DNA from: Candidatus Aminicenantia bacterium
GTDB lineage: Bacteria > Acidobacteriota > Aminicenantia > Aminicenantales > Saccharicenantaceae
NCBI GenBank assembly: GCA_041479905.1
Contig: JBGOYY010000007.1
Location: 5,162-69,161 of the forward strand
Reading direction: 5' to 3'
Length of the DNA: 64,000 bases
The notes under the pieces are model-generated. The model was not told the DNA's origin and searched no databases. It was given only the letters and a program-made list of their open reading frames with translations. This document shows positions 1-64,000 of the stretch, piece by piece; within the stretch, counting starts at the first letter, position 1, and every line of letters starts with the position of its first letter. The translations under genes were made by a program, and so were the position numbers.

Positions 1-23
1 TGCTCGCATCTCTCCATTTCACC

Positions 24-533
24 ATGGGATGCGCGGCCAATCGCGTTCAAGGCCCATGGGCGGGGGTGGCCCAGCTGCCCTCCGCATTGGTCGAGGCGAA
101 GGCGCTCCCCGAGGTCCGCATCGAGGCGGGCGGGAACCCGGGCTTTGTCGGGAAAATCACCGGCCTGGAAAACAGAACGGTTCGCGTCCTGCCCGCCCCC
201 TATTGGAACGTCGAAACCCTGAGGATCGACCTCTCGGAAATCTCTTCGATCGTTCTGCCGGGAAAAAAGCGCAGTGCGGGCCGCGCCGCCGCTTACGGAC
301 TGGGGATCGGTTTTCTCGTGGGCGGCGGGCTCATGGCCGTCGGCGCCGAGTACGATGAGGACTATGAAGCGGGGCTGATAGGCGGCGTCTTGGTCGGGGC
401 CGTCTCGGGACTCGTGACGCTGGCCGTCGCGGCAATGATCGGCTCCAAGTCGGAAAAAACCTACGTTTTCGCGGGCATGACCGCCGAGGAGAAAGCCGCC
501 GCGATCCTCGACCTCATGGGCGTCAAGCGGTAA
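24..533 (+). CDS. small membrane-anchored hypothetical protein; true start may lie upstream of the window
   Basis: 169-aa ORF. The frame has no stop between nt 3 and 24, so it is open to the window edge. The C-terminal half is Gly/Ala/Val-rich and TM-like (GLGIGFLVGGGLMAVG, GGVLVGAVSGLVTLAVAAMIG). It ends 27 nt upstream of the next same-strand gene. Confidence 0.45.
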   Translation: MGCAANRVQGPWAGVAQLPSALVEAKALPEVRIEAGGNPGFVGKITGLENRTVRVLPAPYWNVETLRIDLSEISSIVLPGKKRSAGRAAAYGLGIGFLVGGGLMAVGAEYDEDYEAGLIGGVLVGAVSGLVTLAVAAMIGSKSEKTYVFAGMTAEEKAAAILDLMGVKR

Positions 534-560
534 CGGCGGACAAGAACAAGGAGAATCGCC

Positions 561-2090
561 ATGAAATCCTTTTGGTCGAAAGTCTTCACTTCCGTTTTCG
601 TCGTCGTCTTCCTCGCCTCCTGCACAAAAACCGTCACCTACCTGTCCCCGAACGAGGCCGGGCGGATCAGCGCCGCGCCTCGCGTCGTCGTCGAAACCCA
701 AGACGGCAAAACTCTCGAGTTCCGGAACCCCAAGGTCGAGAACCAGACGATCGCCGGCATCGCCAAAGGCCGGGGCCAGATCAGTCTGGATTATTCGTCC
801 ATCAAGTCCGTGAGAATTGAAAAGAAAGATTCGGGCCTGGCCTACGTCTATGGCGGGGCGGGCCTGGTCCTCGCTTGGCTCGTCATCGGCGCCTCGACCG
901 CACCCGCGCCGCCGCCCAGCGATAGCTGTCCGCTCATCTACTCCTTCGACGGGGAGAGCTACCACCTCGATGCCGAGCCCTACGGCGCCTCGCTCTGCGA
1001 AGGATTGAAGAGGGCGGAGTGGTCCCCGATGGAGCACCTGGCGGAAGTCGACGGCGCCTACCGCATCCTCGTCGCGAACGAGCTCGCGGAGACCGAGTAT
1101 ACGGACGAGATCAGGCTTCTCGTCGTCGACCATCCGGCCGGCCTCAACGTCGTCCCGGACGCGGCGGGCGGCCTCCACGCCGTCGCCTCCCCTCAGGATC
1201 TCCGGTCGGCCCGGGACTCGCGCGGGACCGACATCACCGGCGCGCTGTCGCGCAAGGACCGCGTTCTCTGGCAGACGGACCTCGACCGGGTCGATCCGCA
1301 GGTCCGGGAAAGTCTGAGGGACGAGCTCACCCTCGAGTTCCCCAAGCCGGCGGGCGCGAAAACGGCCAAGCTCCTGGTCAACGCCACGACCTCCGCCTGG
1401 GGGGCCCAGATGGGGAAGCGGTTCCTCGGCCTCCACGGCGACGTTTTGCAGGATTATTACGCCGAGGTCGACAGGCACGGCCCCGCCTATTTTCAAACGA
1501 TGTCCTGGCATATCAGCGAAGAGATGTACCTCCTCCAGGTCCGTGTCCTGACGCCGAACGGATGGAAAACGAGAGGGACGATCTACGGCGGAGGGCCCTT
1601 CGTCTCCGCCGACAAGGCCTATGTCGTGGACGTCGCCGATGTCCCCGGCGATACGCTCACCATCCGGCTCACGCCGCCGGCGAACTTCTGGGCGATCGAC
1701 TATCTGGCCGTGGATTATTCCGCCGACGTCCCCCTGTCCGTCACCGAGGTCGAGCCGATCGACGGTGCCGGCCGGGAGGGCCAGGACGCCGCGGCCCGGC
1801 TGAGGGCGACGGACGGTTCCTATCTCGTCATGCCGGAGGGAAGCGATCCGGTCGTGGTGACTTTCGGCGCCCCGCCCCGCCCATCGGGGACCGAACGGAC
1901 CGTCATCCTCAAGGCCAGCGGCTATTACGACGTTCACGTCGAGACCGCGGGCGTCCAGCCGAGGCTGGACGTTCTCCGGAGATTCGCCGTCGAGCCCGGG
2001 TCGACGATCCGGTTCGCCATGGAAGAATACCTCGAGTGGAAAGCCGCGAGCGATGCGAACGCGCGACCTGTCAAGACATGCGGGAATTAG
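561..2090 (+). CDS. lipoprotein of unknown function; paralog of 38193-39758
   Basis: Signal peptide plus lipobox (VVFLASC). GGAGAA RBS upstream of the ATG. The C-terminal ~300 aa share blocks with the 38193-39758 product: LLVVDHPAGLNVVPD/LVVVDHPVGVGVAPD, DELTLEFPKPAGAKTAKLLVNAT/DELTFEFRRPAGARKAKLIVNAT, PPANFWAIDYLAVDY/PPVGYWMIDCLALDF. Confidence 0.65.
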   Translation: MKSFWSKVFTSVFVVVFLASCTKTVTYLSPNEAGRISAAPRVVVETQDGKTLEFRNPKVENQTIAGIAKGRGQISLDYSSIKSVRIEKKDSGLAYVYGGAGLVLAWLVIGASTAPAPPPSDSCPLIYSFDGESYHLDAEPYGASLCEGLKRAEWSPMEHLAEVDGAYRILVANELAETEYTDEIRLLVVDHPAGLNVVPDAAGGLHAVASPQDLRSARDSRGTDITGALSRKDRVLWQTDLDRVDPQVRESLRDELTLEFPKPAGAKTAKLLVNATTSAWGAQMGKRFLGLHGDVLQDYYAEVDRHGPAYFQTMSWHISEEMYLLQVRVLTPNGWKTRGTIYGGGPFVSADKAYVVDVADVPGDTLTIRLTPPANFWAIDYLAVDYSADVPLSVTEVEPIDGAGREGQDAAARLRATDGSYLVMPEGSDPVVVTFGAPPRPSGTERTVILKASGYYDVHVETAGVQPRLDVLRRFAVEPGSTIRFAMEEYLEWKAASDANARPVKTCGN

Positions 2091-3246
2091 GGCGCTCCGG
2101 TATCCCCTCGGCGGCGTCCCGCACGCCACCCTGGAGATCAACCGGACCTGCAACATCCGATGCCGCTCCTGCTACACGCTCGATAGGACGCACGTCAAGT
2201 CTCTGGGCACGGTCAAGCAGGAACTCGACCTCCTCCTCGAGAAGAGGAAACTCAGCGTCATCACGATCCTCGGCGGAGAGCCGACTCTTCATCCGGACCT
2301 GGCGGAGATCGTCACCGCCGTGAAAAGCCGGGGTCTCCTCTGTCAGCTCCTGACGAACGGAGTGGCCTTCCTCGAAGACGGGTCGGACAGGCTCCTGGAC
2401 AGCCTGATCCGGGCCGGCGTGGACAGGTTCATCGTCCACATCGACAGCGGCCAGGCCCACGTGCACGGGGACATCGAAAAGGCCCGCGAGACGCTTTTTT
2501 CCAAGCTCGAAAGTAAGCGGGTCAATTTCGCCCTGTCCGTCACCGTTTACAGCGAGGACTCCGGTTGTCTCGCCGGCCTGGCGAGGAAGTATTCGCGGTT
2601 CAGGTATTTCGACAGCATCCTGGCCGTCCTCGCCCGGGACCCGCTTCTCCCGCGAACGGAGAGAGCGGAGCTGGCAGGCGAATACCGGCACATCCGCTCG
2701 GAGCTCGGCATCGAGCCCGCCGCCTACATTCCCTCGAACGTAGACGCGGCAGCCGTCCATTGGCTGCTTTATTCCTATTTCGTTAACGCCCGGACGGGAA
2801 AGGCCTTCGCCGTCTCACCCGCCCTCAACCGGACCGTCCGGAAGATCTACCGGACGGCGCGCGGGCGTCACCTCTTCGTGCCCAACCTGAAGCCGGCCGT
2901 CGCGACGCTTCTGTTTTTCCTGGCGGGCCTCGCCGACTCGTGTCTCCGCCCGAAGAGGGCCCGGTCTTTCCTAAGCATGCTGGCCTCGGGAGTCGGCGGG
3001 ATCCGGTTCCACTTCATCGTCATCCAGACGCCGCCGGAGGTCGATGAAGCCGGACGGCTGATCGGCTTCTGTTACCATTGCCCCGACGCGACGGTGCGCA
3101 ACGGCAGGCTGATGCCCGTCTGTCTCGCGGATCACATCAGCCCCTTGGACGGGTCGCCGGCCGAACCCTTCGCCAAGGATCTGGCCGAAGCCGTCTGCTC
3201 CTACATGGGCGAGACCCGGCGGATGGAGGCGGAGCTTAGCGCTTGA
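2053..3246 (+). CDS. radical SAM protein, subfamily undetermined
   Basis: CxxxCxxC cluster motif near the N-terminus (CNIRCRSC), followed by GGEPTLHP. C-terminal Cys cluster (FCYHCPDATVRNGRLMPVC). Overlaps the upstream lipoprotein gene by 38 nt, with no alternative start after that gene's stop. Confidence 0.75.
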   Translation: MRTRDLSRHAGIRALRYPLGGVPHATLEINRTCNIRCRSCYTLDRTHVKSLGTVKQELDLLLEKRKLSVITILGGEPTLHPDLAEIVTAVKSRGLLCQLLTNGVAFLEDGSDRLLDSLIRAGVDRFIVHIDSGQAHVHGDIEKARETLFSKLESKRVNFALSVTVYSEDSGCLAGLARKYSRFRYFDSILAVLARDPLLPRTERAELAGEYRHIRSELGIEPAAYIPSNVDAAAVHWLLYSYFVNARTGKAFAVSPALNRTVRKIYRTARGRHLFVPNLKPAVATLLFFLAGLADSCLRPKRARSFLSMLASGVGGIRFHFIVIQTPPEVDEAGRLIGFCYHCPDATVRNGRLMPVCLADHISPLDGSPAEPFAKDLAEAVCSYMGETRRMEAELSA

Positions 3247-3449
3247 CGAAGGGCTCCGGATCCGCGCCGCCGGACCCAATGACCGCGACTGAACCCGCGT
3301 TGTAAGGCGGCCACTATTTCTTTAGCGATTTCTGCCCGATATGGGTAAATCCTACTATTTTTATAGGATTTTGGAACCTTTTGCTCCGACCCGACGTCTA
3401 AAGAGATGTAAGGAAAGAAAAAAGATATCAACGAACAGAGGAGAATATC

Positions 3450-3614
3450 ATGAAACTCAGAACAAAATTCGCCATTTTCGTGCTCGCCACGTTCCTGACG
3501 TTGACAGGCTTAAACCTGCTCGCCAACGCCTTCTCGATGAAAGGGGTTATCACGGCCCAAAGCCCCGGAACGTCGGTCACCGTCCAGGTCACGAGCTATA
3601 GAATCCTGTCCTGA
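3450..3614 (+). CDS. 54-aa small protein with an N-terminal signal/TM-like segment (below the ORF-track cutoff)
   Basis: ATG preceded by GAGGAGAA about 6 nt upstream. Hand translation: MKLRTKFAIFVLATFLTLTGLNLLANAFSMKGVITAQSPGTSVTVQVTSYRILS, then TGA at 3612-3614. Confidence 0.4.
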   Translation: MKLRTKFAIFVLATFLTLTGLNLLANAFSMKGVITAQSPGTSVTVQVTSYRILS

Positions 3615-3796
3615 CGCCGACGATCCTGATCAGCCGGCCCCGGGATGCCAACGCCGGCGACCTCGGCTACATCCTCTCCTGTTACGCGGATTACGCGTCG
3701 GCTGAAGCGTTCAATCCCAAGATGCGCATGATCCGGACGAAGACCCTCATGCAGGGGAACGACTGCTGCAACAACCGGTATGTCATCGAGGGATAG
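3602..3796 (+). other. coding-like frame continuing from the 54-aa ORF in the -1 frame, with no canonical start at its 5' end; possibly a frameshifted gene
   Basis: Hand translation: NPVLTPTILISRPRDANAGDLGYILSCYADYASAEAFNPKMRMIRTKTLMQGNDCCNNRYVIEG, then TAG at 3794-3796. The frame opens right after a TAG at 3599-3601. The first ATG is only 24 codons from the end. Confidence 0.3.
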
Positions 3797-3865
3797 GAAG
3801 ATTTAGCGGCTGTCACGAATCGTCCTGACTTGAAAACACCCTGCCTTAGGAAGTACATTGGGGCC

Positions 3866-5386
3866 ATGAAAAACGCGAAAAGGCAGACAGCCGCCCTCGT
3901 TTCGCTTTTCCTCGCCCTGGCCGCGCTCGCGCCGGCCAGCGAACGCCCGGACGGCGAGTGCTTCACCGTCCTCGTCGGCAGGAAGGCCAGCGCGGACGGC
4001 TCGGTCATGGTCGCCCACAACGAGGACGACCAGGGCGAGATCATCGTCAACCTCCGGAAGATTCGGGCCCGCGACTACGGCGCGCCCCAAAAAATCAGCC
4101 TCGGCAAGGGGGCCTTTTTCGAGACCGACGGCAAGACGGCGGGCTTTCTGTGGATCGAAGCAACGACCCAGGAATTCGCCGACAGCTTCATCAACGAGCA
4201 CGGCGTCCTCATCACCTCCGACAGCTGTCCGTCGAGAGTGAAGGCGGAGGACTACACCGACGGCGGTATCGGCTATATGCTCCGCAGGCTCATGGCCGAG
4301 AAGGCGACCTCCGCGCGGGAGGCCGTACGGATCGCGGGCGAGCTCGTCGAAAAATACGGCTACCGGGCCTCCGGAAGGACCTACTCGATCGCCGACAAGA
4401 ACGAGGCCTGGATGCTGGCCGTCCTCAGGGGACGTCACTGGTTCGCCCAGCGGGTCCCCGACGACGAGGTGGCTGTCATCCCCAACCACTACACGATCCG
4501 GCAAGTCCGCCCGGACGACACGGACCACTTCATGGGCAGCCGGGACATCGTGGAATACGCCGTGAAAAACGGCTGGTACGATGAAACGAAAGACGGCCCG
4601 TTCGACTTCAAGAAGGCCTTCGAGAGGCCCTCGAACCGGGACCTCGTCTCCGACGGCAACACCCTCCGCCACTGGCGAGGCCTCGTCCTGCTCAGTGGGA
4701 AGGACTGGGAGCTCGGCCGCGATTATCCGTTCTCATCAAAGCCCGGAAAAAAAGTGGCCGCGGAAGCCCTGATGACGATCCTCCGCGACCACTATGAAGG
4801 GACCGAATACGACGCCACGGACGGCTATAAGACGGGCACTCCGAACCGGACGAAGTTCCGGACGATCTGCACCTCCTCGACGATCAATTCCTTCGTCGTC
4901 TCTCTCGACCCAAAGCTCCCGGAGCCGCTCTCGGTCTCGATCTGGCTGGCCATGGGCAAGCCCGACACGACAGCGTTCCTGCCCCTTTACTACGGGGTCG
5001 AGAACCTGCCGCCCGGCGCGGGCCTCGGAACAACCACGCACGACTACGAGGTTTTCTATAAACAGCATTTTGACGACGTGGAGTTCAAGGCCGCGAAGGG
5101 CGGGCTCCTCCACACCAAGGTCCTCGAGCTCGAAAAGGCCGCCGAAGCGGACTACGGCCCGATGTACGAAACGCTCAAGAGGGAGCTTTTCCCCGCGGAA
5201 AAAGCGTTCATCGAAGGCCGGCGGAATTTCGAAGCGGACTTCAGGGCCCTTTACACCAAGAACAAGAAGAAAGCCATAAAAAAGCTCGATGCGTATGTCG
5301 CCGCCGCGTTCGAGAAAATCTCGGGCCTCACCCAATTCCTGAAGTCCGCGCTGGAGCCGATTCCGCCTGGTTCCAAGTTGAACTGA
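3866..5386 (+). CDS. C69-family dipeptidase, secreted
   Basis: Signal peptide, then a family-typical N-terminal nucleophile context (ECFTVLVGRKASADGSVMVAHNEDD). Start moved from the track's TTG at 3830 to the ATG at 3866 (MKNAKRQTAALVSLF). Confidence 0.75.
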   Translation: MKNAKRQTAALVSLFLALAALAPASERPDGECFTVLVGRKASADGSVMVAHNEDDQGEIIVNLRKIRARDYGAPQKISLGKGAFFETDGKTAGFLWIEATTQEFADSFINEHGVLITSDSCPSRVKAEDYTDGGIGYMLRRLMAEKATSAREAVRIAGELVEKYGYRASGRTYSIADKNEAWMLAVLRGRHWFAQRVPDDEVAVIPNHYTIRQVRPDDTDHFMGSRDIVEYAVKNGWYDETKDGPFDFKKAFERPSNRDLVSDGNTLRHWRGLVLLSGKDWELGRDYPFSSKPGKKVAAEALMTILRDHYEGTEYDATDGYKTGTPNRTKFRTICTSSTINSFVVSLDPKLPEPLSVSIWLAMGKPDTTAFLPLYYGVENLPPGAGLGTTTHDYEVFYKQHFDDVEFKAAKGGLLHTKVLELEKAAEADYGPMYETLKRELFPAEKAFIEGRRNFEADFRALYTKNKKKAIKKLDAYVAAAFEKISGLTQFLKSALEPIPPGSKLN

Positions 5387-5429
5387 GATCAAACGGCGGG
5401 CAACGCCCAGTCAGGGCCGTTTCGGGCCG

Positions 5430-6236
5430 CTAGCGCCTGGGCTTGCCATAGACGTGGTCGCCGATGCGGCGCATCCGAGCGAGCTCGTCTTCGCTCATGG
5501 GCCCGGCATCGAGGACGGCCAGGTTCTCGCGCATCTGCTCGGCCGTCTTCGGCCCCGACATACACACGTCGACCGCGGGGTGGGAGAGAACGAAGCGATA
5601 GCAGTCGGCGGCCGTCGGCGGCTTTTCGCCCGGCGGCATCTTCTTCGGGTTGAGGAGCTTCCCCCATCGAGTGGCGGTGAAGACCACGGTTCCGGGCCGT
5701 TTTTCCCCGCTCATAAATGGAAAAATGTCCGTCTCCGCGCCGCTGTGGGCGGCGTTGTAGCGGAGGTGAAGAACGTCGAACTCCCCGTCCCGCCCCAGCT
5801 CCCCGAGGAACTTCCGGTTGTGGCCGGAGAGACCGATGAAGCGGACGAGCCCCTTCTCTTTCATCCGCAGGGCCCCGTCGATGAGGCGCCGCGTCGGACG
5901 GCGGGAGAAGTAGCCCAGGATGAGGACATCGGCGTGGTCCAGCCCGGCGCTTTCGAGGCCCCGCACAAGTAGCCGTTCGGTGAGGAAATTGTTGTGGGCG
6001 TAGGTGAACATGGCCAGGACCAGCCGGTCCCGCTGTCCCTTGGCGACAATATTCTTCAGCGCCTGGCGCATGTGCGGCGCAAAACCCTTGATGACCGTGC
6101 CCCAGGTGAAATAGTTACAGCCCCGTTCGAAGGCCTCTTCGATGGCCGCCGTGGGCACCCCGTACCCCGAGGCGACGCCCAGGCGTCCGACCTTGAGACC
6201 TGTCCGGCCCAAAACGGCGGGTTCATGAAAGTTCAT
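5430..6236 (-). CDS. aldo/keto reductase family oxidoreductase
   Basis: 268-aa product starting MNFHEPAVLGRTGLKVGRLGVASGYG, with FIGLSGHN later. The track ORF extended to 6734 is an Arg/Pro-rich over-extension. The ATG at 6234-6236 overlaps the upstream gene's stop (ATGA). Confidence 0.8.
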   Translation of the reverse strand: MNFHEPAVLGRTGLKVGRLGVASGYGVPTAAIEEAFERGCNYFTWGTVIKGFAPHMRQALKNIVAKGQRDRLVLAMFTYAHNNFLTERLLVRGLESAGLDHADVLILGYFSRRPTRRLIDGALRMKEKGLVRFIGLSGHNRKFLGELGRDGEFDVLHLRYNAAHSGAETDIFPFMSGEKRPGTVVFTATRWGKLLNPKKMPPGEKPPTAADCYRFVLSHPAVDVCMSGPKTAEQMRENLAVLDAGPMSEDELARMRRIGDHVYGKPRR

Positions 6237-6958
6237 GGTTCTGGCGCTCCTTTGGGTTCGATCCGGACTTCGCCGGGCCGGGACTCGAGGTCGTCCAGCC
6301 ATTCCTCCATGGCCCGGAGGTGGAGGGCGATCGCTTCGTCGATCTCCGCCGGCACCGCCAATCCCTTCGCGGCGCAGTATTCGGCGAGCGATGCGTCGAT
6401 GTCCTGCCAGGAGGATAAGGGCGCGCGGTCCGGCTCTTGGCCTGATCCCGCGGATCCACTGACCGCAGCGGCGTCGACCTTGCCCACGACGTCGAGCCGT
6501 TCGAGAATTCCCACCATGCGCCGGTAGAGTTCGCCGTAGCGGCGCGACCAGCCCAGGTAGGGCGCGACGCCCTGCGACCCCAGGAAGGTCTCGACCGTCC
6601 CGTCGCGCCCCACGACAGCCTCGCAATCGGGTTGGGCGGGAAAGACGGCGAATCGCTCTTCTCCCCGCTCGTTGGTCGTCCTGCCCAGGGGATAAAGACG
6701 GCAGACCAGGGGCCGGCGGGGATGGACCCGGCACCCGGACGGCGTCAAGAAAACACAGCGGCCGTCCTCCTCGGAGCGGAGCGTCGTCCCCCCGTTATCG
6801 CCATAGAGGGAGAGGAACTCGGTTGTGCCTATCCCAAGGACGCGCGCCATCCCCAGGACCTCGTGGGGGCCGGCCATAATGACCTTGCCCGAGCAGCAAC
6901 GGCCGCACACACGGCAGGCAAACGAAAAGGGGGCTTCGCGGTCGAGGCAAAAATCCAA
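6233..6958 (-). CDS. YkgJ-type cysteine-cluster (CxxCxxCC) protein
   Basis: N-terminal CRVCGRCC motif plus later Cys residues (CVFLTPSGCRVHPRRPLVCRLYP). Translationally coupled to the aldo/keto reductase gene. Confidence 0.65.
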   Translation of the reverse strand: MDFCLDREAPFSFACRVCGRCCSGKVIMAGPHEVLGMARVLGIGTTEFLSLYGDNGGTTLRSEEDGRCVFLTPSGCRVHPRRPLVCRLYPLGRTTNERGEERFAVFPAQPDCEAVVGRDGTVETFLGSQGVAPYLGWSRRYGELYRRMVGILERLDVVGKVDAAAVSGSAGSGQEPDRAPLSSWQDIDASLAEYCAAKGLAVPAEIDEAIALHLRAMEEWLDDLESRPGEVRIEPKGAPEP

Positions 6959-6968
6959 AGGCGCGGCT

Positions 6969-7307
6969 TCAGTGTTTGGCTTCGAGCGTCCCCAGGTTCT
7001 TGAACATCTGGCCGGCCCGGAACAGCTTGATCTCGACGGCCGCCGTCTCGTCGGACTGGAGGTGCTTCAGGACCTTCGCGGGGAACGGCGCGGAGTACAG
7101 CAGCTCGCTGCCCTTGTACCACTTGATCTCGGCCTGCTGCCACCTGGCCTGGAGATGCTTGTCCTGCTGGATATGCTTGTCCTGGACGACCCCGCCGGTC
7201 TGGCTCCCGTGAAGAAAGCCGAAGGATGTGCAGAAGGCCGCGGCTGTCCCGGCGAGCTTGAGGACGTCCCGCCGGGTGACGGTTTTCCGATCTTCTTCTT
7301 TTCCCAT
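6969..7307 (-). CDS. small Tat-signal protein of unknown function
   Basis: Twin-arginine motif TRRDVLKLAGTAAAF. First gene of the 7307-5430 minus-strand operon, 10 nt from the next gene. Confidence 0.5.
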   Translation of the reverse strand: MGKEEDRKTVTRRDVLKLAGTAAAFCTSFGFLHGSQTGGVVQDKHIQQDKHLQARWQQAEIKWYKGSELLYSAPFPAKVLKHLQSDETAAVEIKLFRAGQMFKNLGTLEAKH

Positions 7308-7486
7308 GGTTTTATGTTAATTCTGGAGGGAACGTTTGTCAACCCCTAGACTTCCCGGTCCTGCCCGGGCTTGTTCGGGGTTAACCCTGAGCCACGCTTC
7401 TCATCCCTGCATTGAAAGCCGGGGTCAGCGTCGGCGAACGGGTCAAGGTCGGTCGTCTATCGCGCACCTCCGGACTAACGCCCGGA

Positions 7487-7515
7487 TTGACTCCCTGCCT
7501 GAAGATGCGTAATAT
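7487..7515 (+). promoter_or_regulatory. sigma70-type promoter for ndk (TTGACT-17-TAATAT)
   Basis: TTGACT at 7487-7492, 17-nt spacer, TAATAT at 7510-7515. It lies 30 nt upstream of the ndk ATG, which has a GAAGGAG RBS. Confidence 0.5.
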
Positions 7516-7545
7516 CGGAGGCGAATTCCCCCGAAGGAGCGCCCC

Positions 7546-7947
7546 ATGGATAAGACCCTGGCCATCATCAAGCCCGACGCCACCAAGAAGAGGATCATCG
7601 GCAAGATCATCGGGCGCATCGAGGAGGAGGGCTTCACGATCTCCAAGATGAAGCTCGTCCACCTGACCAAGGACGAGGCCAGAGGGTTCTACATCGTCCA
7701 CAAGGAGAAGGGCTTCTACGACAGCCTGACCGAGTTCATGTCCTCGGGCCCGGTCGTGATCATGGTCCTCGAGGCGGAAAACGCCGTCCGCCTCTGGCGG
7801 GACGCCATGGGCGCCACCGACCCGGCCCTGGCCAAGCCCGGCACCATCCGCCACGCCCACGGCTTTTCCATCGAGCGGAACGCGACCCACGGCTCGGACG
7901 CGCGCGAGACCGCCGAGTGGGAGATCGATTACTTCTTCAAGAAATAG
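7546..7947 (+). CDS. ndk: nucleoside-diphosphate kinase
   Basis: Full-length family match by eye: LAIIKPDA, GPVVIMVLE, GATDPALAKPGTIR, NATHGSD. Confidence 0.95.
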   Translation: MDKTLAIIKPDATKKRIIGKIIGRIEEEGFTISKMKLVHLTKDEARGFYIVHKEKGFYDSLTEFMSSGPVVIMVLEAENAVRLWRDAMGATDPALAKPGTIRHAHGFSIERNATHGSDARETAEWEIDYFFKK

Positions 7948-7965
7948 GCCGCATGTGCGGCGTTC

Positions 7966-7994
7966 TTGACATGCCCTGAGCCTTGATCTATGCT
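7966..7994 (+). promoter_or_regulatory. sigma70-type promoter (TTGACA-17-TATGCT) upstream of the 8137 gene
   Basis: TTGACA at 7966-7971, 17-nt spacer, TATGCT at 7989-7994. Implies a ~140-nt leader. Confidence 0.4.
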
Positions 7995-8136
7995 CCCTAA
8001 CAGTCGCTGGGCGTAAAAATTAATGCAAAACCCCGTTCGGGGGAAAACTCTCTAAAATCGCGCATATCCACACGAGCCGCACAACGGTGGGCAAGCAGCG
8101 CCGATGCCGGCCGCGTGGTCGAAAGGAGAATATCGC

Positions 8137-8988
8137 ATGAACTGGAAAAGTATCGGGATTCTGGCGGCGATCCTGACGTTGGTGGCCGGGTGCGCACCAA
8201 AGGCCGACGCCCCTGCGGACGTTGCCGCGATCAAGGCGCTGGCGGTGGCCTGGAGCCAGGCAGAAACCGCGGGCGACGCGGCGGCATTGTCTGAACAATT
8301 CGCTGACGGCGCGGTCCGGCTGGCTCCGAACGGACCGATTCAGGTCGGCAAGGAGGCGATCCATTCGTCATTGCGGACGTACTTCGATCAGTACAGCGAC
8401 GAGGCGATGGATGTCGCCGAGGACGTGCGGATTGTCGGCGATCTCGCGTTCGCGCGCGGGACTTACACAACTAAGATGACGCCCAAGGTCCCTGGCGCGG
8501 CGGTTGTCGATGACAAAGGGAAGTGGCTCACCGCTTACCGTCGCCAACCAGGAGGCTCGTGGAAGATCGTCGTCGACATATGGAACACCGATATGCCCGT
8601 GGTCCAGGTGCTGTCCCCCGGGAGCACCGACGAGCAGGCGCTGCTGCAGATCGAACGCGACTGGACGGCGGCGTGGTGGAAGCAGGACCCGGAAGCTTTG
8701 GACGGCATCCTAGCAGACGGCTACTTGGAGAACCTCCAGGGCCAAATCACGACGAAGGCGCAATTAATCCGAGACATGAAGGCCGGGATCTACAAGGTGG
8801 AGTCACTCGAGGCCAGTGACATGCGGGTGGTCGTCTTCGGAGATCATGCGGTCGTGAACGGCCTCACCACATCGAAAGGCACGATACGCGGCAAGGACGC
8901 CAGCGACAAGAGGCGGTGGACGGACGTTTACGAGAAACGGGATGGGCGTTGGCGTGCCGTTTTCACCCACTATATCAATGTAGAGTGA
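8137..8988 (+). CDS. lipoprotein with two tandem SnoaL/DUF4440-like (NTF2-fold) domains
   Basis: MNWKSIGILAAILTLVAGC lipobox, AAGGAGAA RBS. Two repeats each end in a family-typical strand (GGSWKIVVDIWN and DGRWRAVFTHY). Start moved from 8104 to 8137. Confidence 0.6.
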   Translation: MNWKSIGILAAILTLVAGCAPKADAPADVAAIKALAVAWSQAETAGDAAALSEQFADGAVRLAPNGPIQVGKEAIHSSLRTYFDQYSDEAMDVAEDVRIVGDLAFARGTYTTKMTPKVPGAAVVDDKGKWLTAYRRQPGGSWKIVVDIWNTDMPVVQVLSPGSTDEQALLQIERDWTAAWWKQDPEALDGILADGYLENLQGQITTKAQLIRDMKAGIYKVESLEASDMRVVVFGDHAVVNGLTTSKGTIRGKDASDKRRWTDVYEKRDGRWRAVFTHYINVE

Positions 8989-9039
8989 CGTTCGCACGTC
9001 GCGCTGTTCGAAAATTCCCGGAAAAGGGGGAAACGAGCC

Positions 9040-10353
9040 CTAGCGGTTTCTCGCCGGCTCGGCGGTCCACTCCGAGCCGTTCCAATAGCGGATGCCCTTG
9101 AGCAGGGCGTCCCCATAGACCTCGTCGAGAACGCTGGCGATCCTCCCGGCCTTGACCATTTCCTCGTGGCTAACTATGTAGCCATGGCCCCAACTGACCT
9201 GGACGCACTTGAGGTCGAAGCCGAACTCGTAATACAGGCCTGTAATGCCCGTGACCCGGATCCAATTGTTCTCGGTGATGCCGATATACCTGAGCCCGTC
9301 GACATGGTTGCCCATGGCCTCGGAGACATCGGTATAGGGCACGGTCGCGTAATAGAGTTCCGAGCCCGGCCCGAGGCCCTCGCAGGCGAATTCCCCGGTC
9401 TGGGGGGAGCTCCCGCTGATCTTGTCGGTGTCGAAAACGATCAGACATCCGCCGCGGTATTCGTTGGTGACGCCACAGACGATGAGCTCCTCCCGGCCGT
9501 CGCCGTTGATGTCGTGATACGTGAGGTCTCTCAAGTAGCCGGCGTTCCAGAACTCCCCGACCATCTTGCCGGAGGAATCCAGCACGGCCAGCTGGCACGG
9601 CCAATCGGGCGCCTGGAACGATTCGACGACGGTCTCCAACCGGCCGTCGCCGTCGAGGTCGTGGACATGAAAGCCGGCGATGCGGTAGTCCGGAGAAAAG
9701 ACCTTCCCTCCGCACACGAGCTCCTTCCCGGCGTGGAAGCTCCAAAGCTCTACGCCCTTGCGGTCATAGCAGTATATGAAACCCTCCCCCGTCTGGTCGC
9801 GGACCCTCTTCGGGGCGAAGAGGACCTCCGTGTCGCCGTCGCCGTTGATGTCCCGGATGACGAGGGAGGGGAGCATGTTCGCCTCGTCCTTGTGTATCAC
9901 CTGGAAGTTCCTGCGATAGAAGTCCTCCAGCAGGAGGTCTTCCATCTTGGTGTCCTTCCGCCAGAGCCCCCGCTTGTCCTTGTCGCGGACGATGAGCGTG
10001 GACCCGTCGATCGAGAAATCGGCGGGCTGGCGCCGGACCCGGCTCGCCTTGACGATGAAGAACGCCCCGGCTAGAAGCACGACGGCCGCTGCGCCCGCGG
10101 CCCAGATCAGGTAGCGCCGGCCGAGCTTGGCCTTCACCCTCGCGGAGCGCGAATTCTTGAACGTGTGCTGGAACCAGCGGTCGAGCTCGTCCTTGTAGGC
10201 GAAGACGTGCGACTTCGCCTCTCCCCCCTCGGCCCGGTGGACGGGCATGCCGTGCTGCTTCTCCCAGCGGTAGCAGGTCCGGACGTCACACCCAAGATAG
10301 GCGGCGATGTCCTTCCAGGAGCGGAGAAGGTTGTCCTTCGATATCTCGAGCAT
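9040..10353 (-). CDS. membrane-tethered protein: N-terminal HTH, one TM helix, extracytoplasmic FG-GAP/VCBS-like repeats
   Basis: N-terminal excisionase/MerR-like HTH (SWKDIAAYLGCDVRTCYRWEKQHGMPVHR). TM helix (YLIWAAGAAAVVLLAGAFFIV). Three Ca-binding-like repeats (DINGDGDTEV, DLDGDGRLET, DINGDGREEL). Confidence 0.6.
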   Translation of the reverse strand: MLEISKDNLLRSWKDIAAYLGCDVRTCYRWEKQHGMPVHRAEGGEAKSHVFAYKDELDRWFQHTFKNSRSARVKAKLGRRYLIWAAGAAAVVLLAGAFFIVKASRVRRQPADFSIDGSTLIVRDKDKRGLWRKDTKMEDLLLEDFYRRNFQVIHKDEANMLPSLVIRDINGDGDTEVLFAPKRVRDQTGEGFIYCYDRKGVELWSFHAGKELVCGGKVFSPDYRIAGFHVHDLDGDGRLETVVESFQAPDWPCQLAVLDSSGKMVGEFWNAGYLRDLTYHDINGDGREELIVCGVTNEYRGGCLIVFDTDKISGSSPQTGEFACEGLGPGSELYYATVPYTDVSEAMGNHVDGLRYIGITENNWIRVTGITGLYYEFGFDLKCVQVSWGHGYIVSHEEMVKAGRIASVLDEVYGDALLKGIRYWNGSEWTAEPARNR

Positions 10354-10748
10354 GGCTTCACCGGGAATTTCTTATTATATGAAATTGCCCCAATCATTCA
10401 AGGCGAGGCCAGCGCGGCGCCGGCCATCCCTCCCCCGTTTTAAGCGAATATTATCGGGGACACCGGCAAGCCGTTCCCGCCCCCTAGCCGCCCCACCCTG
10501 AGGCTTGTAGAAAAGCCGGGGAACGGCCTGGGAGTCGAGCCTACAAGGCTCACCAACAGGGAGAAGACGCCGCTGCGGCCAAAGAGAATAGCGGGGATGG
10601 CGATGGGGTCGATGTTGGTTCGGGGTTTGGGAAGACAGGGATGTTCACGCATTTTTCCTGATTGACCAGAGCCACGCGTCCTTGCTGGGAGAGTAACGAG
10701 GAGAGTCCCCGGGAGGCCAACGAGAGCGAGGGCCGGGGGTCAAACCTA

Positions 10749-10779
10749 CCTGGTTCTCTTCCATCTTGTGTGGGTTGAC
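10749..10779. repeat. left terminal inverted repeat of the ISL3 element
   Basis: CCTGGTTCTCTTCCATCTTGTGTGGGTTGAC matches the reverse complement of 12049-12079 at 25/31 positions (hand count). The core TGGTTCTCTTCCAT (14 nt) is perfect. Confidence 0.75.
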
Positions 10780-10848
10780 GTGATTTAAAAAGGCCTGGCG
10801 GCCGTGATAAGATTCGAGGCGTACCCCACTTTGAAAGGATACGCCTTG

Positions 10849-12063
10849 ATGGACGAACTCGGTTTGTTTACTCTGGCCCTCGGACTTTCCAAACCCTGGC
10901 AGGTCGTTGATCTCAAGTTCTCCAAGGAGGACGGTCGGCTCGACCTCTGGCTCGACTTCGTCAAGGGATCCAAGTTCCCCTGTTCCTGCGGGAAAACCGC
11001 TGAAGCGGACGTCCACGACACCCTGGAGCGGACTTGGCGGCATCTCAACTTCTTTCAGTACGAGACGTATCTCCATGCCCGAGTGCCACGGATCCAGTGC
11101 GGCTCCTGTGGGGTGAAGCAAGTTGAAGTGCCGTGGGCCCGGCCCGGCAGCGGATTTACGCTGCTGTTCGAGCTTCTGGCCCTGTCGCTGAGCCGGGAGA
11201 TGTCGGTGGCCGCGGTCGCGGAGATGACGGCGGTGCATGCCAATCGGCTGTGGCGGATCCTGGACCATTATGTCGAACGGGCCCGCCGGTCGGTCGACCT
11301 GAACGGCTTCCATCAACTGGGAATCGACGAGTTCTCGCTCTGCAAGGGTCACGTCTACATGACCTCGTTCGCGAATCTCGAAGCCTCTCGAATCGTTTTC
11401 CTGGGGGAAGGGCGGAAAAGGGGCGTGATCGAGACCTTTACCCAAGATCTCGAGTCGCGGGGTGTTGATCCGGACCAGATCGAGGTCATCTGCTGCGATA
11501 TGTGGGATCCTTATCTGAGCGGGATCGGGAAGTTCTTGAAGAAGGCCCGGGTCGTTTTCGACCGCTTCCACGTCATGAATCAGCTCAACAAGGCGATCGA
11601 ACGGGTCCGTTGGGAGGAGCACCGGGAGGACAAGGCTCTGACGAGGAGCCGGTTCCTGTGGTTGAAGAACCCGAAGAACCTGACGGCCGAACAGGAAGCC
11701 CGGCTTCAGGCGCTGAAGAGGTCGGACCTGCGGACGGCGCGGGCTTATCAGATCAAGCCGGCGTTGGCGCGCTTTTGGGAGATCGCCGATCCGGCGGAAG
11801 CAATATCCTACCTGAAACGCTGGTACTTTTGGGCGACGCACAGCCGGCTTCAGCCCGTGATCCACGCGGCCCGGACGATCAAAAACTATTGGCAGGGTGT
11901 CGTCAACTTCCTCGACGCCCGGGTGATGAACGGGATGGGGGAAGGCTTGAACTCAAAGATCAAGACGGCTATGAAGCGAGCCTACGGGTTCAAACAAGTC
12001 GGTTATCTCCGGACCATCATTTATCTCGTCACCGGACGATTAACCTTCGGCTACCCACAGTAA
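10849..12063 (+). CDS. ISL3-family transposase
   Basis: N-terminal zinc-finger region (CSCGK...RVPRIQCGSCG) and a DDE region (GIDEFSLCKGHVYMTSFANLE, DMWDPY, NGMGEGLNSKIK). ATG at 10849 preferred over the track's GTG at 10804. The 406-aa antisense ORF is a shadow ORF. Confidence 0.85.
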   Translation: MDELGLFTLALGLSKPWQVVDLKFSKEDGRLDLWLDFVKGSKFPCSCGKTAEADVHDTLERTWRHLNFFQYETYLHARVPRIQCGSCGVKQVEVPWARPGSGFTLLFELLALSLSREMSVAAVAEMTAVHANRLWRILDHYVERARRSVDLNGFHQLGIDEFSLCKGHVYMTSFANLEASRIVFLGEGRKRGVIETFTQDLESRGVDPDQIEVICCDMWDPYLSGIGKFLKKARVVFDRFHVMNQLNKAIERVRWEEHREDKALTRSRFLWLKNPKNLTAEQEARLQALKRSDLRTARAYQIKPALARFWEIADPAEAISYLKRWYFWATHSRLQPVIHAARTIKNYWQGVVNFLDARVMNGMGEGLNSKIKTAMKRAYGFKQVGYLRTIIYLVTGRLTFGYPQ

Positions 12064-12079
12064 ATGGAAGAGAACCAAG
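12049..12079. repeat. right terminal inverted repeat of the ISL3 element
   Basis: GGCTACCCACAGTAAATGGAAGAGAACCAAG is the reverse-complement partner of 10749-10779. It overlaps the transposase stop codon. Confidence 0.75.
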
Positions 12080-12245
12080 TAAATATTATCGGTTTCTTAG
12101 GTTATTGTCGCAAGATTGCTAAACACCACTATCCACTCATGCAAAAAAGGAGTATAAAAAATTCAACAATGAGAAATATTGAGCTCTATTTCCATCTATA
12201 TTATTACAATAGTTAATCAAGCTACAGCTTACGGCGTATTTTCCA

Positions 12246-12791
12246 ATGGATTCAATCAATAGTAAAGAGAAAGAATTCAAAGATATTATAGATAATTTCG
12301 CACAATTTATCAGAATCCAAGTCCATAAATATAATCTCTATAGATATGGCCTGGATCCGGAAGACATTATGCAAGATGTTAAGATTAGGATTTGGAAACT
12401 CATCCGTGATGAGAAAATCATCTCCAATTACGCGTCCTATATTAAGAAGATTGTGAATTCTTCCGTTATCGATCAACTCCGCAAATACCGCCGTGAAGAA
12501 GATCTTTTCAAACACGAAAAGCGAATGCGTATCTCAGAAATGGAACTGGTCTATAGTAAAGAAGCTATCCGTAAGAAATATTTAGAAGAAATTGTTGGCA
12601 AGGCCGTAGAAATGCTAATTGATTCAAGACGTCAGGTAATAAAACTCTATCTATTAAACTTAAGCATTCAAGAGATAGCTGGCTATTTAAATTGGAGTCA
12701 AGACAAAACGAGGAATCTACTTTATCGGGGCCTGGCTGATTTGAAAGATCTTCTAATAGACAAGGACGCTAAGCATGAAGACAGAATATGA
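12246..12791 (+). CDS. ECF-type sigma-70 family RNA polymerase sigma factor
   Basis: Region 2 (DPEDIMQDVKIRIWK) and region 4 HTH (LSIQEIAGYLNWSQDKTRNLLYRGLADLK). About 180 aa. Lies in the AT-rich island. Confidence 0.75.
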   Translation: MDSINSKEKEFKDIIDNFAQFIRIQVHKYNLYRYGLDPEDIMQDVKIRIWKLIRDEKIISNYASYIKKIVNSSVIDQLRKYRREEDLFKHEKRMRISEMELVYSKEAIRKKYLEEIVGKAVEMLIDSRRQVIKLYLLNLSIQEIAGYLNWSQDKTRNLLYRGLADLKDLLIDKDAKHEDRI

Positions 12792-13476
12792 TGACCTAAA
12801 GAAGCTTTATCAAGGATACATCACTTCGAAGATCCCGGGCAATCGGAATAAATGCCCTTCTCCCATGGCCTTATTTACTTCCTTCAAGTCTTCAACATCC
12901 CTTCGAAACAAGAAGAAGATTATTGGTCATATAACGGATTGTTCATTTTGCAGAGAAGAGTTTGATCTGTTGCTAGAGCTTCAAAGATATCAGGCTTCCT
13001 CAATTACAGTAACTAACGAGACTTCTTCAACGGCCTCTTCAGCTGATAAGCTGGAGGCCGGAAACATCGGTAGACGCCTTATCTGGAGATATGCTTACTT
13101 TCTTTTTGGTCTCGCGCTTATTATTTCCGCTTATTATCTAATCGTACAAAAAAACGATCTTGCAGAGGTCAAGCGCGCGAGTGAACTAGGAATCTTATTA
13201 ATTTCCCCTATGCATGTGCATACTCTCCCGAAACCCTTGCTGTTTCAGTGGCAAGATCAATCTGCTTCTCAGTATTATATTCTTGAACTTTTTGATAATT
13301 CTCTACTCCCAGTTTGGACTAGCCAGAAAATACTTGATGTGCAAATTCAGCTTCCTGATGAGGTATTATCGCGCCTTCATTCTGGCAACTACTATTTCTG
13401 GATGATCACGGCCTTTTCCAGCATCCAGAAAATATCGGAATCCGAACTAATGTGCTTCTTGGTTCTTAATAAATAA
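12775..13476 (+). CDS. putative zinc-binding (ZAS-type) anti-sigma factor with one TM helix
   Basis: Overlaps the sigma gene by 17 nt. H-x3-C-x2-C motif HITDCSFC (nt 12928-12951). TM helix (WRYAYFLFGLALIISAYYLIV), then a ~100-aa C-terminal domain. Confidence 0.6.
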   Translation: MKTEYDDLKKLYQGYITSKIPGNRNKCPSPMALFTSFKSSTSLRNKKKIIGHITDCSFCREEFDLLLELQRYQASSITVTNETSSTASSADKLEAGNIGRRLIWRYAYFLFGLALIISAYYLIVQKNDLAEVKRASELGILLISPMHVHTLPKPLLFQWQDQSASQYYILELFDNSLLPVWTSQKILDVQIQLPDEVLSRLHSGNYYFWMITAFSSIQKISESELMCFLVLNK

Positions 13477-13490
13477 AAAGTCTCTTCCCC

Positions 13491-16370
13491 TCACCTACTC
13501 ATGCTGACTACAGCCGGATCACCATTCAGAATAAAGCCAGCCCAATAAAACGGATGCGACCAGGCAGAATTAAGCATCCTAATTTTTGTTAATTGGAGGG
13601 CTTTCCCAGAAGCGTACCCTTCGACAATATTTCGATAAAATTCCTTCATAAAGAAAACGGTTGTTTTGTCATTGATAGACCATAGAGAAGCAATCACAGA
13701 ACGCGCTCCCGCATAGAAAAATGGCCGCGCCAGCCCCATCGGTCCTTCTGCTCTTTCCAATATCCCATTGCCTGTCTGACAGGCAGACAATACGACTAGA
13801 TCAGCATCCATAGTAAGGCCATATATTTCTCTCATCTGAAGGTATCCATCATCCTCTTGTTGGGCATTTAAGGACAGAACTAACGCGGATCGAAGAGGAA
13901 TTCTCTCATCTAATAATCCATGGCAAGCAAAATGAATAAGCCGATACTCAATTAGAGGAAGCTTCTTTATGGCCTCTTCGCTGGCTTTTTCTCCGACCAG
14001 AATAGTTCTATCGCTTTTAGCGAAGAGCTTTCCAATCTCTAATACTTCCCTTTTGCTGAATGGAAGCGAGGAAAACCTGAATCCCGGATAATTATACAAC
14101 TGGCTAAGTACATCTTTCTTTGTTATCTCATGTTCACTTGTCGGGGGGATTCCATAATTAGGTCCGCCTACGGCTAATAGCGCCCTTTGCCTCACGTTGC
14201 TTTTCTTTTGCTGTTTTAGAACAAATAAGGATGATGCTGATGGACAATAAGAAATTACTAACTTTTCAACCAAATAACCAGAACCGTGGCCAATACTCGC
14301 TTTTAACGTCTCAAATGGAAGATAGTAGAGAATTCCGTCCGGTATGACAATTAGGGCCTTAGCAGCCTCTAGTAATCCTCCTTTCTCAAGAGGGATCAGT
14401 TCGTTGCCAATTCTTTTTGCTGCCTCAACCCCAACCCTTTTGTCGTTAGAACGAAACGATAATAATTTTATATAGGCCCGGAGGGTTTTTTCTAAGTCAT
14501 CCCTCCCTGCCAAAAAGTATAATTTCGCAGTTTTTCGAGTAATAATAATTAGGTAAGATTCTTTCTCTTCAATAAAATACTCCAATACTACGGTTTGGTC
14601 ATCGATGATTTGATTTTGTATTTGTGAGATACTGTAAACTTCCTTAGTAATTTTTAGGCCCTTATTGCGCGCTTCAGTTTTCGTTTCGGAGACGAGGCAG
14701 ATGTATTTTTCTTCTTCGCTTTCCAATTCAATATTAATTTGCTTTTTTGACTCGGCAGACAGGTCATAGCTTATCAATTTTCCATATAACAAAGATATGT
14801 TCTTAGAGATTTTCTGCTGCCGTTCATTGAAACTAGTATTAGTTCCCTTATTGCCATCTTCCCATGTTTCTCTAATGTTCTCTAAAAAAGCGCGCGCCTT
14901 GGCTCTCTCTATGAAATTGAATATTTCTTCGAGGGACGCCATGTGCGGATTAGCAGAATGTAGGCTAACCAGGATTTTTATAATTCTCTGATAAGCATGC
15001 ATTTTATTGCGCGCAAACCCTATCTTAAAGAATTCAGATGGAATTCGATCCCCAACATTCTCCATTGCTTCAATAGATCTCTTGTAAAATGAGATAGAAG
15101 AAGAATATTCTCCTTTTATCTCGTAGCATTGGCCAAGACCCAAGCACGATTCCATCAAGATGTTTTCAAGCGAATGCTCGGATCCTATCTCAAGTGCTTT
15201 GCTGTAATATTCAATTGCATCATCAATTTTATTTTCATAAACAAAAGATGTGGCAATATTATTAATAATCTGGCATTTTTCACTCAGATAATTGCCTTTT
15301 TCGACAATCTTCATGGCCGAAGAAAAATTGCCCCTAGCATTTGGATAATCTTTCAATTCGCTCTGAATAATCCCGATATTATTGAGTGCCGTAATTTTAA
15401 TAAGCGAGTTTGTTTCCTCTATTCCACGTAATGAGAGGCAGCTACGGAACACGTCCAGTGCTTGGAGCAGGTCATGCGTATTTTGACCATCAATGCCCTT
15501 GCGCAAGTAAACGGAGCCGATATTATCCATATCTTTTGAAATTGAATCAATATCACCAACTTTTTTATCAAGTTCCAAAGCGCTTGATAAATACTGTTGC
15601 GCTTTTGTTAGGTTCCCTAGGTCTCGATATAGAATCCCGATATTACTCAAGCATTCAGCCTCTGTCGGCTGATCACCCATTGCTTTAATAAAGGATAATG
15701 CATTTCCATAATAAATAAATGCGAGTGAATAATCATTTTGTTTTTGGTAGTAAACTCCGATATTATTTAATAATCTGCCTTTTTCTATTTTGTGATTAAT
15801 CCTATTAGAAATCTCCAGTCCCTTTTTATTGCTCTCCAGAAAAAGATTGAGCCTGCCCATCTGCCAATAGGTTTCTCCCATTTGACGCAAGCATTTAAGC
15901 TCAAAATCTGGGAATCCCGTCTCTCTTCCCAAGAAAATCGCTTGTTCAAATTTCTCCAGAGAAAGGTAATTCGCGTTTGTATCTCGAGTTGCCTTGCCCT
16001 GATTATAAAGTTGGATTATCTTGAGGCATTTTAAGCAATATTCTTCAGCTCGTCGATCATTGGCATTCATAAAGGCAGTTCGCGCTTCATTGAAATATTC
16101 GAATGATTCGGCGATATGGCCGAGATTCCATTTATTAATAGCCAGTCGAAGAAGGCATTTACTTTGACCATAAGAAAAATTGAGTTGGCGAGATATTGAG
16201 AGGGCTTTTAATAAGGCCACGGAAGCTTGTTCGAACTCTCCCTGAGAACCGAAGGAAACCGCGCTTTGAAATGACCGTTGAAACAATAAATAATTCTGCT
16301 TGGATCCCGCCACCCGATATTCAGTTTGAAACAGGAGAAACCATAACGAAAAGACAATTGATAAACTCAA
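13491..16370 (-). CDS. TPR-repeat / CHAT-domain (caspase-like) protease, 959 aa
   Basis: Long N-terminal TPR-like region (repeated A..Y...G.Y..A...Y..AL patterns). C-terminal CHAT domain with the dyad intact: FACHG (His codon 13920-13922) and LSACQTG (Cys codon 13779-13781). TTG start with GGAGGG RBS. Hydrophobic N-terminus (SLSIVFSLWFLLF). Confidence 0.8.
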   Translation of the reverse strand: MSLSIVFSLWFLLFQTEYRVAGSKQNYLLFQRSFQSAVSFGSQGEFEQASVALLKALSISRQLNFSYGQSKCLLRLAINKWNLGHIAESFEYFNEARTAFMNANDRRAEEYCLKCLKIIQLYNQGKATRDTNANYLSLEKFEQAIFLGRETGFPDFELKCLRQMGETYWQMGRLNLFLESNKKGLEISNRINHKIEKGRLLNNIGVYYQKQNDYSLAFIYYGNALSFIKAMGDQPTEAECLSNIGILYRDLGNLTKAQQYLSSALELDKKVGDIDSISKDMDNIGSVYLRKGIDGQNTHDLLQALDVFRSCLSLRGIEETNSLIKITALNNIGIIQSELKDYPNARGNFSSAMKIVEKGNYLSEKCQIINNIATSFVYENKIDDAIEYYSKALEIGSEHSLENILMESCLGLGQCYEIKGEYSSSISFYKRSIEAMENVGDRIPSEFFKIGFARNKMHAYQRIIKILVSLHSANPHMASLEEIFNFIERAKARAFLENIRETWEDGNKGTNTSFNERQQKISKNISLLYGKLISYDLSAESKKQINIELESEEEKYICLVSETKTEARNKGLKITKEVYSISQIQNQIIDDQTVVLEYFIEEKESYLIIITRKTAKLYFLAGRDDLEKTLRAYIKLLSFRSNDKRVGVEAAKRIGNELIPLEKGGLLEAAKALIVIPDGILYYLPFETLKASIGHGSGYLVEKLVISYCPSASSLFVLKQQKKSNVRQRALLAVGGPNYGIPPTSEHEITKKDVLSQLYNYPGFRFSSLPFSKREVLEIGKLFAKSDRTILVGEKASEEAIKKLPLIEYRLIHFACHGLLDERIPLRSALVLSLNAQQEDDGYLQMREIYGLTMDADLVVLSACQTGNGILERAEGPMGLARPFFYAGARSVIASLWSINDKTTVFFMKEFYRNIVEGYASGKALQLTKIRMLNSAWSHPFYWAGFILNGDPAVVSMSR

Positions 16371-16561
16371 ATCTTTTATCCCTCCTCGACCCGAGGAATC
16401 TGACCGCCTTTAATTTAATTATATGCGGCCACTGAAATGGAGTCAACAATGGATCCCGGGGCTTGCATGCACGATGTTAGAACCATCGCCTTGTCCCCCT
16501 TCCATTGCCTTTTCCCCCTCCCCCCTTTATACTTCTCCCATCCCAATCCCCAGGAGGCAGC

Positions 16562-17794
16562 ATGGCAAAAGACGACATTATGACCCTTACAGGAGAAAAG
16601 GACGCTTGTCCGTCGGATAAATTCTCACGCCGGAAGTTCTTCGCCTCCGCGGCCATGGTCGCGGCCGGGGCGGCCCTGGCCCCGCGCCTGATCCCCCAGG
16701 AAAAGGTCCAGGAGGAGAAGCCCACGCCTCCCCCGCCGGCGGAGATCAAGACCAATATCGACGAGGTCCGCAAGATCCCCAGGGTCGAGGGCTCGCTTCC
16801 CGGGAAATACCCCGGGAAGGTGGTCAGGGTCAAGACCGGGGCCAATCCCGTCGGGCAGAAGATCGACGGGGCCCGGGTGCGGAAGGAAATGAGCGCCGGC
16901 ATGGCCGAGCTCACCGGGGAAAAGAACCTGGGCAAGGCCTGGGGGAAGTTCGTCGGGCCGAAGGACGTCGTCGGCATCAAGGTCAACCCCATCGGGGAGG
17001 CCATCCTCTCGACCAAGCCCGAGGTCGTGGACGCCATTATCGAGGGGCTCCTCGCCGCGGGCGTCCTGAAGGCGAACATCGTCATCTGGGACAGGCGGCT
17101 CTTCGAGCTCGAGGCGGCCGGGTTCACGGCCGCACGCTTCCCCGGGGTCCGCATCCTGGGCACGGAGTTGAAAGGCCCCAACGGGGAATTCTACGACGAC
17201 AAGGGCGAGCTCTGGGCCAAGGACAACATCGACCGCGAGGCCCTGCCCTACGTCGCCGACGTCGAGCAGAAGTACGACAAGGAGACCCTGGGCTACATGA
17301 TCAACGAGGGCAAGAGCTCCTATTTCACGAAGATCGTCACGGGGACGGTGACCAAGATCGTCAACGTCCCCATCCTCAAGAACGCCGGGGCGACCGCCAC
17401 CTGCTGTCTCAAGAACCTGTCCTACGGCTCGCTCAGCAACACCGGGCGCCTGCATAAGCTCTGGATGAAGTCGGTGGCCGAGCCGTGCGCCTTCCCGGTC
17501 CTGCGGGACAAGGTCGTCCTCAACATCGTCGACGGGCTCCAGGCCTGCTACGACGGCGGCCCCGGGGCTAACCCCAAGTTCATCTACGACGCGTCGGTCC
17601 TCCTCTTCGGGACGGACCCGGTGGCCGTGGACGCCGTGGCCCATGACATCATCGTCAAGGAGCGGATGGCCCGGGGGACCCAGCAGGTCGACGCCCGCGC
17701 CAAGAGCGCCGCCTTCCTGGACATCGCCGAGGGACTGGGGCTGGGTGTGGCGGCGTGGGAGAAGATCAAGATTTCGGACGTGAAGCTGGGGTGA
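16562..17794 (+). CDS. Tat-signal DUF362-like protein
   Basis: AGGAGG RBS before the ATG at 16562. Twin-arginine signal SRRKFFASAAMVAAGAALAP. VGIKVNP and LKNLSYGS blocks resemble DUF362. The family call is from memory only. Confidence 0.55.
   Translation: MAKDDIMTLTGEKDACPSDKFSRRKFFASAAMVAAGAALAPRLIPQEKVQEEKPTPPPPAEIKTNIDEVRKIPRVEGSLPGKYPGKVVRVKTGANPVGQKIDGARVRKEMSAGMAELTGEKNLGKAWGKFVGPKDVVGIKVNPIGEAILSTKPEVVDAIIEGLLAAGVLKANIVIWDRRLFELEAAGFTAARFPGVRILGTELKGPNGEFYDDKGELWAKDNIDREALPYVADVEQKYDKETLGYMINEGKSSYFTKIVTGTVTKIVNVPILKNAGATATCCLKNLSYGSLSNTGRLHKLWMKSVAEPCAFPVLRDKVVLNIVDGLQACYDGGPGANPKFIYDASVLLFGTDPVAVDAVAHDIIVKERMARGTQQVDARAKSAAFLDIAEGLGLGVAAWEKIKISDVKLG
17711..17748. repeat. 38-nt direct repeat, copy 1 (inside the 3' end of the DUF362-like gene)
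   Basis: GCCTTCCTGGACATCGCCGAGGGACTGGGGCTGGGTGT. It recurs at 19039-19076 with one mismatch. Confidence 0.85.
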
Positions 17795-17868
17795 GGACAC
17801 GGCAAGCGGGGTGAAGCCTCGCCGTGCAGACGAGGCTGATGTCATGTCCTCGATCCGGATGGAACCTA

Positions 17869-18948
17869 ATGGAATTGAAAGATTACGGATGGGACGCAGA
17901 GACGGCTGCGCAATTCGAGGCTTGCGCCGGCCCCGGGCTCGTTCCGGGCCGGGTTGTCAGGCAGTCCCGCGACCGCTCGACGCTCGTCACTCCGCTCGGC
18001 GAATTGGCCGGCGAAGTCTCGGGCCGGTTCCGGCATGGGGCGGCGGGCTCCGCCGACTATCCGGTCGTCGGAGATTGGGTGGTAGTCGAGCCGTTCGGCG
18101 GGGGCCCGGCTCTCATCCATTCCCTCCTGCCGCGCCGGAGCTCGTTTGTGCGCAAGGTCGCCGGTGAGGCCGTCAAGGCTCAAGTCGCGGCGGCCAATGT
18201 GGACACCGTTTTTCTTGTCAGCGGGCTCGACGGCGATTTCAACCTCCGCCGCATCGAGCGGTACCTGACGACGGCCTGGGCCGGCGGGGCCGCGCCGGTC
18301 ATCGTGCTCAACAAGGCCGATCTCCGCACGGACATAGGCGCCGTCATCGCCGAAGTGAGAGCGATAGCGCCCGGCGTGCCGATCGTGGCCGTCAGCGCTC
18401 TCGCCGAGGCCGGACTGGAAAGCCTTGAACCCTACCTTGTCCCGGGGAAAACGGTGGCTCTTCTCGGCTCCTCGGGGGTCGGTAAGTCGACGCTGATCAA
18501 CCGCCTGCTCGGCGAGGAGCGTTTTCCCACGGCCCCGATGAGCGATCCCGCGGCGGGCCGCGGCCGGCACACGACGACGGCCCGAGAACTGGTCCGGCTT
18601 CCCGGGGGGGCCCTGTTGATCGATTCGCCCGGAATGCGCGAATTGCAGCTCTGGGCCGAGGAAGAAAGCCTGGACAGGGCTTTCACGGATATCGAGAGGC
18701 TCGCGGCAGGCTGCCGGTTCGTCGATTGCCGCCATGAGAACGAACCCGGCTGCGCCGTGCGGGCCGCGGCCGGGGACGGCCGGCTCGACGTCCGGCGGCT
18801 GGAAAGCTACCTGAAGCTTCGCCGCGAGGTGCGGTTCATGGAATTGAAAAAGGATGAAAAGGCGCGCAAGCAACAGGAGAAGGCGGCGGGAAAACGGTTC
18901 GCGGCCCGCCTCAAGGAAGTGATAAGAAATAAGCCCCGATATCAGTGA
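17869..18948 (+). CDS. rsgA: ribosome small-subunit-dependent GTPase A
   Basis: Circularly permuted GTPase motifs (VLNKADL, GSSGVGKSTLINRL, DSPG), RGRHTTT, and the C-terminal zinc knuckle CRFVDCRHENEPGCAV. Start set at MELKDYGW; 17824 is also possible. Confidence 0.9.
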   Translation: MELKDYGWDAETAAQFEACAGPGLVPGRVVRQSRDRSTLVTPLGELAGEVSGRFRHGAAGSADYPVVGDWVVVEPFGGGPALIHSLLPRRSSFVRKVAGEAVKAQVAAANVDTVFLVSGLDGDFNLRRIERYLTTAWAGGAAPVIVLNKADLRTDIGAVIAEVRAIAPGVPIVAVSALAEAGLESLEPYLVPGKTVALLGSSGVGKSTLINRLLGEERFPTAPMSDPAAGRGRHTTTARELVRLPGGALLIDSPGMRELQLWAEEESLDRAFTDIERLAAGCRFVDCRHENEPGCAVRAAAGDGRLDVRRLESYLKLRREVRFMELKKDEKARKQQEKAAGKRFAARLKEVIRNKPRYQ

Positions 18949-19038
18949 TCGTCATGCCTCGGGTCTTATTGCAGGTTGGCTGACGGATCTGCTTGTTATT
19001 CATAAGTTCAGCAACTATTCGGCATGTTGAAGCCAAGC

Positions 19039-19076
19039 GCCTTCCTGGACATCGCCGAGGGGCTGGGGCTGGGTGT
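19039..19076. repeat. 38-nt direct repeat, copy 2 (intergenic, upstream of kinase 1)
   Basis: GCCTTCCTGGACATCGCCGAGGGGCTGGGGCTGGGTGT. The preceding GCCAAG...CG also matches copy 1 if a 5-nt gap is allowed. Confidence 0.85.
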
Positions 19077-19108
19077 CACAGCGCAGGGCTTTCGCCCCCT
19101 CCGGCCGG

Positions 19109-19138
19109 TTGACTATTCCCGCCGATAAACGTTATCCT
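19109..19138 (+). promoter_or_regulatory. promoter of kinase 1 (TTGACT-18-TATCCT)
   Basis: TTGACT at 19109-19114 and TATCCT at 19133-19138. The same -35/-10 pair occurs upstream of the other two kinase paralogs. Confidence 0.5.
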
Positions 19139-19168
19139 AGGCCCACGCTCAAAGAAGGGGAATCGGCT

Positions 19169-21961
19169 ATGAAGTGCCCGAAATGCCAGTCTGAGAACCC
19201 TCCGGAGTCCACATACTGCGGCAAGTGCGCCACGCGAATCCGGGGACACGTACCGGCTCCCGGAAAATCCGGTACATGTCCCCAGGATTCGCCCCGACCC
19301 GCCGTCACCGAAACCATGGGGACAACACGCGAAGAACTGACGACCGGCTCCACGTTCGCCGGCCGTTACCAGGTCATCGAGGAGCTCGGCCAGGGCGGCA
19401 TGGGCAAGGTCTACAAAGTCCACGACACCAAGATCGGCGAGAAGATCGCCCTCAAGCTCATCCGGCCCGAAGCCGGCCTGGATAAGAGCTCGCTCGAGCG
19501 GTTCTCGAACGAGCTCAAGCTGGCCCGAAAGATCCGTCACAAGAACGTCTGCCAGATGTTCGACCTGGGAGAGGACCAGGGCGTCCGCTACATCACCATG
19601 GAGTATGTCCACGGCGAGGACCTCAAGCAGCTCATCCGCAAGGTCGGGCGGCTGAGCCCCGGCCAAGCCATCGCGATAGCCCGGCAGGTCTGCGACGGCC
19701 TCGAGGAAGCCCACAAGCTGAGCGTCGTCCATCGCGACCTCAAGCCCCAGAACATCATGCTCGACGACGACGGCAACGCCCGGATCATGGACTTCGGGAT
19801 CGCGCGGTCGCTCACCGGGAAGAGCATCACGGGGGCCGGGGTGCTCATCGGGACGCCCGAGTACATGAGCCCGGAGCAGGTGGAGGGGAAGGACGTCGAT
19901 CAAAGGTCGGACATCTATTCGCTGGGGGTCATCCTCTATGAGATGGTCGCGGGACGGCGGCCCTTCGACGGCGAGACGGCGCTCAGCATCGCCCATAAGC
20001 AAAAATACGAGGCGCCCGAGGACCCGAGGAAGATCAATCCCCAAATCCCTGAGGATCTCTCCCGGATCATCCTCAAATGCCTGGAGAAGGACAAGGCGGC
20101 GCGCTACGAGAGCGCCCGCGCTCTTGACGCGGACCTGGCCGGGATCGAGGAAGGCCTGCCGACGACGGAGAAAATCATCCCGAAAAGAAAAGGCCTCGCG
20201 ACACGGGACATTACGGTCAAGTTCAATGTCAGGAAAATATTGATCCCGGCGATCCTCGTCACAACGGCCATCGCCGCCGCGGTCTTTTTCCTCCTGATCC
20301 GTAAGCCCGGCCCCGCCCTGAACCCGAAGCTCGCCCTGGTCAGCATCTTCGTCAACCAGACGGGCGATGCGACCCTGGACCCTTTGGGCAAGGTGGCCGC
20401 CTACGAGATCGCCCAAGGCCTGTCTCAATCGGGGATCATGGACGTCGTCCCGAGCATGTCGGTCCTGGAGACCTCCCGAGTCATCAATGCCGAGTCCGGA
20501 GTCCCCAAGGATCAGGACGAGCTCCGCGCCCTGGCCAAGAGCACGGGAGCCGGAACGCTCGTTTCCGGAGATTATTATTTGATCGACCACGAGCTCCAAT
20601 TCCACGCCACGATCACCGATGCCGTCCATCGCAAGCTCATACAGTCTCTCGAGCCACTTAAGGGGAGCCTCGACGACAAGATGGGGCTGATCACGGAATT
20701 GAGCAAGAGGCTCATGGGGGCCCTGGCTATGCATTTCACGAATGTGACCATGAGCGAAATGGCCCAGAAGGCCCGCCGGCCTCCGGTTTATGAAGCCTAT
20801 CTGGAATTCCTCCAGGGATTTGATCTTTGGGGTGTGGATTACGAACAGTCGGTCCGCCATTTCACCCGGGCCGTCGAGTTAGACCCCTCGTTTTTCGTAG
20901 CGAAGTTTTATATTGTTAGCGCCACCTCTGGAAATCCAGATCAATACGAGAAAGCGGACGCTTTACTCCAATCTCTTATTCAAAATCGGGACGAACTCTC
21001 TCCGCTCGAAAATAGCCTTATCGACTATCATATTGCAGCGCTCAAAGGTCGAAATGACGAGGCTCTCCGGTTTATCCGGGAAGCCGAGAAATTGGCGCCG
21101 AACAACATGGTCATCAACCGCATCGCCGGGGCCTGCGCATTGGGCATCAATCATCCTCGAGAAACGGTCGAAACCTACGCCAAGTTGGATTTCATGGACC
21201 CGAAAGTCCTCTACGGATATGCCGCAGGCGCCTGGACCCTCGGCTTCCGGGCCGAGGCCCATCATATGCTCGGAAGCTATAAAAAAGAGCTGGAGGTTAT
21301 AAAGACGGGGGAGAAATACTATCCTAGGTTGCTGTCTTTCCGGCGCTATGAAGCCCGCGCTCTGGCCGCTCTCGGAAGAACGAATGAGGTCAGGAAAGTC
21401 ATTGAAGAATGCTTGGGAGTGGAGTCGACCGGTGGAACTCAGGGCGACGTCATGATGGAAGCGGCCAGGGAGCTCTATGCCCATGGGCATAGGGATGCTT
21501 CTCGGGAGATCGCCGCCAAGGCCATCGAATGGGCCGAGAGCCGGCCCGAAGCCGAGAGAAAAACGGAAGCGGGTCAGGGGTTCTTCGCTAACGCCCTTTA
21601 TTTTGCCGGGCGCTGGGATGAGGCCGGAGGGATATACGGTTCCCTGGCCGCCGGACATCCGGAGGATATCGACTATCAAGGATACTTGGGGACATTGGCC
21701 GCCCGGCGGGGGGACCGCGAAGGGGCGATGAAGATCTCCAATGAATTGGCCACGATCGACAGGCGTTTTCTTTTCGGCAGTCATACCTATTGGCGTGCCT
21801 GCATCGCCTCGCTCCTCGGCGAAAAAGAGCGGGCCGTCGCGCTTCTCAGGGAGTCTTTCAGCCAGGGCAGGGGCTACCGCGTCGGCCTCCACCGCGACAT
21901 CAACCTCGAACCCCTGTGGGATTACCAGCCGTTCAAAGAACTCCTTCGGCCGAAGGGCTGA
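19169..21961 (+). CDS. Ser/Thr protein kinase: N-terminal zinc ribbon, kinase, TM, periplasmic domain, TPR region (paralog 1)
   Basis: MKCPKCQSENPPESTYCGKCA zinc ribbon. Hanks motifs GQGGMGKVYK, HRDLKPQN, DFGIA, GTPEYMSPE. TM helix ILIPAILVTTAIAAAVFFLLI. Start moved to the ATG at 19169 with GAAGGGGA upstream. Confidence 0.9.
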   Translation: MKCPKCQSENPPESTYCGKCATRIRGHVPAPGKSGTCPQDSPRPAVTETMGTTREELTTGSTFAGRYQVIEELGQGGMGKVYKVHDTKIGEKIALKLIRPEAGLDKSSLERFSNELKLARKIRHKNVCQMFDLGEDQGVRYITMEYVHGEDLKQLIRKVGRLSPGQAIAIARQVCDGLEEAHKLSVVHRDLKPQNIMLDDDGNARIMDFGIARSLTGKSITGAGVLIGTPEYMSPEQVEGKDVDQRSDIYSLGVILYEMVAGRRPFDGETALSIAHKQKYEAPEDPRKINPQIPEDLSRIILKCLEKDKAARYESARALDADLAGIEEGLPTTEKIIPKRKGLATRDITVKFNVRKILIPAILVTTAIAAAVFFLLIRKPGPALNPKLALVSIFVNQTGDATLDPLGKVAAYEIAQGLSQSGIMDVVPSMSVLETSRVINAESGVPKDQDELRALAKSTGAGTLVSGDYYLIDHELQFHATITDAVHRKLIQSLEPLKGSLDDKMGLITELSKRLMGALAMHFTNVTMSEMAQKARRPPVYEAYLEFLQGFDLWGVDYEQSVRHFTRAVELDPSFFVAKFYIVSATSGNPDQYEKADALLQSLIQNRDELSPLENSLIDYHIAALKGRNDEALRFIREAEKLAPNNMVINRIAGACALGINHPRETVETYAKLDFMDPKVLYGYAAGAWTLGFRAEAHHMLGSYKKELEVIKTGEKYYPRLLSFRRYEARALAALGRTNEVRKVIEECLGVESTGGTQGDVMMEAARELYAHGHRDASREIAAKAIEWAESRPEAERKTEAGQGFFANALYFAGRWDEAGGIYGSLAAGHPEDIDYQGYLGTLAARRGDREGAMKISNELATIDRRFLFGSHTYWRACIASLLGEKERAVALLRESFSQGRGYRVGLHRDINLEPLWDYQPFKELLRPKG

Positions 21962-22013
21962 AAACGACGATATCGAGCTCGCGGATGTGCGCCTGGTCGA
22001 GCGGGGCGCCGGC

Positions 22014-22042
22014 TTGACAAACGGCCGGTCCAAACCCATATT
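22014..22042 (+). promoter_or_regulatory. possible promoter (TTGACA-17-CATATT) for the 22089 gene
   Basis: TTGACA at 22014-22019 and CATATT at 22037-22042. Followed by the palindrome TGATCG-TATAG-CGATCA (22043-22059). Confidence 0.35.
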
Positions 22043-22088
22043 GATCGTATAGCGATCATATCATCGGCCCAAGAAAGAAGGAGGGACT

Positions 22089-22574
22089 ATGAAAAGGTTA
22101 TCTTTCCTGCCCTTATTTCTGGGGTTTCTTCTCTTCCTGTCCCTCGCGGGGACGGCCGCGGCCCAAGGCAAGACCGTGACCATCCCCAAGGGGACGAAAG
22201 TCGTGAAGCTGGGGCCGGGCCACTTCAAGCTTATTACCCCCGACGGCCCCGTCTTCGAGATCACGTCCTTTAAGAAAACCGTGAAAGGCCAGGGGACGCC
22301 GGGGGCCGTGGGCATCCTCGGCGACTGCGGGATCCGCGACGCGAAGGGGAAGGTCATCGCCTCCGGAGCCAATGGCGTTCTGAAGAGCGGCCTCCGGGCG
22401 ATCATCGGCGACTCGGGAAAGGCGATGAAGGATATCCCGCCGGCCGACTACATCCAGATCGACGATGAGGTGACCTGGCTTCCCGCCACCATTCAGTTCC
22501 CATCCCTTCGCGTTTTCAACCGGCTGGCCCTTCAGAAGCTGTCGCCACAGCCCGATCCGCCCGGCAAGCGCTGA
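22089..22574 (+). CDS. secreted hypothetical protein
   Basis: GAAGGAGG RBS. Clear signal peptide (MKRLSFLPLFLGFLLFLSLAGTAAAQG). No recognisable domain. Confidence 0.55.
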   Translation: MKRLSFLPLFLGFLLFLSLAGTAAAQGKTVTIPKGTKVVKLGPGHFKLITPDGPVFEITSFKKTVKGQGTPGAVGILGDCGIRDAKGKVIASGANGVLKSGLRAIIGDSGKAMKDIPPADYIQIDDEVTWLPATIQFPSLRVFNRLALQKLSPQPDPPGKR

Positions 22575-22831
22575 GCAGAAACGGCCGGCCGGACCCGCGA
22601 TCCATCGCGCCGCCTGCATAGCACAGTAGGTCGCCAGAGGACCAGAGCGCCTTCCGGAAATCACCGATGGGCTAAGGCCGAGTGAGCAAATTCACTCTCT
22701 CCCATCGTCTATCTCATTAGGCAAACCGCCAAGGGATACAAAAAATCATGGGCGTGTCATTCGGACTGCCGGGTGTGCCGGGCTTGACTCACCGTACGCA
22801 ATATGGTACGTTTCAATCAGAGGTCACCGCG

Positions 22832-23074
22832 ATGACGACACTGACAGCGAGCCAAGCCCGGGCCCACCTATTTAAGCTCCTTGACCAGGCGGCTTCTTCG
22901 CACGAGCCCATCCAGATCACCGGAAAGAGGGCCAACGCCGTCCTCGTCTCCGAAGAAGATTGGCGAGCCATCCAGGAAACGCTCTATCTGCTCTCCATCC
23001 CGGGGATGCGCGAGTCTATTCGCAAGGGGATGAAAGAGCCCGTCGAGAAATGCGGCGGCAGACTCAAGTGGTGA
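22832..23074 (+). CDS. yefM: type II antitoxin, Phd/YefM family
   Basis: MTTLTASQARAHLFKLLDQAASSHEPIQITGKRANAVLVSEEDWRAIQETLYLLS is a typical YefM N-domain. Overlaps the toxin start. Confidence 0.85.
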   Translation: MTTLTASQARAHLFKLLDQAASSHEPIQITGKRANAVLVSEEDWRAIQETLYLLSIPGMRESIRKGMKEPVEKCGGRLKW

Positions 23075-23334
23075 GCTGGCGGCTCGTTTACACGCGCCAA
23101 GCGCAACGGGACGCCAAAAAGTTGGCCGCTTCGGGTCTGCGCCCGAAAGCCGAAACCTTACTCGAAATCCTGGCCAGGAATCCTTTCGAGGACCCTCCCA
23201 CCTTTGAAAAGCTGCTGGGAGACCTTTCAGGCGCCTATTCCCGGCGTATCAATATCCACCATCGACTCGTCTATCAAGTGCTTTCCGAAATCAAAACGGT
23301 CAAGATCCTGCGTATGTGGACTCATTACGAGTGA
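23068..23334 (+). CDS. yoeB: type II toxin, Txe/YoeB family
   Basis: GTG start overlapping the antitoxin stop. SWRLVYTRQAQRDAKKL, GDLSGAYSRRINIHHRLVYQV, ILRMWTHYE. Confidence 0.85.
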   Translation: MVSWRLVYTRQAQRDAKKLAASGLRPKAETLLEILARNPFEDPPTFEKLLGDLSGAYSRRINIHHRLVYQVLSEIKTVKILRMWTHYE

Positions 23335-23338
23335 CGGG

Positions 23339-26167
23339 CTATTTTTTCTCCGGGTAGAGCGTGACCTGGACGTAGCGTTTCGTGTTGAAGTAGGTCCGGG
23401 CCGCCTCTTTGACCGCGTTCGTCGTCAGAAGCTTGAGCGATTCCGCAAAGCGCGGTATCGCGGCGGGGTCGTCCCCGATCCGATAGCGCTCGGTGAGCTG
23501 GGCCAGCCACCAATCGTTCTGCCGGCTGTTCGTCTCGAAGTCGCGGGACTCGGCCAGCCGGACCTCATCGACCTCTTTTTCGGTCGGCCCCTTTTTCTTC
23601 AGATTCTTGATCTCCCGGAAAATGGCCCGGGTCATATCGTCCATGCGCGCGGGGTCGGCGCCGAGGTCGATCGTCACCCGGTATTCCTCGCGGGGGATCT
23701 TGCTGTAGGACGGCTGGACGGCGACGTCGTAGGTCCCGCTCAACTTCTCGCGGAGGAGCTTCCGCAGACGGGTTTCGAGCACCTGTCCGGCCGCGCGAAT
23801 GGCGATGCGGTGTCCGGGGTCGCTCTTGAACGGTCCGGAGAAGACGATGGCCGTCAGACTCTTGGGCTCGACCCCTTTCTCGACCGTCCTTTTCACCACG
23901 CCCTCGGGCGGAGGGACCCTCCAGTCCCGCCAGGTCTCCTTGCGGCCCCGAGAAGGCAGGGAGGCCAGGTAGCGGCAGACCAGGGGCTTGATCTTCTCCA
24001 GGTCCAGGTTGCCGACGAAGACGAAGGTGAAGTCGCCCGCGTCGGCGAACCGGTCCCTGTAGAAAGCCAGGGATTTCTCGAGGCTCATCCGCGGGATCTC
24101 CTCGACCGTCATGGGCCGGAACCTCGGCTGGTCCCTCTGCATGGTCTTGCGCAGAGTGTCCGAGAAGACAGTTTCCGGGCTCTGGTCGCGGTTCTCCAGG
24201 AAGGTCTTCAGCTGGCTCTTGAGGACGTCGAAAACGACGGGGTCGGGGCGCGGCGCGGTGAAGGTCAAATAGATCAGCTGGAAGAGGGTCTCGGCGTCCC
24301 TGGGAGAGGCGTTCCCCGAAAGCCCCTCCTCGAGCTCGCCGATCATCGGCCTGATGAAGACGGCTTTGCCGGCCAGCTTTTTCTGGAGGTTGATGGCGCT
24401 GAATTCACCCAGGCCGCCCGAGGCCACGACCTGGTCGGCGGTGTTGGCCGGGATGAGGTTTTCGTCCTCGGCGAGCGAGACGCCGCCCGCGCTCGTGGCC
24501 CGGAGGAGGATCTCGTCCTCCTTGAAATCCGTCGGCTTGAGGACGACGCGCGCGCCGTTGGAGAGCGTCCATTCCGTGATCCCGGCCTCGGCGATCGTCC
24601 GGCTCGACACGACCTTTCCGGGCTCCGGCATTCCGGGAAGGAGCGGCGCGTCGGTCGTGGTGTCCTTGTAGGGGGCGATCTCTTCCCGCTTGACCTCTTC
24701 GAGGACGGCCAGGAGCTCTTTTTCGCTGGGGACGCCGGCGCCCTCTTTTTCCGGGGCGTTGGCCATGATGACGCGGTTTCTCTCGGTCATCCACTCTTTG
24801 GCCAGCCGGTTCGTTTCGTCGAGGGTGATCCCGGGCAGGAATTGGACGTGCAGGTCGTATTCATACTGGATGCCGGGCGTCGCCTCTCCCTGTAGAAAGC
24901 TCCGGCTGAACTCCTGGGCGTACGTGCCGGAATCCTCCGTCTCCTTCTCCGCCAGGGCGTTTTCGAAAACGCGCATCATTTCGCTCTTCTGCCGTTCGAG
25001 CTCCGTCGCGGTGAAGCCGAAGCGGGCTACCCGCTCCCCTTCGGTGTACAGGGCCCGGAGCCCCCTGGCGATGCCTCCCGCCTCGACGAGCGCCGACAGG
25101 ACGTAGACCTCTTTCGACCCGATGAAGCGCCCCTGGCTCGAGACGGCTCCCAGGAACGGCGCGCCGGGTTTCTGCGTGATCTCGAGGAGACGCTCATTGA
25201 GCATGCTGTTGAAAAGCCGTTCGACGAGCATCTGACGGTAGGAGCCGACCGTGCTCTGGTCCCTGAGGGGCAGTTTGTGGTAGACGGCCACGACGCTCTC
25301 GGAGGTTTCCTTGTCCGTGGCGATGGCGAACAGCGTCTCGTCGTGGTCGGGGACGGGATAGGACGGCCGCGGCGGCGCGCCCGGCGGAACGGGGATCGAG
25401 GCGAAATGCTTCCTGACGAGCTCCTCGATGCGGGCCCGGTCGAAGTCGCCCACGGCGACGACGGCCATCAGGTCCGGACGGTACCAGGTTCGGTAGTACC
25501 GCTTCAGAGTTTCGTACTTGAAACTTTCGATGACCTCTTTTTTCCCGACGGGCATGCGCTCGGCGTAGCGCGAGCCCCGGAAAAGGACCGGGAATTGCCT
25601 GTCGCGCATCCTCGCGTCCGCGCCCTGACCCAAGCGCCACTCCTCGACGATGATCCCCCGCTCCTTGTCGATCGCCTTGGGGTCGAAGGTCAGACCGTGG
25701 GCCCAATCCTCGAGGATCAGGAAGGAGGTCTCGAGGATTTCAGGGGAATCCGTGGGGACCTTCAGCATGTAGATCGTTTCGTCGAAACCGGTGAAGGCGT
25801 TGAGGTCGGGCCCGAAGCGCATGCCGATCGATTCCATGAAATCGACGAGCTTCTGCTTGGGGAAATGCGTGGACCCGTTGAAGGCCATGTGCTCGACCAC
25901 GTGGGCCAGGCCCAGCTGGTCCTCGTCCTCAAGGACCGAGCCGGCGTTGACGACCAGGCGCAGCTCGGCCCGGTTCTCCGGCTTCCGGTTTTCGCGAATG
26001 TAATAACGGAGGCCGTTCCCGAGCTCGCCGACCGTGATCTTGGGGTCGACGGGGATCTTTTGGTCGAGGGGATACTTGTCGGCCTGGGCGACGAGCGGGG
26101 CGACGACAAGGAAGGCCGAAAGGGCGATGAGAAGGATTCTGCGCTGGTGTTTCATCCCTTCTATCAT
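23339..26167 (-). CDS. M16-family (pitrilysin/insulinase-like) zinc peptidase, double-length, secreted
   Basis: Signal peptide. Inverted zinc motif HxxEH (HVVEHMAFNGS). 942 aa is consistent with four M16 half-domains. Confidence 0.85.
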   Translation of the reverse strand: MIEGMKHQRRILLIALSAFLVVAPLVAQADKYPLDQKIPVDPKITVGELGNGLRYYIRENRKPENRAELRLVVNAGSVLEDEDQLGLAHVVEHMAFNGSTHFPKQKLVDFMESIGMRFGPDLNAFTGFDETIYMLKVPTDSPEILETSFLILEDWAHGLTFDPKAIDKERGIIVEEWRLGQGADARMRDRQFPVLFRGSRYAERMPVGKKEVIESFKYETLKRYYRTWYRPDLMAVVAVGDFDRARIEELVRKHFASIPVPPGAPPRPSYPVPDHDETLFAIATDKETSESVVAVYHKLPLRDQSTVGSYRQMLVERLFNSMLNERLLEITQKPGAPFLGAVSSQGRFIGSKEVYVLSALVEAGGIARGLRALYTEGERVARFGFTATELERQKSEMMRVFENALAEKETEDSGTYAQEFSRSFLQGEATPGIQYEYDLHVQFLPGITLDETNRLAKEWMTERNRVIMANAPEKEGAGVPSEKELLAVLEEVKREEIAPYKDTTTDAPLLPGMPEPGKVVSSRTIAEAGITEWTLSNGARVVLKPTDFKEDEILLRATSAGGVSLAEDENLIPANTADQVVASGGLGEFSAINLQKKLAGKAVFIRPMIGELEEGLSGNASPRDAETLFQLIYLTFTAPRPDPVVFDVLKSQLKTFLENRDQSPETVFSDTLRKTMQRDQPRFRPMTVEEIPRMSLEKSLAFYRDRFADAGDFTFVFVGNLDLEKIKPLVCRYLASLPSRGRKETWRDWRVPPPEGVVKRTVEKGVEPKSLTAIVFSGPFKSDPGHRIAIRAAGQVLETRLRKLLREKLSGTYDVAVQPSYSKIPREEYRVTIDLGADPARMDDMTRAIFREIKNLKKKGPTEKEVDEVRLAESRDFETNSRQNDWWLAQLTERYRIGDDPAAIPRFAESLKLLTTNAVKEAARTYFNTKRYVQVTLYPEKK

Positions 26168-26229
26168 AGACGATTCGGGAAATTATAACATATGCTCTCG
26201 AGCGCCGCTCTTCATGGCTCTTCGTGACC

Positions 26230-26277
26230 ATTGACACCGCCATGCGGCCGGCCATAAACTTCCGGCATGGATAGGCA
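26230..26277 (+). promoter_or_regulatory. 48-nt promoter/operator-like element, copy A
   Basis: ATTGACACCGCCATGCGGCCGGCCATAAACTTCCGGCATGGATAGGCA. TTGACA at 26231-26236, 18-nt spacer, TAAACT at 26255-26260. The gene's ATG (26267) sits 6 nt after the -10 box, with no SD. Confidence 0.55.
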
Positions 26278-26968
26278 TCGTCCAAGCGTCCTGAACGGCA
26301 TCCTCGCACGGTTTGGACAAATGGCGATTCTCATCATCATTCAAGCGGCTATCCTTTTCCTCGCCGCAGGCCGTCTCGACTGGGCATGGGCTTGGGTTTT
26401 CTTGGGAATCTATTTTGTGAGCGTATTGGTCAACAGTGTGTTTATGATCCGCTCCCATCCCGAGACCCTCGCCGAGCGTGGCCACGCTCAGAAAACCAAG
26501 GATTGGGATAAGCTCGTGGGAGGTCTCTGGAGCCTAGCTCAATTCTTGATCCTTCCCGTCGTCGCTGGCTTGGATTTGCGGTTCGGCTGGACTCGAGACA
26601 TCAGCACATGGTGGCATGTTGTTGGTGCCATAATTTTTGCACTTGGACTCGCTCTTTTCGGGTGGGCGATCATTACCAACGCATACTTCTCGACCGCAGT
26701 ACGCATTCAGAGTGACCAGGGGCAGACAGTGTGTCGTTCGGGACCGTATCGCTATATAAGACATCCTGGCTATGCCGGGACGACGCTCCAGTCAATGGCG
26801 ATAGTTTTTTTGCTCGGATCTTGGTGGTCGTTGATCCCCGCGGTTGTAGCGTCTGGCCTCATGATTCTTAGAACCCACCTCGAGGATCGCACGTTGCAGG
26901 CCGAGTTACCGGGCTATCAAGCTTTCATGCAAGAAGTCCGATATCGCCTCATCCCAGGTATCTGGTAA
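26267..26968 (+). CDS. ICMT/PEMT-like membrane methyltransferase family protein
   Basis: Multi-TM protein with GPYRYIRHPGYAG, a family-typical RHPxY block. G+C looks lower than its neighbours. Confidence 0.7.
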   Translation: MDRHRPSVLNGILARFGQMAILIIIQAAILFLAAGRLDWAWAWVFLGIYFVSVLVNSVFMIRSHPETLAERGHAQKTKDWDKLVGGLWSLAQFLILPVVAGLDLRFGWTRDISTWWHVVGAIIFALGLALFGWAIITNAYFSTAVRIQSDQGQTVCRSGPYRYIRHPGYAGTTLQSMAIVFLLGSWWSLIPAVVASGLMILRTHLEDRTLQAELPGYQAFMQEVRYRLIPGIW

Positions 26969-27061
26969 GACGCATCTCATTTCTGCCCAACACCGGCTGC
27001 ATCTGACCGCCTTCGGCGTGGGTCCGGAGTGCGAAATCCGCGGGCATCGATTTTCGCGGTA

Positions 27062-27109
27062 ATTGACATGGCCGCGCGGCCGGTGATATGGTGTCGGCAT
27101 GGTTAGGAG
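27062..27109 (+). promoter_or_regulatory. 48-nt promoter/operator-like element, copy B
   Basis: ATTGACATGGCCGCGCGGCCGGTGATATGGTGTCGGCATGGTTAGGAG. TTGACA at 27063-27068, perfect palindrome GCCGCGCGGC in the spacer, TATGGT at 27087-27092, conserved ATG at 27099. Confidence 0.55.
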
Positions 27110-27163
27110 GGGGGGGTCAGGTCGCTCGGAAAAAGCAAATTATTTATTTTCTAGAGCACTCCT

Positions 27164-28705
27164 ATGGATAAAGACGTGAACGCGTTGAAGGCGACACCGC
27201 TATCGATTGACTGCGGTCTGACGGTCCAGGTTCTCCTGGACGCACTACCCTTCTTCGCCATGCTGGTGGACGCGGAGCACACCATATTGCAGGCAAACGC
27301 TGTGGTCGCGAAAAATTTCGGGGTGGCCCAGGCATCCCTGGCCGGCAAGTACTGCCCCGACGCGATCCATGGGTTGGACCATCCCTTCCCGGGATGTCCC
27401 TTGGAGGAAGCTCGCGGTTCCGGTTGTTCCAATGAAAGCGTGTTGTTTGATGCGGAACACGGCACATGGTTGAAATCCTCCGTGTACTCCACCACGACGT
27501 CCACGCCCGAGGGGCATCGCATTTTCGTCCACCTGGCGGAGGATGTGACCGAAATGCATGCGGTCAAGGAGGAGTTGGTACGAAACGCCAACATCCAGAC
27601 CGCTCTTAATGACCTGCTGCGCTTGTCCGGTACCAACGCACCCATAGATGACCTCCTGCAGCAGGTGTTGGAGCGCATCATCACGCTGCCGTGGCTGGCG
27701 GTGGAGCGAAAGGGAGCCATCTTCCTGGCCGATGAGAAATCCGGGACGCTGTCCATGCGCGCCCAAACATCCCTCCATCAGGCTCTGCTGACCGCGTGTC
27801 GCGAAGTACCCTTCGGATGGTGCATGTGCGGGCGGGCGGCGGCCACACGCACGATACAGTTTGCGGACTCCTTGGATGAACGCCATGACGTCCGATACGA
27901 TGGGATCAAACCACACGGTCATTATTGCGTACCGTTGTTAAAGGGCGACCACGTGTTGGGCGTCCTGAACGTCTACTTAGTGCCGGGGCACGTGTGTGAC
28001 GCGCATGAGGAGACGTTCCTCCGCGCAGCGGCAGAAGTCCTGGTGGGATTGATCGAGAAGCAGCGGGCGCTTGATACCTTGGTCGAGACCCTGGCACGGG
28101 TGCGAAAGATCCTGGGCGGCATCATTGACCTGATGGCGTCCGTTGTGGAATCCAGAGATCCCTACACCGCGGGCCACCAGCGCCGCGTATCGGACTTGGC
28201 GCGGTCCATCGCAACCGAGATGGGGTTGGCGAGTGACGTCGTGGAGGGGATCCGCACGGCCGGGCTGATCCATGATCTGGGCAAGATCGCGATCCCGGCG
28301 GAAATCCTCAGCAAACCAGGGCGCCTGACCGCATTGGAATACCAGATGATCCAGACCCATGTGAGCGTGGCGTATGAACTCCTGAAGCCCATCCAGTTTC
28401 CGTGGCCCATCGCCAATGCCGTGGCCCAGCACCATGAACGCCTGGACGGCTCCGGGTACCCGGCTCGCTTGGCGGGCGACGCAATCGGGGTGCATGGACG
28501 GGTCCTGGCCGTGGCGGACGTGGTGGAGTCCATGGCGTCCCATCGCCCGTACCGCCCGGCGCTGGGCATGGATCGCGCGTTGGAAGAAATCCAGCGCGGA
28601 CGCGGAACTCAATACGACCCGAACGCGGTGGACGCGTGCTTGCGGTTGTTCCGGGAGAAAGCTTACAGTCTGAGAGGGTCCATTAACGAGCCGAGCGTCG
28701 TGTAA
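27164..28705 (+). CDS. PAS-GAF-HD-GYP domain protein (putative c-di-GMP phosphodiesterase)
   Basis: HD-GYP signature (HDLGKIAIP ... HHERLDGSGYP). GAF-like block (GAIFLADEKSGTLSMRAQ ... HYCVPLLKGDHVLGVLNVY). PAS-like N-terminus. Confidence 0.85.
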   Translation: MDKDVNALKATPLSIDCGLTVQVLLDALPFFAMLVDAEHTILQANAVVAKNFGVAQASLAGKYCPDAIHGLDHPFPGCPLEEARGSGCSNESVLFDAEHGTWLKSSVYSTTTSTPEGHRIFVHLAEDVTEMHAVKEELVRNANIQTALNDLLRLSGTNAPIDDLLQQVLERIITLPWLAVERKGAIFLADEKSGTLSMRAQTSLHQALLTACREVPFGWCMCGRAAATRTIQFADSLDERHDVRYDGIKPHGHYCVPLLKGDHVLGVLNVYLVPGHVCDAHEETFLRAAAEVLVGLIEKQRALDTLVETLARVRKILGGIIDLMASVVESRDPYTAGHQRRVSDLARSIATEMGLASDVVEGIRTAGLIHDLGKIAIPAEILSKPGRLTALEYQMIQTHVSVAYELLKPIQFPWPIANAVAQHHERLDGSGYPARLAGDAIGVHGRVLAVADVVESMASHRPYRPALGMDRALEEIQRGRGTQYDPNAVDACLRLFREKAYSLRGSINEPSVV

Positions 28706-28788
28706 GATCTTGGTTAAGATGACCTTCGGGGCGTCTGGGACGTCCACTCCGGTTGATATTTTCTCACCCTGATTCACCCTTAGAGGTG

Positions 28789-28836
28789 ATTGACATAGCC
28801 GCGCGGCTGAACATACACTTCCAGCATGGAAAGGCA
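28789..28836 (+). promoter_or_regulatory. 48-nt promoter/operator-like element, copy C
   Basis: ATTGACATAGCCGCGCGGCTGAACATACACTTCCAGCATGGAAAGGCA. TTGACA at 28790-28795, palindrome GCCGCGCGGC, TACACT at 28814-28819, conserved ATG at 28826. Confidence 0.55.
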
Positions 28837-28884
28837 GGGAGATCCATCGTCCGGAAGGGCTTGACCGGAAAGAGGAGTCGAGCA

Positions 28885-30135
28885 ATGACATCATCTTGTT
28901 TCAAGAGAACCCTCCGGCGGACGGTGGCGGGATTGGCGATCCTGGCGGCGTTCCCCGCCCCGTTTTTCGCCCAGCAACCGCAGGCCATGTGCCGCGCCAG
29001 CCTCGAAACATACGTCTTAGACACGAGCCTGAATGCCCATTGGGAGGGCAACACCGTGGTCATGAAGAGCGGCGGCGTCGAGTACGTCTGCCGATGCGTG
29101 TCGGAGACCCAGCCGCCCGAGTGCAAGCCCAGAAATTCTTCCGGCACGAGCGGGTTGAGCGGCGTCGATATCAGCCGATTCAAGCCGGGACAACAGCTGG
29201 CCCTGATGGCGACACAGTCCCTGCTCCAGGGACTCTTCAATAACATTTTTGGCGCGGGCAAGCCTGCCGGCGCGGCCGGAGACGCTCTCGCGCAGCAGCA
29301 GGCCATGCTCAGAGAGCAGGAAGAAGCGAGAGAGCAGGCCCTCAATGACTGGAACATTTTTCAGATACAGGAAAAGAAGAGGCTGCAGGCGGAGCAGGAC
29401 GAAGCCAAGACGATCGGGCAGGCGCTTTTCGACAAGATGGGCGGGACGGGCGGACAAGGATTGGGTTACCAGTCCATAGCCGGGGGAAAGCTCGAATTCA
29501 ACGAATGGGTGGCGCGGAAGCCGGAGGCCAGCCCCCTGCCGTCGGGCAAGTACCCCGCGCCGAAGACGGCCTTCGAGCAGGCGCGATGCGCCGCGTACTT
29601 CTCCGACAAGGCCCTCGAGCTTTCCAAGCTGGGGAAGAACGAGGAAGCCCAATTCATGAATCTCCAGTCCCAGAAGGCCATGACCGGAGAGACTCTCGAT
29701 GTTCCCTGCCAGGCCGCGGCAACCGTGGCGGGAGCGGATCCGGGCACTGACCCGCAAAAGGCCGGTTCCCAGGCCATGGCCATGGGGATCAACGAAATTC
29801 TCAACCAATATAACGCCAAGATCAAGGAGCTCCTCGAGATCTCCCAGAAGCTGGGTGAGGTCAGGAAACAAAAACTCGCGGCGGAATTCGACGTCCGGGA
29901 GATGGATGCCAGGATCATGGATATCAAGAGCCGGGCCGCGGCGGCTATCCAGCCGGAAGAAAAGCAGAAATGCGACGACCTGCTCAACGAGGCCCTGGCC
30001 TTGCGGGGTCAATCGGAGAACCTCCTGAAGGTCGCCGGGGAGAATGAAGACGCCTGCCTGACGAGCGCTCGGCTGGCGGAAAGCCAGGTGCAGGAGCTGA
30101 GTTCCAAGCTTCAGGAAGGCAAGGACAAGAAGTGA
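28885..30135 (+). CDS. secreted protein: Cys-containing N-domain plus long Gln/Glu-rich coiled coil
   Basis: AGAGGAG RBS before the ATG at 28885. Signal peptide (TVAGLAILAAFPAPFFAQ). Heptad-like Q/E/K/A-rich sequence. The track start at 28753 runs through the promoter element. Confidence 0.6.
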   Translation: MTSSCFKRTLRRTVAGLAILAAFPAPFFAQQPQAMCRASLETYVLDTSLNAHWEGNTVVMKSGGVEYVCRCVSETQPPECKPRNSSGTSGLSGVDISRFKPGQQLALMATQSLLQGLFNNIFGAGKPAGAAGDALAQQQAMLREQEEAREQALNDWNIFQIQEKKRLQAEQDEAKTIGQALFDKMGGTGGQGLGYQSIAGGKLEFNEWVARKPEASPLPSGKYPAPKTAFEQARCAAYFSDKALELSKLGKNEEAQFMNLQSQKAMTGETLDVPCQAAATVAGADPGTDPQKAGSQAMAMGINEILNQYNAKIKELLEISQKLGEVRKQKLAAEFDVREMDARIMDIKSRAAAAIQPEEKQKCDDLLNEALALRGQSENLLKVAGENEDACLTSARLAESQVQELSSKLQEGKDKK

Positions 30136-30155
30136 GCTACAGGGAGAAGAAAAGC

Positions 30156-32042
30156 ATGGCCAGATCGAGGTTGTTAGTGGCGGTCGTTCTGTTGGGCGTT
30201 ATTTGGGCGAGCACGGACCTGGCGGCGCAGTGGAAACAACAGGCAAAAGGACTTGCCGTGATCAAAAGCGGCGATTATGAACAAGCTATCGCCATCTTTA
30301 AGGAATTGGCCCTCAACGGGAAGGCCAAGGAACAATTCTATAATTATTATCAATTGGGGAATTCCTATTACCTGAATGGACAGTATCCTGAAGCCATTGC
30401 CGCTATCAATGAGTCCTTGAAGCACACGGCGACGGCGCCTAGCGGAATCGTTAATTCGATGTTGCACAGGTGCTACGACTGGCTCGGGGCTGCTTACTAC
30501 CAAAACGGGTCCTACCCGGAAGCCGTAACCTCATACAAAAAAGCGATAGAACTCGACCCGAAGAATGGGCAATATTACTCATGGCTGGGCCGGTCTCTTA
30601 TTCATGTCAAACAATATGGCGATGCGCTGGCCGCCGCCAAGAGAGGGAACGAGCTCCAGCCGGGCTTTTACGCCGACATGGTGCTGGGCGAGCTCCACGC
30701 GGCGCGGAAGCAGTTCGACGAGGCCATCGCTGCCTACCGCAGGGCCATCGAGAACAACCCCAAGAGGCTGGACCTTCACTTGCAATTGGGTCAGGCGTTC
30801 TTGGCCAAAAATGATTACGATGGTGCCATCGGAGCGTACACAAAGGCGGCGGAATTGGCTCCGAACGACCCCGGCCTTCCCTATGGGCTCGGGGTTATCT
30901 ATTCCCGAGCGGGGAAATTCGACGAAGCGGTCGCGGCCCTCGACAAGGCCGTCGGCATGGTGACCTTCGTCGGCATCGGCATTGAAACTGGGATCGAAAA
31001 CGGTCAACTCGTCTTGAAGAGACTCATCGAGGGGCCCGCCAAAGAGGCCGGCCTCGAGGCCGGCGATAGGCTGGTCAAGATCGACGGCCAGTCGACGAAA
31101 GGCTGGGATCTCAAAAAGACCTCCCAGAGCTTGCGCGGCGAAGAAAACACGCAGGTCGTCTTGAGGATCCAAAGACAGGGAGAGGCCAAGCCGTTTGAAA
31201 AAACGATCACCAGAAAATTGATCATTCCGAAGGCCGCCGCCCTGTATTACGGATTTAGGAGCCTTTGTGCCAGGGAAAAAGGGAACCGCGAAGGCGCCGT
31301 CAAAGACGCCGGGCTGGCCTATTCGCTCGATCCCGATAATGTTGATGCCCGCGAAGCCCTGGCCGCCGTCAGCCTCGACGGAGGGAAATACGAAGAGGCG
31401 ATCAAGCTTCTCTCGCCCCTGAAAGATAATCCCTTCGCCCGCATCCTCGAAGCGACGGCCTTCGCCAAGCAGGGCGATGTCAAGCGGGCCGTCGAGATCT
31501 ACGCGGACATCCCCGAAGAGGAACTGCTGGCGGATCGCGTTATGAGGCAGAACGCCAGGAAGGCCCTCCTCCAGACGCTGGGAGGCTATGTTCAGGAGAG
31601 ACTGGACCAGGCCCGGGCCTCGGAGTCGGCCGGACGATTCCTGGAAGCGCTGGCCGAGTATGCCGAGGCGCTAAAGATCGCCGACGATACGACCGCCGGG
31701 CTCATCCGGCAGAGGGTCGCCATCACACTTAAGAGCAATCCCTACCTGACCGAACTGCCCGAGGAAGCCCGGAAGTACGCCCTGCGCGGCGACGTCCTCA
31801 TCAAGGAGGGCGGGTTCGCGGGCGCGCTCGCAGAATACCGGACGGCCCTCAAGATCGCGCCGTTCAACGCCCAGCTCCATTTCAACGAAGCCCTGATCCA
31901 CGGACAGCTCAAGGATTACCGGGAGGCCATCAAGTCCATGAACGTCTATCTCCAGCTGAATCCCGACGCTCCGAACGCCCGGGCGGCGAAAGACGAGATC
32001 TACAAATGGGAGTTTTCCTTGGAGAAAGAAGGGAAGAAGTAA
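30156..32042 (+). CDS. secreted TPR - PDZ - TPR protein
   Basis: Signal peptide (MARSRLLVAVVLLGVIWAS). Multiple TPR repeats (GNSYYLNGQYPEAIAAINESL and others). Central PDZ-like segment (GIGIETGIENGQLVLKRLIEGPAKEAGLEAGDRLVKIDGQS). An alternative GTG at 30132 overlaps the upstream stop (GTGA). Confidence 0.7.
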   Translation: MARSRLLVAVVLLGVIWASTDLAAQWKQQAKGLAVIKSGDYEQAIAIFKELALNGKAKEQFYNYYQLGNSYYLNGQYPEAIAAINESLKHTATAPSGIVNSMLHRCYDWLGAAYYQNGSYPEAVTSYKKAIELDPKNGQYYSWLGRSLIHVKQYGDALAAAKRGNELQPGFYADMVLGELHAARKQFDEAIAAYRRAIENNPKRLDLHLQLGQAFLAKNDYDGAIGAYTKAAELAPNDPGLPYGLGVIYSRAGKFDEAVAALDKAVGMVTFVGIGIETGIENGQLVLKRLIEGPAKEAGLEAGDRLVKIDGQSTKGWDLKKTSQSLRGEENTQVVLRIQRQGEAKPFEKTITRKLIIPKAAALYYGFRSLCAREKGNREGAVKDAGLAYSLDPDNVDAREALAAVSLDGGKYEEAIKLLSPLKDNPFARILEATAFAKQGDVKRAVEIYADIPEEELLADRVMRQNARKALLQTLGGYVQERLDQARASESAGRFLEALAEYAEALKIADDTTAGLIRQRVAITLKSNPYLTELPEEARKYALRGDVLIKEGGFAGALAEYRTALKIAPFNAQLHFNEALIHGQLKDYREAIKSMNVYLQLNPDAPNARAAKDEIYKWEFSLEKEGKK

Positions 32043-33098
32043 ATGAGCCTTCTTAAGCGTTCTTGTCTCGTCGGACTGGCGCTGGCGATCCTTTTTCCCG
32101 GCGGCTGGACCTCCGCCGCCCAGGAAGCGAGCCAAAACGACGGTTTCCTGCTCGGCGCTCTCTTCAAGACGCGGGACCTGATCGACAGGACGGCGGCGGA
32201 TCTCCAAAAGATCGACCGGGAGATCCAGGAGAACGACCGGGTCATCAAGAAGGCCGAGGAGATCATCGTCCTCGCCGGGCAAAGGAACAACAAACAGGCG
32301 GAGTCGGTCGCCCGGGACGCGCTGCTCAAAGCCCGGGAGGCCAGGAAGAAGAACGAGGATACCAAGGCCCGCTTGGAGCTGGTCAGAAAAAGGGCCGCGG
32401 CCTCCTATGGAGCCCTAAAGAACAGGCTCGCCGCGAGCCTGGGAGGCGGGGCGAACTCTCCGATCAAGGGGATGGTGTCGGCTTACTCCGGAAGAGTGCA
32501 AGTATCCAAGAAAAACGGCGAGCACTTCGAACTGCGAGACGATGACCCCGGATTGCTCGAGCCGGGCGATACGATATTGACCTATGGCTCGAGCAGCGCC
32601 GAGATCCAGACCCTCGATGGACGTGGAGCAGTCCAATTGGGCGAATATTCCGAGCTCCGACTCCAAGAGGACACTCCGGAGAAACAGGTCCTGGAGCTCG
32701 CGCGGGGGAAAATATATTCCGCTGTCGATAAGGCCGACGATTTCGCGAATATGCTCCAGGAAAAGGCGAAGCAGTTCGGCAGCGATTTTCTGACCGTCGC
32801 CAACGTCAGCGAGAAGGAATACGAGGCCGTCATCAAGGCTTTGAGAGCGCGAGCCCAGAAAAAATTCGAAGTCCGCACACCCTCTGCCGTCACGTCCGTG
32901 AGGGGAACGAGATTCAGCGTCGAGCTCAAGAACGGCGAAACAACGGAAATTGCCGTCTTTGAAGGGTCGGTCGAGGCCGGCGACTTGAAGGGCGAAAAGC
33001 GGGTCCTCGTTGAAGAAGGCTTCAAGGTTATCGTGACGAAGGACGGGATTTCAGGGCCGCAAAAAATCACCGACGTCGAAAAGTGGTGGGATAAATAG
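32043..33098 (+). CDS. FecR-domain protein with signal peptide and coiled-coil N-region
   Basis: The ATG immediately follows the upstream TAA. FecR-like block (GRVQVSKKNGEHFELRDDDPGLLEPGDTILTYGSSSAEIQTLDG ... TPSAVTSVRGTRFSVE). Confidence 0.65.
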   Translation: MSLLKRSCLVGLALAILFPGGWTSAAQEASQNDGFLLGALFKTRDLIDRTAADLQKIDREIQENDRVIKKAEEIIVLAGQRNNKQAESVARDALLKAREARKKNEDTKARLELVRKRAAASYGALKNRLAASLGGGANSPIKGMVSAYSGRVQVSKKNGEHFELRDDDPGLLEPGDTILTYGSSSAEIQTLDGRGAVQLGEYSELRLQEDTPEKQVLELARGKIYSAVDKADDFANMLQEKAKQFGSDFLTVANVSEKEYEAVIKALRARAQKKFEVRTPSAVTSVRGTRFSVELKNGETTEIAVFEGSVEAGDLKGEKRVLVEEGFKVIVTKDGISGPQKITDVEKWWDK

Positions 33099-33114
33099 GC
33101 CGGCGAAAAAGCCC

Positions 33115-36100
33115 TCAGTTCCCGCCCAAGCCGGCCAGGCGCTTCTTCGCGTCCGCAAGCTCCGGCAAGCCCACATCGGCGTCTTTCCACAGGTCGAGGA
33201 AGGTCCTGTACTGCTCGGCCGCCTCGCTCTTGAAGCCCTTCTCCTCATACAGCCGCCCCAACCGGTAGTGATAGACGGGGATGCGGATGCGGCGATCCTG
33301 GCTCGCCGGATCGAACGTGAGAAGCTGCCGATACATCTCGATGGCCTTGTCCGGGTTTCCGGCCTTCACATAAGCGCGGGCCAGCACATCCTGCTCGAAA
33401 GGCATGTTGTGCAGCATGAGTTGGGGAGGATCCGTGCTGGGGACCGTCAGGGCCGACCCTTTTTCGAAAGAAGCAAGGACTTCCCCGGTCTTCCCTTCGG
33501 CAAGCGCGATCTCGGCCTGAACGATCCTGTCGAGTTTCCGACCTTGGGCCGTCCAGCTCGGACGCTCGCTGGGCTCTTGGGTCAAAAGCAGGGTTGCCTT
33601 TTTAGCCCTTTCTTCCGCCGATCCGATCCGCCCTTGTTTCAGGTCCGACAGGGCCAGATAGTATTCGAGCAACGATGTGTTTATCCGGATCGCCGATGGG
33701 TCATAGCCCTTATTGAAATCGAAGTAGTCCTGCATGAGCCGGCGCCCTTTTTCGTGTTCCCCCCGGTCATAGCAGAACCAGGATTCGAGCATCTTGATCA
33801 CGGCGACGCCGTAGGGATTGACGGAGGCCCAGGCTTCGATAGCTTCGTTTGCCTCCTTCATGGCCAAGTCGCGCCGGCCAATGATATGATTGTAATACGC
33901 CCTCCACATCTTGCCCCGCGCCTGAAGTCCCCTGGACGGGTTGTTGAGGATGTATTCCTCTATTGAACGCAGGGTTTCGCGATATTCCCCCTTGATCGCA
34001 TGAACGTAGGCGGTCATTTCCGCAGAGCCAAAGCCCGGTTTTATTTTCAACGCCTGCTTGAAATTGGCCAGCGCCCCATCGAGATCTCCCATCCGGAAAT
34101 CGAGTTCGCCCAGGGAATCGTAAGGGTTTGGGTCTCCCGGGAACAGCTCGGCGTATTTCCGGAAATTCCGGACCGCCTTCTCAAACTCGCCCATGTCCAA
34201 GTAGGTGTAAGCCAGGGAATTGACGGCCGGGCCGTAGTCCGGGTCGAGGTCGAGGGCCTTGGTGAACTCTCCGACCGACTCCGGGAACTTACCTTGGGTC
34301 CAGAAATACATGCCCAAGTTATCGTGGGCGAGTTTTTCCTTGGGGTATTTTTTCGTCAGCTCTTGGAGGATCCGGAACCTTTTCTCGGGGTTTTTTTCGA
34401 CCGCGTTGGCGTAGGCGGCTTCGATGTAGAGCCGCTCTTTTTCGCTGGCCTTGCCGGAGAGGGCCTTAGCTTTCTCGTAAAACTCAGTCTGTAGTGTCTC
34501 GTTTCTCAGTTTGTTGTAGACATAGGCCAGGTAAAGATGAGCGGAGGCGAACCCGGGATCCAGGTCGACCGCTTTCTGGAGCGCCTGTCGCGCGTCCTCA
34601 TAATAGAATCTATCGTAAAGGTCGCGGCCTTTCAGAAAGTCGTTGTAGGCCTCCATCGACGCCGTCGTGAACTCCGCGACTGGCGGCGCGGCCCCGGCCT
34701 TGGCCAGGGTCCAGTCAAGCTTCTGATAGACGCGGGCGGCAAGGTCGTCGATCTGGGTAAGTAGGATGCTCTCCTCGCCCTGGCCCTGGGACGAGGCGCT
34801 GGCCAGCGAGCGCTTCGTGCCGGCGTCGAGGGCCTTGATGTTGGTGACGAAAACGTTGCCCGCCTTGGTCACTTCGCCCGTGACGAGAACGGTGATCCCT
34901 TCGCGCCGGCAGATCTCGAACCCGGTTTCCTTGTCGATGGGGGCGTCCGGGTCCTTGCCCATCTGCTTGAGGAGGTCCCGGAGGCGCTCCCAGGAGGCCA
35001 CATAAGGGATGCCCATAGCCTCGAACTTCGTGATCATCAGGTTGGGGACGGCCCGGATCAGGCCGTCTTCCCGGGGGTCCCCGGTCAGGTTCTCGAACGA
35101 GATCACGGCGATGGAGTTCTCGACTTTGGGGACCAAGGCGGCTTTCGGGGCAGTCCACGGATGCCAGAGGAAGATCGCGGCGAGGACGAGCGCTGCGAGC
35201 ACGATCGCCGGGACGATGAGCTTTTTCGGCGTGAACTCGACCGTGATCCTTTTCGAAGTCGTCGGCTTGCGCGGCGGAGCGGCGCGTTCGGTCGTCGGCA
35301 GGGCCTCGTCGATCGCGACGAGGTCGGTCAGAAACTCTTCGCTCGTCTGGTAGCGCTTGTCGCGGTCTTTTTCGAGCGAACGCAGGATGACGCGGCCGAG
35401 CTCGGCCGGGATCTGAGGCGCGAGCACGCGCGGATCGGGCGGCGGGTCCGTTTTGTGTTTGACGGCGACGGCGAGCGGCGTCTCGCCTTCGAAAGGCGGG
35501 CGGCCGGTGACCATCTCGAAGAGGATGACGCCTAGGGCGTAGAGGTCCGCCCTCTGATCCGCCGGCTTCCCTTCGACCTGCTCCGGGGCCATGTACTCGG
35601 GCGTGCCGATGATCGCCCCCTCCCCCGTTCCGCCCTTGGTCCCGGAGACGCGGGCGATGCCGAAGTCGATGATCCGGGCGCTCCCCTCCCGGTCGACGAT
35701 GATGTTCGAGGGTTTGAGGTCGCGGTGGACGACCCCGAGGCGGTGGGCCTCGGCGAGGCCCCCGAGGACCTGCGTCGCGACCGAAATCGCCTTGCGGGCG
35801 GTCAGCTGGCCGGTCTGCCGAATGAGGCCGCGCAGGTCCTGGCCGGCCACGTATTCCATGGTGATGAAGTGGACGCCCTTCTCCTCCATGAGCTCGTACA
35901 TCCGGCCGACGTGCCGGTGGCTGATCTTGCGGGCGATCTTGAGCTCGTTCTGGAAGCGCTCCAGGATGCGCTCGTCGCGGGCGATCTCGGGCCGGATGAG
36001 CTTGAGGGCGACTTCCTCGTTGAGTTTCCTGTCGATGGCCCGGTAGACCCGGCCCATCCCCCCTTTCCCGAGCTCTTCGACGATGTGGTAGCGGCCGGCG

Positions 36101-36174
36101 AAGGTGGAGCCGGCGGCGAGCTCTTCGGGCAGGGTTTCCAGGGTCTCTGTGAACAATGGGATCTTTTCGGCCAC
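33115..36174 (-). CDS. Ser/Thr protein kinase: TM, periplasmic domain, long TPR region (paralog 2, no zinc ribbon)
   Basis: GKGGMGRVYR, HRDLKPSN, DFGIA, GTPEYMAPE. TM helix LIVPAIVLAALVLAAIFLW. Start set at the GTG at 36174 (AGGAGGG RBS 6 nt upstream), because the track's GTG at 36210 lies inside the predicted -10 box. Confidence 0.85.
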   Translation of the reverse strand: MAEKIPLFTETLETLPEELAAGSTFAGRYHIVEELGKGGMGRVYRAIDRKLNEEVALKLIRPEIARDERILERFQNELKIARKISHRHVGRMYELMEEKGVHFITMEYVAGQDLRGLIRQTGQLTARKAISVATQVLGGLAEAHRLGVVHRDLKPSNIIVDREGSARIIDFGIARVSGTKGGTGEGAIIGTPEYMAPEQVEGKPADQRADLYALGVILFEMVTGRPPFEGETPLAVAVKHKTDPPPDPRVLAPQIPAELGRVILRSLEKDRDKRYQTSEEFLTDLVAIDEALPTTERAAPPRKPTTSKRITVEFTPKKLIVPAIVLAALVLAAIFLWHPWTAPKAALVPKVENSIAVISFENLTGDPREDGLIRAVPNLMITKFEAMGIPYVASWERLRDLLKQMGKDPDAPIDKETGFEICRREGITVLVTGEVTKAGNVFVTNIKALDAGTKRSLASASSQGQGEESILLTQIDDLAARVYQKLDWTLAKAGAAPPVAEFTTASMEAYNDFLKGRDLYDRFYYEDARQALQKAVDLDPGFASAHLYLAYVYNKLRNETLQTEFYEKAKALSGKASEKERLYIEAAYANAVEKNPEKRFRILQELTKKYPKEKLAHDNLGMYFWTQGKFPESVGEFTKALDLDPDYGPAVNSLAYTYLDMGEFEKAVRNFRKYAELFPGDPNPYDSLGELDFRMGDLDGALANFKQALKIKPGFGSAEMTAYVHAIKGEYRETLRSIEEYILNNPSRGLQARGKMWRAYYNHIIGRRDLAMKEANEAIEAWASVNPYGVAVIKMLESWFCYDRGEHEKGRRLMQDYFDFNKGYDPSAIRINTSLLEYYLALSDLKQGRIGSAEERAKKATLLLTQEPSERPSWTAQGRKLDRIVQAEIALAEGKTGEVLASFEKGSALTVPSTDPPQLMLHNMPFEQDVLARAYVKAGNPDKAIEMYRQLLTFDPASQDRRIRIPVYHYRLGRLYEEKGFKSEAAEQYRTFLDLWKDADVGLPELADAKKRLAGLGGN

Positions 36175-36200
36175 TCGTCGCCCTCCTGGCTGTTGAGCGA

Positions 36201-36230
36201 AGGATATCACCGGTCCGGGGTGCCGGTCAA
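36201..36230 (-). promoter_or_regulatory. promoter of kinase 2 (TTGACC-18-TATCCT, with TGA extended -10)
   Basis: The minus strand reads TTGACC (36230-36225), an 18-nt spacer ending in TGA, then TATCCT (36206-36201). Confidence 0.5.
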
Positions 36231-36290
36231 TTTGTAAGATGCGGGGTGCGGAGCTATACTAGAAATACCCATGGAAAAGGAGACACGCCG

Positions 36291-38177
36291 ATGAAACGCA
36301 CGCGTCCAATGCTTTGGGTCTTTCCACTGGCCCTGGTCCTTCTGGCCGGCGGCTGCGCCACGAACGATCATACGCCGAACCCGGGTCTCGTCGTTAATTC
36401 CCTGGAGGACAACGCCACTCCGCCGAGCGGCACGATGACCCTCAGGTCGGCCATCGAGGCGGCCGGTGCGGGTGACACGATCACCTTCGACGAGTCGCTC
36501 GATGGAGAAACGATCCTGTTGACCATCGTGGCCGAGGAACACTCGGTGCTCAAAGGCGAAGTTTACTCCGGCATGACGTTTTCGGGCTATCAAGAGCGGG
36601 ACTACGGCAAATCGGCCCTCTATGCCGACAAGAACCTGACCATCGACGCCTCGGCGCTGCCGAACGGGATCACCGTCAAATGGAACGGGGGTGACGTGAG
36701 CCACGCCAGGGTCCTGGCCGTCTACGGCGACCTGACCATGAGGAACGTGACCATATCTTCCGGTTATTCCGTCGCCGAGGCGATCACGGGCGGGACCCAG
36801 CCCTACACTCTGGCCAGGGGAGGCGGTCTCGCGGTCTGGGGGACCGCTCAGCTCTATGACTGCACGGTCGCCGGCAACACCTGCTTCGGCGAATCCGGGT
36901 CCGCCAGGGACCGCGGCACCTACGGCGGCGGCATCTACGCCAACGGCCTGGACCTCAACGACTGCGTCATCAGCGGCAATTCGGTCATCGCCTACGGGGC
37001 CGGGGGCGGCGGCATCTATTCGGTCGGCGGCGGCGACAACACGGGCCGCCTCGGGAACGACGCGTCGCTGAGGGGGTGCACGGTCAGCGGCAACCGGGTC
37101 ACCGCCCAGCACGCCTACGGCGGCGGCATATTCACCTTGTCCGGCGGGCCGAACAACCTGGCGACGATGTTCCTGACGAACTGCACCATCGCCCGGAACC
37201 TCGTCCAGGACCACCCAGACCTCCCCAATGTGGGACAGTGGTATGATCGCGGCGGCGGCGTCTACATGGGCGGCGGATCGCTCTGGATGTCCAGCTGTAC
37301 CATCGCCGAAAACGCGGTCACGGGCGAATTGGCGATCTTCAGCGGCAAGCCCAACCAGGGTGGCGGGGGCGGATGTGCCACCGTCGGCAACGCCCATACC
37401 GTGGAGACCGTCTGGCTCCAGAATTCGGTCGTCGTCGGCAACACCCTGAACGGCGCGCCCGAGGACTGGTACGCGGGCTCCATCCTCGATTTCTTCAGCC
37501 AGGGCTACAACCTCGTCGGCGTCGTCGACTTCAGCTGGATCCTCGTGCCCGTTCCCGACTGGATGATGACCAGCCGCAAGCGCTGGCCGAAGGTCGGCGA
37601 CCATGACGGGGTCGCCCTCCTCGACGCCCTGAACGTGAGCGGCGCCCACTATCACGGCTCCGTCCTCTCGGCGGGGACGGACGCGGGCCAGCCGGCCATC
37701 CTCTGGTATCCCCCGGCCGACCTGGCGGCCGACAAGATCCCCAATCAGGAATACAGCGTCACCTACGTCAACGCCGGGTACTCGGGCTTCGGCGGGCCCA
37801 CGGATGATTTCCTGAACTACGTCATCCTCCAACTGAGGTCCCAATACGGCGCGATCCTAGGAGCGGATTTCGGCTCGAGCTTCGGCGACATGACCGGGAC
37901 GACCTGGTACGGCCCGGCCGTGACCTGGCCGTCGAACGCGCAGAACGCCGCCTGGATCACGTTCTGGCACAACCTGGACACCGCCATCGGGAACCGGCTC
38001 GGCATGGCCATCCTCGGGGACGACTTCTGGGGGACGTTCACGACCGGGCCGCTCAGCAATCACGTTAGCATCACGGTCACGAGGAACACGAAGCCATTCA
38101 GGATGGAAACGACCGACCAGCGCGGCAACGCCCGGCCGAACGGCACGATGGGCGACATCGGGGCGATCGAACGGTAA
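36291..38177 (+). CDS. lipoprotein with right-handed beta-helix / Pmp-like GGxI repeats
   Basis: AAAGGAGA RBS. Lipobox LLAGGC. Repeated GGGLAV, GGGIYA, GGGIYS, GGGIFT, GGGVYM motifs with CT(V/I)(A/S)GN turns. Start moved from 36156 to 36291. Confidence 0.6.
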   Translation: MKRTRPMLWVFPLALVLLAGGCATNDHTPNPGLVVNSLEDNATPPSGTMTLRSAIEAAGAGDTITFDESLDGETILLTIVAEEHSVLKGEVYSGMTFSGYQERDYGKSALYADKNLTIDASALPNGITVKWNGGDVSHARVLAVYGDLTMRNVTISSGYSVAEAITGGTQPYTLARGGGLAVWGTAQLYDCTVAGNTCFGESGSARDRGTYGGGIYANGLDLNDCVISGNSVIAYGAGGGGIYSVGGGDNTGRLGNDASLRGCTVSGNRVTAQHAYGGGIFTLSGGPNNLATMFLTNCTIARNLVQDHPDLPNVGQWYDRGGGVYMGGGSLWMSSCTIAENAVTGELAIFSGKPNQGGGGGCATVGNAHTVETVWLQNSVVVGNTLNGAPEDWYAGSILDFFSQGYNLVGVVDFSWILVPVPDWMMTSRKRWPKVGDHDGVALLDALNVSGAHYHGSVLSAGTDAGQPAILWYPPADLAADKIPNQEYSVTYVNAGYSGFGGPTDDFLNYVILQLRSQYGAILGADFGSSFGDMTGTTWYGPAVTWPSNAQNAAWITFWHNLDTAIGNRLGMAILGDDFWGTFTTGPLSNHVSITVTRNTKPFRMETTDQRGNARPNGTMGDIGAIER

Positions 38178-38192
38178 ATCGGCGCCGCTCCA

Positions 38193-39758
38193 TCACTTCA
38201 GCCGGGGCGCTATTTCGTAGCAGCTGACCGTCCTCAGAAAGAGCGTCCGCTCCATCCCTTCTTTGGGCGGCGGCACCGCGAAGGTCAGCACGGACTGCGA
38301 GCCGGGATTCACGAGAAAGAGGGCCGACCCGTCCTCGACGGTCAGCGCCCGGAGGACTTCGGCGGCGTCCGGGCTGTCCACGTCTTCCGCATCGACCAGG
38401 ACTTCGTCAACGGGCGTGTCCTCCCCGAAGTCCAGCGCCAGACAGTCGATCATCCAGTAGCCGACAGGGGGCTCGAGCTTGAGCCTGACCGTCGTTCCCT
38501 TGACGTCGCCGAGGTCCAGCCAATAAATCGCGTCTTCGGCCGGGAGCGGCCCTCCGGTGAATATCACCTGGCCGGTCTGCCATCCGAAGACGGTTTCCAG
38601 CCGGACACCGAGCCCGGTGAGCTCCCCTTCCCGATAAAGCGGCTTCGCGCCGGAGCGCGGAGCCGCGCCGCCGGCCCGCCCGAGGACTTCCCGGGCGAAC
38701 TGGGCTCGCCACATGGTGTTCGTGGCGTTGACGATGAGCTTGGCCTTGCGCGCGCCGGCGGGCCTCCGGAACTCAAACGTGAGCTCGTCGCGCGGATTCG
38801 CCGCAGCGACCGGCGCGGAATCTCCGCCGGGGCTCCGCCAGAAAATATCGTCCTTTTTGCCGACAAGCGGCGCGATGTCCCCCCCTGTCCGGTCGACGGC
38901 CCTGGCCGGAGCGACGGGGCCGGAAAAGGCACGAATGATCCCCAGGCTATCCGGCGCGACGCCGACGCCAACGGGGTGGTCGACGACGACGAGCTTGGCT
39001 TCGTCGACGCCTCGCGACACGCTCGACAAGTTGTCGAGCCGGACGCGGAGCTTCCCGTTCTCATCGGGCGCGGCGTCGACCGGCGTCCATTCCATGACCC
39101 AGAACTCGGTCTCCTCGGCGACGTTCGGCGACTCCTTCAGGGCGAGGAGTGCATTGACCGATCTGGGGGGAGCCGGCTCGCCGTTCGGCTCGAGCGCGGC
39201 TTCGATCGCGGAGTCGATCACGGAGTAGACGATATCTTCCGCGAGATCGTGGCCGAGGCCCTCATCGTCGTCCAAGGCCTCCACGAAAAGGATGGGCAAG
39301 AGAACGACTCCGCCAATCGTGTTCAGGGCCGTCATGGCGCCGTTCACTACCCTGACCTTGGCCTGGAGGACCTCGTCGAGCGGGATGCAGGCCGGAATAA
39401 GAACCTCGCAATCGAGGCGGTCCCGGGTGAGCCGGCTCGAAAGGACCTCGTAGCGGGCCCCGTCCTTCATGACGATGTTGGCCCGCTTCTTGACCCGGGT
39501 GGCCTCGGCGATCCCGTAGGGGTCGATCTCGACGGCGACGTGGACCTTGCCGACGACCACTCCGTCGACGACGCGGGCCGGTTCCTCCGCCCGGAACTCG
39601 AATTGGCCGGTTTTCGTCAGAATCCCGATGATCTCGGCTTTCCCGCCTCTGGCGGCCACGGCCTTGGGGCCCATCTCCTTGATCTTGTACGCGACACAGG
39701 ATGTCGAAAGAACGGCCAGTGTCAGCCAGGCGATGGCCGGGGCATGATTTTTCACCAT
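38193..39758 (-). CDS. lipoprotein of unknown function; paralog of 561-2090
   Basis: AAGGAGA RBS before the ATG at 39758 (MVKNHAPAIAWLTLAVLSTSC lipobox). Conserved C-terminal blocks are listed under 561-2090. Confidence 0.65.
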   Translation of the reverse strand: MVKNHAPAIAWLTLAVLSTSCVAYKIKEMGPKAVAARGGKAEIIGILTKTGQFEFRAEEPARVVDGVVVGKVHVAVEIDPYGIAEATRVKKRANIVMKDGARYEVLSSRLTRDRLDCEVLIPACIPLDEVLQAKVRVVNGAMTALNTIGGVVLLPILFVEALDDDEGLGHDLAEDIVYSVIDSAIEAALEPNGEPAPPRSVNALLALKESPNVAEETEFWVMEWTPVDAAPDENGKLRVRLDNLSSVSRGVDEAKLVVVDHPVGVGVAPDSLGIIRAFSGPVAPARAVDRTGGDIAPLVGKKDDIFWRSPGGDSAPVAAANPRDELTFEFRRPAGARKAKLIVNATNTMWRAQFAREVLGRAGGAAPRSGAKPLYREGELTGLGVRLETVFGWQTGQVIFTGGPLPAEDAIYWLDLGDVKGTTVRLKLEPPVGYWMIDCLALDFGEDTPVDEVLVDAEDVDSPDAAEVLRALTVEDGSALFLVNPGSQSVLTFAVPPPKEGMERTLFLRTVSCYEIAPRLK

Positions 39759-39980
39759 CGTCTCCTTTCCTGCGTCGCCTTTCATCCCGTTGGCTTCCTC
39801 TTTCGTCCCGTCGATATCAAGATAGGCTCCCAAAGAAAGGAAGGTGTCAACGTTAAGTTAAGAATCCGTCAATAGTTTGTCAAGAAGGGGGGGGGCCGTT
39901 CGGCATGGAGCTCGAGCCCAAGGCCCCCGCGAAGTAACAACCCTAAATGGGCTAGAACGACGGCCTAGCGAGAAAGCTGA

Positions 39981-40274
39981 CTAGAGCCTTTGGACGTTTT
40001 TATCTTTAATCGCGCTACGTTGATCGAACAATAGGATTTCGATAGAGCGCGATAAGGGGATTATCCGGAAATACACCCTGAACCTGCCGGACCTCCGCCG
40101 ATAAATATCCTTTTTCCCCTTTATCCTCTTTACGTCTCCCAAGAAGGGATTCGCCTGAAGACCTTCGAGCTCGGTCAGGATCCTTTCCTGAGTTTCCAGG
40201 TCGAGTGATCCGATGGCCCGACGCGCCTCGTTAGCGATCTTGCTTATGCGCCAGCTTTCTTCGGGCGAGGTCAC
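39981..40274 (-). CDS. type II toxin, RelE/ParE superfamily
   Basis: 97 aa, GTG start. C-terminal pattern YRRRSGRFRVYFRIIPLSRSIEILLFDQRS is typical of RelE/ParE toxins. Overlaps the upstream antitoxin gene by 44 nt. Confidence 0.65.
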   Translation of the reverse strand: MTSPEESWRISKIANEARRAIGSLDLETQERILTELEGLQANPFLGDVKRIKGKKDIYRRRSGRFRVYFRIIPLSRSIEILLFDQRSAIKDKNVQRL

Positions 40275-40506
40275 GCTTCATCTCCTCGAGTGTAGCGTAA
40301 CGGCCTCTTTCGATCTCGCGGATCCCCTCGCGGACCTTCTCCCACTCGCCGGCACTCAGTTCGACCTCATCGATCTCCGTTTTGACCATGTCCCTGATGA
40401 ACTCCCTGATCTTGCCGGTCTTGCTGTAGCCTTTTTCGTTGCAGACCGCCGTAAACGCCACATATTCCATTTCAGGAAGACGAAGCGTAATGCTTTTTTG
40501 TCTCAT
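40231..40506 (-). CDS. ribbon-helix-helix-type antitoxin
   Basis: MRQKSITLRLPEMEYVAFTAVCNEKGYSKTGKIREFI is RHH-like. The minus-strand promoter TTGACA-17-TATAAA (40568-40540) carries the palindrome GCATTAT-AA-ATAATGC across the -10 box. Confidence 0.6.
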   Translation of the reverse strand: MRQKSITLRLPEMEYVAFTAVCNEKGYSKTGKIREFIRDMVKTEIDEVELSAGEWEKVREGIREIERGRYATLEEMKRDLARRKLAHKQDR

Positions 40507-40608
40507 GATGCCCTCGCGTAATAAGCCCAATATGCATTATTTATAATGCTTTTTAATGTGCTTGTCAACAACCGTGGCGCTGAAATATACTTAATTTCGC
40601 GAGAACGG

Positions 40609-43017
40609 ATGAGAATACGGAAATTGGTCGTCTTAGCCTCGATCGTAATCGCCGCGGCCTGCTCGGGAGGAGACGCCGCGCGGCCGGACGACAACGCCCT
40701 CTCCCCCACCGCTCAAGATAAGCCCGCCATCATGCGGGCCGTAAATGGGATCCCCGGCTGGACGCCGACGGGCGACGTCGAGACCTACACGAAAGACGGC
40801 CTCTACGGCTACATCGACGGCGGGGCCGAGATCGTCCTCCAGTACGGCTTCCGCGAGCTCGCGGTTTTCAAGTTCAAGCCGGCTGCAGCCGCGGCCTTGC
40901 CCGCGCAAAAAGAACTCGTCCTCGAGATCTACCGGATGGAATCACCCGAGGCGGCCTTCGGCATCTACTCGACCAAGCTCGAAGGCGAGGAAGAGATCTG
41001 GCCCGGGATCAAGTCGGACCACTGGGTCAGCTCCGGACAGGGCGGGCTCGCCAAGGGCGAATACATGGTCAACATCCTGGCCCCGGAATGCAAAGACCGG
41101 GAGATCGGGGAATTCGCCGCGGCCCTCGAGCCAAAGATCCCCGGAAGCAGGATGGCCCGGCCGAAGGGCATGGCGTGGCTCCCGCGCGACGGCATGGTTG
41201 CCCGAAGCGGGCGATACATCAAGGGCCCGCTCGCGGCCCAGGGCGAATCGCCATTCCTCGAAGCCGCGTTTTGGGGGTTCGGCACTACGGACGGCGGGAC
41301 CGAGGCCTATTCGGCCAAGTACGGCGTCGCTCCCGCCGTTTCCAAGCTGGTCATCGTCGAATTCAGAAAAGCGCCCGAGGCCGGGGCCCTCGATGACGCC
41401 GTCCTGGCCGTCTTCAGAGAGTATCTCAAGGACGTCCGGCGCGAAGGCGAAACGCTCGAAGGCAAGAACGAAGCGGGCCGCTGGTTCCTTTTCGGGCGAA
41501 GCGGCCGGTTCGCAGCCCTCGTCCTCGGTGAGGCGGACCGTAACTTAGCCCGCGCCCGCCTTGACCTGGCCCTCGACCATGCCCTCGGCACGGCCGGCGC
41601 AGCCCCTCAGGAAAAGCCGAAAACGTTCCTCGTCGTCACGTTCGACACCGAAGATTACATTACGCCCGAGGCCGAGCACATCGACGACATTCCCAAGTGG
41701 CTGGCGGAGATCATGACCGAGGAGGGCGTCACCGGGACGTTCTTCGTTATCGGCGAGAAGGGCCGCTCGCTCGAAAAGCGGGGGCGCCGCGACGTTATCG
41801 CGGCCATGGCCAGGCACGACATCGGGAGTCATACCAACTTCGGCTCGATCCACCCGACGGTTACGGAGGAGCTGGAGAAGGCCGGATGGGACGACGGCGT
41901 GCGGCGGATGCAGGAACAGGAATCCGCCGGCATCGAAGAGCTGGAGCGTATCTTCGGTGTCCGCGTGACCACGCTAGCCCGGCACGGCGGCTCCTACGGG
42001 CCCCAGCTCGTCTACGCCCTGGGCCGGATCGGGGCGGGCTATCAGGGCTCCCCGGCGAGCCTTCCCGGACACGACGTCGTCTGGTTCTGTAACGCTTTGA
42101 ACTTCAGCGCTCAATACGCCGGGTTCGACGACGCCTATTACCGGGACGACCTGTTCGAGCCGGTCTTCGACAAGCTCAAGGCGGAATTGCCCGAGCAAGT
42201 GCAGACGGCCAACGTCCTCGCCCTCTTCGCCGGCCACCCGACCAAGATCCGGGCCGAGGAGTTCTGGGACCTGAACTTCTATAACGGCAAGAACACCGCT
42301 CCGGCCGAATGGAAAACGCCGCGCCTGCGGCAGCAGGAGACCATGGTCACGGCGCAGAAGAATTTCCGCCGCATGATGCGTTATCTCATGAGCCGGGACG
42401 ACATCGAGATCACGACCTATCGCGCGCTGATGGACCTCTACGCGGGCCAAAAGGAAAGCCTGACGCGGAAAGACCTCCGGGCTATTGCCGCCGGAACCCT
42501 GGAAACGAGGGTTCTTGCCCCGAGCGAGGGCTTCTCGCCGGCGGAGGCCTTCGCCAGCCTGGCCCTCGCGATCGTGGGACATCAGAATAGCGGGGCGCTT
42601 CCGGCGAGCCTGGAGACAGTCCACTCTCTCGGTCCTTTGGAGATGCCTCTGGCGCAGCCGGAAATCGCGCGCCTGAAAACCAAAGACGTCTATCGATTGG
42701 CGCGCGAAGCGAGCGAGCATATCAGGCGGACGGACACCCTGCCCGCGACGCTACAGGTCGGAAACGCGCGCCTCGGGGCCGGTTCGTTATTCGCCCTGTT
42801 CAGTGCCGTCTACCTCGACATGGACTCGGGCAAGCCGCGTCCGGAATACAACGTCCCCGCGTTCGAACCCTATCCCCGAACGAACGAAGCGAGAATCATC
42901 GGCGAAGTCGAAGGCTACAAGAGCTGGCCTGTCCACCGCCCCGACCTCGACATGTCGAATATCATCGAATTCACGAAGCTCCAACTCTGGACGCTCAAGC
43001 CCGCCCATCGCCGCTGA
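40609..43017 (+). CDS. 803-aa lipoprotein: unknown N-terminal domain plus a NodB/deacetylase-like region
   Basis: Lipobox (IVIAAAC). FLVVTFDTEDY and DIGSHTNFGS suggest a deacetylase-like fold (weak evidence). Start moved from 40546 to 40609. Confidence 0.5.
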   Translation: MRIRKLVVLASIVIAAACSGGDAARPDDNALSPTAQDKPAIMRAVNGIPGWTPTGDVETYTKDGLYGYIDGGAEIVLQYGFRELAVFKFKPAAAAALPAQKELVLEIYRMESPEAAFGIYSTKLEGEEEIWPGIKSDHWVSSGQGGLAKGEYMVNILAPECKDREIGEFAAALEPKIPGSRMARPKGMAWLPRDGMVARSGRYIKGPLAAQGESPFLEAAFWGFGTTDGGTEAYSAKYGVAPAVSKLVIVEFRKAPEAGALDDAVLAVFREYLKDVRREGETLEGKNEAGRWFLFGRSGRFAALVLGEADRNLARARLDLALDHALGTAGAAPQEKPKTFLVVTFDTEDYITPEAEHIDDIPKWLAEIMTEEGVTGTFFVIGEKGRSLEKRGRRDVIAAMARHDIGSHTNFGSIHPTVTEELEKAGWDDGVRRMQEQESAGIEELERIFGVRVTTLARHGGSYGPQLVYALGRIGAGYQGSPASLPGHDVVWFCNALNFSAQYAGFDDAYYRDDLFEPVFDKLKAELPEQVQTANVLALFAGHPTKIRAEEFWDLNFYNGKNTAPAEWKTPRLRQQETMVTAQKNFRRMMRYLMSRDDIEITTYRALMDLYAGQKESLTRKDLRAIAAGTLETRVLAPSEGFSPAEAFASLALAIVGHQNSGALPASLETVHSLGPLEMPLAQPEIARLKTKDVYRLAREASEHIRRTDTLPATLQVGNARLGAGSLFALFSAVYLDMDSGKPRPEYNVPAFEPYPRTNEARIIGEVEGYKSWPVHRPDLDMSNIIEFTKLQLWTLKPAHRR

Positions 43018-43025
43018 AACGGCCC

Positions 43026-43379
43026 TCAAACCTGCCGCGGTTCGAGGAGGAGCGTTAGGCCCGTGAATATTTCCGCGACTCGATCCTGAGACAGCGCACC
43101 GATTTTTTCTACCAGGGCGGATTTATCGACGGTATAAATTTGAGAGACGTTGACGACGCTGGCCCGCTCCAAGCCACCCTCGCCTTTTCGAAGAAGAACA
43201 TTCCCCGGAGCTTCGGCCCTCTGAAGATTGGTCGTGAGTTCGCAGACGACGACCGTCCGGATCCGGCTGACGTTGAAAAGATCGCTCTGGACGACGACAT
43301 AGGGATGAAGGAATCCCGGGCCAGAGCCGCCCGGCTCGCCGAAGTCGAGCCAATACACCTCCCCTTGTCGTATCGTCAA
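43026..43379 (-). CDS. mazF: type II toxin, PemK/MazF family endoribonuclease
   Basis: TIRQGEVYWLDFGEPGGSGPGFLHPYVVVQSD ... RASVVNVSQIYTVDKS. The TTG start overlaps the antitoxin stop (TTGA). Confidence 0.85.
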   Translation of the reverse strand: MTIRQGEVYWLDFGEPGGSGPGFLHPYVVVQSDLFNVSRIRTVVVCELTTNLQRAEAPGNVLLRKGEGGLERASVVNVSQIYTVDKSALVEKIGALSQDRVAEIFTGLTLLLEPRQV

Positions 43380-43624
43380 CGCGTTTTCCCCGTCAGCCGC
43401 TTTCGCTGGTATTCGCCCATGGTCTTCCGCCGCGCCGTCACGTCCGGCGTATCAGGCTGGGCATAGGCCTCATCGAGCTTTTCGATGAGGCGCCGGGTTT
43501 CGTTTCTCTGGATGAATTCACGGGCCGCCGAGACGAAGACTTGGCTTCTCGATTTCTTCTGCTCTTTGGCGATCTTCTCGACTTCCTGGAACACGTCGTC
43601 GGGGATCGATATAGCGATTTTCAT
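43376..43624 (-). CDS. RHH/CopG-type antitoxin (MazE-like partner)
   Basis: MKIAISIPDDVFQEVEKIAKEQKKSRSQVFVSAAREFI is a classic RHH N-terminus. Start moved from 43690 to 43624. Confidence 0.75.
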   Translation of the reverse strand: MKIAISIPDDVFQEVEKIAKEQKKSRSQVFVSAAREFIQRNETRRLIEKLDEAYAQPDTPDVTARRKTMGEYQRKRLTGKTR

Positions 43625-43630
43625 ACCATT

Positions 43631-43660
43631 AGTATGCACGTATATCATACCCATTGTCAA
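43631..43660 (-). promoter_or_regulatory. promoter of the RHH/MazF operon (TTGACA-18-CATACT), predicted leaderless
   Basis: The minus strand reads TTGACA (43660-43655), an 18-nt spacer containing the inverted repeat GTATG-N10-CATAC, then CATACT (43636-43631). Six nt later comes the antitoxin ATG, with no SD. Confidence 0.5.
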
Positions 43661-43761
43661 GAGAGTCTTCCCTCGCCATTGACGGAACATTCGAGGGTCT
43701 CTCTAATCAAGAAGACGCTTGAGTCGCAGCCTTTTTCTCGGCCGATTAAGGAGAGAACTGG

Positions 43762-45093
43762 TCAGCCCGGGCGCTTGGCGAGCGTCACGAGGCCGACGTT
43801 CGGGACGGCCTGATACATGACGTACGCGCCCCGCCTGTCCCGGGCCGGCCTTGCGCTTGTCGTCCGGCTTCCCTGTTTCACTTCGACGGAGGGCCATCGG
43901 GCCGGGACGTAGGTTTTCAAGGTTAACGGAAGATCATAAATCTCTCCCGGCAAGTCGTGGCGGAGGTCGACTTCGATCGTCCCGCCCCTCCGTGAGGTCG
44001 TCACCTGGCCGCGCATCCGCTCCCGCATGTACTTCGTCACATCCTGGAATGTCGCCACCCAGAGCCGGGCTTCTAACGACTTGATATAGCCAAAATACTC
44101 CTCGAGCTCCGCGCCGGTCTTCGGCTCCCAGCCGATGCCGTCGACGCCGTGGAAGACGAGGACCAGCCAGATGTTTTCGCGGCCGGCGATCGTATCGACC
44201 CAACCCTTCATCTGGCTCATGGGCGTCGCCGTCAGAACGCCCCGCTGCCACTGGACATACTCTTTGGCGGACGCGGCGGGGCCCCTGTCGTTCCAACGGT
44301 TGAGCTCTTCGAGGAACGGCTCGGGCAGGCGATTGCGCGACGCCGGATAGCGGGCCAAGGCGTACCGGACCACCCGTTCGTCCTCGGTGCCGAAGGGACA
44401 CTCGATCGTGAACGTGTGCTTGGGGCCGAGGTGGTCGAGGATGTCCTCACGGCTCTTCTCCAGCTCGTAGACCAGGTTGGCCTCGTCGAGGACCGCCAGC
44501 CGGGGATGCGTGACCGTATGGCTCGAGAATTCGTACCCCTCGCCGGCCAGGACTTTCAGGTCGTCCCAGGTCAGTGCGTTTTTGCCGCCGTCGGCGGGCG
44601 ACACGGCCTCCGGTTTAAGCGCGTCCCGGCGGACCTTGGCGTAGGCCTCGTCGATCAGCCGGCATGCGGCGTCTATCTTGCCATCCTCAAACAGTTCGCC
44701 GGCGCGGAGGTGATAGTCGAAGCCCCCCTGGAGGCCGAGGCGGCCGATCGCGGAAACCCGTACGAAAAAGTTGTCCGGTCCGGTCGGGACGCCGGCCGTT
44801 TCCCGGACGATGGCATCGGTGGGACGGCCGATGAACGCGCCGTGATATCGCGACCCGCTAATCTCGCCCGTTATGATATGAAACGTGGCCGGGAAGCCGA
44901 AGCCCTTCATCAGAGGCACGGCGACGCGGAACTGATTGATGCTGCCGTCGTCATAAGTCAGCGAAACCGCCGCCGCTTTGCCGTCCTGCCACTTGGCGAT
45001 CTCGGTTCGGATATCTTGCCGGCCACAGCCGGCCAGCGCGGCCAGGATCATCAACCCGGCCAAGGCGACCAGAGCGCCAACCGTTTTCTTCAT
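43762..45093 (-). CDS. polysaccharide deacetylase (NodB-homology) family lipoprotein
   Basis: Lipobox (ALAGC). TYDDGS motif 1 and SHTVTHP motif. Confidence 0.75.
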   Translation of the reverse strand: MKKTVGALVALAGLMILAALAGCGRQDIRTEIAKWQDGKAAAVSLTYDDGSINQFRVAVPLMKGFGFPATFHIITGEISGSRYHGAFIGRPTDAIVRETAGVPTGPDNFFVRVSAIGRLGLQGGFDYHLRAGELFEDGKIDAACRLIDEAYAKVRRDALKPEAVSPADGGKNALTWDDLKVLAGEGYEFSSHTVTHPRLAVLDEANLVYELEKSREDILDHLGPKHTFTIECPFGTEDERVVRYALARYPASRNRLPEPFLEELNRWNDRGPAASAKEYVQWQRGVLTATPMSQMKGWVDTIAGRENIWLVLVFHGVDGIGWEPKTGAELEEYFGYIKSLEARLWVATFQDVTKYMRERMRGQVTTSRRGGTIEVDLRHDLPGEIYDLPLTLKTYVPARWPSVEVKQGSRTTSARPARDRRGAYVMYQAVPNVGLVTLAKRPG

Positions 45094-45182
45094 GCGAGCC
45101 TCAAGGGACGGTCATCGCCTCGGACACGTACGTCTCCGGGCCGGCGCCCTTGCCGCAAAAAAGCAGTGATGAAAATTCTTCT

Positions 45183-45821
45183 CTAGAACCCGACTCCGAC
45201 CATGAACATCAGGGCCCTGGTTTTCAGGGTATCGGGATTCGGCATGTCGGACTTATCGATATTGGCCAACCCCAGATCGTAGCGGACGTCGAGGACGAGC
45301 ATGAGCTTATCCAGCTTGTATTCCACGCCGCCGCCGAAAACGAGGCTGAAGTTCGTGCTCTTGAACCACGTCTTGACGTTTTTATCCCATTCTTCAACGC
45401 CGTCCACGTGATACTTTTCATGGGCAGACAGGAGGACACCCACGGCCGGCCCCGCGAATACGATGGGTGTCAGTTTCTTGTCCGGCATGAGGCGGAGCTT
45501 GGCCAGGACGGGGATATGGAGATAATTATATGCATCGATATACTTGTAGACTATTGCCTCGGGTTCGTATGTATAGATTCCGCCCTGCGTCAGGTAGTAG
45601 ATCTCCGGCTGGATGGCGAACGACTTGTTGAGGTTAAAGGCGAAAAAGACGCCGAAGACGGGTTTGCCCAGGAGCTTCGACGCCGAGCTATCATCACTCC
45701 ATTTTTCGCTGGCCAGAGACAGGCCGCCCTTGACGCCAAAGTCGATCGCCGCCGCGACGGGCCGCGGGACAAACGCCGCGAACAACAGGGCCACCGTAAA
45801 AACCAAAATGCCTTTCTTCAT
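45183..45821 (-). CDS. outer-membrane beta-barrel (porin-family) protein
   Basis: Signal peptide. Alternating hydrophobic beta-strand pattern. C-terminal beta-signal ending in Phe (MFMVGVGF). Confidence 0.65.
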   Translation of the reverse strand: MKKGILVFTVALLFAAFVPRPVAAAIDFGVKGGLSLASEKWSDDSSASKLLGKPVFGVFFAFNLNKSFAIQPEIYYLTQGGIYTYEPEAIVYKYIDAYNYLHIPVLAKLRLMPDKKLTPIVFAGPAVGVLLSAHEKYHVDGVEEWDKNVKTWFKSTNFSLVFGGGVEYKLDKLMLVLDVRYDLGLANIDKSDMPNPDTLKTRALMFMVGVGF

Positions 45822-45993
45822 GGATCCCTCTCCTTAAAATAGTTTTTCGCGATCCCGGATTCGAGATCATGAGGGCGGAACGGTATCATGGACTGTATCC
45901 TTGGGTCAATACCCTCCACGGGCCTTGATCTGAAGCGGGATCGCGGCACGCGTACTCGGGCAAATCGCTACGGAAGACCGGGCGATCGCGCCC

Positions 45994-47373
45994 CTAAAAC
46001 GGTCCGAGGCGGATGGCGTTGGCCAGGATGACCGCGCCGCAGCCGATTGCCAGCCAGATGGCGAGGAGAGGCAGGAGCCAGCGGACCCAGGTCGTCCAGG
46101 GGATCTTCAGGATGCCCAGCGCGGCCATGAAATAACCCTGGGTCGGGATGAAGACGTTGGTCAGGCCGTTGCCGAGCTGGTAGGCCAGGACGTTGGTTTG
46201 GCGGGTGACACCGACGAGGTCGCCGAGCGGCGCGAGGATGGGCATGGAGACGGCTGCTTGGCCGCTTCCCGAGGGCACGATGAAATGGAGCAGGTTCTGC
46301 ATGAGGTAGATGCCCACGGCGCTCAGCCAGGACGACCAGCCCTGGGTGGTCACGACCAGGGCATGGGTGATGGTGTCGATGACCCGGGCGTCCCGTAAAA
46401 CCACGAGCGTCGCCCGGGCCAGGCCGACGATAAGGGCGGCGTAGGTGATGTCGGCGGCGCCTTGGATGAAAGCCCTGACCGTATCGTCGAGCGACAGCCC
46501 TCCGATGGGGCCGGCAACGAGGGCCAGTCCGAAAAAGAGACCGGAGAGCTCGAGGATGCCCCAGTGCCAGCGGATCGCTCCGACCACGAGCAGGACGAGC
46601 GCTCCCAGCAAGGCGGCCAGGACGAGCGGCTGCTTCCTGGTGAAAGGCTCGGCCTTGTCCGCGTCCGGCAGGGGTTCGCGCGTCTTGTCGAATTCATACA
46701 TTCGGCTGATGTCGGGTTTGGCCCCGACGCGCCGCGCATAACGCGTCATGAAAACGACGGTCACGGCCGTCATCACCGCCCAGAGCCCGAGCCGGAAGCC
46801 CATCCCGGAGAAGAGCGGCAGGCCGACGATGCCCTGGGCGACGCCGACGGTGAACGGATTCATGAAAGCGGCGGCGAAACCGGCGTTGGCCCCGACCAGG
46901 GCGATGCCTCCGGCGACGAGCGAATCGTAGCCGAGCGACCGGGCGAGAAGAAGGAGCGCCGGCAGGAAGACGAGCGTTTCCTCGGCGATGCCGATCGTGC
47001 CTCCGCCGACGGCGAAGACGACGGTAAGGAGCGGCACGATGAGCGCCTTGTTCTGTCCGAACCGCCGGACCAGCGTGCTGACGCCGGCCTGGATGACTCC
47101 GGTCCTGTTCAGGACCCCGAACGCGCCGCCGAGGATGAAAATGTAGAAGACGATCTCGGCGATCTCCCGGAGGCCCCGGGGGAAAGCGAGGATGAACGCG
47201 CCGAACCCGGCCGGGCGGGCCTCGACGGGATGATAGGACAGGGGGTCGACCACTTCCCTGCCCTGTTCGACGACGCGGGTGTAGCTTCCGGCGGGGATGA
47301 TCCAGGTCGTGACGGAGGCCAGCGCGAGCAGACCGATGAGCAGGACGTAGGTATGCGGGACGCGGCTCTTCAT
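45994..47373 (-). CDS. YfcC-family (DcuC-like) membrane transporter
   Basis: 459-aa multi-TM product starting MKSRVPHTYVLLIGLLALASVTTWIIPAGSY. The 5' part of the track ORF (to 48018) is an Arg-rich read-through across the upstream gene. Confidence 0.7.
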   Translation of the reverse strand: MKSRVPHTYVLLIGLLALASVTTWIIPAGSYTRVVEQGREVVDPLSYHPVEARPAGFGAFILAFPRGLREIAEIVFYIFILGGAFGVLNRTGVIQAGVSTLVRRFGQNKALIVPLLTVVFAVGGGTIGIAEETLVFLPALLLLARSLGYDSLVAGGIALVGANAGFAAAFMNPFTVGVAQGIVGLPLFSGMGFRLGLWAVMTAVTVVFMTRYARRVGAKPDISRMYEFDKTREPLPDADKAEPFTRKQPLVLAALLGALVLLVVGAIRWHWGILELSGLFFGLALVAGPIGGLSLDDTVRAFIQGAADITYAALIVGLARATLVVLRDARVIDTITHALVVTTQGWSSWLSAVGIYLMQNLLHFIVPSGSGQAAVSMPILAPLGDLVGVTRQTNVLAYQLGNGLTNVFIPTQGYFMAALGILKIPWTTWVRWLLPLLAIWLAIGCGAVILANAIRLGPF

Positions 47374-47378
47374 CGCGA

Positions 47379-48548
47379 TCAAGCCGCCGTGAAGCGCCGG
47401 GCCGCGGCGGCGTAGAGGCGCGCGGCGAGATAAACGTCCTCGAGAAGGATGCTCTCCTCCGCGGAATGAGCCAGGGCGAGCGCCCCCGGTCCCCAGACGA
47501 TGGTCGGTATGCCGGCCTCGCGGGAGATGAGGGCTCCGTCGGTCCACGCCGGGAAGACGGCCGTCGGAGGAGCGGGCCGGCCCAGATCTCCGAACGCTTG
47601 AAGCGCGGAACGCACGAGAGCATGATCGGGATCGATGACGAGCGGACCGTGGAGCATCGTGGCCATGCCGCCGGGCATCCGAGAGAGCTTCGTCTTGAGG
47701 CCGGGGAGCCCCTCCCGGACCCGCGCGAGCAGAGTTTCGATGTCCCCGAAAACCTGATCGATCGTTTCGGTCGAGACCCAGCGCCTGTCGAGCTGGAGCC
47801 GGCAGTTGGCGGCGACCATGCTCGGCTGTTGTCCGCCCGAAATCGTGCCCATGTTGATCGCGGGAAGGCCCAGGACCGGGTCGCGCCTCCGTTCGAACCC
47901 GGGGACGAGGTCCTTCTCGACGAGCGAGACGAAACGGGCCGCGGCGACGATGGCGCTGATCCCCGCCTCGGGCGTACTGCCGTGGGCGGCCTGGCCTTCG
48001 AATTCGACCTCGAGCCATTCTAATCCCTTGTGGCCGATGGCCACCCTGTTCTCGGTGGGCTCACCGATGACCGCCCCGTCGGCCTTGAAGCCGGAGGCGA
48101 TGAGGGCTTCGGCGCCCAGGCTCTCCATCTCCTCGTCGATGACCGCGGCCAGTGTGACCGATCCCGAAGCGGGGCCGCCTGACTCCTTCAGCAGGACGAG
48201 GGCCCCGGCCATGGCTGCCAGCGCGCCCTTCATGTCGACGCTCCCCCGCCCGAAGAGGCGGCCGTTCTCGACCGTGGCCGCGAAGAGGTCCACCGATGCC
48301 CCGGCATTCGGCGGCACGGTGTCCATGTGCCCGCAGAAGAGGAGGTGCGGTCCGGGTTTCTCGCCGGCGACCGTCGCCAGCAAGTTCGGCCGGCCCTCCC
48401 GGACCTCGACGAGTGTCGAGGGGATGCCGTGCTTTCGGAGATAGGCTTCGAGCACGCGGACGGCGGCCTCTTCCTGCCGAGCTACCCCGGGGTAGCTCGG
48501 AGCCCTGACCATCGCCTGCAGAAGTTCACGGATTTCGCGGTCGTCCAT
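47379..48548 (-). CDS. M20-family metallopeptidase (ArgE/DapE-like deacylase)
   Basis: GGAAGGAGG RBS before the ATG at 48548. LLFCGHMDTVP metal-binding block, GRGSVDMKG, DEEMES. Confidence 0.8.
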   Translation of the reverse strand: MDDREIRELLQAMVRAPSYPGVARQEEAAVRVLEAYLRKHGIPSTLVEVREGRPNLLATVAGEKPGPHLLFCGHMDTVPPNAGASVDLFAATVENGRLFGRGSVDMKGALAAMAGALVLLKESGGPASGSVTLAAVIDEEMESLGAEALIASGFKADGAVIGEPTENRVAIGHKGLEWLEVEFEGQAAHGSTPEAGISAIVAAARFVSLVEKDLVPGFERRRDPVLGLPAINMGTISGGQQPSMVAANCRLQLDRRWVSTETIDQVFGDIETLLARVREGLPGLKTKLSRMPGGMATMLHGPLVIDPDHALVRSALQAFGDLGRPAPPTAVFPAWTDGALISREAGIPTIVWGPGALALAHSAEESILLEDVYLAARLYAAAARRFTAA

Positions 48549-48633
48549 CGCTCCTCCTTCCGGCGCGCCTTCGCCGACACTATATATATTGCATTCCCAC
48601 CTCGCATTCAAATTCAGATCGCTCATTTTTTTC

Positions 48634-48662
48634 TTGACTCCATCCTTGTGGCGGTCTATGCT
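48634..48662 (+). promoter_or_regulatory. promoter (TTGACT-17-TATGCT) for the 48693 gene
   Basis: TTGACT at 48634-48639 and TATGCT at 48657-48662. Confidence 0.4.
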
Positions 48663-48692
48663 TTTTCCAGGCAGATCACTAGGGGGTGAACA

Positions 48693-49721
48693 ATGCGCGT
48701 GAGAGTCAAATCGTTGGGAGTCCTGGTTTCCATTTTGTTGTTCACGTGTTTATTCAGCTGGCCGGAGGAAGCCAAGAAAGGGCCCGATAAGGCCATGGTG
48801 ACAAACCCGGAAATCAATGGGACCGACCTGCTGTTCCCGCCGGGCTTTGATGGGCTCTATGATAAAATCTATTATGAAACCAGGGGCGCGACAGGCGAGC
48901 CGACGAAGAAGTCCTCGGCCCTTTCTCTCAGGCTCTACGGCGGATTCAGCCGTCTGGCGGCGGGGGATTTGAATGAGGGCTTCGATGGCTACTTCGAGTT
49001 ACTCGAGCTCTATGAGGCCATGGGGGCCGGGTCCATCACGACAGGCGGTTACAGTCCTCTTCACGCCGGGTACAACTACGGAGCCGACCTCGTTTTCCAG
49101 CTCAGCCCCAACATCGGCGTGGGTATCGGCGCCGGTTACCTGCAGAGCTCCAAGAGCTCCCTCATGACGTTTTCCATTGACGACGGAGAGCTCACGTTGA
49201 TGGGTACGCCGAAGCTGAGCGCCATGCCCATCCGGCTTGCGGTGTTCTTGACCCTTCCCCTCGGCGGAAATTTGAGTGTAACAGCCGACGCCGGCGCGAC
49301 CTATTACTCCGCGCTCAAGCTCGACGCCACGCAACGATTTGAATTTGATGCGGATAATTGGCAAGAGACATCACTCAGCGCCAGCCGGAGCAGCCTGTCC
49401 GACAATTTGGGCTTCCAGGGCAGTTTGGGATTCGAGTACAAGATCTCCCAAAAAATGGGCTTTTTCATCGAAGCCGTCGGCCGCTGCGCCCGCTTCAAGA
49501 ACTTCGACATGGCCACGGGAACGTCCCAGAACAGCGGCGGAGCTCCGGAGACCGACGAGGGCAAAATCTATCTGTTGACTTACGATTATCCGGAAGGAAC
49601 GTATAGCGCGTTCACGATCTCGGCAGAACCCCTCATCACCATCCCCGAGGTCACGGTCCGTGAGCCGAAAATCGACCTCAGCGGCTATAGCCTTCAGGCG
49701 GGGATCCGCATCCGCCTTTAG
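48693..49721 (+). CDS. secreted hypothetical protein, possibly beta-barrel
   Basis: Signal peptide (LGVLVSILLFTCLFS). Alternating-residue beta-strand-like segments. No recognisable motif. Confidence 0.45.
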   Translation: MRVRVKSLGVLVSILLFTCLFSWPEEAKKGPDKAMVTNPEINGTDLLFPPGFDGLYDKIYYETRGATGEPTKKSSALSLRLYGGFSRLAAGDLNEGFDGYFELLELYEAMGAGSITTGGYSPLHAGYNYGADLVFQLSPNIGVGIGAGYLQSSKSSLMTFSIDDGELTLMGTPKLSAMPIRLAVFLTLPLGGNLSVTADAGATYYSALKLDATQRFEFDADNWQETSLSASRSSLSDNLGFQGSLGFEYKISQKMGFFIEAVGRCARFKNFDMATGTSQNSGGAPETDEGKIYLLTYDYPEGTYSAFTISAEPLITIPEVTVREPKIDLSGYSLQAGIRIRL

Positions 49722-49791
49722 GAGGTGCGCGCTTGACTCTTGGGGGCAGGTCGTCTCTAATAGAGGCATCCCCGAAGAGGAGACCCGCACA

Positions 49792-50589
49792 ATGATCAAT
49801 AAGAAAAAAGCCACCATCCTGGTCGCGGCCCTGGTTGTCCTGGCCGTAGCAGCCATCATCATCCTGTTCCAGGGCCAAGCCGCAGCCGAGCCCCCGCAGG
49901 CCGTGCCGGCCCAGCCGGCCCAGACGACCCCGCAGGCCGAGGTCCGGCCCAATCCGGCGATCGTCGGCCAACCCATGCCCGACTTCACCCTGCCCGTCTA
50001 CCAGGGCGGTTCGTTGAGCCTTTCGTCCCTCCGCGGCAAGAACGTCCTCATCCTCTTCCCGCGCGGCTACGCGGCCGAGAACTACTGGTGCACGATCTGC
50101 AACTACCGCTACGTCGAACTCGCCGAGATCGAGAAGGCGCAGAAAATCCAGGCGAAGTACAACGTCGAAGTCCTGGTCGTCTTCCCCTACCCCCAGGACA
50201 TCGTCAAGGCCTGGCTCGAGGCCCTGCCCGGCCAGCTCGAGTCGGTCAGGAACACGAAAAATCCAGCCGACCCGTCCAAGCTCGACGAAAAGGCAAAGGT
50301 CCGGATGGCGCGCTTCCGCCAGCTCTTCCCCGCCGATTACTCGCTCGAGAAGGGCACGATCCTGGCCCCTTTCCCCATCCTCGTCGATGGCGAGCGGAAG
50401 CTTTCCAAGAGCCTGGGTCTCTTCCAGACGGAATGGAATGGCAGCAAGGTCGACCAGAACATCCCGAGCGTCTATATCATCGACGCCAACGGGGTGCTCC
50501 AGTTCAAGTACCTCGGCCAGAACACTGTCGACCGCCCAGCCTACGACTACCTCTTCAAGGTCCTCGAGGTCATCAACGGGCAAAAGTAG
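49792..50589 (+). CDS. membrane-anchored thioredoxin-fold (AhpC/TSA/redoxin-like) protein
   Basis: N-terminal TM anchor. FTLPVYQGGSLSLSSLRGKNVLILFPRGYAAENYWCTICNYRY has a peroxiredoxin-like layout with a CxxC. Start moved from 49660. Confidence 0.55.
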   Translation: MINKKKATILVAALVVLAVAAIIILFQGQAAAEPPQAVPAQPAQTTPQAEVRPNPAIVGQPMPDFTLPVYQGGSLSLSSLRGKNVLILFPRGYAAENYWCTICNYRYVELAEIEKAQKIQAKYNVEVLVVFPYPQDIVKAWLEALPGQLESVRNTKNPADPSKLDEKAKVRMARFRQLFPADYSLEKGTILAPFPILVDGERKLSKSLGLFQTEWNGSKVDQNIPSVYIIDANGVLQFKYLGQNTVDRPAYDYLFKVLEVINGQK

Positions 50590-50643
50590 GCCGTTTCCAC
50601 CAAGCTTTTCCGTCCTCCTTCGACTAAACGGGTGGAGGAACCG

Positions 50644-50949
50644 ATGAAAAAGACCGCCTTAGCCATATTGGCCGCCTTTTTCCTGACAATCGTGTCCGGC
50701 TACGCGGCTACGAAACCGCGGATCGCTCCTCCCCCGCTCCGGGTCGAGGTCATCACCGTCAGGCCAAGCCCCAATCACGTCTGGGTGGCGGGCACCTGGA
50801 AGTGGGCCGGCGTCAACTATGTTTGGGTCGAAAGCCGTTGGGTCAAGGTGAAGCCGAATAAGGCCTGGGTCCCGGGGAATTGGAAGCAGGTAGGCAGTTA
50901 TTGGGCCTGGACGCCCGGGCGCTGGGAAAAGATCAATAAAAAGAAGTAA
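50644..50949 (+). CDS. small secreted W-x-x-G-x-W repeat protein
   Basis: GGAGGA RBS. Signal peptide. Repeats HVWVAGTWKW, YVWVESRWV, AWVPGNWK, WAWTPGRWE. Confidence 0.6.
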   Translation: MKKTALAILAAFFLTIVSGYAATKPRIAPPPLRVEVITVRPSPNHVWVAGTWKWAGVNYVWVESRWVKVKPNKAWVPGNWKQVGSYWAWTPGRWEKINKKK

Positions 50950-50963
50950 CCGCCTCTTCGTTC

Positions 50964-50993
50964 TTGACATCCTTCTGCCGCCGGTCCTATAGT
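50964..50993 (+). promoter_or_regulatory. promoter (TTGACA-18-TATAGT) for the MFS gene
   Basis: TTGACA at 50964-50969 and TATAGT at 50988-50993. Confidence 0.45.
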
Positions 50994-51036
50994 CGGTTCA
51001 GTGCGGCCTCGCGCTCCGATGAAGGAGGTCAATTCG

Positions 51037-52269
51037 ATGGAAAGTGAACCGATCAAGATCTATCGTTATCGCTGGCTCGTGCTCCTCGCTTTCGTTCTCG
51101 TTGGCCTCATGACCCAGGTGCTCTGGATCACATTCGCCCCGATCACGAGCGCCGCCGCCGTTTTTTACGGAAAGTCCGACCTCATGATCGGGCTTCTGTC
51201 CATGGTCTTCATGATCGTCTATATCCTCGTCGTCCTGCCCGCGGCTTGGGCCATCGACACCTGGGGCTTTAAGGCCGCCGTCGGGCTCGGCGCCGTCCTG
51301 ACCGCCGTCTTCGCGCTCCTGCGCGGCCTCTTCGCTTCGAACTACACGGTCGTTTTCATCTCCCAGGTCGGGATCGCCGTCGGACAGCCGCTGGTGATCG
51401 GCGCCATCACCAAGATCGCGGCCCGCTGGTTCCCGGTCAAGGAACGGGCGACGGCCTCCGGAGTGGGCACGTTGGCGCTTTACCTCGGCCCTCTGGCGGC
51501 CATGTTGCTCACTCCCTACTTATACCTGCGCATCGGCATGAGCCGGATGCTCCTTCTCTACGGCGTCGCCTCGGCCGTCGCGGCGGGCTTTTTCCTTCTC
51601 GTCGCCCGCGAGCACCCGCCCACGCCGGCCGGCCGCGACGAGCGCGCCTTGATGCTCGACGGCCTCAAATCGATGCTCCGCCGGCGCGACTTCCTCTTCC
51701 TCCTGATCATGTTCTTCATCGGATTGGGCATGTTCAACAGCATATCGACCTGGGTCGAGGACATCGTCCGGCCGCGCGGCTTCTCCATCTCCCAGGCCGG
51801 GGCGCTCGGCGGCCTGATGCTCGTCGGCGGCATCGTCGGCGCGGTCGTCATCCCGCTCGTTTCCGACAGGTCTCGCCGCAGGAAGCCGTTCATCTTCATG
51901 GCCTTCGCCGGGCTCATCCCCGGGCTCATCGGCATGACCTACGCCACGAGCTACGGCCTGCTCCTCCTGTCGGGTTTCGTCTTCGGATTCTTCCTGCTGA
52001 GCGCCGGACCTATCGGCTTCCAGTACGCGGCCGAGATCACCCATCCCGCTCCGGAAGGCACGTCCAACAGCCTGCTCTTGCTGATGGGCCAGATCTCGGG
52101 CATCGTTTTTATCATGGGCATGGACGCCATGAAGGACCGGGCGACCGGGGCCATGACGACTTCGCTCCTCGTTCTCGCCGCTCTCGCCGTCGCCGGCGCC
52201 GTCCTCGCCACCTTCGTCCGGGAATCGCCCGTGTTCAGCGAGCACCGCCCGCCGTCGGGAAGGGAGTGA
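51037..52269 (+). CDS. MFS transporter
   Basis: About 12 TM segments with MFS-like loop motifs. GAAGGAGG RBS before the ATG at 51037. The track's GTG at 51001 would lie at the predicted transcription start. Confidence 0.75.
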   Translation: MESEPIKIYRYRWLVLLAFVLVGLMTQVLWITFAPITSAAAVFYGKSDLMIGLLSMVFMIVYILVVLPAAWAIDTWGFKAAVGLGAVLTAVFALLRGLFASNYTVVFISQVGIAVGQPLVIGAITKIAARWFPVKERATASGVGTLALYLGPLAAMLLTPYLYLRIGMSRMLLLYGVASAVAAGFFLLVAREHPPTPAGRDERALMLDGLKSMLRRRDFLFLLIMFFIGLGMFNSISTWVEDIVRPRGFSISQAGALGGLMLVGGIVGAVVIPLVSDRSRRRKPFIFMAFAGLIPGLIGMTYATSYGLLLLSGFVFGFFLLSAGPIGFQYAAEITHPAPEGTSNSLLLLMGQISGIVFIMGMDAMKDRATGAMTTSLLVLAALAVAGAVLATFVRESPVFSEHRPPSGRE

Positions 52270-52288
52270 CGAGAAGGCCGGCCGCCGG

Positions 52289-52753
52289 TCAGTCCGGCGA
52301 CGTCAGCGCCGCGTAGCAGAACCTACGGTAGTGTTCGATGATGTCGTGGATGACGTCGTCCTTGTCCATCTTGAGGACTTCGAGGGGGAACAGCCCGGGC
52401 ATAAAGTCCTCGTCCGTCGTCAGATAATCCGCCGTCGGCGTCCGCCGCGCCTTGACCTGGAGCTTGAGGCGAAGCTCCACGGCGTTCTTGGGCAGGGAGA
52501 TCCGGTAATGGAGCTGGTCGTCCTTCGTGCCCGGAAAGCAGACGCTGAAACGGATGTCCCGGTCCGTGTTCTTTTTCTGGCGGGACTTGATCCGGAAGAG
52601 GGCCAGCTCGTCGGCCAGGCTCTCGAAGGCGGGCTCGGCGATAAACTCGCAGAATTGGTTGAAATAGCCGATGGTCTCCGTCTGGCAGCGCTCGATGACC
52701 CGGAGGCTGTCGAAGTGGTGGGTGAGTTCCGTCTTCCAGTCGATCTTGCCCAT
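52289..52753 (-). CDS. hypothetical cytoplasmic protein (154 aa)
   Basis: Codon usage is coherent from MGKIDWKTELTHHF onward. No recognisable domain. The upstream part of the track ORF was dropped. Confidence 0.45.
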   Translation of the reverse strand: MGKIDWKTELTHHFDSLRVIERCQTETIGYFNQFCEFIAEPAFESLADELALFRIKSRQKKNTDRDIRFSVCFPGTKDDQLHYRISLPKNAVELRLKLQVKARRTPTADYLTTDEDFMPGLFPLEVLKMDKDDVIHDIIEHYRRFCYAALTSPD

Positions 52754-53043
52754 CGTGGACTCCGCGCTCGGGGATTTTTCGTATGATAGCACAATCGGCG
52801 GGTCGTTGGAACAGGAAAGTGGGGCCGGGCGCGGCACCAACCCCTCCCTCGGGAGGGGGGGTGAGTGCCGGCTGAGGTCAGCAAAAGGGGGGTGATGATA
52901 AGTTTTTTGAGGGAGCCCTCTTCAGCCGGCGAAAGAGAGCCGATATCATTATAGCCGGTCCCGAAAATAAATCAAGAATGAAATTCTGAATTCCCAAACT
53001 CCCGCGATTGGCATAAGATGGAGGGAGCGAGGAGGCGATCGAC

Positions 53044-53898
53044 ATGAGAAAATCCCCCGTACTCCCGGCATCGATCTTCCTGGCTGTCCTGCTGGCGGCG
53101 GCGGCGTTCGCACAGACAGCCGACCCGGCCAAGAACGCGGCGAAACCGCCGACGACGCGCGAGATGAACCTGATGTGCTGGCAGGAGTTCGGCGAGCTCG
53201 TCCCGGCACGGGTCAGGACGGTCCTCGTCCCGTTCGGCTCCCTGGAACCCCACGGCGTCATCCCCAACGGCACCGACAACCTCGCCCCGGAGGCCATGGC
53301 CCGGGATATCGCGGCGAGGGTCGACGCCCTGATCGCCCCGACCCTGAACTATGGCGTAACCGACGCAATGAAGGCCTTCCCGGGAGCCGTCTCCATCCCG
53401 CCCGAGGTCTACTCGCCCTTCGCCGAGACCGTCCTCGACAACCTGGCCGCGAACGGCTTCAAGAACATCATCGTCCTCAACGGGCACGGCGGCAACACGG
53501 CGGCGTTGAACGCGGCCGCGACTCGCGTCGCCAACGCCCGCCGCGTCCGGGTCCTCGTCGTCAACTGGTGGACCCTGGCCGACGACATCACCAAGGCCGT
53601 CTTCAAGCAAAATGGCGGGCACGCCGGCAACAACGAGACGGCCTATATCCAGGCCTTTTTGCCCGAATACATCCATCCCGAGCGCTACAAACCGGAGATG
53701 GCCTCGCCCAACGCCCCGGCCGGGGCCTATTACGCCGCGCCGGTGGCCTCGACGATCCTCCTCTACGAGAAGGGCCAAGGCTATCCGACCTTCGACGCCG
53801 TCCAGGCCCGGGAGTATTTCCGCAAGGTCAACGACCGGGTCGCCGAGCTTGTCCTCGACACGATCAAGAAGTGGGACCTCGCCGGCGTCTACGAATGA
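53044..53898 (+). CDS. creatininase-family amidohydrolase with signal peptide
   Basis: LVPFGSLEPHG and VLNGHGGN blocks. GGAGG RBS. Confidence 0.7.
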   Translation: MRKSPVLPASIFLAVLLAAAAFAQTADPAKNAAKPPTTREMNLMCWQEFGELVPARVRTVLVPFGSLEPHGVIPNGTDNLAPEAMARDIAARVDALIAPTLNYGVTDAMKAFPGAVSIPPEVYSPFAETVLDNLAANGFKNIIVLNGHGGNTAALNAAATRVANARRVRVLVVNWWTLADDITKAVFKQNGGHAGNNETAYIQAFLPEYIHPERYKPEMASPNAPAGAYYAAPVASTILLYEKGQGYPTFDAVQAREYFRKVNDRVAELVLDTIKKWDLAGVYE

Positions 53899-54039
53899 TA
53901 AGCCCGTTTGCCTCCCCCGGCCTGAGCCCTAAGCAGACCCCAGGCTTCAGGCCCGGGGCAGGCCTAGGGCTAATACTGAGCGGCGCTTTTACACCGATTT
54001 GCAAAGATTAGCAAATCGGGGTCGGCGCCAGCGAATGTA

Positions 54040-55401
54040 TCAGGCGGCGCGGAGCAGGAAGACGCGCAGGTCCATGACGTTCGTCCCGGTCGGTCCGGTG
54101 ACGATCAGGTAGCCCGTCTGTTTGAAAAAAGAATAGGAATCGTTGTCGTCGAGATAGGCGGCCGGATCGAGGCGCATGGCGCGGGCGCACCCGGCCGTCG
54201 ACGCGTCGGCCCAGGCGCCGGCGGCGTCGGTCGGGCCGTCGATGCCGTCGGTCCCCAGGCTCAGGATGAACCAGTCGAGGCCCTCGGTATCTATTTTCCC
54301 CATCTCGACGAGAGCGGCCAGGACGAACTCGGTATTGCGGCCTCCCCTCCCCTTCCCTTTCACCGTGACCGTGAGCTCCCCTCCCGCCAGGAAGCAGAGC
54401 GGCCGCGGCAGGGAGGCCGCGGAGCAGGTCAGCCCGGCCAGGAAAGCGGCGTAGTTCGCGGCGACCTTCCTGGCTTCGCCGCTGTCGGAGGACGACAGGA
54501 AGACCGTCTCGAAACCGCGCTTATCCGCTTCGTGTTTAGCCGCGCGAAGCGCGGTCATGTTATCGCCCACGACGAACGCGTGGGCCCGCGCGAAGACGGG
54601 GTCGCCCTCCTTGAGGGTCTCTTCGATCTCGCCGCGGCTGCCTTCTTCGAGCCGGGCCCGGACCAGGGCCGGGGCCGAATCCCAGAGGCCGTAGCGCTCG
54701 AGGACGCCGCGGGCATCGGCGAAGGTCGACACGTCCCAGTGCGTCGGACCCGAGGCGATCGTGCCGAGGTCATCGCCGACGACATCGGAGAGGACGAGCG
54801 TCACCACGGTCGCCGGGAAGGCCGCCTTGGCCAGCCGCCCGCCCTTGACGGCGGAAAGGTGTTTCCGCACGGCGTTGAGCTCGTCGACGGTCGCCCCGGC
54901 GCGAAGCAGGTCGTCGGTCAGGCGCCGCTTCTTTTCGAGCGTGATCCCGTCGGCGGGAAGCGTGAGGAGCGACGAACCGCCGCCCGAAATGCAGACGAAG
55001 ACGAGGTCCTTCTCCCCCGCTTTGCCGGTGATCTCGAGCGCCCGGCGGGCGGCTTCGACGCTTCGGGCGTCCGGGATGGGATGGGAAGCCTCGATGTATT
55101 CGAGCTTGGGAACCGTCTTTACGCCCGGCCCGGGAACGACCACGAGTCCCGAGGTCAGCCGCTCGCCGAGGATATCGGCGAGCGCGCCGGCCATGGCCGC
55201 GGCGGCCTTGCCGAAAACGACAAGGAAGACCTTCTCGAAGCCGGCCAGGTCGAATGTCGTCCCTTTGATCCGGACGAGGTTGTCCTCGCGGACGACGCTC
55301 TCCCGGACGAGGCGCTCCGGCTCGACCGCCGCGATGGCGGCCCGCCAGATGGCCTCCGCGTCGCTCAGGAAGCCGCCTTCGGCCTGTGTGTTTTCGCTCA
55401 T
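54040..55401 (-). CDS. glycerate kinase (DUF4147 + MOFRL type)
   Basis: 453 aa from MSENTQ. VFGKAAAAMA, SGGGSSLL, LAGGELTV, GTDGIDGPTDAAGA blocks. Confidence 0.8.
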   Translation of the reverse strand: MSENTQAEGGFLSDAEAIWRAAIAAVEPERLVRESVVREDNLVRIKGTTFDLAGFEKVFLVVFGKAAAAMAGALADILGERLTSGLVVVPGPGVKTVPKLEYIEASHPIPDARSVEAARRALEITGKAGEKDLVFVCISGGGSSLLTLPADGITLEKKRRLTDDLLRAGATVDELNAVRKHLSAVKGGRLAKAAFPATVVTLVLSDVVGDDLGTIASGPTHWDVSTFADARGVLERYGLWDSAPALVRARLEEGSRGEIEETLKEGDPVFARAHAFVVGDNMTALRAAKHEADKRGFETVFLSSSDSGEARKVAANYAAFLAGLTCSAASLPRPLCFLAGGELTVTVKGKGRGGRNTEFVLAALVEMGKIDTEGLDWFILSLGTDGIDGPTDAAGAWADASTAGCARAMRLDPAAYLDDNDSYSFFKQTGYLIVTGPTGTNVMDLRVFLLRAA

Positions 55402-55450
55402 GCGACCACTATAACCTAATCCCGGGGGTCGCCGCCAGAGGGGGAAGACC

Positions 55451-55479
55451 TTGACACGAACGGGGCCGCGAAATACCAT
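55451..55479 (+). promoter_or_regulatory. promoter (TTGACA-17-TACCAT) for the dienelactone hydrolase gene
   Basis: TTGACA at 55451-55456 and TACCAT at 55474-55479. Confidence 0.4.
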
Positions 55480-55528
55480 GGTCTTGTCCGTGGGGAAAAA
55501 CGGTAAAAACATCAAGGGAGGACAACCC

Positions 55529-56386
55529 ATGAGTCCGGAAATCCGCGACCTTTACGAAAAGTACGCAGGCGGCGCGATGGACCGCCGCGACTTCCTCGGA
55601 AAGCTGGCCACGCTTGCGGGCGGAACAGCCGCCGCGGCCGCTCTCCTGCCGGCCCTTGAAAGCGGCGGGACCTCGAGCCAAGTCGTCCCGAAGGACGACC
55701 CGCGCCTCGAAACAGGATACATCGAGTATCCGGGAGCAACGGGCAAGGTCCGCGCCTACTCGGCCCGGCCTAAGGGCGCAGACAAGCTCTCCGGCGTCAT
55801 CGTCATCCACGAGAATAGGGGTCTCAACCCCCATACCGAGGACATCGCCAGGCGGATGGCCCTCGAGGGATTCCTGGCCATCGCCCCGGACGCTCTATCG
55901 CCTTTCGGCGGAACGCCGGAGAATCCGGACGAGGCCCGGCCCCTATTCCAAAAGCTCGACCGCGAAGCGAACATCAAAAACTTCGTCGCCGCCGTCGAGT
56001 ACCTCAAAACCGGCCCGCGGGCAACGGGCAAGGTCGGCTGCATGGGCTTCTGCTGGGGCGGAGGAACGACGAACCAGGTGGCCGTCAACGCGCCGGACCT
56101 GGCCGCGGCCGTCCCTTTCTACGGCATGCAGCCCGCATCCGAGGACGTCCCGAAAATAAAAGCGGCGATGCTCATCCACTACGCCGGCGACGACGAGCGG
56201 ATCAACGCGGGCATCCCGGCCTTCGAGGAGGCCCTCAAGAAGGCCGGCGTCGAATACAAGATCTACACTTACGAGGGCGCCGGGCACGCCTTCATGAACG
56301 ACACCGGGACGCGGTATCACAAGGAGGCGGCCGAACTCGCCTGGCGGCGCACGGTCGCCTTCCTCAAGGAAAAGCTCAAGGCTTAG
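55529..56386 (+). CDS. dienelactone hydrolase family protein with Tat signal
   Basis: AGGGAGG RBS. DRRDFLGKLATLAGGTAAAAALLPA twin-arginine signal. VIHENRGLNPH and GFCWGG nucleophile-elbow-like block. Confidence 0.8.
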   Translation: MSPEIRDLYEKYAGGAMDRRDFLGKLATLAGGTAAAAALLPALESGGTSSQVVPKDDPRLETGYIEYPGATGKVRAYSARPKGADKLSGVIVIHENRGLNPHTEDIARRMALEGFLAIAPDALSPFGGTPENPDEARPLFQKLDREANIKNFVAAVEYLKTGPRATGKVGCMGFCWGGGTTNQVAVNAPDLAAAVPFYGMQPASEDVPKIKAAMLIHYAGDDERINAGIPAFEEALKKAGVEYKIYTYEGAGHAFMNDTGTRYHKEAAELAWRRTVAFLKEKLKA

Positions 56387-57524
56387 CGTTCTGCCGGCGC
56401 CACTCGGCGGCCACTTCGGCGACGAAGGGTCGGACACGGGAGAAGAACTTCTTGTATCCCGCACATAAATAATTCAGCCCCGGCTCACCGCCCGGGGCAC
56501 GAGCGAAACGGTTCTTCGGACATTCCCCGTTGCACATCATCCGGACGTCGCAGGCCCGGCAGATGCGCGGCAGTTTTTCCAGCTTGGCCAGCCCGAACGC
56601 GCGTTGGGCGGGGCTTTCGACGAGGTCGACGAGCGGCGTTTCGCGGATGTTGCCGACGCGGTTCTCCGCGTCCACGAAATGGTCACAGGAGTAGAAGTCC
56701 CCGTTCCGCTCGAGGACGGGGATGTCGCCGCAGACCGGCCGGAAGATGCAGAGCGAGTGCTCCTGTCCGAACGCCGTCCGAGCCGCCTCTTCGATGATCT
56801 GCACTTTGACCCGCCCGATGTCTCCGCTCACCCACGCGTCGAAGACGGCGCAAAGGAAATCACCCCAAGCGTCCGCCGGCACGGTCTCGGGACTGACGCC
56901 TCCCGGCTCGTTGGGCCGCGGCTCGACCAGCGGAAGGAAGGTCACATAGGAGGCGCCGATCTCCTTGAAAAAGCCGTAGACCTCCGCGGGATGCCCGACG
57001 TTATTCGCGCTCACGACGCAGAGGATGTCGGTCGGGACGCCTTGCCGCCGCAGGAGCTCATACCCGCGCATCGTCCCATCGAAAGTGGACCGCCCGTCCC
57101 GGGTCAGGCGATACCTGTCGTGAAGCTCACGGGGGCCGTCAAGGCTGATCCCGACGGCGAACCCTTCGACCGCGAGAAAACGGCCCCACTCCTCGTCGAG
57201 GAGGGTGCCGTTGGTTTGCATGCCGTTAGCGATCGTCCGCCCGGCGGGGCGATGCGTGCGTTGGATCTCAACGATCCTGCGGAAGTAATCGACGCCCAGG
57301 ACGGTCGGCTCGCCACCGTGCCAGGAGAAGCGGATGACCTCATCGGGCGAAGCGGCGACGTGTTGGACGATGTAATCCTCGAGGAGGTCTTCGGGCATGC
57401 GGGCCGGCCCGCTCTCCGCTCCATCTTGTCCTTTTCCGAGGTAGTAACAATAGCGGCAGGCCAGGTTGCAGACGGCGCCGGCCGGCTTGACGAAAACCTG
57501 GAACCCGCGGGACGCGACGGCCAT
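56376..57524 (-). CDS. anaerobic sulfatase-maturating enzyme-like radical SAM/SPASM protein
   Basis: FQVFVKPAGAVCNLACRYCYY is the family-typical N-terminus. C-terminal Cys-rich SPASM region (CIFRPVCGD ... CRACDVRMMCNGECPK). Its 3' end overlaps the convergent gene by 11 nt. Confidence 0.8.
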   Translation of the reverse strand: MAVASRGFQVFVKPAGAVCNLACRYCYYLGKGQDGAESGPARMPEDLLEDYIVQHVAASPDEVIRFSWHGGEPTVLGVDYFRRIVEIQRTHRPAGRTIANGMQTNGTLLDEEWGRFLAVEGFAVGISLDGPRELHDRYRLTRDGRSTFDGTMRGYELLRRQGVPTDILCVVSANNVGHPAEVYGFFKEIGASYVTFLPLVEPRPNEPGGVSPETVPADAWGDFLCAVFDAWVSGDIGRVKVQIIEEAARTAFGQEHSLCIFRPVCGDIPVLERNGDFYSCDHFVDAENRVGNIRETPLVDLVESPAQRAFGLAKLEKLPRICRACDVRMMCNGECPKNRFARAPGGEPGLNYLCAGYKKFFSRVRPFVAEVAAEWRRQNAKP

Positions 57525-57652
57525 GGACCCTTTTTCCGACCCGAGTATAGGGGAAGGCGCGCGACCGGTCAAGAAAGCGCGGCTGTTTCTGAGCCTCGCT
57601 CGCGGAAGGGCTTTAGCGCAGAGCGACGATAGGCTACAATAGACTGGAGACC

Positions 57653-58891
57653 ATGGACAGGACGACCTTCAAATTCCCGCGTGCCGCTGCGCTCCTCACG
57701 GGAGTCGCCCTTCTCGCCGGGGCGGCCATCCGTCCATCCGGCGCGTTTCCCGGCCAATCCTCTTCCGCCGTTTCGACCTCTCCGTCCGCCACGCCCTCGG
57801 CGTCCCAGAGCGTCTCCGACTTCGAGCAGAGGCTCAGCCGCATCAACGGGCAGATCAGGGACCTCAAGGCCCGGATCGAGGCCGAGGTCCGGAAGGAGTC
57901 GTCGGTCCTGTCGTCGCTGGCCAGGGTCAACCTCAACAAGAGCCTCGTCCAGAAGGAGCTGGCCGCACAGAACGTCGAGCTCGATCGGGCCCGGGCCGAT
58001 CTGGCCGCGATCAAGGCGGACATCCGGGCCATCCGCTCGAACCTCGACCGGGAGCGCGAGTCGATCGAAAAAACCCTGGTGACTCTCTACAAGTTCGGCC
58101 GGCTCGACTTCTTCCAGTTCCTGCTCCAGGCGCGGAACATCGAAACCTACGCCTCCGAGAGCAAGAACCTGGCCATCCTCGCCCGTCACCAGGAGGACGT
58201 TGTTTCCGGATTCCTCCGCTCCCTCGACGAACTGCGTTCGGCCGAGGCCGCCCTCGACAGCAAGCAGAGGGACCTCGCCGGGATGGTCCGGGCGGCCAAC
58301 CTCAAGAAGCAAGAGCTCGAGACCGAGGCCCGCAAGTATGCCGCCCTGGTCCTGGAGACTCGGAAGAACAAGGACACTTTCAAGCAGACCCTCGAGGAGC
58401 TCTCCACGAGCGCCGACGAGCTCCAGAAGATGATGAACAAGATCATCAGCCAGGAATGGGTCCTCCCCGCGGCCTTCGTCCCCCTCTACGAAAGAAGGGG
58501 CCAGCTCCCCTGGCCCCTGGAGGGGAAGGTCGTCACGAACTTCGGTTTCGAGCGCCACCACGACTTCCAGACGGTCGTCATGAACAAGGGCGTCGAGATC
58601 AGCCCGGGCAAGGACAAGTCGCTCATCCTGTCCGTCCACACGGGCAAGGTCGTCTACGCGGACTACTTCCAGGGCTACGGGAACCTCCTCATCGTCGACC
58701 ACGGCATGACCTATTACTCGCTCTACGGGCACTGCGCCGAGTTCCTGGTCGTCGTCGGGGACATGGTCCGGGCCGGACAGCCCGTGGCCATGGTCGGGGA
58801 CACGGGCTCCCTCAAGGGGGAATGCCTCTATTTCGAGATCCGCTACAAGACCAAGGCCCTCGATCCCTTGCAATGGCTGAAGCGAAGATGA
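57653..58891 (+). CDS. EnvC-like murein hydrolase activator: coiled coil plus degenerate LytM/M23 domain
   Basis: Signal peptide and long coiled coil. The C-terminal LytM fold lacks the metal ligands: NKGVEIS in place of HxGxD, and GECLYFEIR in place of HLHFE. Confidence 0.75.
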   Translation: MDRTTFKFPRAAALLTGVALLAGAAIRPSGAFPGQSSSAVSTSPSATPSASQSVSDFEQRLSRINGQIRDLKARIEAEVRKESSVLSSLARVNLNKSLVQKELAAQNVELDRARADLAAIKADIRAIRSNLDRERESIEKTLVTLYKFGRLDFFQFLLQARNIETYASESKNLAILARHQEDVVSGFLRSLDELRSAEAALDSKQRDLAGMVRAANLKKQELETEARKYAALVLETRKNKDTFKQTLEELSTSADELQKMMNKIISQEWVLPAAFVPLYERRGQLPWPLEGKVVTNFGFERHHDFQTVVMNKGVEISPGKDKSLILSVHTGKVVYADYFQGYGNLLIVDHGMTYYSLYGHCAEFLVVVGDMVRAGQPVAMVGDTGSLKGECLYFEIRYKTKALDPLQWLKRR

Positions 58892-58895
58892 TAGA

Positions 58896-60050
58896 ATGGA
58901 CGTCCGTTCCGCCATGAAAGTCCCGAAATACCGCTGGTTCTTGTGGGCGGCCTTCCTGGCCGCGGCCCTGTTCTTCGTCTTCCAGATGCGGTTCCTCCCG
59001 GGCGGCTTCAAGCCGGCGGCGCCCAAGGGCTTCGAGCTCCTCGACTCGCTCATGCGGCTTATCCGGAACGACTACCTCGAGGAAAGGGACCCCGTCCAGA
59101 CGGCCGAGGGCGCCTACCGCGGCCTGGTCAACTCCCTGGACCCCCTCTCCGCTTACCTCAACAAGGATCTTACGGCGGAATATCTCGCCCGGACCGGCAG
59201 GGAAACGGACCCGGGCGTCGTCATCCTGAAGCGCTATGCCTCCTTCCCTCAGGTCGTGAGCGTCATCGAGGGATCGCCGGCCGAAAAGATAGGCATCAAG
59301 CTCGGCGACCTTTTGAGCGCCATAGAGGGGCGGAACAGCCTGAGCATGAGCCTGGCCGAGACGAAGCTTCTGCTCAACGGAACGGACGAACAGCCGGTCA
59401 AGGTCCGCGTCCTGCGGGGCAACGAAACCCTCGACCTGGACGTGCCGCGGGCCCTTCTCTTCCCGAAACCGTTCACGTTCGTCCGGACCGCCGGAAAACC
59501 CGCGATCCTGCGCATCCACCGCTTCGCCCCGTCCCTCGACTCCGACCTCCGGCGGGAGGTCCTGCCCGCCCTCAAGAACCCGAAAACAGCCCTCGTCGTC
59601 GATCTCAGGAACTGTCAGGACGGCGACCTCGAAGAGGCCCGAAAATTCGTCAACTTGTTCGTCAAGGCGGCGGACGCGGGGCACTTCGAGAACCGGGGCG
59701 GCGTCAAGCAGGCCGTCGCCTGCCCGGCCGAACCCGAGCTGGGGACTCTGCCGCTCGTGGTCTGGGTCAACGCCGGGACGGCCGGACCGGCCGAGTTCGC
59801 CGCGGGTGTCCTCCAGGAGGTCCGCAAGGTCAAGGTCGTCGGGTTCCCGACGCCCGGACTGGTCGGGCGGACGGAATTCTTCTCCGTGAAGGACGAGAGC
59901 GCGATCCTGCTCACCTCGGGCGTTTTCTCCCTGCCCTCCGGCCGGAAGCTCTGGGACGAAGGCCTTCGCCCCGACGTCTCCCTCCCGGTCGACAAGCTCG
60001 ACGAAAAATCCTACCTCGAGAAGACCATCCCTCTCCTGCCCAAGCTCTGA
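58896..60050 (+). CDS. S41 (C-terminal processing peptidase)-like protein with PDZ domain; catalytic dyad apparently substituted
   Basis: N-terminal TM, PDZ (VSVIEGSPAEKIGIKLGDLLSAIEG), and S41 core blocks. These read VDLRNCQDG (usually DLRNNPGG), VNAGTAGPAE (usually GSASASE) and TPGLVG (usually TFGKGS). Confidence 0.7.
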   Translation: MDVRSAMKVPKYRWFLWAAFLAAALFFVFQMRFLPGGFKPAAPKGFELLDSLMRLIRNDYLEERDPVQTAEGAYRGLVNSLDPLSAYLNKDLTAEYLARTGRETDPGVVILKRYASFPQVVSVIEGSPAEKIGIKLGDLLSAIEGRNSLSMSLAETKLLLNGTDEQPVKVRVLRGNETLDLDVPRALLFPKPFTFVRTAGKPAILRIHRFAPSLDSDLRREVLPALKNPKTALVVDLRNCQDGDLEEARKFVNLFVKAADAGHFENRGGVKQAVACPAEPELGTLPLVVWVNAGTAGPAEFAAGVLQEVRKVKVVGFPTPGLVGRTEFFSVKDESAILLTSGVFSLPSGRKLWDEGLRPDVSLPVDKLDEKSYLEKTIPLLPKL

Positions 60051-60053
60051 CGG

Positions 60054-61295
60054 ATGAGGAAGAGGCTCCCGCCCAAAGGCCGCCAACCCTGGCCGGCGTT
60101 TTATCTGGTCACGTCCGTCCTCGCCGCGATGGCATTCGTTTCGTTCCTCCTCCTGGACTACATCAACCTGCGGAAGGGCGAGCCCTCCTACGTCTTCGTC
60201 GTCCGGAAACAGGCTCCGGCCGCGGCCCCCAGGAAAAAGCCCATCGTAAAGGCCGCGAAAGAGCCTGCGCCGAAGCCCCCGGAAAAGCCGCCGGAAAAAC
60301 CGTTCGACGAGATCATTTCCGCGAGCCTGGCGACAGCCGGCGTCTCCGAGGATGCGGTCCTCGAGCTCCAGGGGCCGAAAGGCCGGCCCCTCTTCGAGGT
60401 CGAGATCCCGGTCGAGATCTACGCCTCGATCGAACCGATCCTCGAAAAAGCCTTGAAGGCTGAAACCGTCCGCGTCGTCGGCAAAAAGAGGACCGCCGGC
60501 GAGGAGAGGACGGAGGTCCTTTGGGCCCTGAGAAGAGCGCCCAACGAAGATGCCGGGATCTCCTTCATCCTGCCTGTCGAGCCGCCCGCCGTCATCGTCG
60601 AAAAAGAAGCGCCGGCGAAGAAGGCCTTCCGCGGCCAGGTGGCCCTGATCATGGACGACATGGGCAACAGCCTCGAGACGCTCGACGAGCTCATCGCCCT
60701 CGGGCGACATGTGACCGTGTCGGTCCTCCCCTACAGCACCTACGCCGCCGAAACGGCCCGCGCCGCCCACGAAAACGGCCTCGAGGTCCTGCTCCACCTT
60801 CCGCTCGAATCCCTGAACAACCACGAGGCCATGGCCAACACGGAAGGGATGATCCTGGCCGGCATGACCGAGGCCGAGATCGTCAGGTCCTTCGAAGCGA
60901 GTTACTCGCGCGTGCCCTTCGCCCGGGGGACGAACAACCACATGGGCTCGCGGTTCACGGCCGAGCGAAACCTGATAAGGGCGATCCTGGAGCCGATCAA
61001 GATGAAGGGCCTTTTTTTCGTCGACAGCCGGACGACCTCGAAAACCGTGGCCCTCGACGAGGCCCGCAGGATGGGCATCCCGTCGGCCGAACGGGACGTT
61101 TTCCTCGACGCCGACGAAGACCGGGGCCGGATCCGCGGCCGGCTCATCGAGCTCTTCCAGAAGGCCCGGAAAAAGGGGCATGCGATCGGCATCTGCCATC
61201 CGTTCCCGGAAACCCTGGCCGTTCTCAAGTCCTGTTTCTTTCTCCTCGATTCCTACGGCCTCGAAGCCGTCCCGGTCTCGCGCCTGGTCAAGTAA
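60054..61295 (+). CDS. divergent polysaccharide deacetylase (YibQ-like) family protein
   Basis: N-terminal TM. ALIMDDMGNS, LPYS, LLHLPLE, NNHMGSRFT, FFVDSRTT blocks. Confidence 0.75.
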   Translation: MRKRLPPKGRQPWPAFYLVTSVLAAMAFVSFLLLDYINLRKGEPSYVFVVRKQAPAAAPRKKPIVKAAKEPAPKPPEKPPEKPFDEIISASLATAGVSEDAVLELQGPKGRPLFEVEIPVEIYASIEPILEKALKAETVRVVGKKRTAGEERTEVLWALRRAPNEDAGISFILPVEPPAVIVEKEAPAKKAFRGQVALIMDDMGNSLETLDELIALGRHVTVSVLPYSTYAAETARAAHENGLEVLLHLPLESLNNHEAMANTEGMILAGMTEAEIVRSFEASYSRVPFARGTNNHMGSRFTAERNLIRAILEPIKMKGLFFVDSRTTSKTVALDEARRMGIPSAERDVFLDADEDRGRIRGRLIELFQKARKKGHAIGICHPFPETLAVLKSCFFLLDSYGLEAVPVSRLVK

Positions 61296-61309
61296 CCATC
61301 CACGTAAAC

Positions 61310-61354
61310 TTGAAAATCCTCCATTGAGCTTACGATTTTCAATGTTATTTTATT
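61310..61354 (+). terminator. possible intrinsic terminator after the envC-like/S41-like/yibQ-like operon
   Basis: TTGAAAATC (61310-61318) pairs with GATTTTCAA (61334-61342), followed by TGTTATTTTATT. The stem is AT-rich and the loop is 15 nt, so this is weak. Confidence 0.35.
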
Positions 61355-61381
61355 GACTCTTGTTTTCCGAGTTGATATCCT
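61353..61381 (+). promoter_or_regulatory. promoter of kinase 3 (TTGACT-17-TATCCT, with TGA extended -10)
   Basis: TTGACT at 61353-61358 and TATCCT at 61376-61381, preceded by TGA. Lies 24 nt upstream of the ATG, which has a GAGGGAG RBS. Confidence 0.5.
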
Positions 61382-61405
61382 CAAGCCAATCGGAGAGAGG
61401 GAGTC

Positions 61406-64000
61406 ATGGCGAACACCTGTTCCCGCTGTCGAGCGGACAATCCTGAGACGCAGCGTTTCTGCGGCGAATGCGGCACCCCGCTCCCTTCAGGAAATCAGGT
61501 ACAGGGGTCGGATGCTCCGAGAGCCGGCGGCATTCCCCGGAGCTCCATGACGGAAACCCTCCGGACACCCATCCATGAGCTGGCGACAGGCTCGACATTC
61601 GCCGGGCGCTACCAGGTCATCGAGGAGCTTGGCCACGGGGGGATGGGGAAGGTCTATAAGGTCTTCGACACCGACATCAAGGAGAAGATCGCCCTCAAGC
61701 TCCTGCGTCCAGAGATCGCACTGGACAAGGAGACCGTCGAGAGATTCTCGAACGAGCTCAAGCTGGCCCGGAAGATCAGCCACCGGAATGTCTGCCGGAT
61801 GTTCGACTTGGGCAAGGCCGAGGGTACGACCTTCATCACCATGGAGTTCGTGCCGGGCGAGGACCTGAAAAAGCTCATCCGGAAGACAGGCCAGCTCGGG
61901 GCGGGCCGGGTCGTATCGATCGCCAAGCAGGTCTGCGAGGGGCTGGCCGAGGCTCATCATCTCGGGGTCGTCCACCGCGACCTGAAACCCCAGAACATCA
62001 TGGTCGATGAGGATGGGAATGCCCGGATCATGGATTTTGGGATCGCCCGACCGCTTCGGGGGAAAGGGATCACGGGCCCCGGGGTGATGATCGGGACGCC
62101 GGAGTACATGTCGCCGGAGCAGGTCGAGGGCAAAGATATCGACGAGCGTTCCGACGTCTACTCGCTCGGGGTCGTGCTCTTCGAGATGGTGACGGCTCGG
62201 GTGCCGTTCGAGGGGGATACGCCGTTCACGATCGGCGTGAAGCACAAGAGCGAGAAGCCGCGGAATCCGCGCGAGCTCAATGCCCATGTGCCCGAGGATC
62301 TGAGCCGGGTGATATTGCGGTGCCTGGAGAAGGACAAGGAACGGCGATATCAGACGGCCGAGGAATTGCGTGCCGAATTGGAGAAGGTTGAGCAGGGCCT
62401 TCCGACGACCGAGCGCATCGTTGCTCAAAAGAAGTCTTTCACGTCTCGTGAAATCACGGTTAAATTCAATTTAAAAAAACTCGCCATGCCCTTATTAGCC
62501 GTCACGGTGCTTGCCGCCTCAGCCGTCATTCTCTGGAAATTCATTCCTCACAAAAGAGTGCCCGCCGGGTCCAGAATCGAAAACTCGATCGCCGTGATCA
62601 GCTTTAAAAACCAGACCGGCGACCCAGCTTATGACTATTTGCAGGAGGCCATCCCCAACCTCCTGATCACAAACCTGGAAAACACCGGGTTGTTTTACGT
62701 CGCCACTTGGGAGCGGATGCAGGACATCCTCAAACAGATGGGCGCCAAGCAAGCACGGCTGATCGACAGCGACCTCGGGTTCGAGCTCTGCCGGCGGGAA
62801 GGGATTAAAGCGATCGCCATCGGCAGCTTCACCAAGGCCGGGAACGTCTTCCGCACGGATGTCAAGGTCCTCGATGTCGATACCAAGGGACTCTTGAAAA
62901 GCGCCAACATCAAGGGGACGGGTGTCGACAGCATTCTCGATACCCAGATCGATTCTCTCAGCAGAGAGATGTCTCTCGGCCTGGGAATAGAGAAAGGCAA
63001 AGTCGAGGCGGTCCGCCTGAATATTAAGGAGATCACCACCGTATCGCTCCAGGCCTACGACTTTTTTCTCAAGGGAAAAGAGGCCTATAACCTGCTCTAT
63101 TGGGAGGATGCGAAGAAGAATATGGGAAAGGCCCTGGAGATCGACCCGACCTTCGCCATGGCCTACGTGTACCTGGCCTGGGCGAACCAGAACACGGGTG
63201 ACGTTAAAGCCAGAAATGAGACGATCGAGAAAGCGATGGCTCTTTCGAATAAAACATCCCAAAAGGACAGGCTTTATCTTGAAGCCGGCTATGCCTTATT
63301 CATCAAGCAGGATCCTGAAAAGCATTACACGCTCCTGAAAGAGTTGGTCCAGAAATATCCCAATGAGAAATGGGCCTTTCATTATTTGGGCGACGCCCTC
63401 TATATTTATCGAAATGATATTCCCGGGGCATACGATCAGTTTAAAAAATGGTTGGAGCTCGATCCGCAGGATGCCAACGCGATCAATCATCTGATCTCTG
63501 CAAGCTCCGGGATGCGCGAGTTCAAGAAAGCGGCGGATTACATCAAAATGCACGATGCCGTCGCTCCTCCCGATTCGTATAATCTGCATCTCCAGGCATT
63601 AATGTATCGGAAGATGGGACAACTTGATATTGCTATCGCTAAAAATATGGAGGCTCTCGAGATTAAGCCTGATTTCATATTCTCCATCGATCACCTCTGC
63701 AAACTCTATGCCCTGAAAGAAGAATACGAAAAGTCCTTGAAGTGGGCTAACGAATATGTCTCCAAAGCTTCCTCGGCAGGGAAGAAAGCCTCGGCCTATA
63801 GGGGGAGGGGTTTTTATCGCTACTGGCTGGGTACTTTCGAAGATGCGCTGGGTGATTTCTCCCTAGCGGAAAAGATGGCAGAAGAAGTCGAGAATTGGGA
63901 CACAAAAATGGAAGCCGCGAAGTGGAAGGGTATCGCTTATGTAATGAAAGGCGATTTCGAGCTCAGCCGGAAGTGCTTCGATAACGACGTTGGGATCGCC
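61406..64000 (+). CDS. Ser/Thr protein kinase: zinc ribbon, kinase, TM, periplasmic domain, TPR region (paralog 3; 3' end outside the window)
   Basis: Absent from the ORF track because no stop is reached. Hand translation: MANTCSRCRADNPETQRFCGECG, GHGGMGKVYK, HRDLKPQN, DFGIA, GTPEYMSPE. TM helix LAMPLLAVTVLAASAVILW, then ENSIAVISFKNQTGDP and TPR repeats. In frame to nt 64000. Confidence 0.9.
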   Translation, partial: MANTCSRCRADNPETQRFCGECGTPLPSGNQVQGSDAPRAGGIPRSSMTETLRTPIHELATGSTFAGRYQVIEELGHGGMGKVYKVFDTDIKEKIALKLLRPEIALDKETVERFSNELKLARKISHRNVCRMFDLGKAEGTTFITMEFVPGEDLKKLIRKTGQLGAGRVVSIAKQVCEGLAEAHHLGVVHRDLKPQNIMVDEDGNARIMDFGIARPLRGKGITGPGVMIGTPEYMSPEQVEGKDIDERSDVYSLGVVLFEMVTARVPFEGDTPFTIGVKHKSEKPRNPRELNAHVPEDLSRVILRCLEKDKERRYQTAEELRAELEKVEQGLPTTERIVAQKKSFTSREITVKFNLKKLAMPLLAVTVLAASAVILWKFIPHKRVPAGSRIENSIAVISFKNQTGDPAYDYLQEAIPNLLITNLENTGLFYVATWERMQDILKQMGAKQARLIDSDLGFELCRREGIKAIAIGSFTKAGNVFRTDVKVLDVDTKGLLKSANIKGTGVDSILDTQIDSLSREMSLGLGIEKGKVEAVRLNIKEITTVSLQAYDFFLKGKEAYNLLYWEDAKKNMGKALEIDPTFAMAYVYLAWANQNTGDVKARNETIEKAMALSNKTSQKDRLYLEAGYALFIKQDPEKHYTLLKELVQKYPNEKWAFHYLGDALYIYRNDIPGAYDQFKKWLELDPQDANAINHLISASSGMREFKKAADYIKMHDAVAPPDSYNLHLQALMYRKMGQLDIAIAKNMEALEIKPDFIFSIDHLCKLYALKEEYEKSLKWANEYVSKASSAGKKASAYRGRGFYRYWLGTFEDALGDFSLAEKMAEEVENWDTKMEAAKWKGIAYVMKGDFELSRKCFDNDVGIA

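Follow-up and report, generated by a model that had tools for sequence, protein, structure and literature searches.

In the classical cases of regulated intramembrane proteolysis (RIP) of anti-sigma factors, represented by DegS/RseP with RseA-sigmaE and PrsW/RasP with RsiW-sigmaW, the site-1 enzyme is a PDZ serine protease or a membrane metalloprotease that is encoded elsewhere. A different arrangement has been described in the DdvA/DdvS system of Myxococcus, in which a single protein, DdvA, unites the anti-sigma factor with a periplasmic TPR-CHAT region; it has been proposed, though not demonstrated, that this region is its own site-1 protease ahead of RseP cleavage (PMC11506125). The type III-E CRISPR Craspase includes Cas7-11/gRAMP together with the TPR-CHAT protein Csx29, Csx30, Csx31, and CASP-sigma/RpoE (PMC10028731), and in the actinobacterial ECF54 group CHAT-domain proteins have been reported in the genomic context (PMC8999054; PMC7826278).

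In this work we analyzed a 64-kb stretch of DNA (the window) from a bacterium of the Aminicenantes (Acidobacteriota). An AT-rich stretch within it contains exactly three genes, which encode an ECF sigma factor, an anti-sigma factor and a TPR-CHAT protein (Table 1). The G+C content of positions 12082-16440 is 0.390 versus 0.620 for the remainder of the window, and outside this stretch it never falls below 0.486. The mean of the 1-kb windows inside the stretch lies 6.4 sd under the mean outside, and the tetranucleotide distance between the stretch and the rest is 0.774, compared with 0.160 +/- 0.033 (maximum 0.272) for other 4.4-kb pieces; the atypical composition that a preliminary description had noticed at about 12080-16440 is therefore evident in both profiles. 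On the left the G+C falls from 0.56-0.62 to 0.31-0.43 across approximately 12050-12200, and the terminal repeat of an ISL3 element ends at 12081, in agreement with the collapse reported at the right end of this element; on the right the G+C rises again across approximately 16400-16550. Alignment with the IS-free locus L003 places the ISL3 element exactly at a pre-existing G+C junction, and in loci L001 and L011 this place is taken by another IS (DDE_Tnp_1). The ISL3 element inserted subsequently. Neither tRNA genes nor Rfam matches were found in the 64-kb window, and its scan, as previously claimed, revealed no CRISPR-like array.

Table 1. Features of the three-gene module and of the neighbouring insertion sequence, in window coordinates.
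Feature	Position	Strand	Basis
ISL3-family insertion sequence, abuts the module and lies outside it	10747..12081	+	transposase domains, inverted repeats
ISL3 transposase	10804-12063		Pfam
ISL3 34-nt terminal inverted repeats	10747-10780 and 12048-12081		
Promoter-like motif TGAGAA-N17-CATCTAT, ~49 nt 5' of the sigma start codon	12170..12199	+	conservation
ECF (group 4) sigma-70 family factor, 181 aa	12246..12791	+	Pfam, NCBIfam
Single-pass anti-sigma factor, 233 aa	12775..13476	+	zinc-type motif, AF2 model, TM helix
C27, candidate fourth zinc ligand	12853-12855	+	invariant in alignment A1
H-x3-C-x2-C zinc anti-sigma signature (HITDCSFC), putative zinc binding	12928..12951	+	sequence, alignment
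TM helix, ~residues 104-126, hydrophobic run IWRYAYFLFGLALIISAYYLIV	13084..13152	+	sequence; inside AF2 helix 98-136
Invariant Arg134, outer juxtamembrane linker (E-V-K-R in the window clade)	13174..13176	+	alignment A1
FN3-like outer domain of the anti-sigma factor, residues 140-233	13192..13473	+	AF2, Foldseek
Exported (predicted) TPR-CHAT caspase-like protease, 959 aa	13491..16370	-	Pfam, signal sequence, AF2
CHAT domain, ~residues 590-959	13494-14603	-	
Catalytic pair H817 + C864	13779..13922	-	alignment
C864, in LSACQTG	13779-13781	-	
H817, in FACHG	13920-13922	-	
TPR superhelix, ~residues 24-570	14661-16301	-	
Signal peptide, residues 1 to ~23	16302-16370	-	
Ribosome-binding site GAGGAGGG, 9 nt 5' of the TTG start of the protease gene	16380-16387	-	
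Sigma-70 (housekeeping) type promoter of the protease gene, TTGACT-17-TATAAT	16418..16446	-	best regional match, 11/12

The ORF at 12246-12791 encodes an ECF sigma factor, as had been proposed, given that its product matches Sigma70_r2 (29.2 bits) and Sigma70_r4_2 (29.3 bits) of Pfam, both past the cut-off, and TIGR02937 (sigma70-ECF) of NCBIfam with a score of 46.4 (cut-off 42.9); its sole PDB sequence match is SigW. Over 20 distinct loci share the motif TGAGAA-N17-CATCTAT at a constant spacing 5' of the sigma gene, and it occurs once in the 64-kb window versus 0.09 times expected by chance. This conservation suggests that the motif is probably a promoter through which the sigma factor regulates its own expression. 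Up to 8 kb from the module, none of the loci showed a regulon member.

The second ORF overlaps the sigma gene by 17 nt. Its product, whose family comprises 211 clusters at E<=1e-30, has no family matches in Pfam, NCBIfam or PADLOC, and its profile retrieves no PDB match. The signature HITDCSFC, formerly located at 12928-12951, is indeed there, and residues C27, H52, C56 and C59 are invariant among 16 anti-sigma sequences with identities down to 36% (alignment A1). The AF2 model begins with helices (6-75) and a disordered segment (76-97); residues 98-136 form a long helix and residues 140-233 a beta-sandwich, the latter with a pLDDT of 83-92 (about 90). Together with the hydrophobic run, the model bears out the single TM helix and outer domain formerly ascribed to this protein. 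Every Foldseek match corresponds to FN3 domains, the best being those of titin, Eph and integrin (E 8.5e-5 to 1e-3, TM to target 0.55-0.70). The protein is thus predicted to begin with a cytoplasmic helical domain that carries the zinc motif, followed by a disordered linker, then the TM helix and finally an FN3-like beta-sandwich on the outer side; an N-in topology would follow from the positive-inside rule, since Arg/Trp-rich residues flank the TM helix on its N-terminal side. The invariant Arg134 is included in a low-confidence segment of the model (127-137), and we speculate that it may be a candidate site-1 cleavage position.

The third gene is convergent, with 14 nt between the stop codons. 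Pfam identified in its product a CHAT domain (E 1.9e-63), TPR_12 (E 2.4e-34) and many further TPR families, and H817 and C864 are invariant across 32 homologues with identities down to 40%; the earlier reading of this gene as a convergent 959-aa TPR protein with a CHAT domain and both catalytic residues is correct. The AF2 model (pLDDT 81, pTM 0.75) has DdvA, Csx29 and separase as best Foldseek matches, with DdvA in first place, and predicts a TPR-CHAT fold of the separase/Csx29/DdvA type. An N-terminal hydrophobic signal sequence is present in the homologues family-wide, and because of this signal peptide the protease would reside outside the cytoplasm; in the window protein the n-region has no positive charge (MSLSIVFSLWFLLFQ...), and this N-terminus could be a signal anchor, or a weaker signal than that of the relatives. 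Upstream of the protease gene, TTGAC/T-N17-TATAAT is kept in at least 10 other loci, and TGAGAA-N17-CATCTAT is absent. The dN/dS values are 0.15-0.19 for the sigma gene (versus close relatives), 0.20-0.23 for the protease gene and 0.15-0.38 over all three genes; these values, together with the invariant H817/C864 and C27/H52/C56/C59, show at the sequence level that the module is under purifying selection and its function retained.

The sigma gene, the anti-sigma gene and the convergent TPR-CHAT gene are found together in approximately 38 of the 41 species-level genomes reached via the anti-sigma factor, nearly all of them labelled Aminicenantes, and 3 of 3 look-ups from distant CHAT homologues gave the same trio, so that the linkage of CHAT homologues to sigma/anti-sigma pairs was recovered from both sides. 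Across loci the sigma and anti-sigma genes typically overlap by 17 nt, and the convergent stop codons lie -74 to +23 nt apart, usually less than 25 nt. The shared flanks are NDK and FG-GAP on one side and DUF362 and RsgA on the other; in the high-GC relatives, which form a monophyletic clade in the CHAT tree, the module occupies the same site between the FG-GAP gene and DUF362, and the GC3 of the module is about 0.4 even in genomes whose GC3 is about 0.9. Among relatives, the identity of the flanking genes declines in step with that of the module genes, and the trio stays adjacent despite class-level divergence and where both outer flanks have changed. The module borders show no integrase, no tRNA and no direct repeats. 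The preliminary description had interpreted the stretch as a horizontally acquired island, a view contradicted by the common site, the parallel divergence of the flanks, the class-wide distribution, the lack of these border elements, and the G+C junction already present in L003 without any IS; the comparison indicates instead an old, lineage-wide, vertically inherited three-gene unit of the Aminicenantes. In many Aminicenantes loci a second exported TPR-CHAT paralogue lies beside a small secreted protein (~100 aa), and for this reason the CHAT proteases of the family may have substrates besides the anti-sigma factor; the window clade keeps the trio without this second pair.

The nearest analogue of the module is the DdvA/DdvS system (PMC11506125), which is nearer than Craspase. 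Common to both are an ECF sigma factor, a co-transcribed single-pass anti-sigma factor with a C...HxxxCxxC-type cytoplasmic domain, and a TPR-CHAT region with a His/Cys pair on the (here predicted) periplasmic side; DdvA is also the best single-sequence PDB match of the window CHAT domain. In contrast to DdvA, the window has one gene for the anti-sigma factor and another, on the opposite strand and under a different promoter, for the TPR-CHAT protein; the anti-sigma factor also bears an FN3-like outer domain of its own, and the sequence relationship is remote (CHAT profile E 6e-4); moreover, DdvA-like proteins have been reported only in Myxococcota and in one Comamonas. With Craspase the module shares the genetic link of a TPR-CHAT protease to an ECF-type sigma factor with its inhibitor, a common fold (Csx29, Foldseek E ~2e-14, TM to target 0.49-0.58; CHAT profile E 2e-5), and presumably the logic of a protease that lifts sigma inhibition. 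Unlike Craspase, which is cytoplasmic and activated by RNA-guided Cas7-11, the window protease has a signal peptide, its NCBIfam Csx29 score of 36 bits is far under the cut-off of 300, and the inhibitor is a membrane ZAS-type protein without likeness to Csx30 in sequence or fold; no cas gene or array was recognised near the module, and no CBASS or CRISPR gene beside it. Csx29 and DdvA are about equally remote relatives of the protease. Of the suggestion that the locus is a counterpart of the Craspase output module, the presence and tight linkage of the three functional classes and the fold match to Csx29 stand, but the identification with Csx29 and Csx30 does not. As in classical RIP, a single-pass anti-sigma factor with a putative sigma-binding cytoplasmic domain and an outer domain, an extracytoplasmic site-1 protease expected to start the cascade, and a probably autoregulated ECF operon are found; in contrast, the candidate site-1 enzyme belongs to the caspase-like cysteine proteases, has a long TPR sensor, and is encoded beside its presumed substrate. 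In ECF54 the conserved neighbour of the ECF sigma factor is likewise a CHAT-domain protein, and control by proteolysis has been suggested, but this group, as described, is confined to Actinobacteria and has no anti-sigma factor, whereas the window sigma gene overlaps one.

We estimate at about one half the probability of the explanation that best fits the whole, namely an envelope-signalling module in which the exported CHAT protease cuts the anti-sigma factor and frees the sigma factor. Cleavage of the anti-sigma factor by this protease is plausible, and the site-1-like role attributed to it previously is topologically possible, given the signal peptide and the outer domain of the anti-sigma factor; the cut itself we infer. 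Evolutionary distances of the outer domain co-vary with those of the TPR region (r 0.85; partial 0.62 with sigma removed) and scarcely with those of sigma when TPR is removed (0.10), correlations that are confounded by common phylogeny and similar evolutionary rates.

It is rather unlikely that the three genes form one signalling unit in which the anti-sigma factor is not the substrate, either because the protease processes other periplasmic proteins and the FN3-like domain senses the products, or because the TPR region, in the manner of RseB, binds the anti-sigma factor to shield or present it and the site-1 cut falls to another protease. Linkage and topology would fit this arrangement equally well, TPR arrays are generic protein-binding modules, and the second paralogue suggests secreted peptides as substrates; against it, the invariant catalytic pair shows proteolysis to be important, no exported partner other than the anti-sigma factor invariably adjoins the protease, and the window clade dispenses with the second pair. 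That the TPR-CHAT gene is a member of the sigma regulon, or a conserved neighbour with no mechanistic tie, is quite improbable: genes adjoining ECF sigma factors are often their targets and context alone cannot separate regulators from targets (Casas-Pastor et al., PMC7826278), but the protease promoter is a conserved consensus sigma-70 sequence lacking the sigma-operon motif, and the adjacency has persisted as described above. A horizontally acquired, CRISPR-less Craspase counterpart, with cytoplasmic cleavage of a Csx30-like ECF sigma regulator by a Csx29-like protease, accords with the atypical composition, the adjoining sigma gene and the Csx29 matches, but is highly improbable and already contradicted by synteny and topology, that is, by the class-wide conservation of site, the borders free of tRNA, integrase or flanking repeat, the signal peptide, the low Csx29 score with DdvA roughly as close, and a membrane protein in the place of Csx30.

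In the cleavage model, the sigma factor would be co-translated with the anti-sigma factor, whose zinc-motif cytoplasmic domain would hold it while the FN3-like domain extends into the periplasm. The convergent gene would supply the Sec-exported TPR-CHAT (caspase-like) cysteine protease, which would be present ahead of any signal because a housekeeping-type promoter drives its expression; the conservation of this promoter, and the different motif on the sigma operon, would place the protease upstream of sigma activation and not in the regulon. A periplasmic signal sensed by the TPR array, or by a TPR/FN3 complex, would activate the CHAT protease to cut the anti-sigma factor at the outer juxtamembrane linker, possibly at Arg134, and this would license intramembrane (site-2) cleavage and cytoplasmic degradation of the anti-sigma factor. 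The released sigma factor would then switch on its own promoter and its regulon, and the module of the Aminicenantes would in effect divide between two genes what DdvA, as a fused TPR-CHAT anti-sigma factor, combines in one protein.

Exactly three ORFs lie within the AT-rich segment, and their sequences bear out the preliminary description, which had assigned them to an ECF sigma factor, an anti-sigma factor with the signature HITDCSFC and a TPR-CHAT protease (Table). The sigma factor is recognized by the Pfam models Sigma70_r2 (score 29.2, cut-off 24) and Sigma70_r4_2 (29.3, cut-off 25.7) and by the NCBIfam model TIGR02937 sigma70-ECF (46.4, cut-off 42.9), and it belongs to the ECF (group 4) sigma-70 factors. 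The overlap of its gene with the anti-sigma gene placed downstream is conserved, and comprises 17 nt in the window. In relatives of the anti-sigma factor down to 36% identity, residues C27, H52, C56 and C59 are invariant, an arrangement that corresponds to the classical zinc anti-sigma spacing; the H-x3-C-x2-C motif, an upstream Cys/His ligand and the N-terminal helical domain are all present, and zinc binding is predicted from them. Scans of this protein with Pfam and NCBIfam (both at E<=0.01) and with PADLOC returned no family, curated zf-HC2/anti-sigma models included, and the family profile had no match among PDB sequences at E<=10. An AlphaFold model was built from 16 sequences (mean pLDDT 71), and the Foldseek matches of its C-terminal beta-sandwich were FN3 domains only.

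Table. Features of the module and its surroundings; positions are window coordinates, or residue numbers where indicated
Feature	Position	Strand	Remarks
HTH/FG-GAP gene	9040-10353	-	437-aa left neighbor; N-terminal HTH, TM segment, outer FG-GAP beta-propeller
Non-coding DNA	10354-10746		about 390 nt, GC-rich, between FG-GAP gene start and IS
ISL3 element	10747-12081		complete, left of module
AT-rich segment	12082-16440
TGAGAA-N17-CATCTAT	12170-12199		upstream of sigma gene; single copy in 64 kb
ECF sigma factor gene	12246-12791	+	181 aa
Anti-sigma factor gene	12775-13476	+	233 aa; contains HITDCSFC
Anti-sigma N-terminal domain	residues 6-75		helical; pLDDT 64-78 (AlphaFold model)
Anti-sigma disordered stretch	residues 76-97		AlphaFold model
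Anti-sigma hydrophobic segment	residues 104-126		inside long helix (AlphaFold model)
Anti-sigma linker	residues 127-137		short, low confidence, contains invariant R134 (AlphaFold model)
Anti-sigma beta-sandwich	residues 140-233		confident, pLDDT about 90 (AlphaFold model)
Convergent gap	13477-13490		no terminator
TPR-CHAT protease gene	13491-16370	-	959 aa; contains FACHG and LSACQTG
Predicted protease promoter	16446-16418		11/12 positions matched
Right-hand stretch	63001-64000		G+C 0.486; sole other window stretch with clearly lowered G+C

The protease matches the Pfam CHAT model over 289 of 289 positions (E 1.9e-63), and its residues H817 and C864 are invariant in 32 protease sequences. The model of the protein (pLDDT 81, pTM 0.75) shows an extended TPR superhelix leading into an alpha/beta CHAT domain; this organization, helical repeats and then CHAT with a catalytic His and Cys, is that of the separase/CHAT clan of caspase-like proteases. 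The window gene is preceded by a strong GAGGAGGG ribosome-binding site and then a TTG start, and the N-terminus of its product reads MSLSIVFSLWFLLFQTEYRVAG/S; family-wide, a typical Sec-type signal sequence is predicted at the N-terminus of the homologues (e.g. MRKGNVLALFVLSLCVTTS..., MKRGKAYLAIVLVLSVSICLKAEG...). The best Foldseek matches of the model were DdvA (8RW5, E 3e-15, with a fold match also to 8ROT), Csx29 in several Craspase structures (E about 2e-14, TM-score to target 0.49-0.58, with 12-14% identity in the structural alignment) and separase. Given that TPR proteins swamped the comparison of the full-length protease with the PDB, the search was redone with the CHAT domain alone, and this profile gave E 2e-5 for Csx29 and E 6e-4 for DdvA, values that make the window protease a branch of its own within the CHAT clan, at much the same distance from Csx29 and DdvA. 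PADLOC gave only weak TPR/CHAT-type matches on the module, so it is not assigned to any known defense system.

The linkage of the CHAT gene to the sigma/anti-sigma pair, which had been proposed from the window only, is conserved. The anti-sigma factor has 52 close relatives in a large protein collection, each of about 233 aa and none of them named, and a profile search among 1.8 billion representatives placed 211 clusters in the family at E<=1e-30. The trio was found in identical arrangement on contigs carrying anti-sigma relatives at 78%, 74%, 44% and 38% identity, and these four contigs also share the neighbors of the window, namely NDK and the HTH/FG-GAP protein at the left and DUF362 and RsgA at the right. 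A scan with one genome per species yielded 41 loci; the sigma gene upstream and the convergent TPR-CHAT gene downstream were present in about 38 of them, and three of three look-ups begun from distant CHAT homologues recovered the trio, so the lack of linkage that the preliminary description had named as refuting was not observed. Nearly all the informatively labelled loci among the 41 belong to 'Candidatus Aminicenantes'. A few bear archaeal or Clostridia-type labels, which are most likely the result of binning or placeholder names, since their synteny is that of the window. The contigs CAIYYO010000178.1 (locus L011), JALHSR010000023.1 (L013) and JAEOSD010000186.1 (L041), in bins labelled Euryarchaeota, Methanotrichaceae and Promethearchaeota, are probably binning contamination; the synteny of the first is of the Aminicenantes type. 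The dN/dS values of the trio against L001 and L003, two loci carrying the same module on other contigs, are 0.15-0.38, alike for module and flanking genes, and denote purifying selection. We consider that the three genes form one functional unit, with a probability of about 0.85.

By analogy, this unit resembles a protease-gated ECF switch that is predicted to be periplasmic and is most like the Myxococcus DdvA/DdvS system. As in DdvA, a TPR-CHAT protein with a His/Cys pair, predicted to be periplasmic, is paired with an ECF sigma factor. DdvA carries a zinc-type anti-sigma domain, a TM helix and a periplasmic TPR-CHAT in one polypeptide; in contrast, these functions are divided between two convergent genes in every locus examined, and the module is placed outside the DdvA family because the defining fusion is absent. 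DdvA-like proteins have been reported by the DdvA authors solely in Myxococcota and one Comamonas. It had also been suggested that the trio is a CRISPR-less counterpart of the Craspase output module. From this proposal, the protease-linked sigma/anti-sigma switch with a TPR-CHAT fold is retained; the Craspase analogy itself fails on the Csx29 score, the association with cas genes, the substrate and the location. The Csx29 family model NF041237 scores the window protease at 36.1 bits versus a cut-off of 300. Craspase includes Cas7-11/gRAMP and a CRISPR array, whereas the 64-kb window has no CRISPR-like array and no Cas7-11/gRAMP genes were recognized among the conserved neighbors of 40-odd loci. 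The Craspase substrate is cytoplasmic, Csx30-like and an inhibitor of the sigma factor, whereas the 233-aa protein, with its TM helix and FN3-like domain, shows no likeness to Csx30 by sequence profile (the PDB includes Csx30, 8EEY) or by fold. Finally, the Craspase protease is cytoplasmic, in contrast to the signal sequences predicted in this family. CHAT proteins have also been reported in the vicinity of ECF54, an actinobacterial group that lacks an anti-sigma factor (PMC8999054). In a literature search of incomplete coverage, the combination of CHAT and anti-sigma factor was found only in the DdvA and Craspase papers, and no description was found of the split arrangement or of the 233-aa anti-sigma family.

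The two transcription units have distinct conserved promoter regions. In more than 20 loci the sequence TGAGAA-N17-CATCTAT precedes the sigma gene, with a constant spacing of about 49 nt to the start codon. The motif does not match a sigma-70 promoter in spacing or sequence, and the simplest reading is that it represents the putative promoter of the ECF factor itself. No second conserved site was found in the window and 683 kb of related loci, so the search pointed to no regulon member. The protease gene, for its part, is preceded across the loci by a near-consensus TTGAC(T/A)-N17-TATAAT, which suggests that the protease is probably made constitutively, and the sigma operon would be inducible. 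Such a combination fits a sensor or protease that acts before the release of the sigma factor, and argues against the protease as an output of the system. The stop codons of the convergent anti-sigma and protease genes are -74 to +23 nt apart class-wide, usually <25 nt, and as in the window no terminator was found at this junction in the related loci; mutual anti-sense read-through of the inducible and constitutive transcripts is a possibility.

In the mechanism that we propose, with which the predicted topologies are compatible, the exported TPR-CHAT protease would meet the outer part of the anti-sigma factor, and upon a signal sensed via the TPR array it would cut the juxtamembrane linker, with the invariant R134, in the E-x-x-R of the window clade (the window and its closest relatives), as a candidate position. 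The cut would lead to regulated intramembrane proteolysis and in this way to the release of the sigma factor. The precedent is DdvA, whose own periplasmic TPR-CHAT is turned toward the linker that leads to the TM helix; its self-cleavage before the action of RseP has been proposed (PMC11506125). Evolutionary distances provide a weak supporting sign of a tie between the outer domain and the TPR region: the distances of these two correlate with r 0.85, and at 0.62 after removing sigma, as compared with 0.10 for the outer domain and sigma after removing TPR, values that are all confounded by shared phylogeny and similar rates. That the protease directly cuts the anti-sigma factor has, in our estimation, nearly an even chance. 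In the main rival explanation, the protease would process other proteins of the periplasm or serve as a binding partner; this view finds some support in related loci where a second exported TPR-CHAT paralogue is preceded by a small secreted protein.

Those loci belong to an enlarged version of the region, present in lower-GC Aminicenantes (L007, L023, L027, L030, L031, L040, L042, L047 and L053; e.g. L023:1103-5477). It begins with the gene of the secreted protein, of about 100 aa with a signal peptide and a low-complexity tail, followed by that of the second TPR-CHAT paralogue (about 990 aa), in some loci a GT2 glycosyltransferase gene, and then a gene divergent from the sigma operon that encodes a sigma-54 activator (about 308 aa) lacking a receiver. 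None of these extra genes (secreted protein, second TPR-CHAT, GT2, sigma-54 activator) occurs in the 64-kb window, and no convincing sigma-54 promoter motif emerged from a search around the activator of the related loci. In these lower-GC relatives the activator holds the position equivalent to that of the FG-GAP gene, which points away from the sigma operon in 17 loci and whose product looks like a membrane-anchored one-component regulator. In the low-GC loci L028 (11857-16164), L031, L032, L040 and L047, the protease gene is followed by genes for a peptidase S58 (DmpA-like) and an Asp/Glu racemase, and in some of them a HAMP-SpoIIE phosphatase gene is also there; these neighbors could hint at D-amino-acid or cell-wall peptide metabolism, or reflect mere local synteny.

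The base composition of the module is as anomalous as had been described. Its G+C is 0.390 vs 0.620 in the remainder of the window, its 1-kb windows are 6.4 sd under those outside, and its tetranucleotide distance to the remainder is 0.774, as compared with 0.160 +/- 0.033 for other equal-sized pieces. GC3 is 0.37-0.41 vs 0.79-0.92 in the flanking host genes; when the window, L001, L003, L005, L008 and L011 are taken together, it is 0.33-0.46 in the module and 0.78-0.96 in genes of the flanks. The shift extends to GC1 and GC2, and with them to the amino-acid composition, and 12-17% of the codons in the module are host-rare vs 1-3% in neighbor genes. In all genomes examined the G+C of the module does not exceed that of the flanks, and the gap, large in high-GC Aminicenantes, differs there between lineages: 0.38-0.40 in the module and 0.59-0.69 in the flanks for the window clade and L008, 0.43 and about 0.70 for L004-L006, 0.46-0.49 and about 0.65 for L025, L026 and L035, and 0.53-0.60 and 0.59-0.68 for L014-L022 and L049.

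A recent transfer, as implied by the earlier reading of the segment as a horizontally acquired island, is rejected by the synteny and the CHAT tree. All the sampled high-GC relatives carry the trio at the same site, with neither patchy presence nor another location, and these genomes form a single clade in the tree. The window contains no tRNA and no Rfam match, the module has no integrase, and convincing flanking repeats were not found. The divergences of module and flanks parallel each other: against L001, L003 and L005/L006, respectively, identity is 89%, 85% and 62% for sigma, 82%, 79% and 53% for CHAT, 86%, 82% and 61% for FG-GAP, and 93%, 94% and 84% for DUF362. Alignment of the intergenic region with that of L003, which is free of IS, shows that the G+C junction was there before the ISL3 element, and that the element was inserted exactly at it. 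ISL3 is thus a secondary insertion and was discarded as the vehicle of the island. From the shared site, the parallel divergence and the pre-existing junction, we conclude that horizontal acquisition is not supported, except for an event predating the sampled lineage. Unrelated DDE_Tnp_1 IS occupy the same intergenic spot in L001 (about 5729-7294) and L011 (upstream of 5223); this spot, directly left of the sigma promoter and at the G+C junction, is an insertion hot spot. The GC-rich non-coding DNA at the left of the ISL3 element aligns well with the intergenic region of L003.

The synonymous divergence of the module (12246-16370) from L001 and L003 is 0.31-0.61 vs 0.10-0.27 for the flanks (9040-10353 and 16562-18948), mostly 2-4 times that of the flanks in the same genome pairs. 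Anti-sigma identity is only 38-45% when the window clade, L008 and L004-L006 are compared with one another, at an unchanged module site; at such distances synonymous sites must be saturated, so that the low GC3 is being maintained and is not a relic in the course of fading. Three explanations are candidates for this state: a local escape from the force that pushes these genomes to high G+C, for example because homologous recombination, and with it biased gene conversion, is scarce at a fast-evolving locus; selection in favor of AT-rich DNA or of rare codons that would throttle expression; and an ancestral low-GC composition with unusually slow amelioration. If selected, AT-richness and rare codons could slow or gate expression, or make the locus a target of nucleoid-protein binding. 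The joint reading, in which a trans site-1 TPR-CHAT protease is combined with an AT-richness and rare-codon load that is a selected property and no transfer relic, is in our opinion unlikely.

A free, exported caspase-like TPR-CHAT protein that serves as the dedicated trans site-1 protease of a neighboring anti-sigma factor may be a new, class-wide design. So far, the role of TPR-CHAT as an anti-sigma site-1 protease is a proposal for one fused protein family; if the mechanism is true, the unfused arrangement would be an ancestral or alternative form of the DdvA design. The natural two-protein version permits a trans-cleavage experiment with protease, substrate and catalytic mutant. The module is abundant, its sequence clusters numbering in the hundreds within an uncultured and little-known class, and it shows that the coupling of CHAT proteases to ECF sigma factors extends past defense islands and CRISPR. 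The module also cautions that a sharp drop in G+C need not mean recent horizontal transfer, and it raises the question in genome evolution of why one conserved operon stays far from the genomic base composition; this persistent anomaly and the ease of testing cleavage in trans add to its interest.

Follow-up and report, generated by a model that had tools for sequence, protein, structure and literature searches.

Probable right-end remnants of IS91/ISCR-type elements ahead of three transcription units in an Aminicenantia genome

In a 64,000-nucleotide stretch of a Candidatus Aminicenantia genome (the whole of which we refer to as the window), three adjacent and unrelated transcription units are each preceded by a copy of the same 48-nt promoter-like sequence, and the question that this arrangement raises is where the shared promoter came from. 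A preliminary description attributed it to a local mini-regulon, in which one regulator would bind a palindrome in the promoter spacer and co-control a methyltransferase gene, an HD-GYP gene and an operon encoding TPR-PDZ and FecR-domain proteins, with short leaderless open reading frames adding a translational layer. Here we present evidence for a different origin: with a probability of roughly 0.8, the three copies are solo right (oriIS-side) end remnants of IS91/ISCR-family rolling-circle elements that now serve as promoters. On this reading the shared promoter is one spread by a mobile element and not that of a private three-gene regulon, and a speculative regulator is thereby replaced by a testable origin.

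Three copies of one promoter-like sequence

All three copies lie on the + strand, starting at 26230 (A), 27062 (B) and 28789 (C), and align without gaps, as first described, around a TTGACA-N18-TAnnnT core (Table 1). Identities over the 48 nt are 38/48 for A and C and 33/48 for B and C, reproducing the earlier counts, and 34/48 for A and B, with 30 invariant columns. The pattern TTGACANNGCCNNGCGGC occurs in the window without mismatch at these three sites only (5 matches when up to 2 mismatches are allowed, against 0.9 expected), and the pattern TTGACA-N17-ATA-N3-T-N2-C-N-GCATGG, with up to 3 mismatches, recovers the three sites only in the 64-kb window (0.04 expected). A promoter scan of 25800-29200 returned the same three sites and no others, each with an 18-nt spacer, 10/12 matches and the -10 hexamer previously listed (TAAACT, TATGGT and TACACT). 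Repeat searching grouped A, B and C as one family of 60 nt and three copies, and a sensitive profile search found no fourth copy in the 64-kb window. The likeness runs past the 48 nt on both flanks, for ~20-40 nt upstream and, in copy B, to ~+110 downstream, a similarity that had been overlooked at first reading; CATCGTCC, noted earlier as common to A and C, is real and belongs to the consensus of a wider family.

The hexamers, together with a terminator-like hairpin and T-run, which lie past the HD-GYP stop codon, ahead of copy C, and argue for three separate transcription units, support the earlier view of the three sites as predicted sigma-70-type promoters facing those units, with the A of the ATG at the expected position of transcription start. 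From that ATG a reading frame of 233 aa runs in copy A; in B the frame has 26 codons and in C 12, as reported.

Table 1. Features of the three promoter copies and of the transcription units behind them (window coordinates).
Feature	Position	Strand	Basis
Copy A, probably a truncated solo right end from an IS91/ISCR-type element	26191..26283	+	profile search, promoter scan, L007 alignment
Copy A signals	-35 26231-26236; -10 26255-26260; predicted start and ATG 26267	+	promoter scan
ICMT/PEMT-family methyltransferase gene, behind copy A	26267..26968	+	Pfam PEMT, ICMT
Copy B, probable solo right end	27041..27150	+	nhmmer match 27043-27152, E 3e-22
Copy B signals	-35 27063-27068; -10 27087-27092, TG in front; predicted start 27099	+	promoter scan
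PAS-GAF-HD-GYP gene, behind copy B, without SD	27164..28705	+	Pfam HD_5, GAF_2, PAS
Terminator-like hairpin and T-run	28735..28761	+	sequence scan
Copy C, probable solo right end, leader shortened	28762..28875	+	nhmmer match 28762-28875
Copy C signals	-35 28790-28795; -10 28814-28819; predicted start 28826	+	promoter scan
Three-gene operon, behind copy C	28885..33098	+	ORFs and Pfam
416-aa protein, no Pfam match	28885-30135	+	Pfam
TPR-PDZ protein	30132-32042	+	Pfam
FecR-domain protein	32043-33098	+	Pfam

The arrival of copy A can be read against locus L007, which, at the same site and between identical flanks, has in place of the element 258 nt of unlike sequence that include an SD and 11 codons. 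Copy A begins on the left where L007 similarity ends, past AAATTATAACA (26180-26190), and meets the ICMT coding sequence on the right at a 7-nt microhomology, ATCGTCC (26277-26283). Codons 1-4 of the methyltransferase (MDRH) derive from the element, and from residue 4 onward the protein is 97% identical to its L007 counterpart. The original 5' end of the methyltransferase gene, with its SD and 11 opening codons, has given way to copy A in this lineage, which makes the predicted leaderless start of the ICMT-like gene, as first proposed, plausible. No target duplication lies beside copy A, the site being a replacement joined at microhomology and not a clean insertion. A search for clean pairs of filled and empty sites found none; apart from the replacement at copy A, it yielded one decayed copy, in L008. 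Hybrid and deleted copies are present in relatives.

Copy B retains the element terminus (..GGAAAAAGCAAATTATTTATTTT) 14 nt ahead of the HD-GYP start codon and has lost one of two ~22-nt leader repeats, a deletion that left a run of 8 G at 27109-27116; it is kept 5' of the HD-GYP gene in L003, L007, L008, L010 and L022. In copy C the leader is A-rich at its end, where it passes into AAGAGGAG, the SD of the 416-aa gene; orthologues of this copy occur in L003, L007, L022, L099 and L100, with differing 5' arms in the last two (L002, from the strain of the window itself, is uninformative on conservation). The ATG, described as conserved, is ATA in copy B of L003 and L010 and takes the form A/G-T-G/A across the family, often as ATA or GTG. 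The 26-codon ORF of copy B, part of the supposed leaderless translational layer, has 6 codons in L007 and is missing in L003 and L010.

A dispersed family and its IS91/ISCR-type transposase

The 48 nt form the core of a module of ~130-260 nt that is dispersed ahead of many unrelated genes, and the element is not locus-specific. A strict pattern retrieved copies from ~10 Aminicenantes MAG contigs and a second pattern from at least 120 metagenome loci; pattern scans and an nhmmer profile gave 197 copies in ~0.97 Mb of Aminicenantes contigs, a sample of ~1 Mb that was selected for carrying the element, with a maximum of 6 copies in the 12.6-kb L124. It had been anticipated that a motif common at unrelated genes would be just the generic consensus promoter; the motif is indeed common at such genes, but the reason lies in common mobile-element descent.

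Sequence upstream of the module ties it to a transposase. In 23/157 copies the likeness carries on upstream, taking in a conserved module together with the 3' end of an ORF (..CPKCGGxMKIIAFITEYAVVDRIIDHLKL..AAEESGEYF, then stop) that matches Pfam Y2_Tnp and the NCBIfam IS91 and ISCR transposase models. By tblastn, a same-strand transposase fragment lies within 300 nt upstream of 46 of the 162 assessable copies, with the natural C-terminus in 21 of these 46 and an N-terminal piece fused via internal deletion in 17. Intact or near-intact transposase genes, of 323-423 aa, were found in L144, L145, L148, L149 and, twice, in L150. In all six, TTGAC(A/T)-N18-TAnnnT lies 95-115 nt past the stop codon and is followed by a leader and a ..AAAAAnnAAAnnCTTAT.. 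terminus, the leader opening with (A/G)TGG.., as in the window copies, in 4/6; these six elements have low sequence similarity and the same layout. Another 13 contigs with transposase P0330 are one locus sampled repeatedly and are uninformative for element ends. The copy in L070, which carries a transposase C-terminal fragment upstream, is 94% identical to copy A over 86 nt. Within the 64-kb window no transposase remnant was detected (tblastn E > 0.2), and the window copies are solo, so that the IS link of A, B and C rests on homology to copies elsewhere.

At the outer end, family similarity stops past ..TAT(C/A)NTT, beyond which the bases differ among copies (CAAA, ACCT, GAAC, GGAA and others); no GTTC/CTTG-type target tetranucleotide was evident by eye beside the terminus, GAAC being next in a few copies only. 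Hairpins of the form CCGGAGCG..CGyUCCGG or GCGG..CCGC are possible in many copies, 20-45 nt from the terminus, and oriIS-type subterminal palindromes were not consistently recovered, the hairpin register shifting between copies with no consensus pairing. The module has no TIR, its ends being 24% identical in inverted orientation, which is chance level. We rejected a MITE, on the lack of both a TIR and a target duplication at copy A, and integron attC-like sites, since the module lies 5' of genes and has no long imperfect hairpin or core-site motif.

We propose that in an intact element the ~230-260 nt from the transposase stop codon to the terminus would hold an outward sigma-70 promoter, made up of TTGAC(A/T), an 18-nt spacer, TAnnnT, a purine start 7 nt on and a leader ending ..GAAAAAGCAAATTCTTATnTT. 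Transposition, whose presumed rolling-circle mode is taken solely from the transposase family, may have spread full elements, derivatives with internal deletions and right ends cut short on the 5' side, or left them, in many intergenic regions, with subsequent decay and recombination between copies, and right ends that face a gene may be retained as the promoter of that gene. In the window such right ends would supply promoters to the methyltransferase gene, to the HD-GYP gene and to the 416-aa/TPR-PDZ/FecR operon.

Alternative origins of the shared module

A local mini-regulon, with a selected operator in the spacer bound by one regulator and with translational control through short ORFs, would be in keeping with the adjacency of the three units, two of which encode signalling proteins, and with an 18-nt spacer that leaves space for a factor. 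Within the main subfamily the spacer GCC-N4-GGC(C) is 0.9-0.95 conserved, nearly hexamer level, which leaves room for an additional bound factor. However, the similarity once assigned to a shared operator covers at least 130 nt, far more than an operator requires, and derives from IS91/ISCR-type right ends. At least 70 unrelated gene clusters lie downstream of family copies, and a downstream census of 45 representative proteins gave 81 Pfam families, none of them more than 2 times, with no functional theme. The palindrome itself, GCCGCGCGGC, is confined to one subfamily, changes at its inner positions without compensation (GCCATGCGGC, GCCAACAGGC, GCCGAGCGGC and GCCGCTCAGC) and is missing from 4/6 intact elements (L144, L148 and both of L150), where spacers are AT-rich in four and palindromic in none of the six; a longer palindrome, ATCGCCG..CGGCGAT, was rejected as an operator when a column-by-column check revealed no compensatory changes. 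With the ATG and short ORFs also variable, as described above, we consider a private regulon very unlikely.

The module could instead be a host promoter and leader that lies outside the element and is preferred by IS91-type elements as an insertion target. Elements of the IS91 family are target-specific (PMC13181058), 72% of assessable copies have no transposase fragment nearby, and the ends given here for the IS element are approximate. We nevertheless hold this to be very improbable, as the distance from transposase stop codon to promoter and the intervening sequence are conserved in spite of different downstream genes, diverged transposase genes carry a matching diverged promoter and terminus layout, as expected of a part of the element rather than of a host target, and internal deletions join transposase N-terminal codons straight to the promoter.

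A third possibility accepts the copies as transposon debris and denies them any promoter role, their hexamers seeming conserved because the copies are young. Many copies are very alike, the promoter role is a prediction from sequence, and 19 copies point into the 3' end of an ORF that converges on them, so that not every copy can be the promoter of a gene. Yet the hexamers stand far above their neighbours within the same copies, with the T-A-x-x-x-T of a sigma-70 -10: among 43 copies not selected by pattern, TTGACA is conserved at 0.93-1.00 and the T, A and T of the -10 at 0.98, 1.00 and 1.00, against 0.47-0.9 for most spacer and leader columns. Relative to the next ORF, 110 copies have the same orientation and 19 the opposite one (85% co-oriented). 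No further promoter-like site lies ahead of the window genes, the methyltransferase ORF is intact though its own upstream region was lost to the element, and every relative with 87-94% protein identity has kept copy B ahead of its HD-GYP gene. Wholly inert remnants are, on this evidence, very improbable.

It is scarcely credible, finally, that the conserved part is a cis-regulatory leader RNA (a riboswitch or protein-binding 5' UTR, for example one sensing c-di-GMP via HD-GYP) with the promoter carried along: strong leader conservation to ~+110, with UGG, AGG, GAUUCA and several GGA motifs, and the hairpin possible in individual copies would suit such an RNA, but Rfam gave no match at E <= 10 for the window region and L003, among 80 leaders RNAalifold found 0 consensus pairs, MFE z-scores average -0.44, without significance, and drop below -2 in only 6% of leaders, the leader consists of two tandem direct repeats that are freely shortened (10 nt left in window copy A, ~12 in L040 and L038), and the downstream genes have no common function. 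Two hairpins on which a structured RNA might be built, AUGGAU/AUCCAU at the 5' terminus and an outer one, CCGG..CCGG, are by eye not kept across subfamilies, and that idea was rejected.

Implications and comparison with known systems

Descent from IS91/ISCR-type right ends explains why three adjacent, unrelated units share a promoter: all would have inherited it from one mobile-element family. It also offers a concrete vehicle for "promoter propagation", whose means of movement was left open in a 2012 survey (PMC3575422), and extends the outward-promoter principle of ISCR1 from clinical resistance to ordinary chromosomal genes of an uncultivated lineage. The module is predicted to be a likely strong, portable promoter for Aminicenantes genes, and leaderless translation is suggested for some of them. 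For annotation the family carries a warning: its repeats cause breaks in assemblies and give rise to spurious short ORFs. More speculatively, and with considerable doubt, IS91-type elements might distribute a near-consensus promoter genome-wide in Aminicenantia, with solo right ends acting as working promoters of a sizeable share of operons, inter-copy recombination moving promoter-plus-gene units (compare the M16 peptidase locus), and the strongly conserved GC-rich spacer and +2 to +25 leader perhaps placing all copies under the joint control of a single factor or of the transposase itself.

Among known systems, MerR-type promoters have in common with the window copies a GC-rich dyad between -35 and -10 and a spacer longer than optimal, but their spacer is 19-20 nt, against 18 here, and the dyad described here shows no compensatory changes and is missing from related elements. 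Correia, ERIC and REPIN- or MITE-type repeats are likewise small, dispersed and intergenic and able to supply promoters; unlike the present module, which lacks a TIR, they have TIRs or hairpin doublets, and some make target duplications, of which none is seen at the junctions of copy A. The putative mobile promoters of Matus-Garcia, Nijveen and van Passel 2012 (PMC3575422) resemble our family in placing homologous upstream sequence before non-homologous genes, both within and between genomes, but membership of that class is decided by sequence alone and what carries its members is mostly unknown, whereas here the probable vehicle is an IS91-type right end. The best 50-nt stretches between window copies are 70-76% identical, below the 80%-over-50-nt criterion of that class, which is reached elsewhere by several pairs in L124 (80-88%) and by window copy A against L070, L051 and L003 (92-98%).

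With IS91, IS801 and IS1294 (PMC13181058) the Aminicenantes elements share a Y2 HUH transposase that bears a zinc domain at its N-terminus (Pfam Zn_Tnp_IS91 and Y2_Tnp), two unlike ends without terminal inverted repeats, a right end 3' of the transposase gene, and a presumed mechanism that predicts truncated and one-ended products; they differ in that no oriIS target tetranucleotide is evident in the Aminicenantes copies and subterminal palindromes are not consistently recovered there. In ISCR1, also a rolling-circle element of the IS91 superfamily, a 232-bp oriIS region holds outward promoters shown experimentally to drive downstream genes (PMC6218425), the POUT promoters PCR1-1 and PCR1-2 (Lallement et al. 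2018, PMC6218425). The two systems are alike in that ~230 nt separate the transposase stop codon from the oriIS terminus and contain outward sigma-70-type promoters that raise the expression of co-oriented genes (an activity predicted for Aminicenantes), and in the varying distance between element and gene. They differ in host (gamma-proteobacterial for ISCR1), in promoters (two weak ones, experimentally tested, in ISCR1 against one near-consensus TTGACA-N18-TATAnT, known from sequence alone, in the Aminicenantes module) and in transposase, that of Aminicenantes having 422-423 aa and matching the ISCR and IS91 models distantly. ISCR1 is associated with resistance genes, whereas the Aminicenantes copies are mostly solo or deleted, chromosomal and placed ahead of ordinary genes. 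Promoters of this kind, whether described as IS-borne outward promoters or as "mobile promoters", are already known, and the three copies in the window would be a new instance of them.

The three predicted promoter copies and their family

Recomputation placed the three 48-nt copies (A, B and C) exactly where the preliminary description had put them, all on the + strand, and returned its identities of 38/48 for A-C and 33/48 for B-C; A and B match at 34/48 positions, and 30 columns are invariant across all three in the gap-free comparison. They are the sole matches in the 64-kb window to two independent patterns (0.9 and 0.04 expected by chance) and the only sigma-70-like sites returned by a promoter scan of 25800-29200, and a repeat search grouped them as a single three-copy family of 60 nt. 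A profile search of the window found exactly three copies and no fourth, even with filters off. The ORFs described as opening at the ATG of each copy were confirmed, and the described gene content agrees with Pfam-based identification: the M16 peptidase gene (minus strand) is followed by those for an ICMT/PEMT methyltransferase, a PAS-GAF-HD-GYP protein, a 416-aa protein without a Pfam match, a TPR-PDZ protein and a FecR-domain protein.

Features in the window and in loci fetched from other genomes and metagenomes (L handles)
Feature	Locus	Position	Remark
Copy A	window	26230	TTGACA, 18-nt spacer, TAAACT; ATG opens 233 aa (methyltransferase)
Copy B	window	27062	TTGACA, 18-nt spacer, TATGGT; ATG opens 26 codons; precedes HD-GYP gene
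Copy C	window	28789	TTGACA, 18-nt spacer, TACACT; ATG opens 12 codons; precedes 416-aa gene
Internal methyltransferase start	window	26321	possible alternative to the element's ATG
Leader repeats	window	27099-27150, 28826-28875	also in leaders of L028, L036, L059, L107
8-G run	window	27109-27116	in copy B leader, right after predicted start site, where one repeat is absent relative to L007; length could vary by slippage
HD-GYP start codon without SD	window	27150-27166	preceded by CUCCU, complementary to AGGAG near the predicted transcript's 5' end; likewise in L007
Terminator-like hairpin and T-run	window	28735-28761	directly 3' of HD-GYP stop codon, directly before copy C
PhdYeFM antitoxin and YoeB/ParE toxin genes	window	about 22748-23334	directly upstream of M16 gene; also in L008
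300-nt direct repeat, 75% identity	window	19292-19591, 61535-61834	42 kb apart; probably paralogous coding sequences
46-nt repeat, 91% identity	window	17710-17755, 19038-19083	1.3 kb apart; probably paralogous coding sequences
133-aa Y2_Tnp (IS91-family) fragment	L008	4155-4556	between M16 and HD-GYP genes, the region occupied in the window by copy A and the ICMT gene
Sequence immediately upstream of ICMT gene	L007	1300-1345	..GACGTTGGCCCGTTCCTTGAG..; resembles the next two rows
Stretch before transposase start codon, intact element	L011	2985-3030
Stretch before transposase start codon, intact element	L148	3950-4003
Copies facing a convergent ORF (examples)	L039	5032-5159
	L104	7439-7578
	L044	7532-7672
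Long ORF from +1 ATG, radical SAM gene	L082	11078	candidate leaderless translation
	L139	1462	as above
	L029		as above
Long ORF from +1 ATG, membrane protein	L126	3233	as above
	L133		as above

Among related copies the similar stretch is much longer than 48 nt, reaching into the transcribed region, and defines a module that is widely dispersed. A 20-base pattern scanned against one genome per prokaryotic species gave 13 stretches, about ten of them in Aminicenantes MAGs at 1-3 per MAG, the remainder resembling chance matches; another pattern, scanned over JGI metagenomes, gave at least 120 loci, with at least 125 non-identical copies among the matches listed. A profile built from the collected copies recovered 197 from about 0.97 Mb of fetched sequence, a figure that is not a per-genome density, this sample of about 1 Mb having been chosen for carrying the module. 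Since 72 of the 197 lay outside the scan-pattern matches, exact patterns have low sensitivity. On some contigs copies are spaced 2-3 kb apart, with six in 12.6 kb of L124.

Sigma-70-type hexamers, their conservation and co-orientation support the reading of A, B and C as promoters. Relative to the next ORF, 110 copies point the same way and 19 the opposite way. Across 43 copies independent of pattern selection, the -35 hexamer is conserved at 0.93-1.00 and the -10 element at T 0.98, A 1.00, T 0.84, A 0.93, n 0.47, T 1.00, with most columns outside the hexamers at 0.5-0.9; judged from sequence, this -10 profile is typical of recognition by sigma-70. Located 7 nt past the -10 element is a purine (A 0.6, otherwise G), as expected for a start site. 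Nineteen copies face a convergent ORF from its 3' side and, if active, would yield antisense transcripts.

The 117 downstream ORFs fall into 71 clusters, and 45 representatives match 81 Pfam families, each at most twice, including peptidases, outer-membrane proteins, kinases, aminotransferases and nucleases, among others. Such a set is not a functionally coherent regulon, and the locus-specific mini-regulon proposed earlier gives way to a dispersed family whose downstream genes share no function.

Association with IS91/ISCR-type transposases

Upstream of 23 of 157 copies the similarity goes on, first over a conserved module (..GGGAGTCTATCGTCTTT..) and then over the last part of an ORF whose C-terminus reads ..CPKCGGxMKIIAFITEYAVVDRIIDHLKL..AAEESGEYF, followed by a stop; fragments of this ORF are hits to Pfam Y2_Tnp and to NCBIfam models for ISCR and IS91-family transposases. 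By tblastn, a same-strand transposase fragment lies within 300 nt upstream of 46 of the 162 assessable copies, the other 116 being solo. The natural C-terminus is present in 21 of the 46, other gene pieces in eight, and an N-terminal piece fused straight to the promoter region in 17, which identifies the latter as internal-deletion derivatives. No transposase remnant was detected by tblastn in the 64-kb window; over 86 nt, copy A shares 94% identity with a copy in L070 that has a transposase fragment upstream.

Full-length relatives of the transposase are numerous (422-423 aa, with Zn_Tnp_IS91 and Y2_Tnp domains), several carrying the source name Aminicenantes transposase. We examined six intact or near-intact genes (in L144, L145, L148 and L149, and two in L150), all of which have TTGAC(A/T)-N18-TAnnnT 95-115 nt past the stop codon, with a perfect TATAAT in one. 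In four of the six the leader begins (A/G)TGG.., a feature shared with the window copies, and a ..AAAAAnnAAAnnCTTAT.. terminus marks the limit of resemblance to other copies. The sequences of these right ends and of their transposase genes have diverged in step under an unchanged layout, which argues that the promoter belongs to the element and not to the host target. We consider it most likely, with a probability of roughly 0.8, that each of the three units is transcribed from a near-consensus sigma-70 promoter contributed by a solo right end of an IS91/ISCR-type element; the units may well be co-expressed, but only by virtue of this shared promoter.

The spacer palindrome, formerly regarded as a shared operator, does not fit that role: the spacer is palindromic in none of the six intact elements and AT-rich in L144, L148 and both L150 elements, restricting the GC-rich dyad to one subfamily.

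Leader, translation starts and local history

Two ~22-nt direct repeats in tandem, about GGGGAGATTCAnCGnCC and GCGGGAATTCnnCnCGCC, make up the leader; exactly one unit is missing from window copy B and several others. Both units are possible binding sites for a protein, on DNA or RNA, and a single factor may bind the conserved spacer or leader in all members of the family. The leader is freely shortened; its AGGAGG is the SD of the next gene in some copies, and in others the next gene appears to begin at the +1 ATG. Module similarity ends 10-25 nt past the predicted start in the five tabulated candidates for leaderless translation. A structured-RNA reading of the leader was rejected: Rfam gave no credible match for the module, RNAalifold found zero consensus pairs in 80 leaders, and the mean MFE z-score was -0.44.

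Neither the conserved ATG nor the leaderless uORF layer of the preliminary description withstood comparison, as the +1 codon is ATG, GTG, ATA or others (ATA for copy B in L003 and L010) and the 26-codon ORF of copy B has only 6 codons in L007. The methyltransferase gene behind copy A is a separate case. At the place of copy A, L007 has, between nearly identical flanks, 258 nt of unrelated sequence comprising its own promoter-like site, an SD and the first 11 methyltransferase codons; from residue 4 onward the two proteins are 97% identical. The 3' junction of copy A falls within ATCGTCC, a motif common to the element leader and the methyltransferase gene. In the window lineage the gene has thus lost its own ribosome-binding site, and its frame now opens at the element's ATG, which coincides with the predicted transcription start; leaderless initiation there is therefore a reasonable prediction.

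The window lies on a 511-kb contig from a JGI metagenome. The closest homologues of the HD-GYP protein (87-94% identical) are from Aminicenantes MAGs, and in these related loci the module is kept upstream of the HD-GYP and 416-aa genes. A near-identical counterpart of copy A precedes another gene, for a histidine kinase, in L003; two copies have merged into a hybrid in L010, with deletion of the intervening genes; one copy in L008 has its promoter core deleted; and in L099 and L100 the copy immediately after the M16 gene differs in its 5' arm. Between relatives the locus thus varies by whole promoter-plus-gene units, changes that probably arose by recombination between copies. Part of the left end of an IS of this family may survive in the spacer between the M16 and ICMT genes.

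Comparison with known mobile promoters

The closest described case to the Aminicenantes module is ISCR1, in which 232 bp on the oriIS side, beyond the 3' end of the transposase gene, carry two outward promoters, shown by experiment to drive downstream genes (PMC6218425). Members of the IS91 family differ at their two ends (oriIS and terIS), do not duplicate the target, show one-ended transposition and form circular intermediates (PMC13181058); this biology fits the module's many truncated copies and its lack of terminal inverted repeats. Neither a target tetranucleotide beside the terminus nor consistent subterminal palindromes were recovered for the module. It is also in keeping with the putative mobile promoters, a class defined by sequence, for which the defining work left open how they move (PMC3575422). 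On sequence grounds, we would place the module within the known class of IS-borne outward or mobile promoters, and not as a characterised IS91 oriIS.
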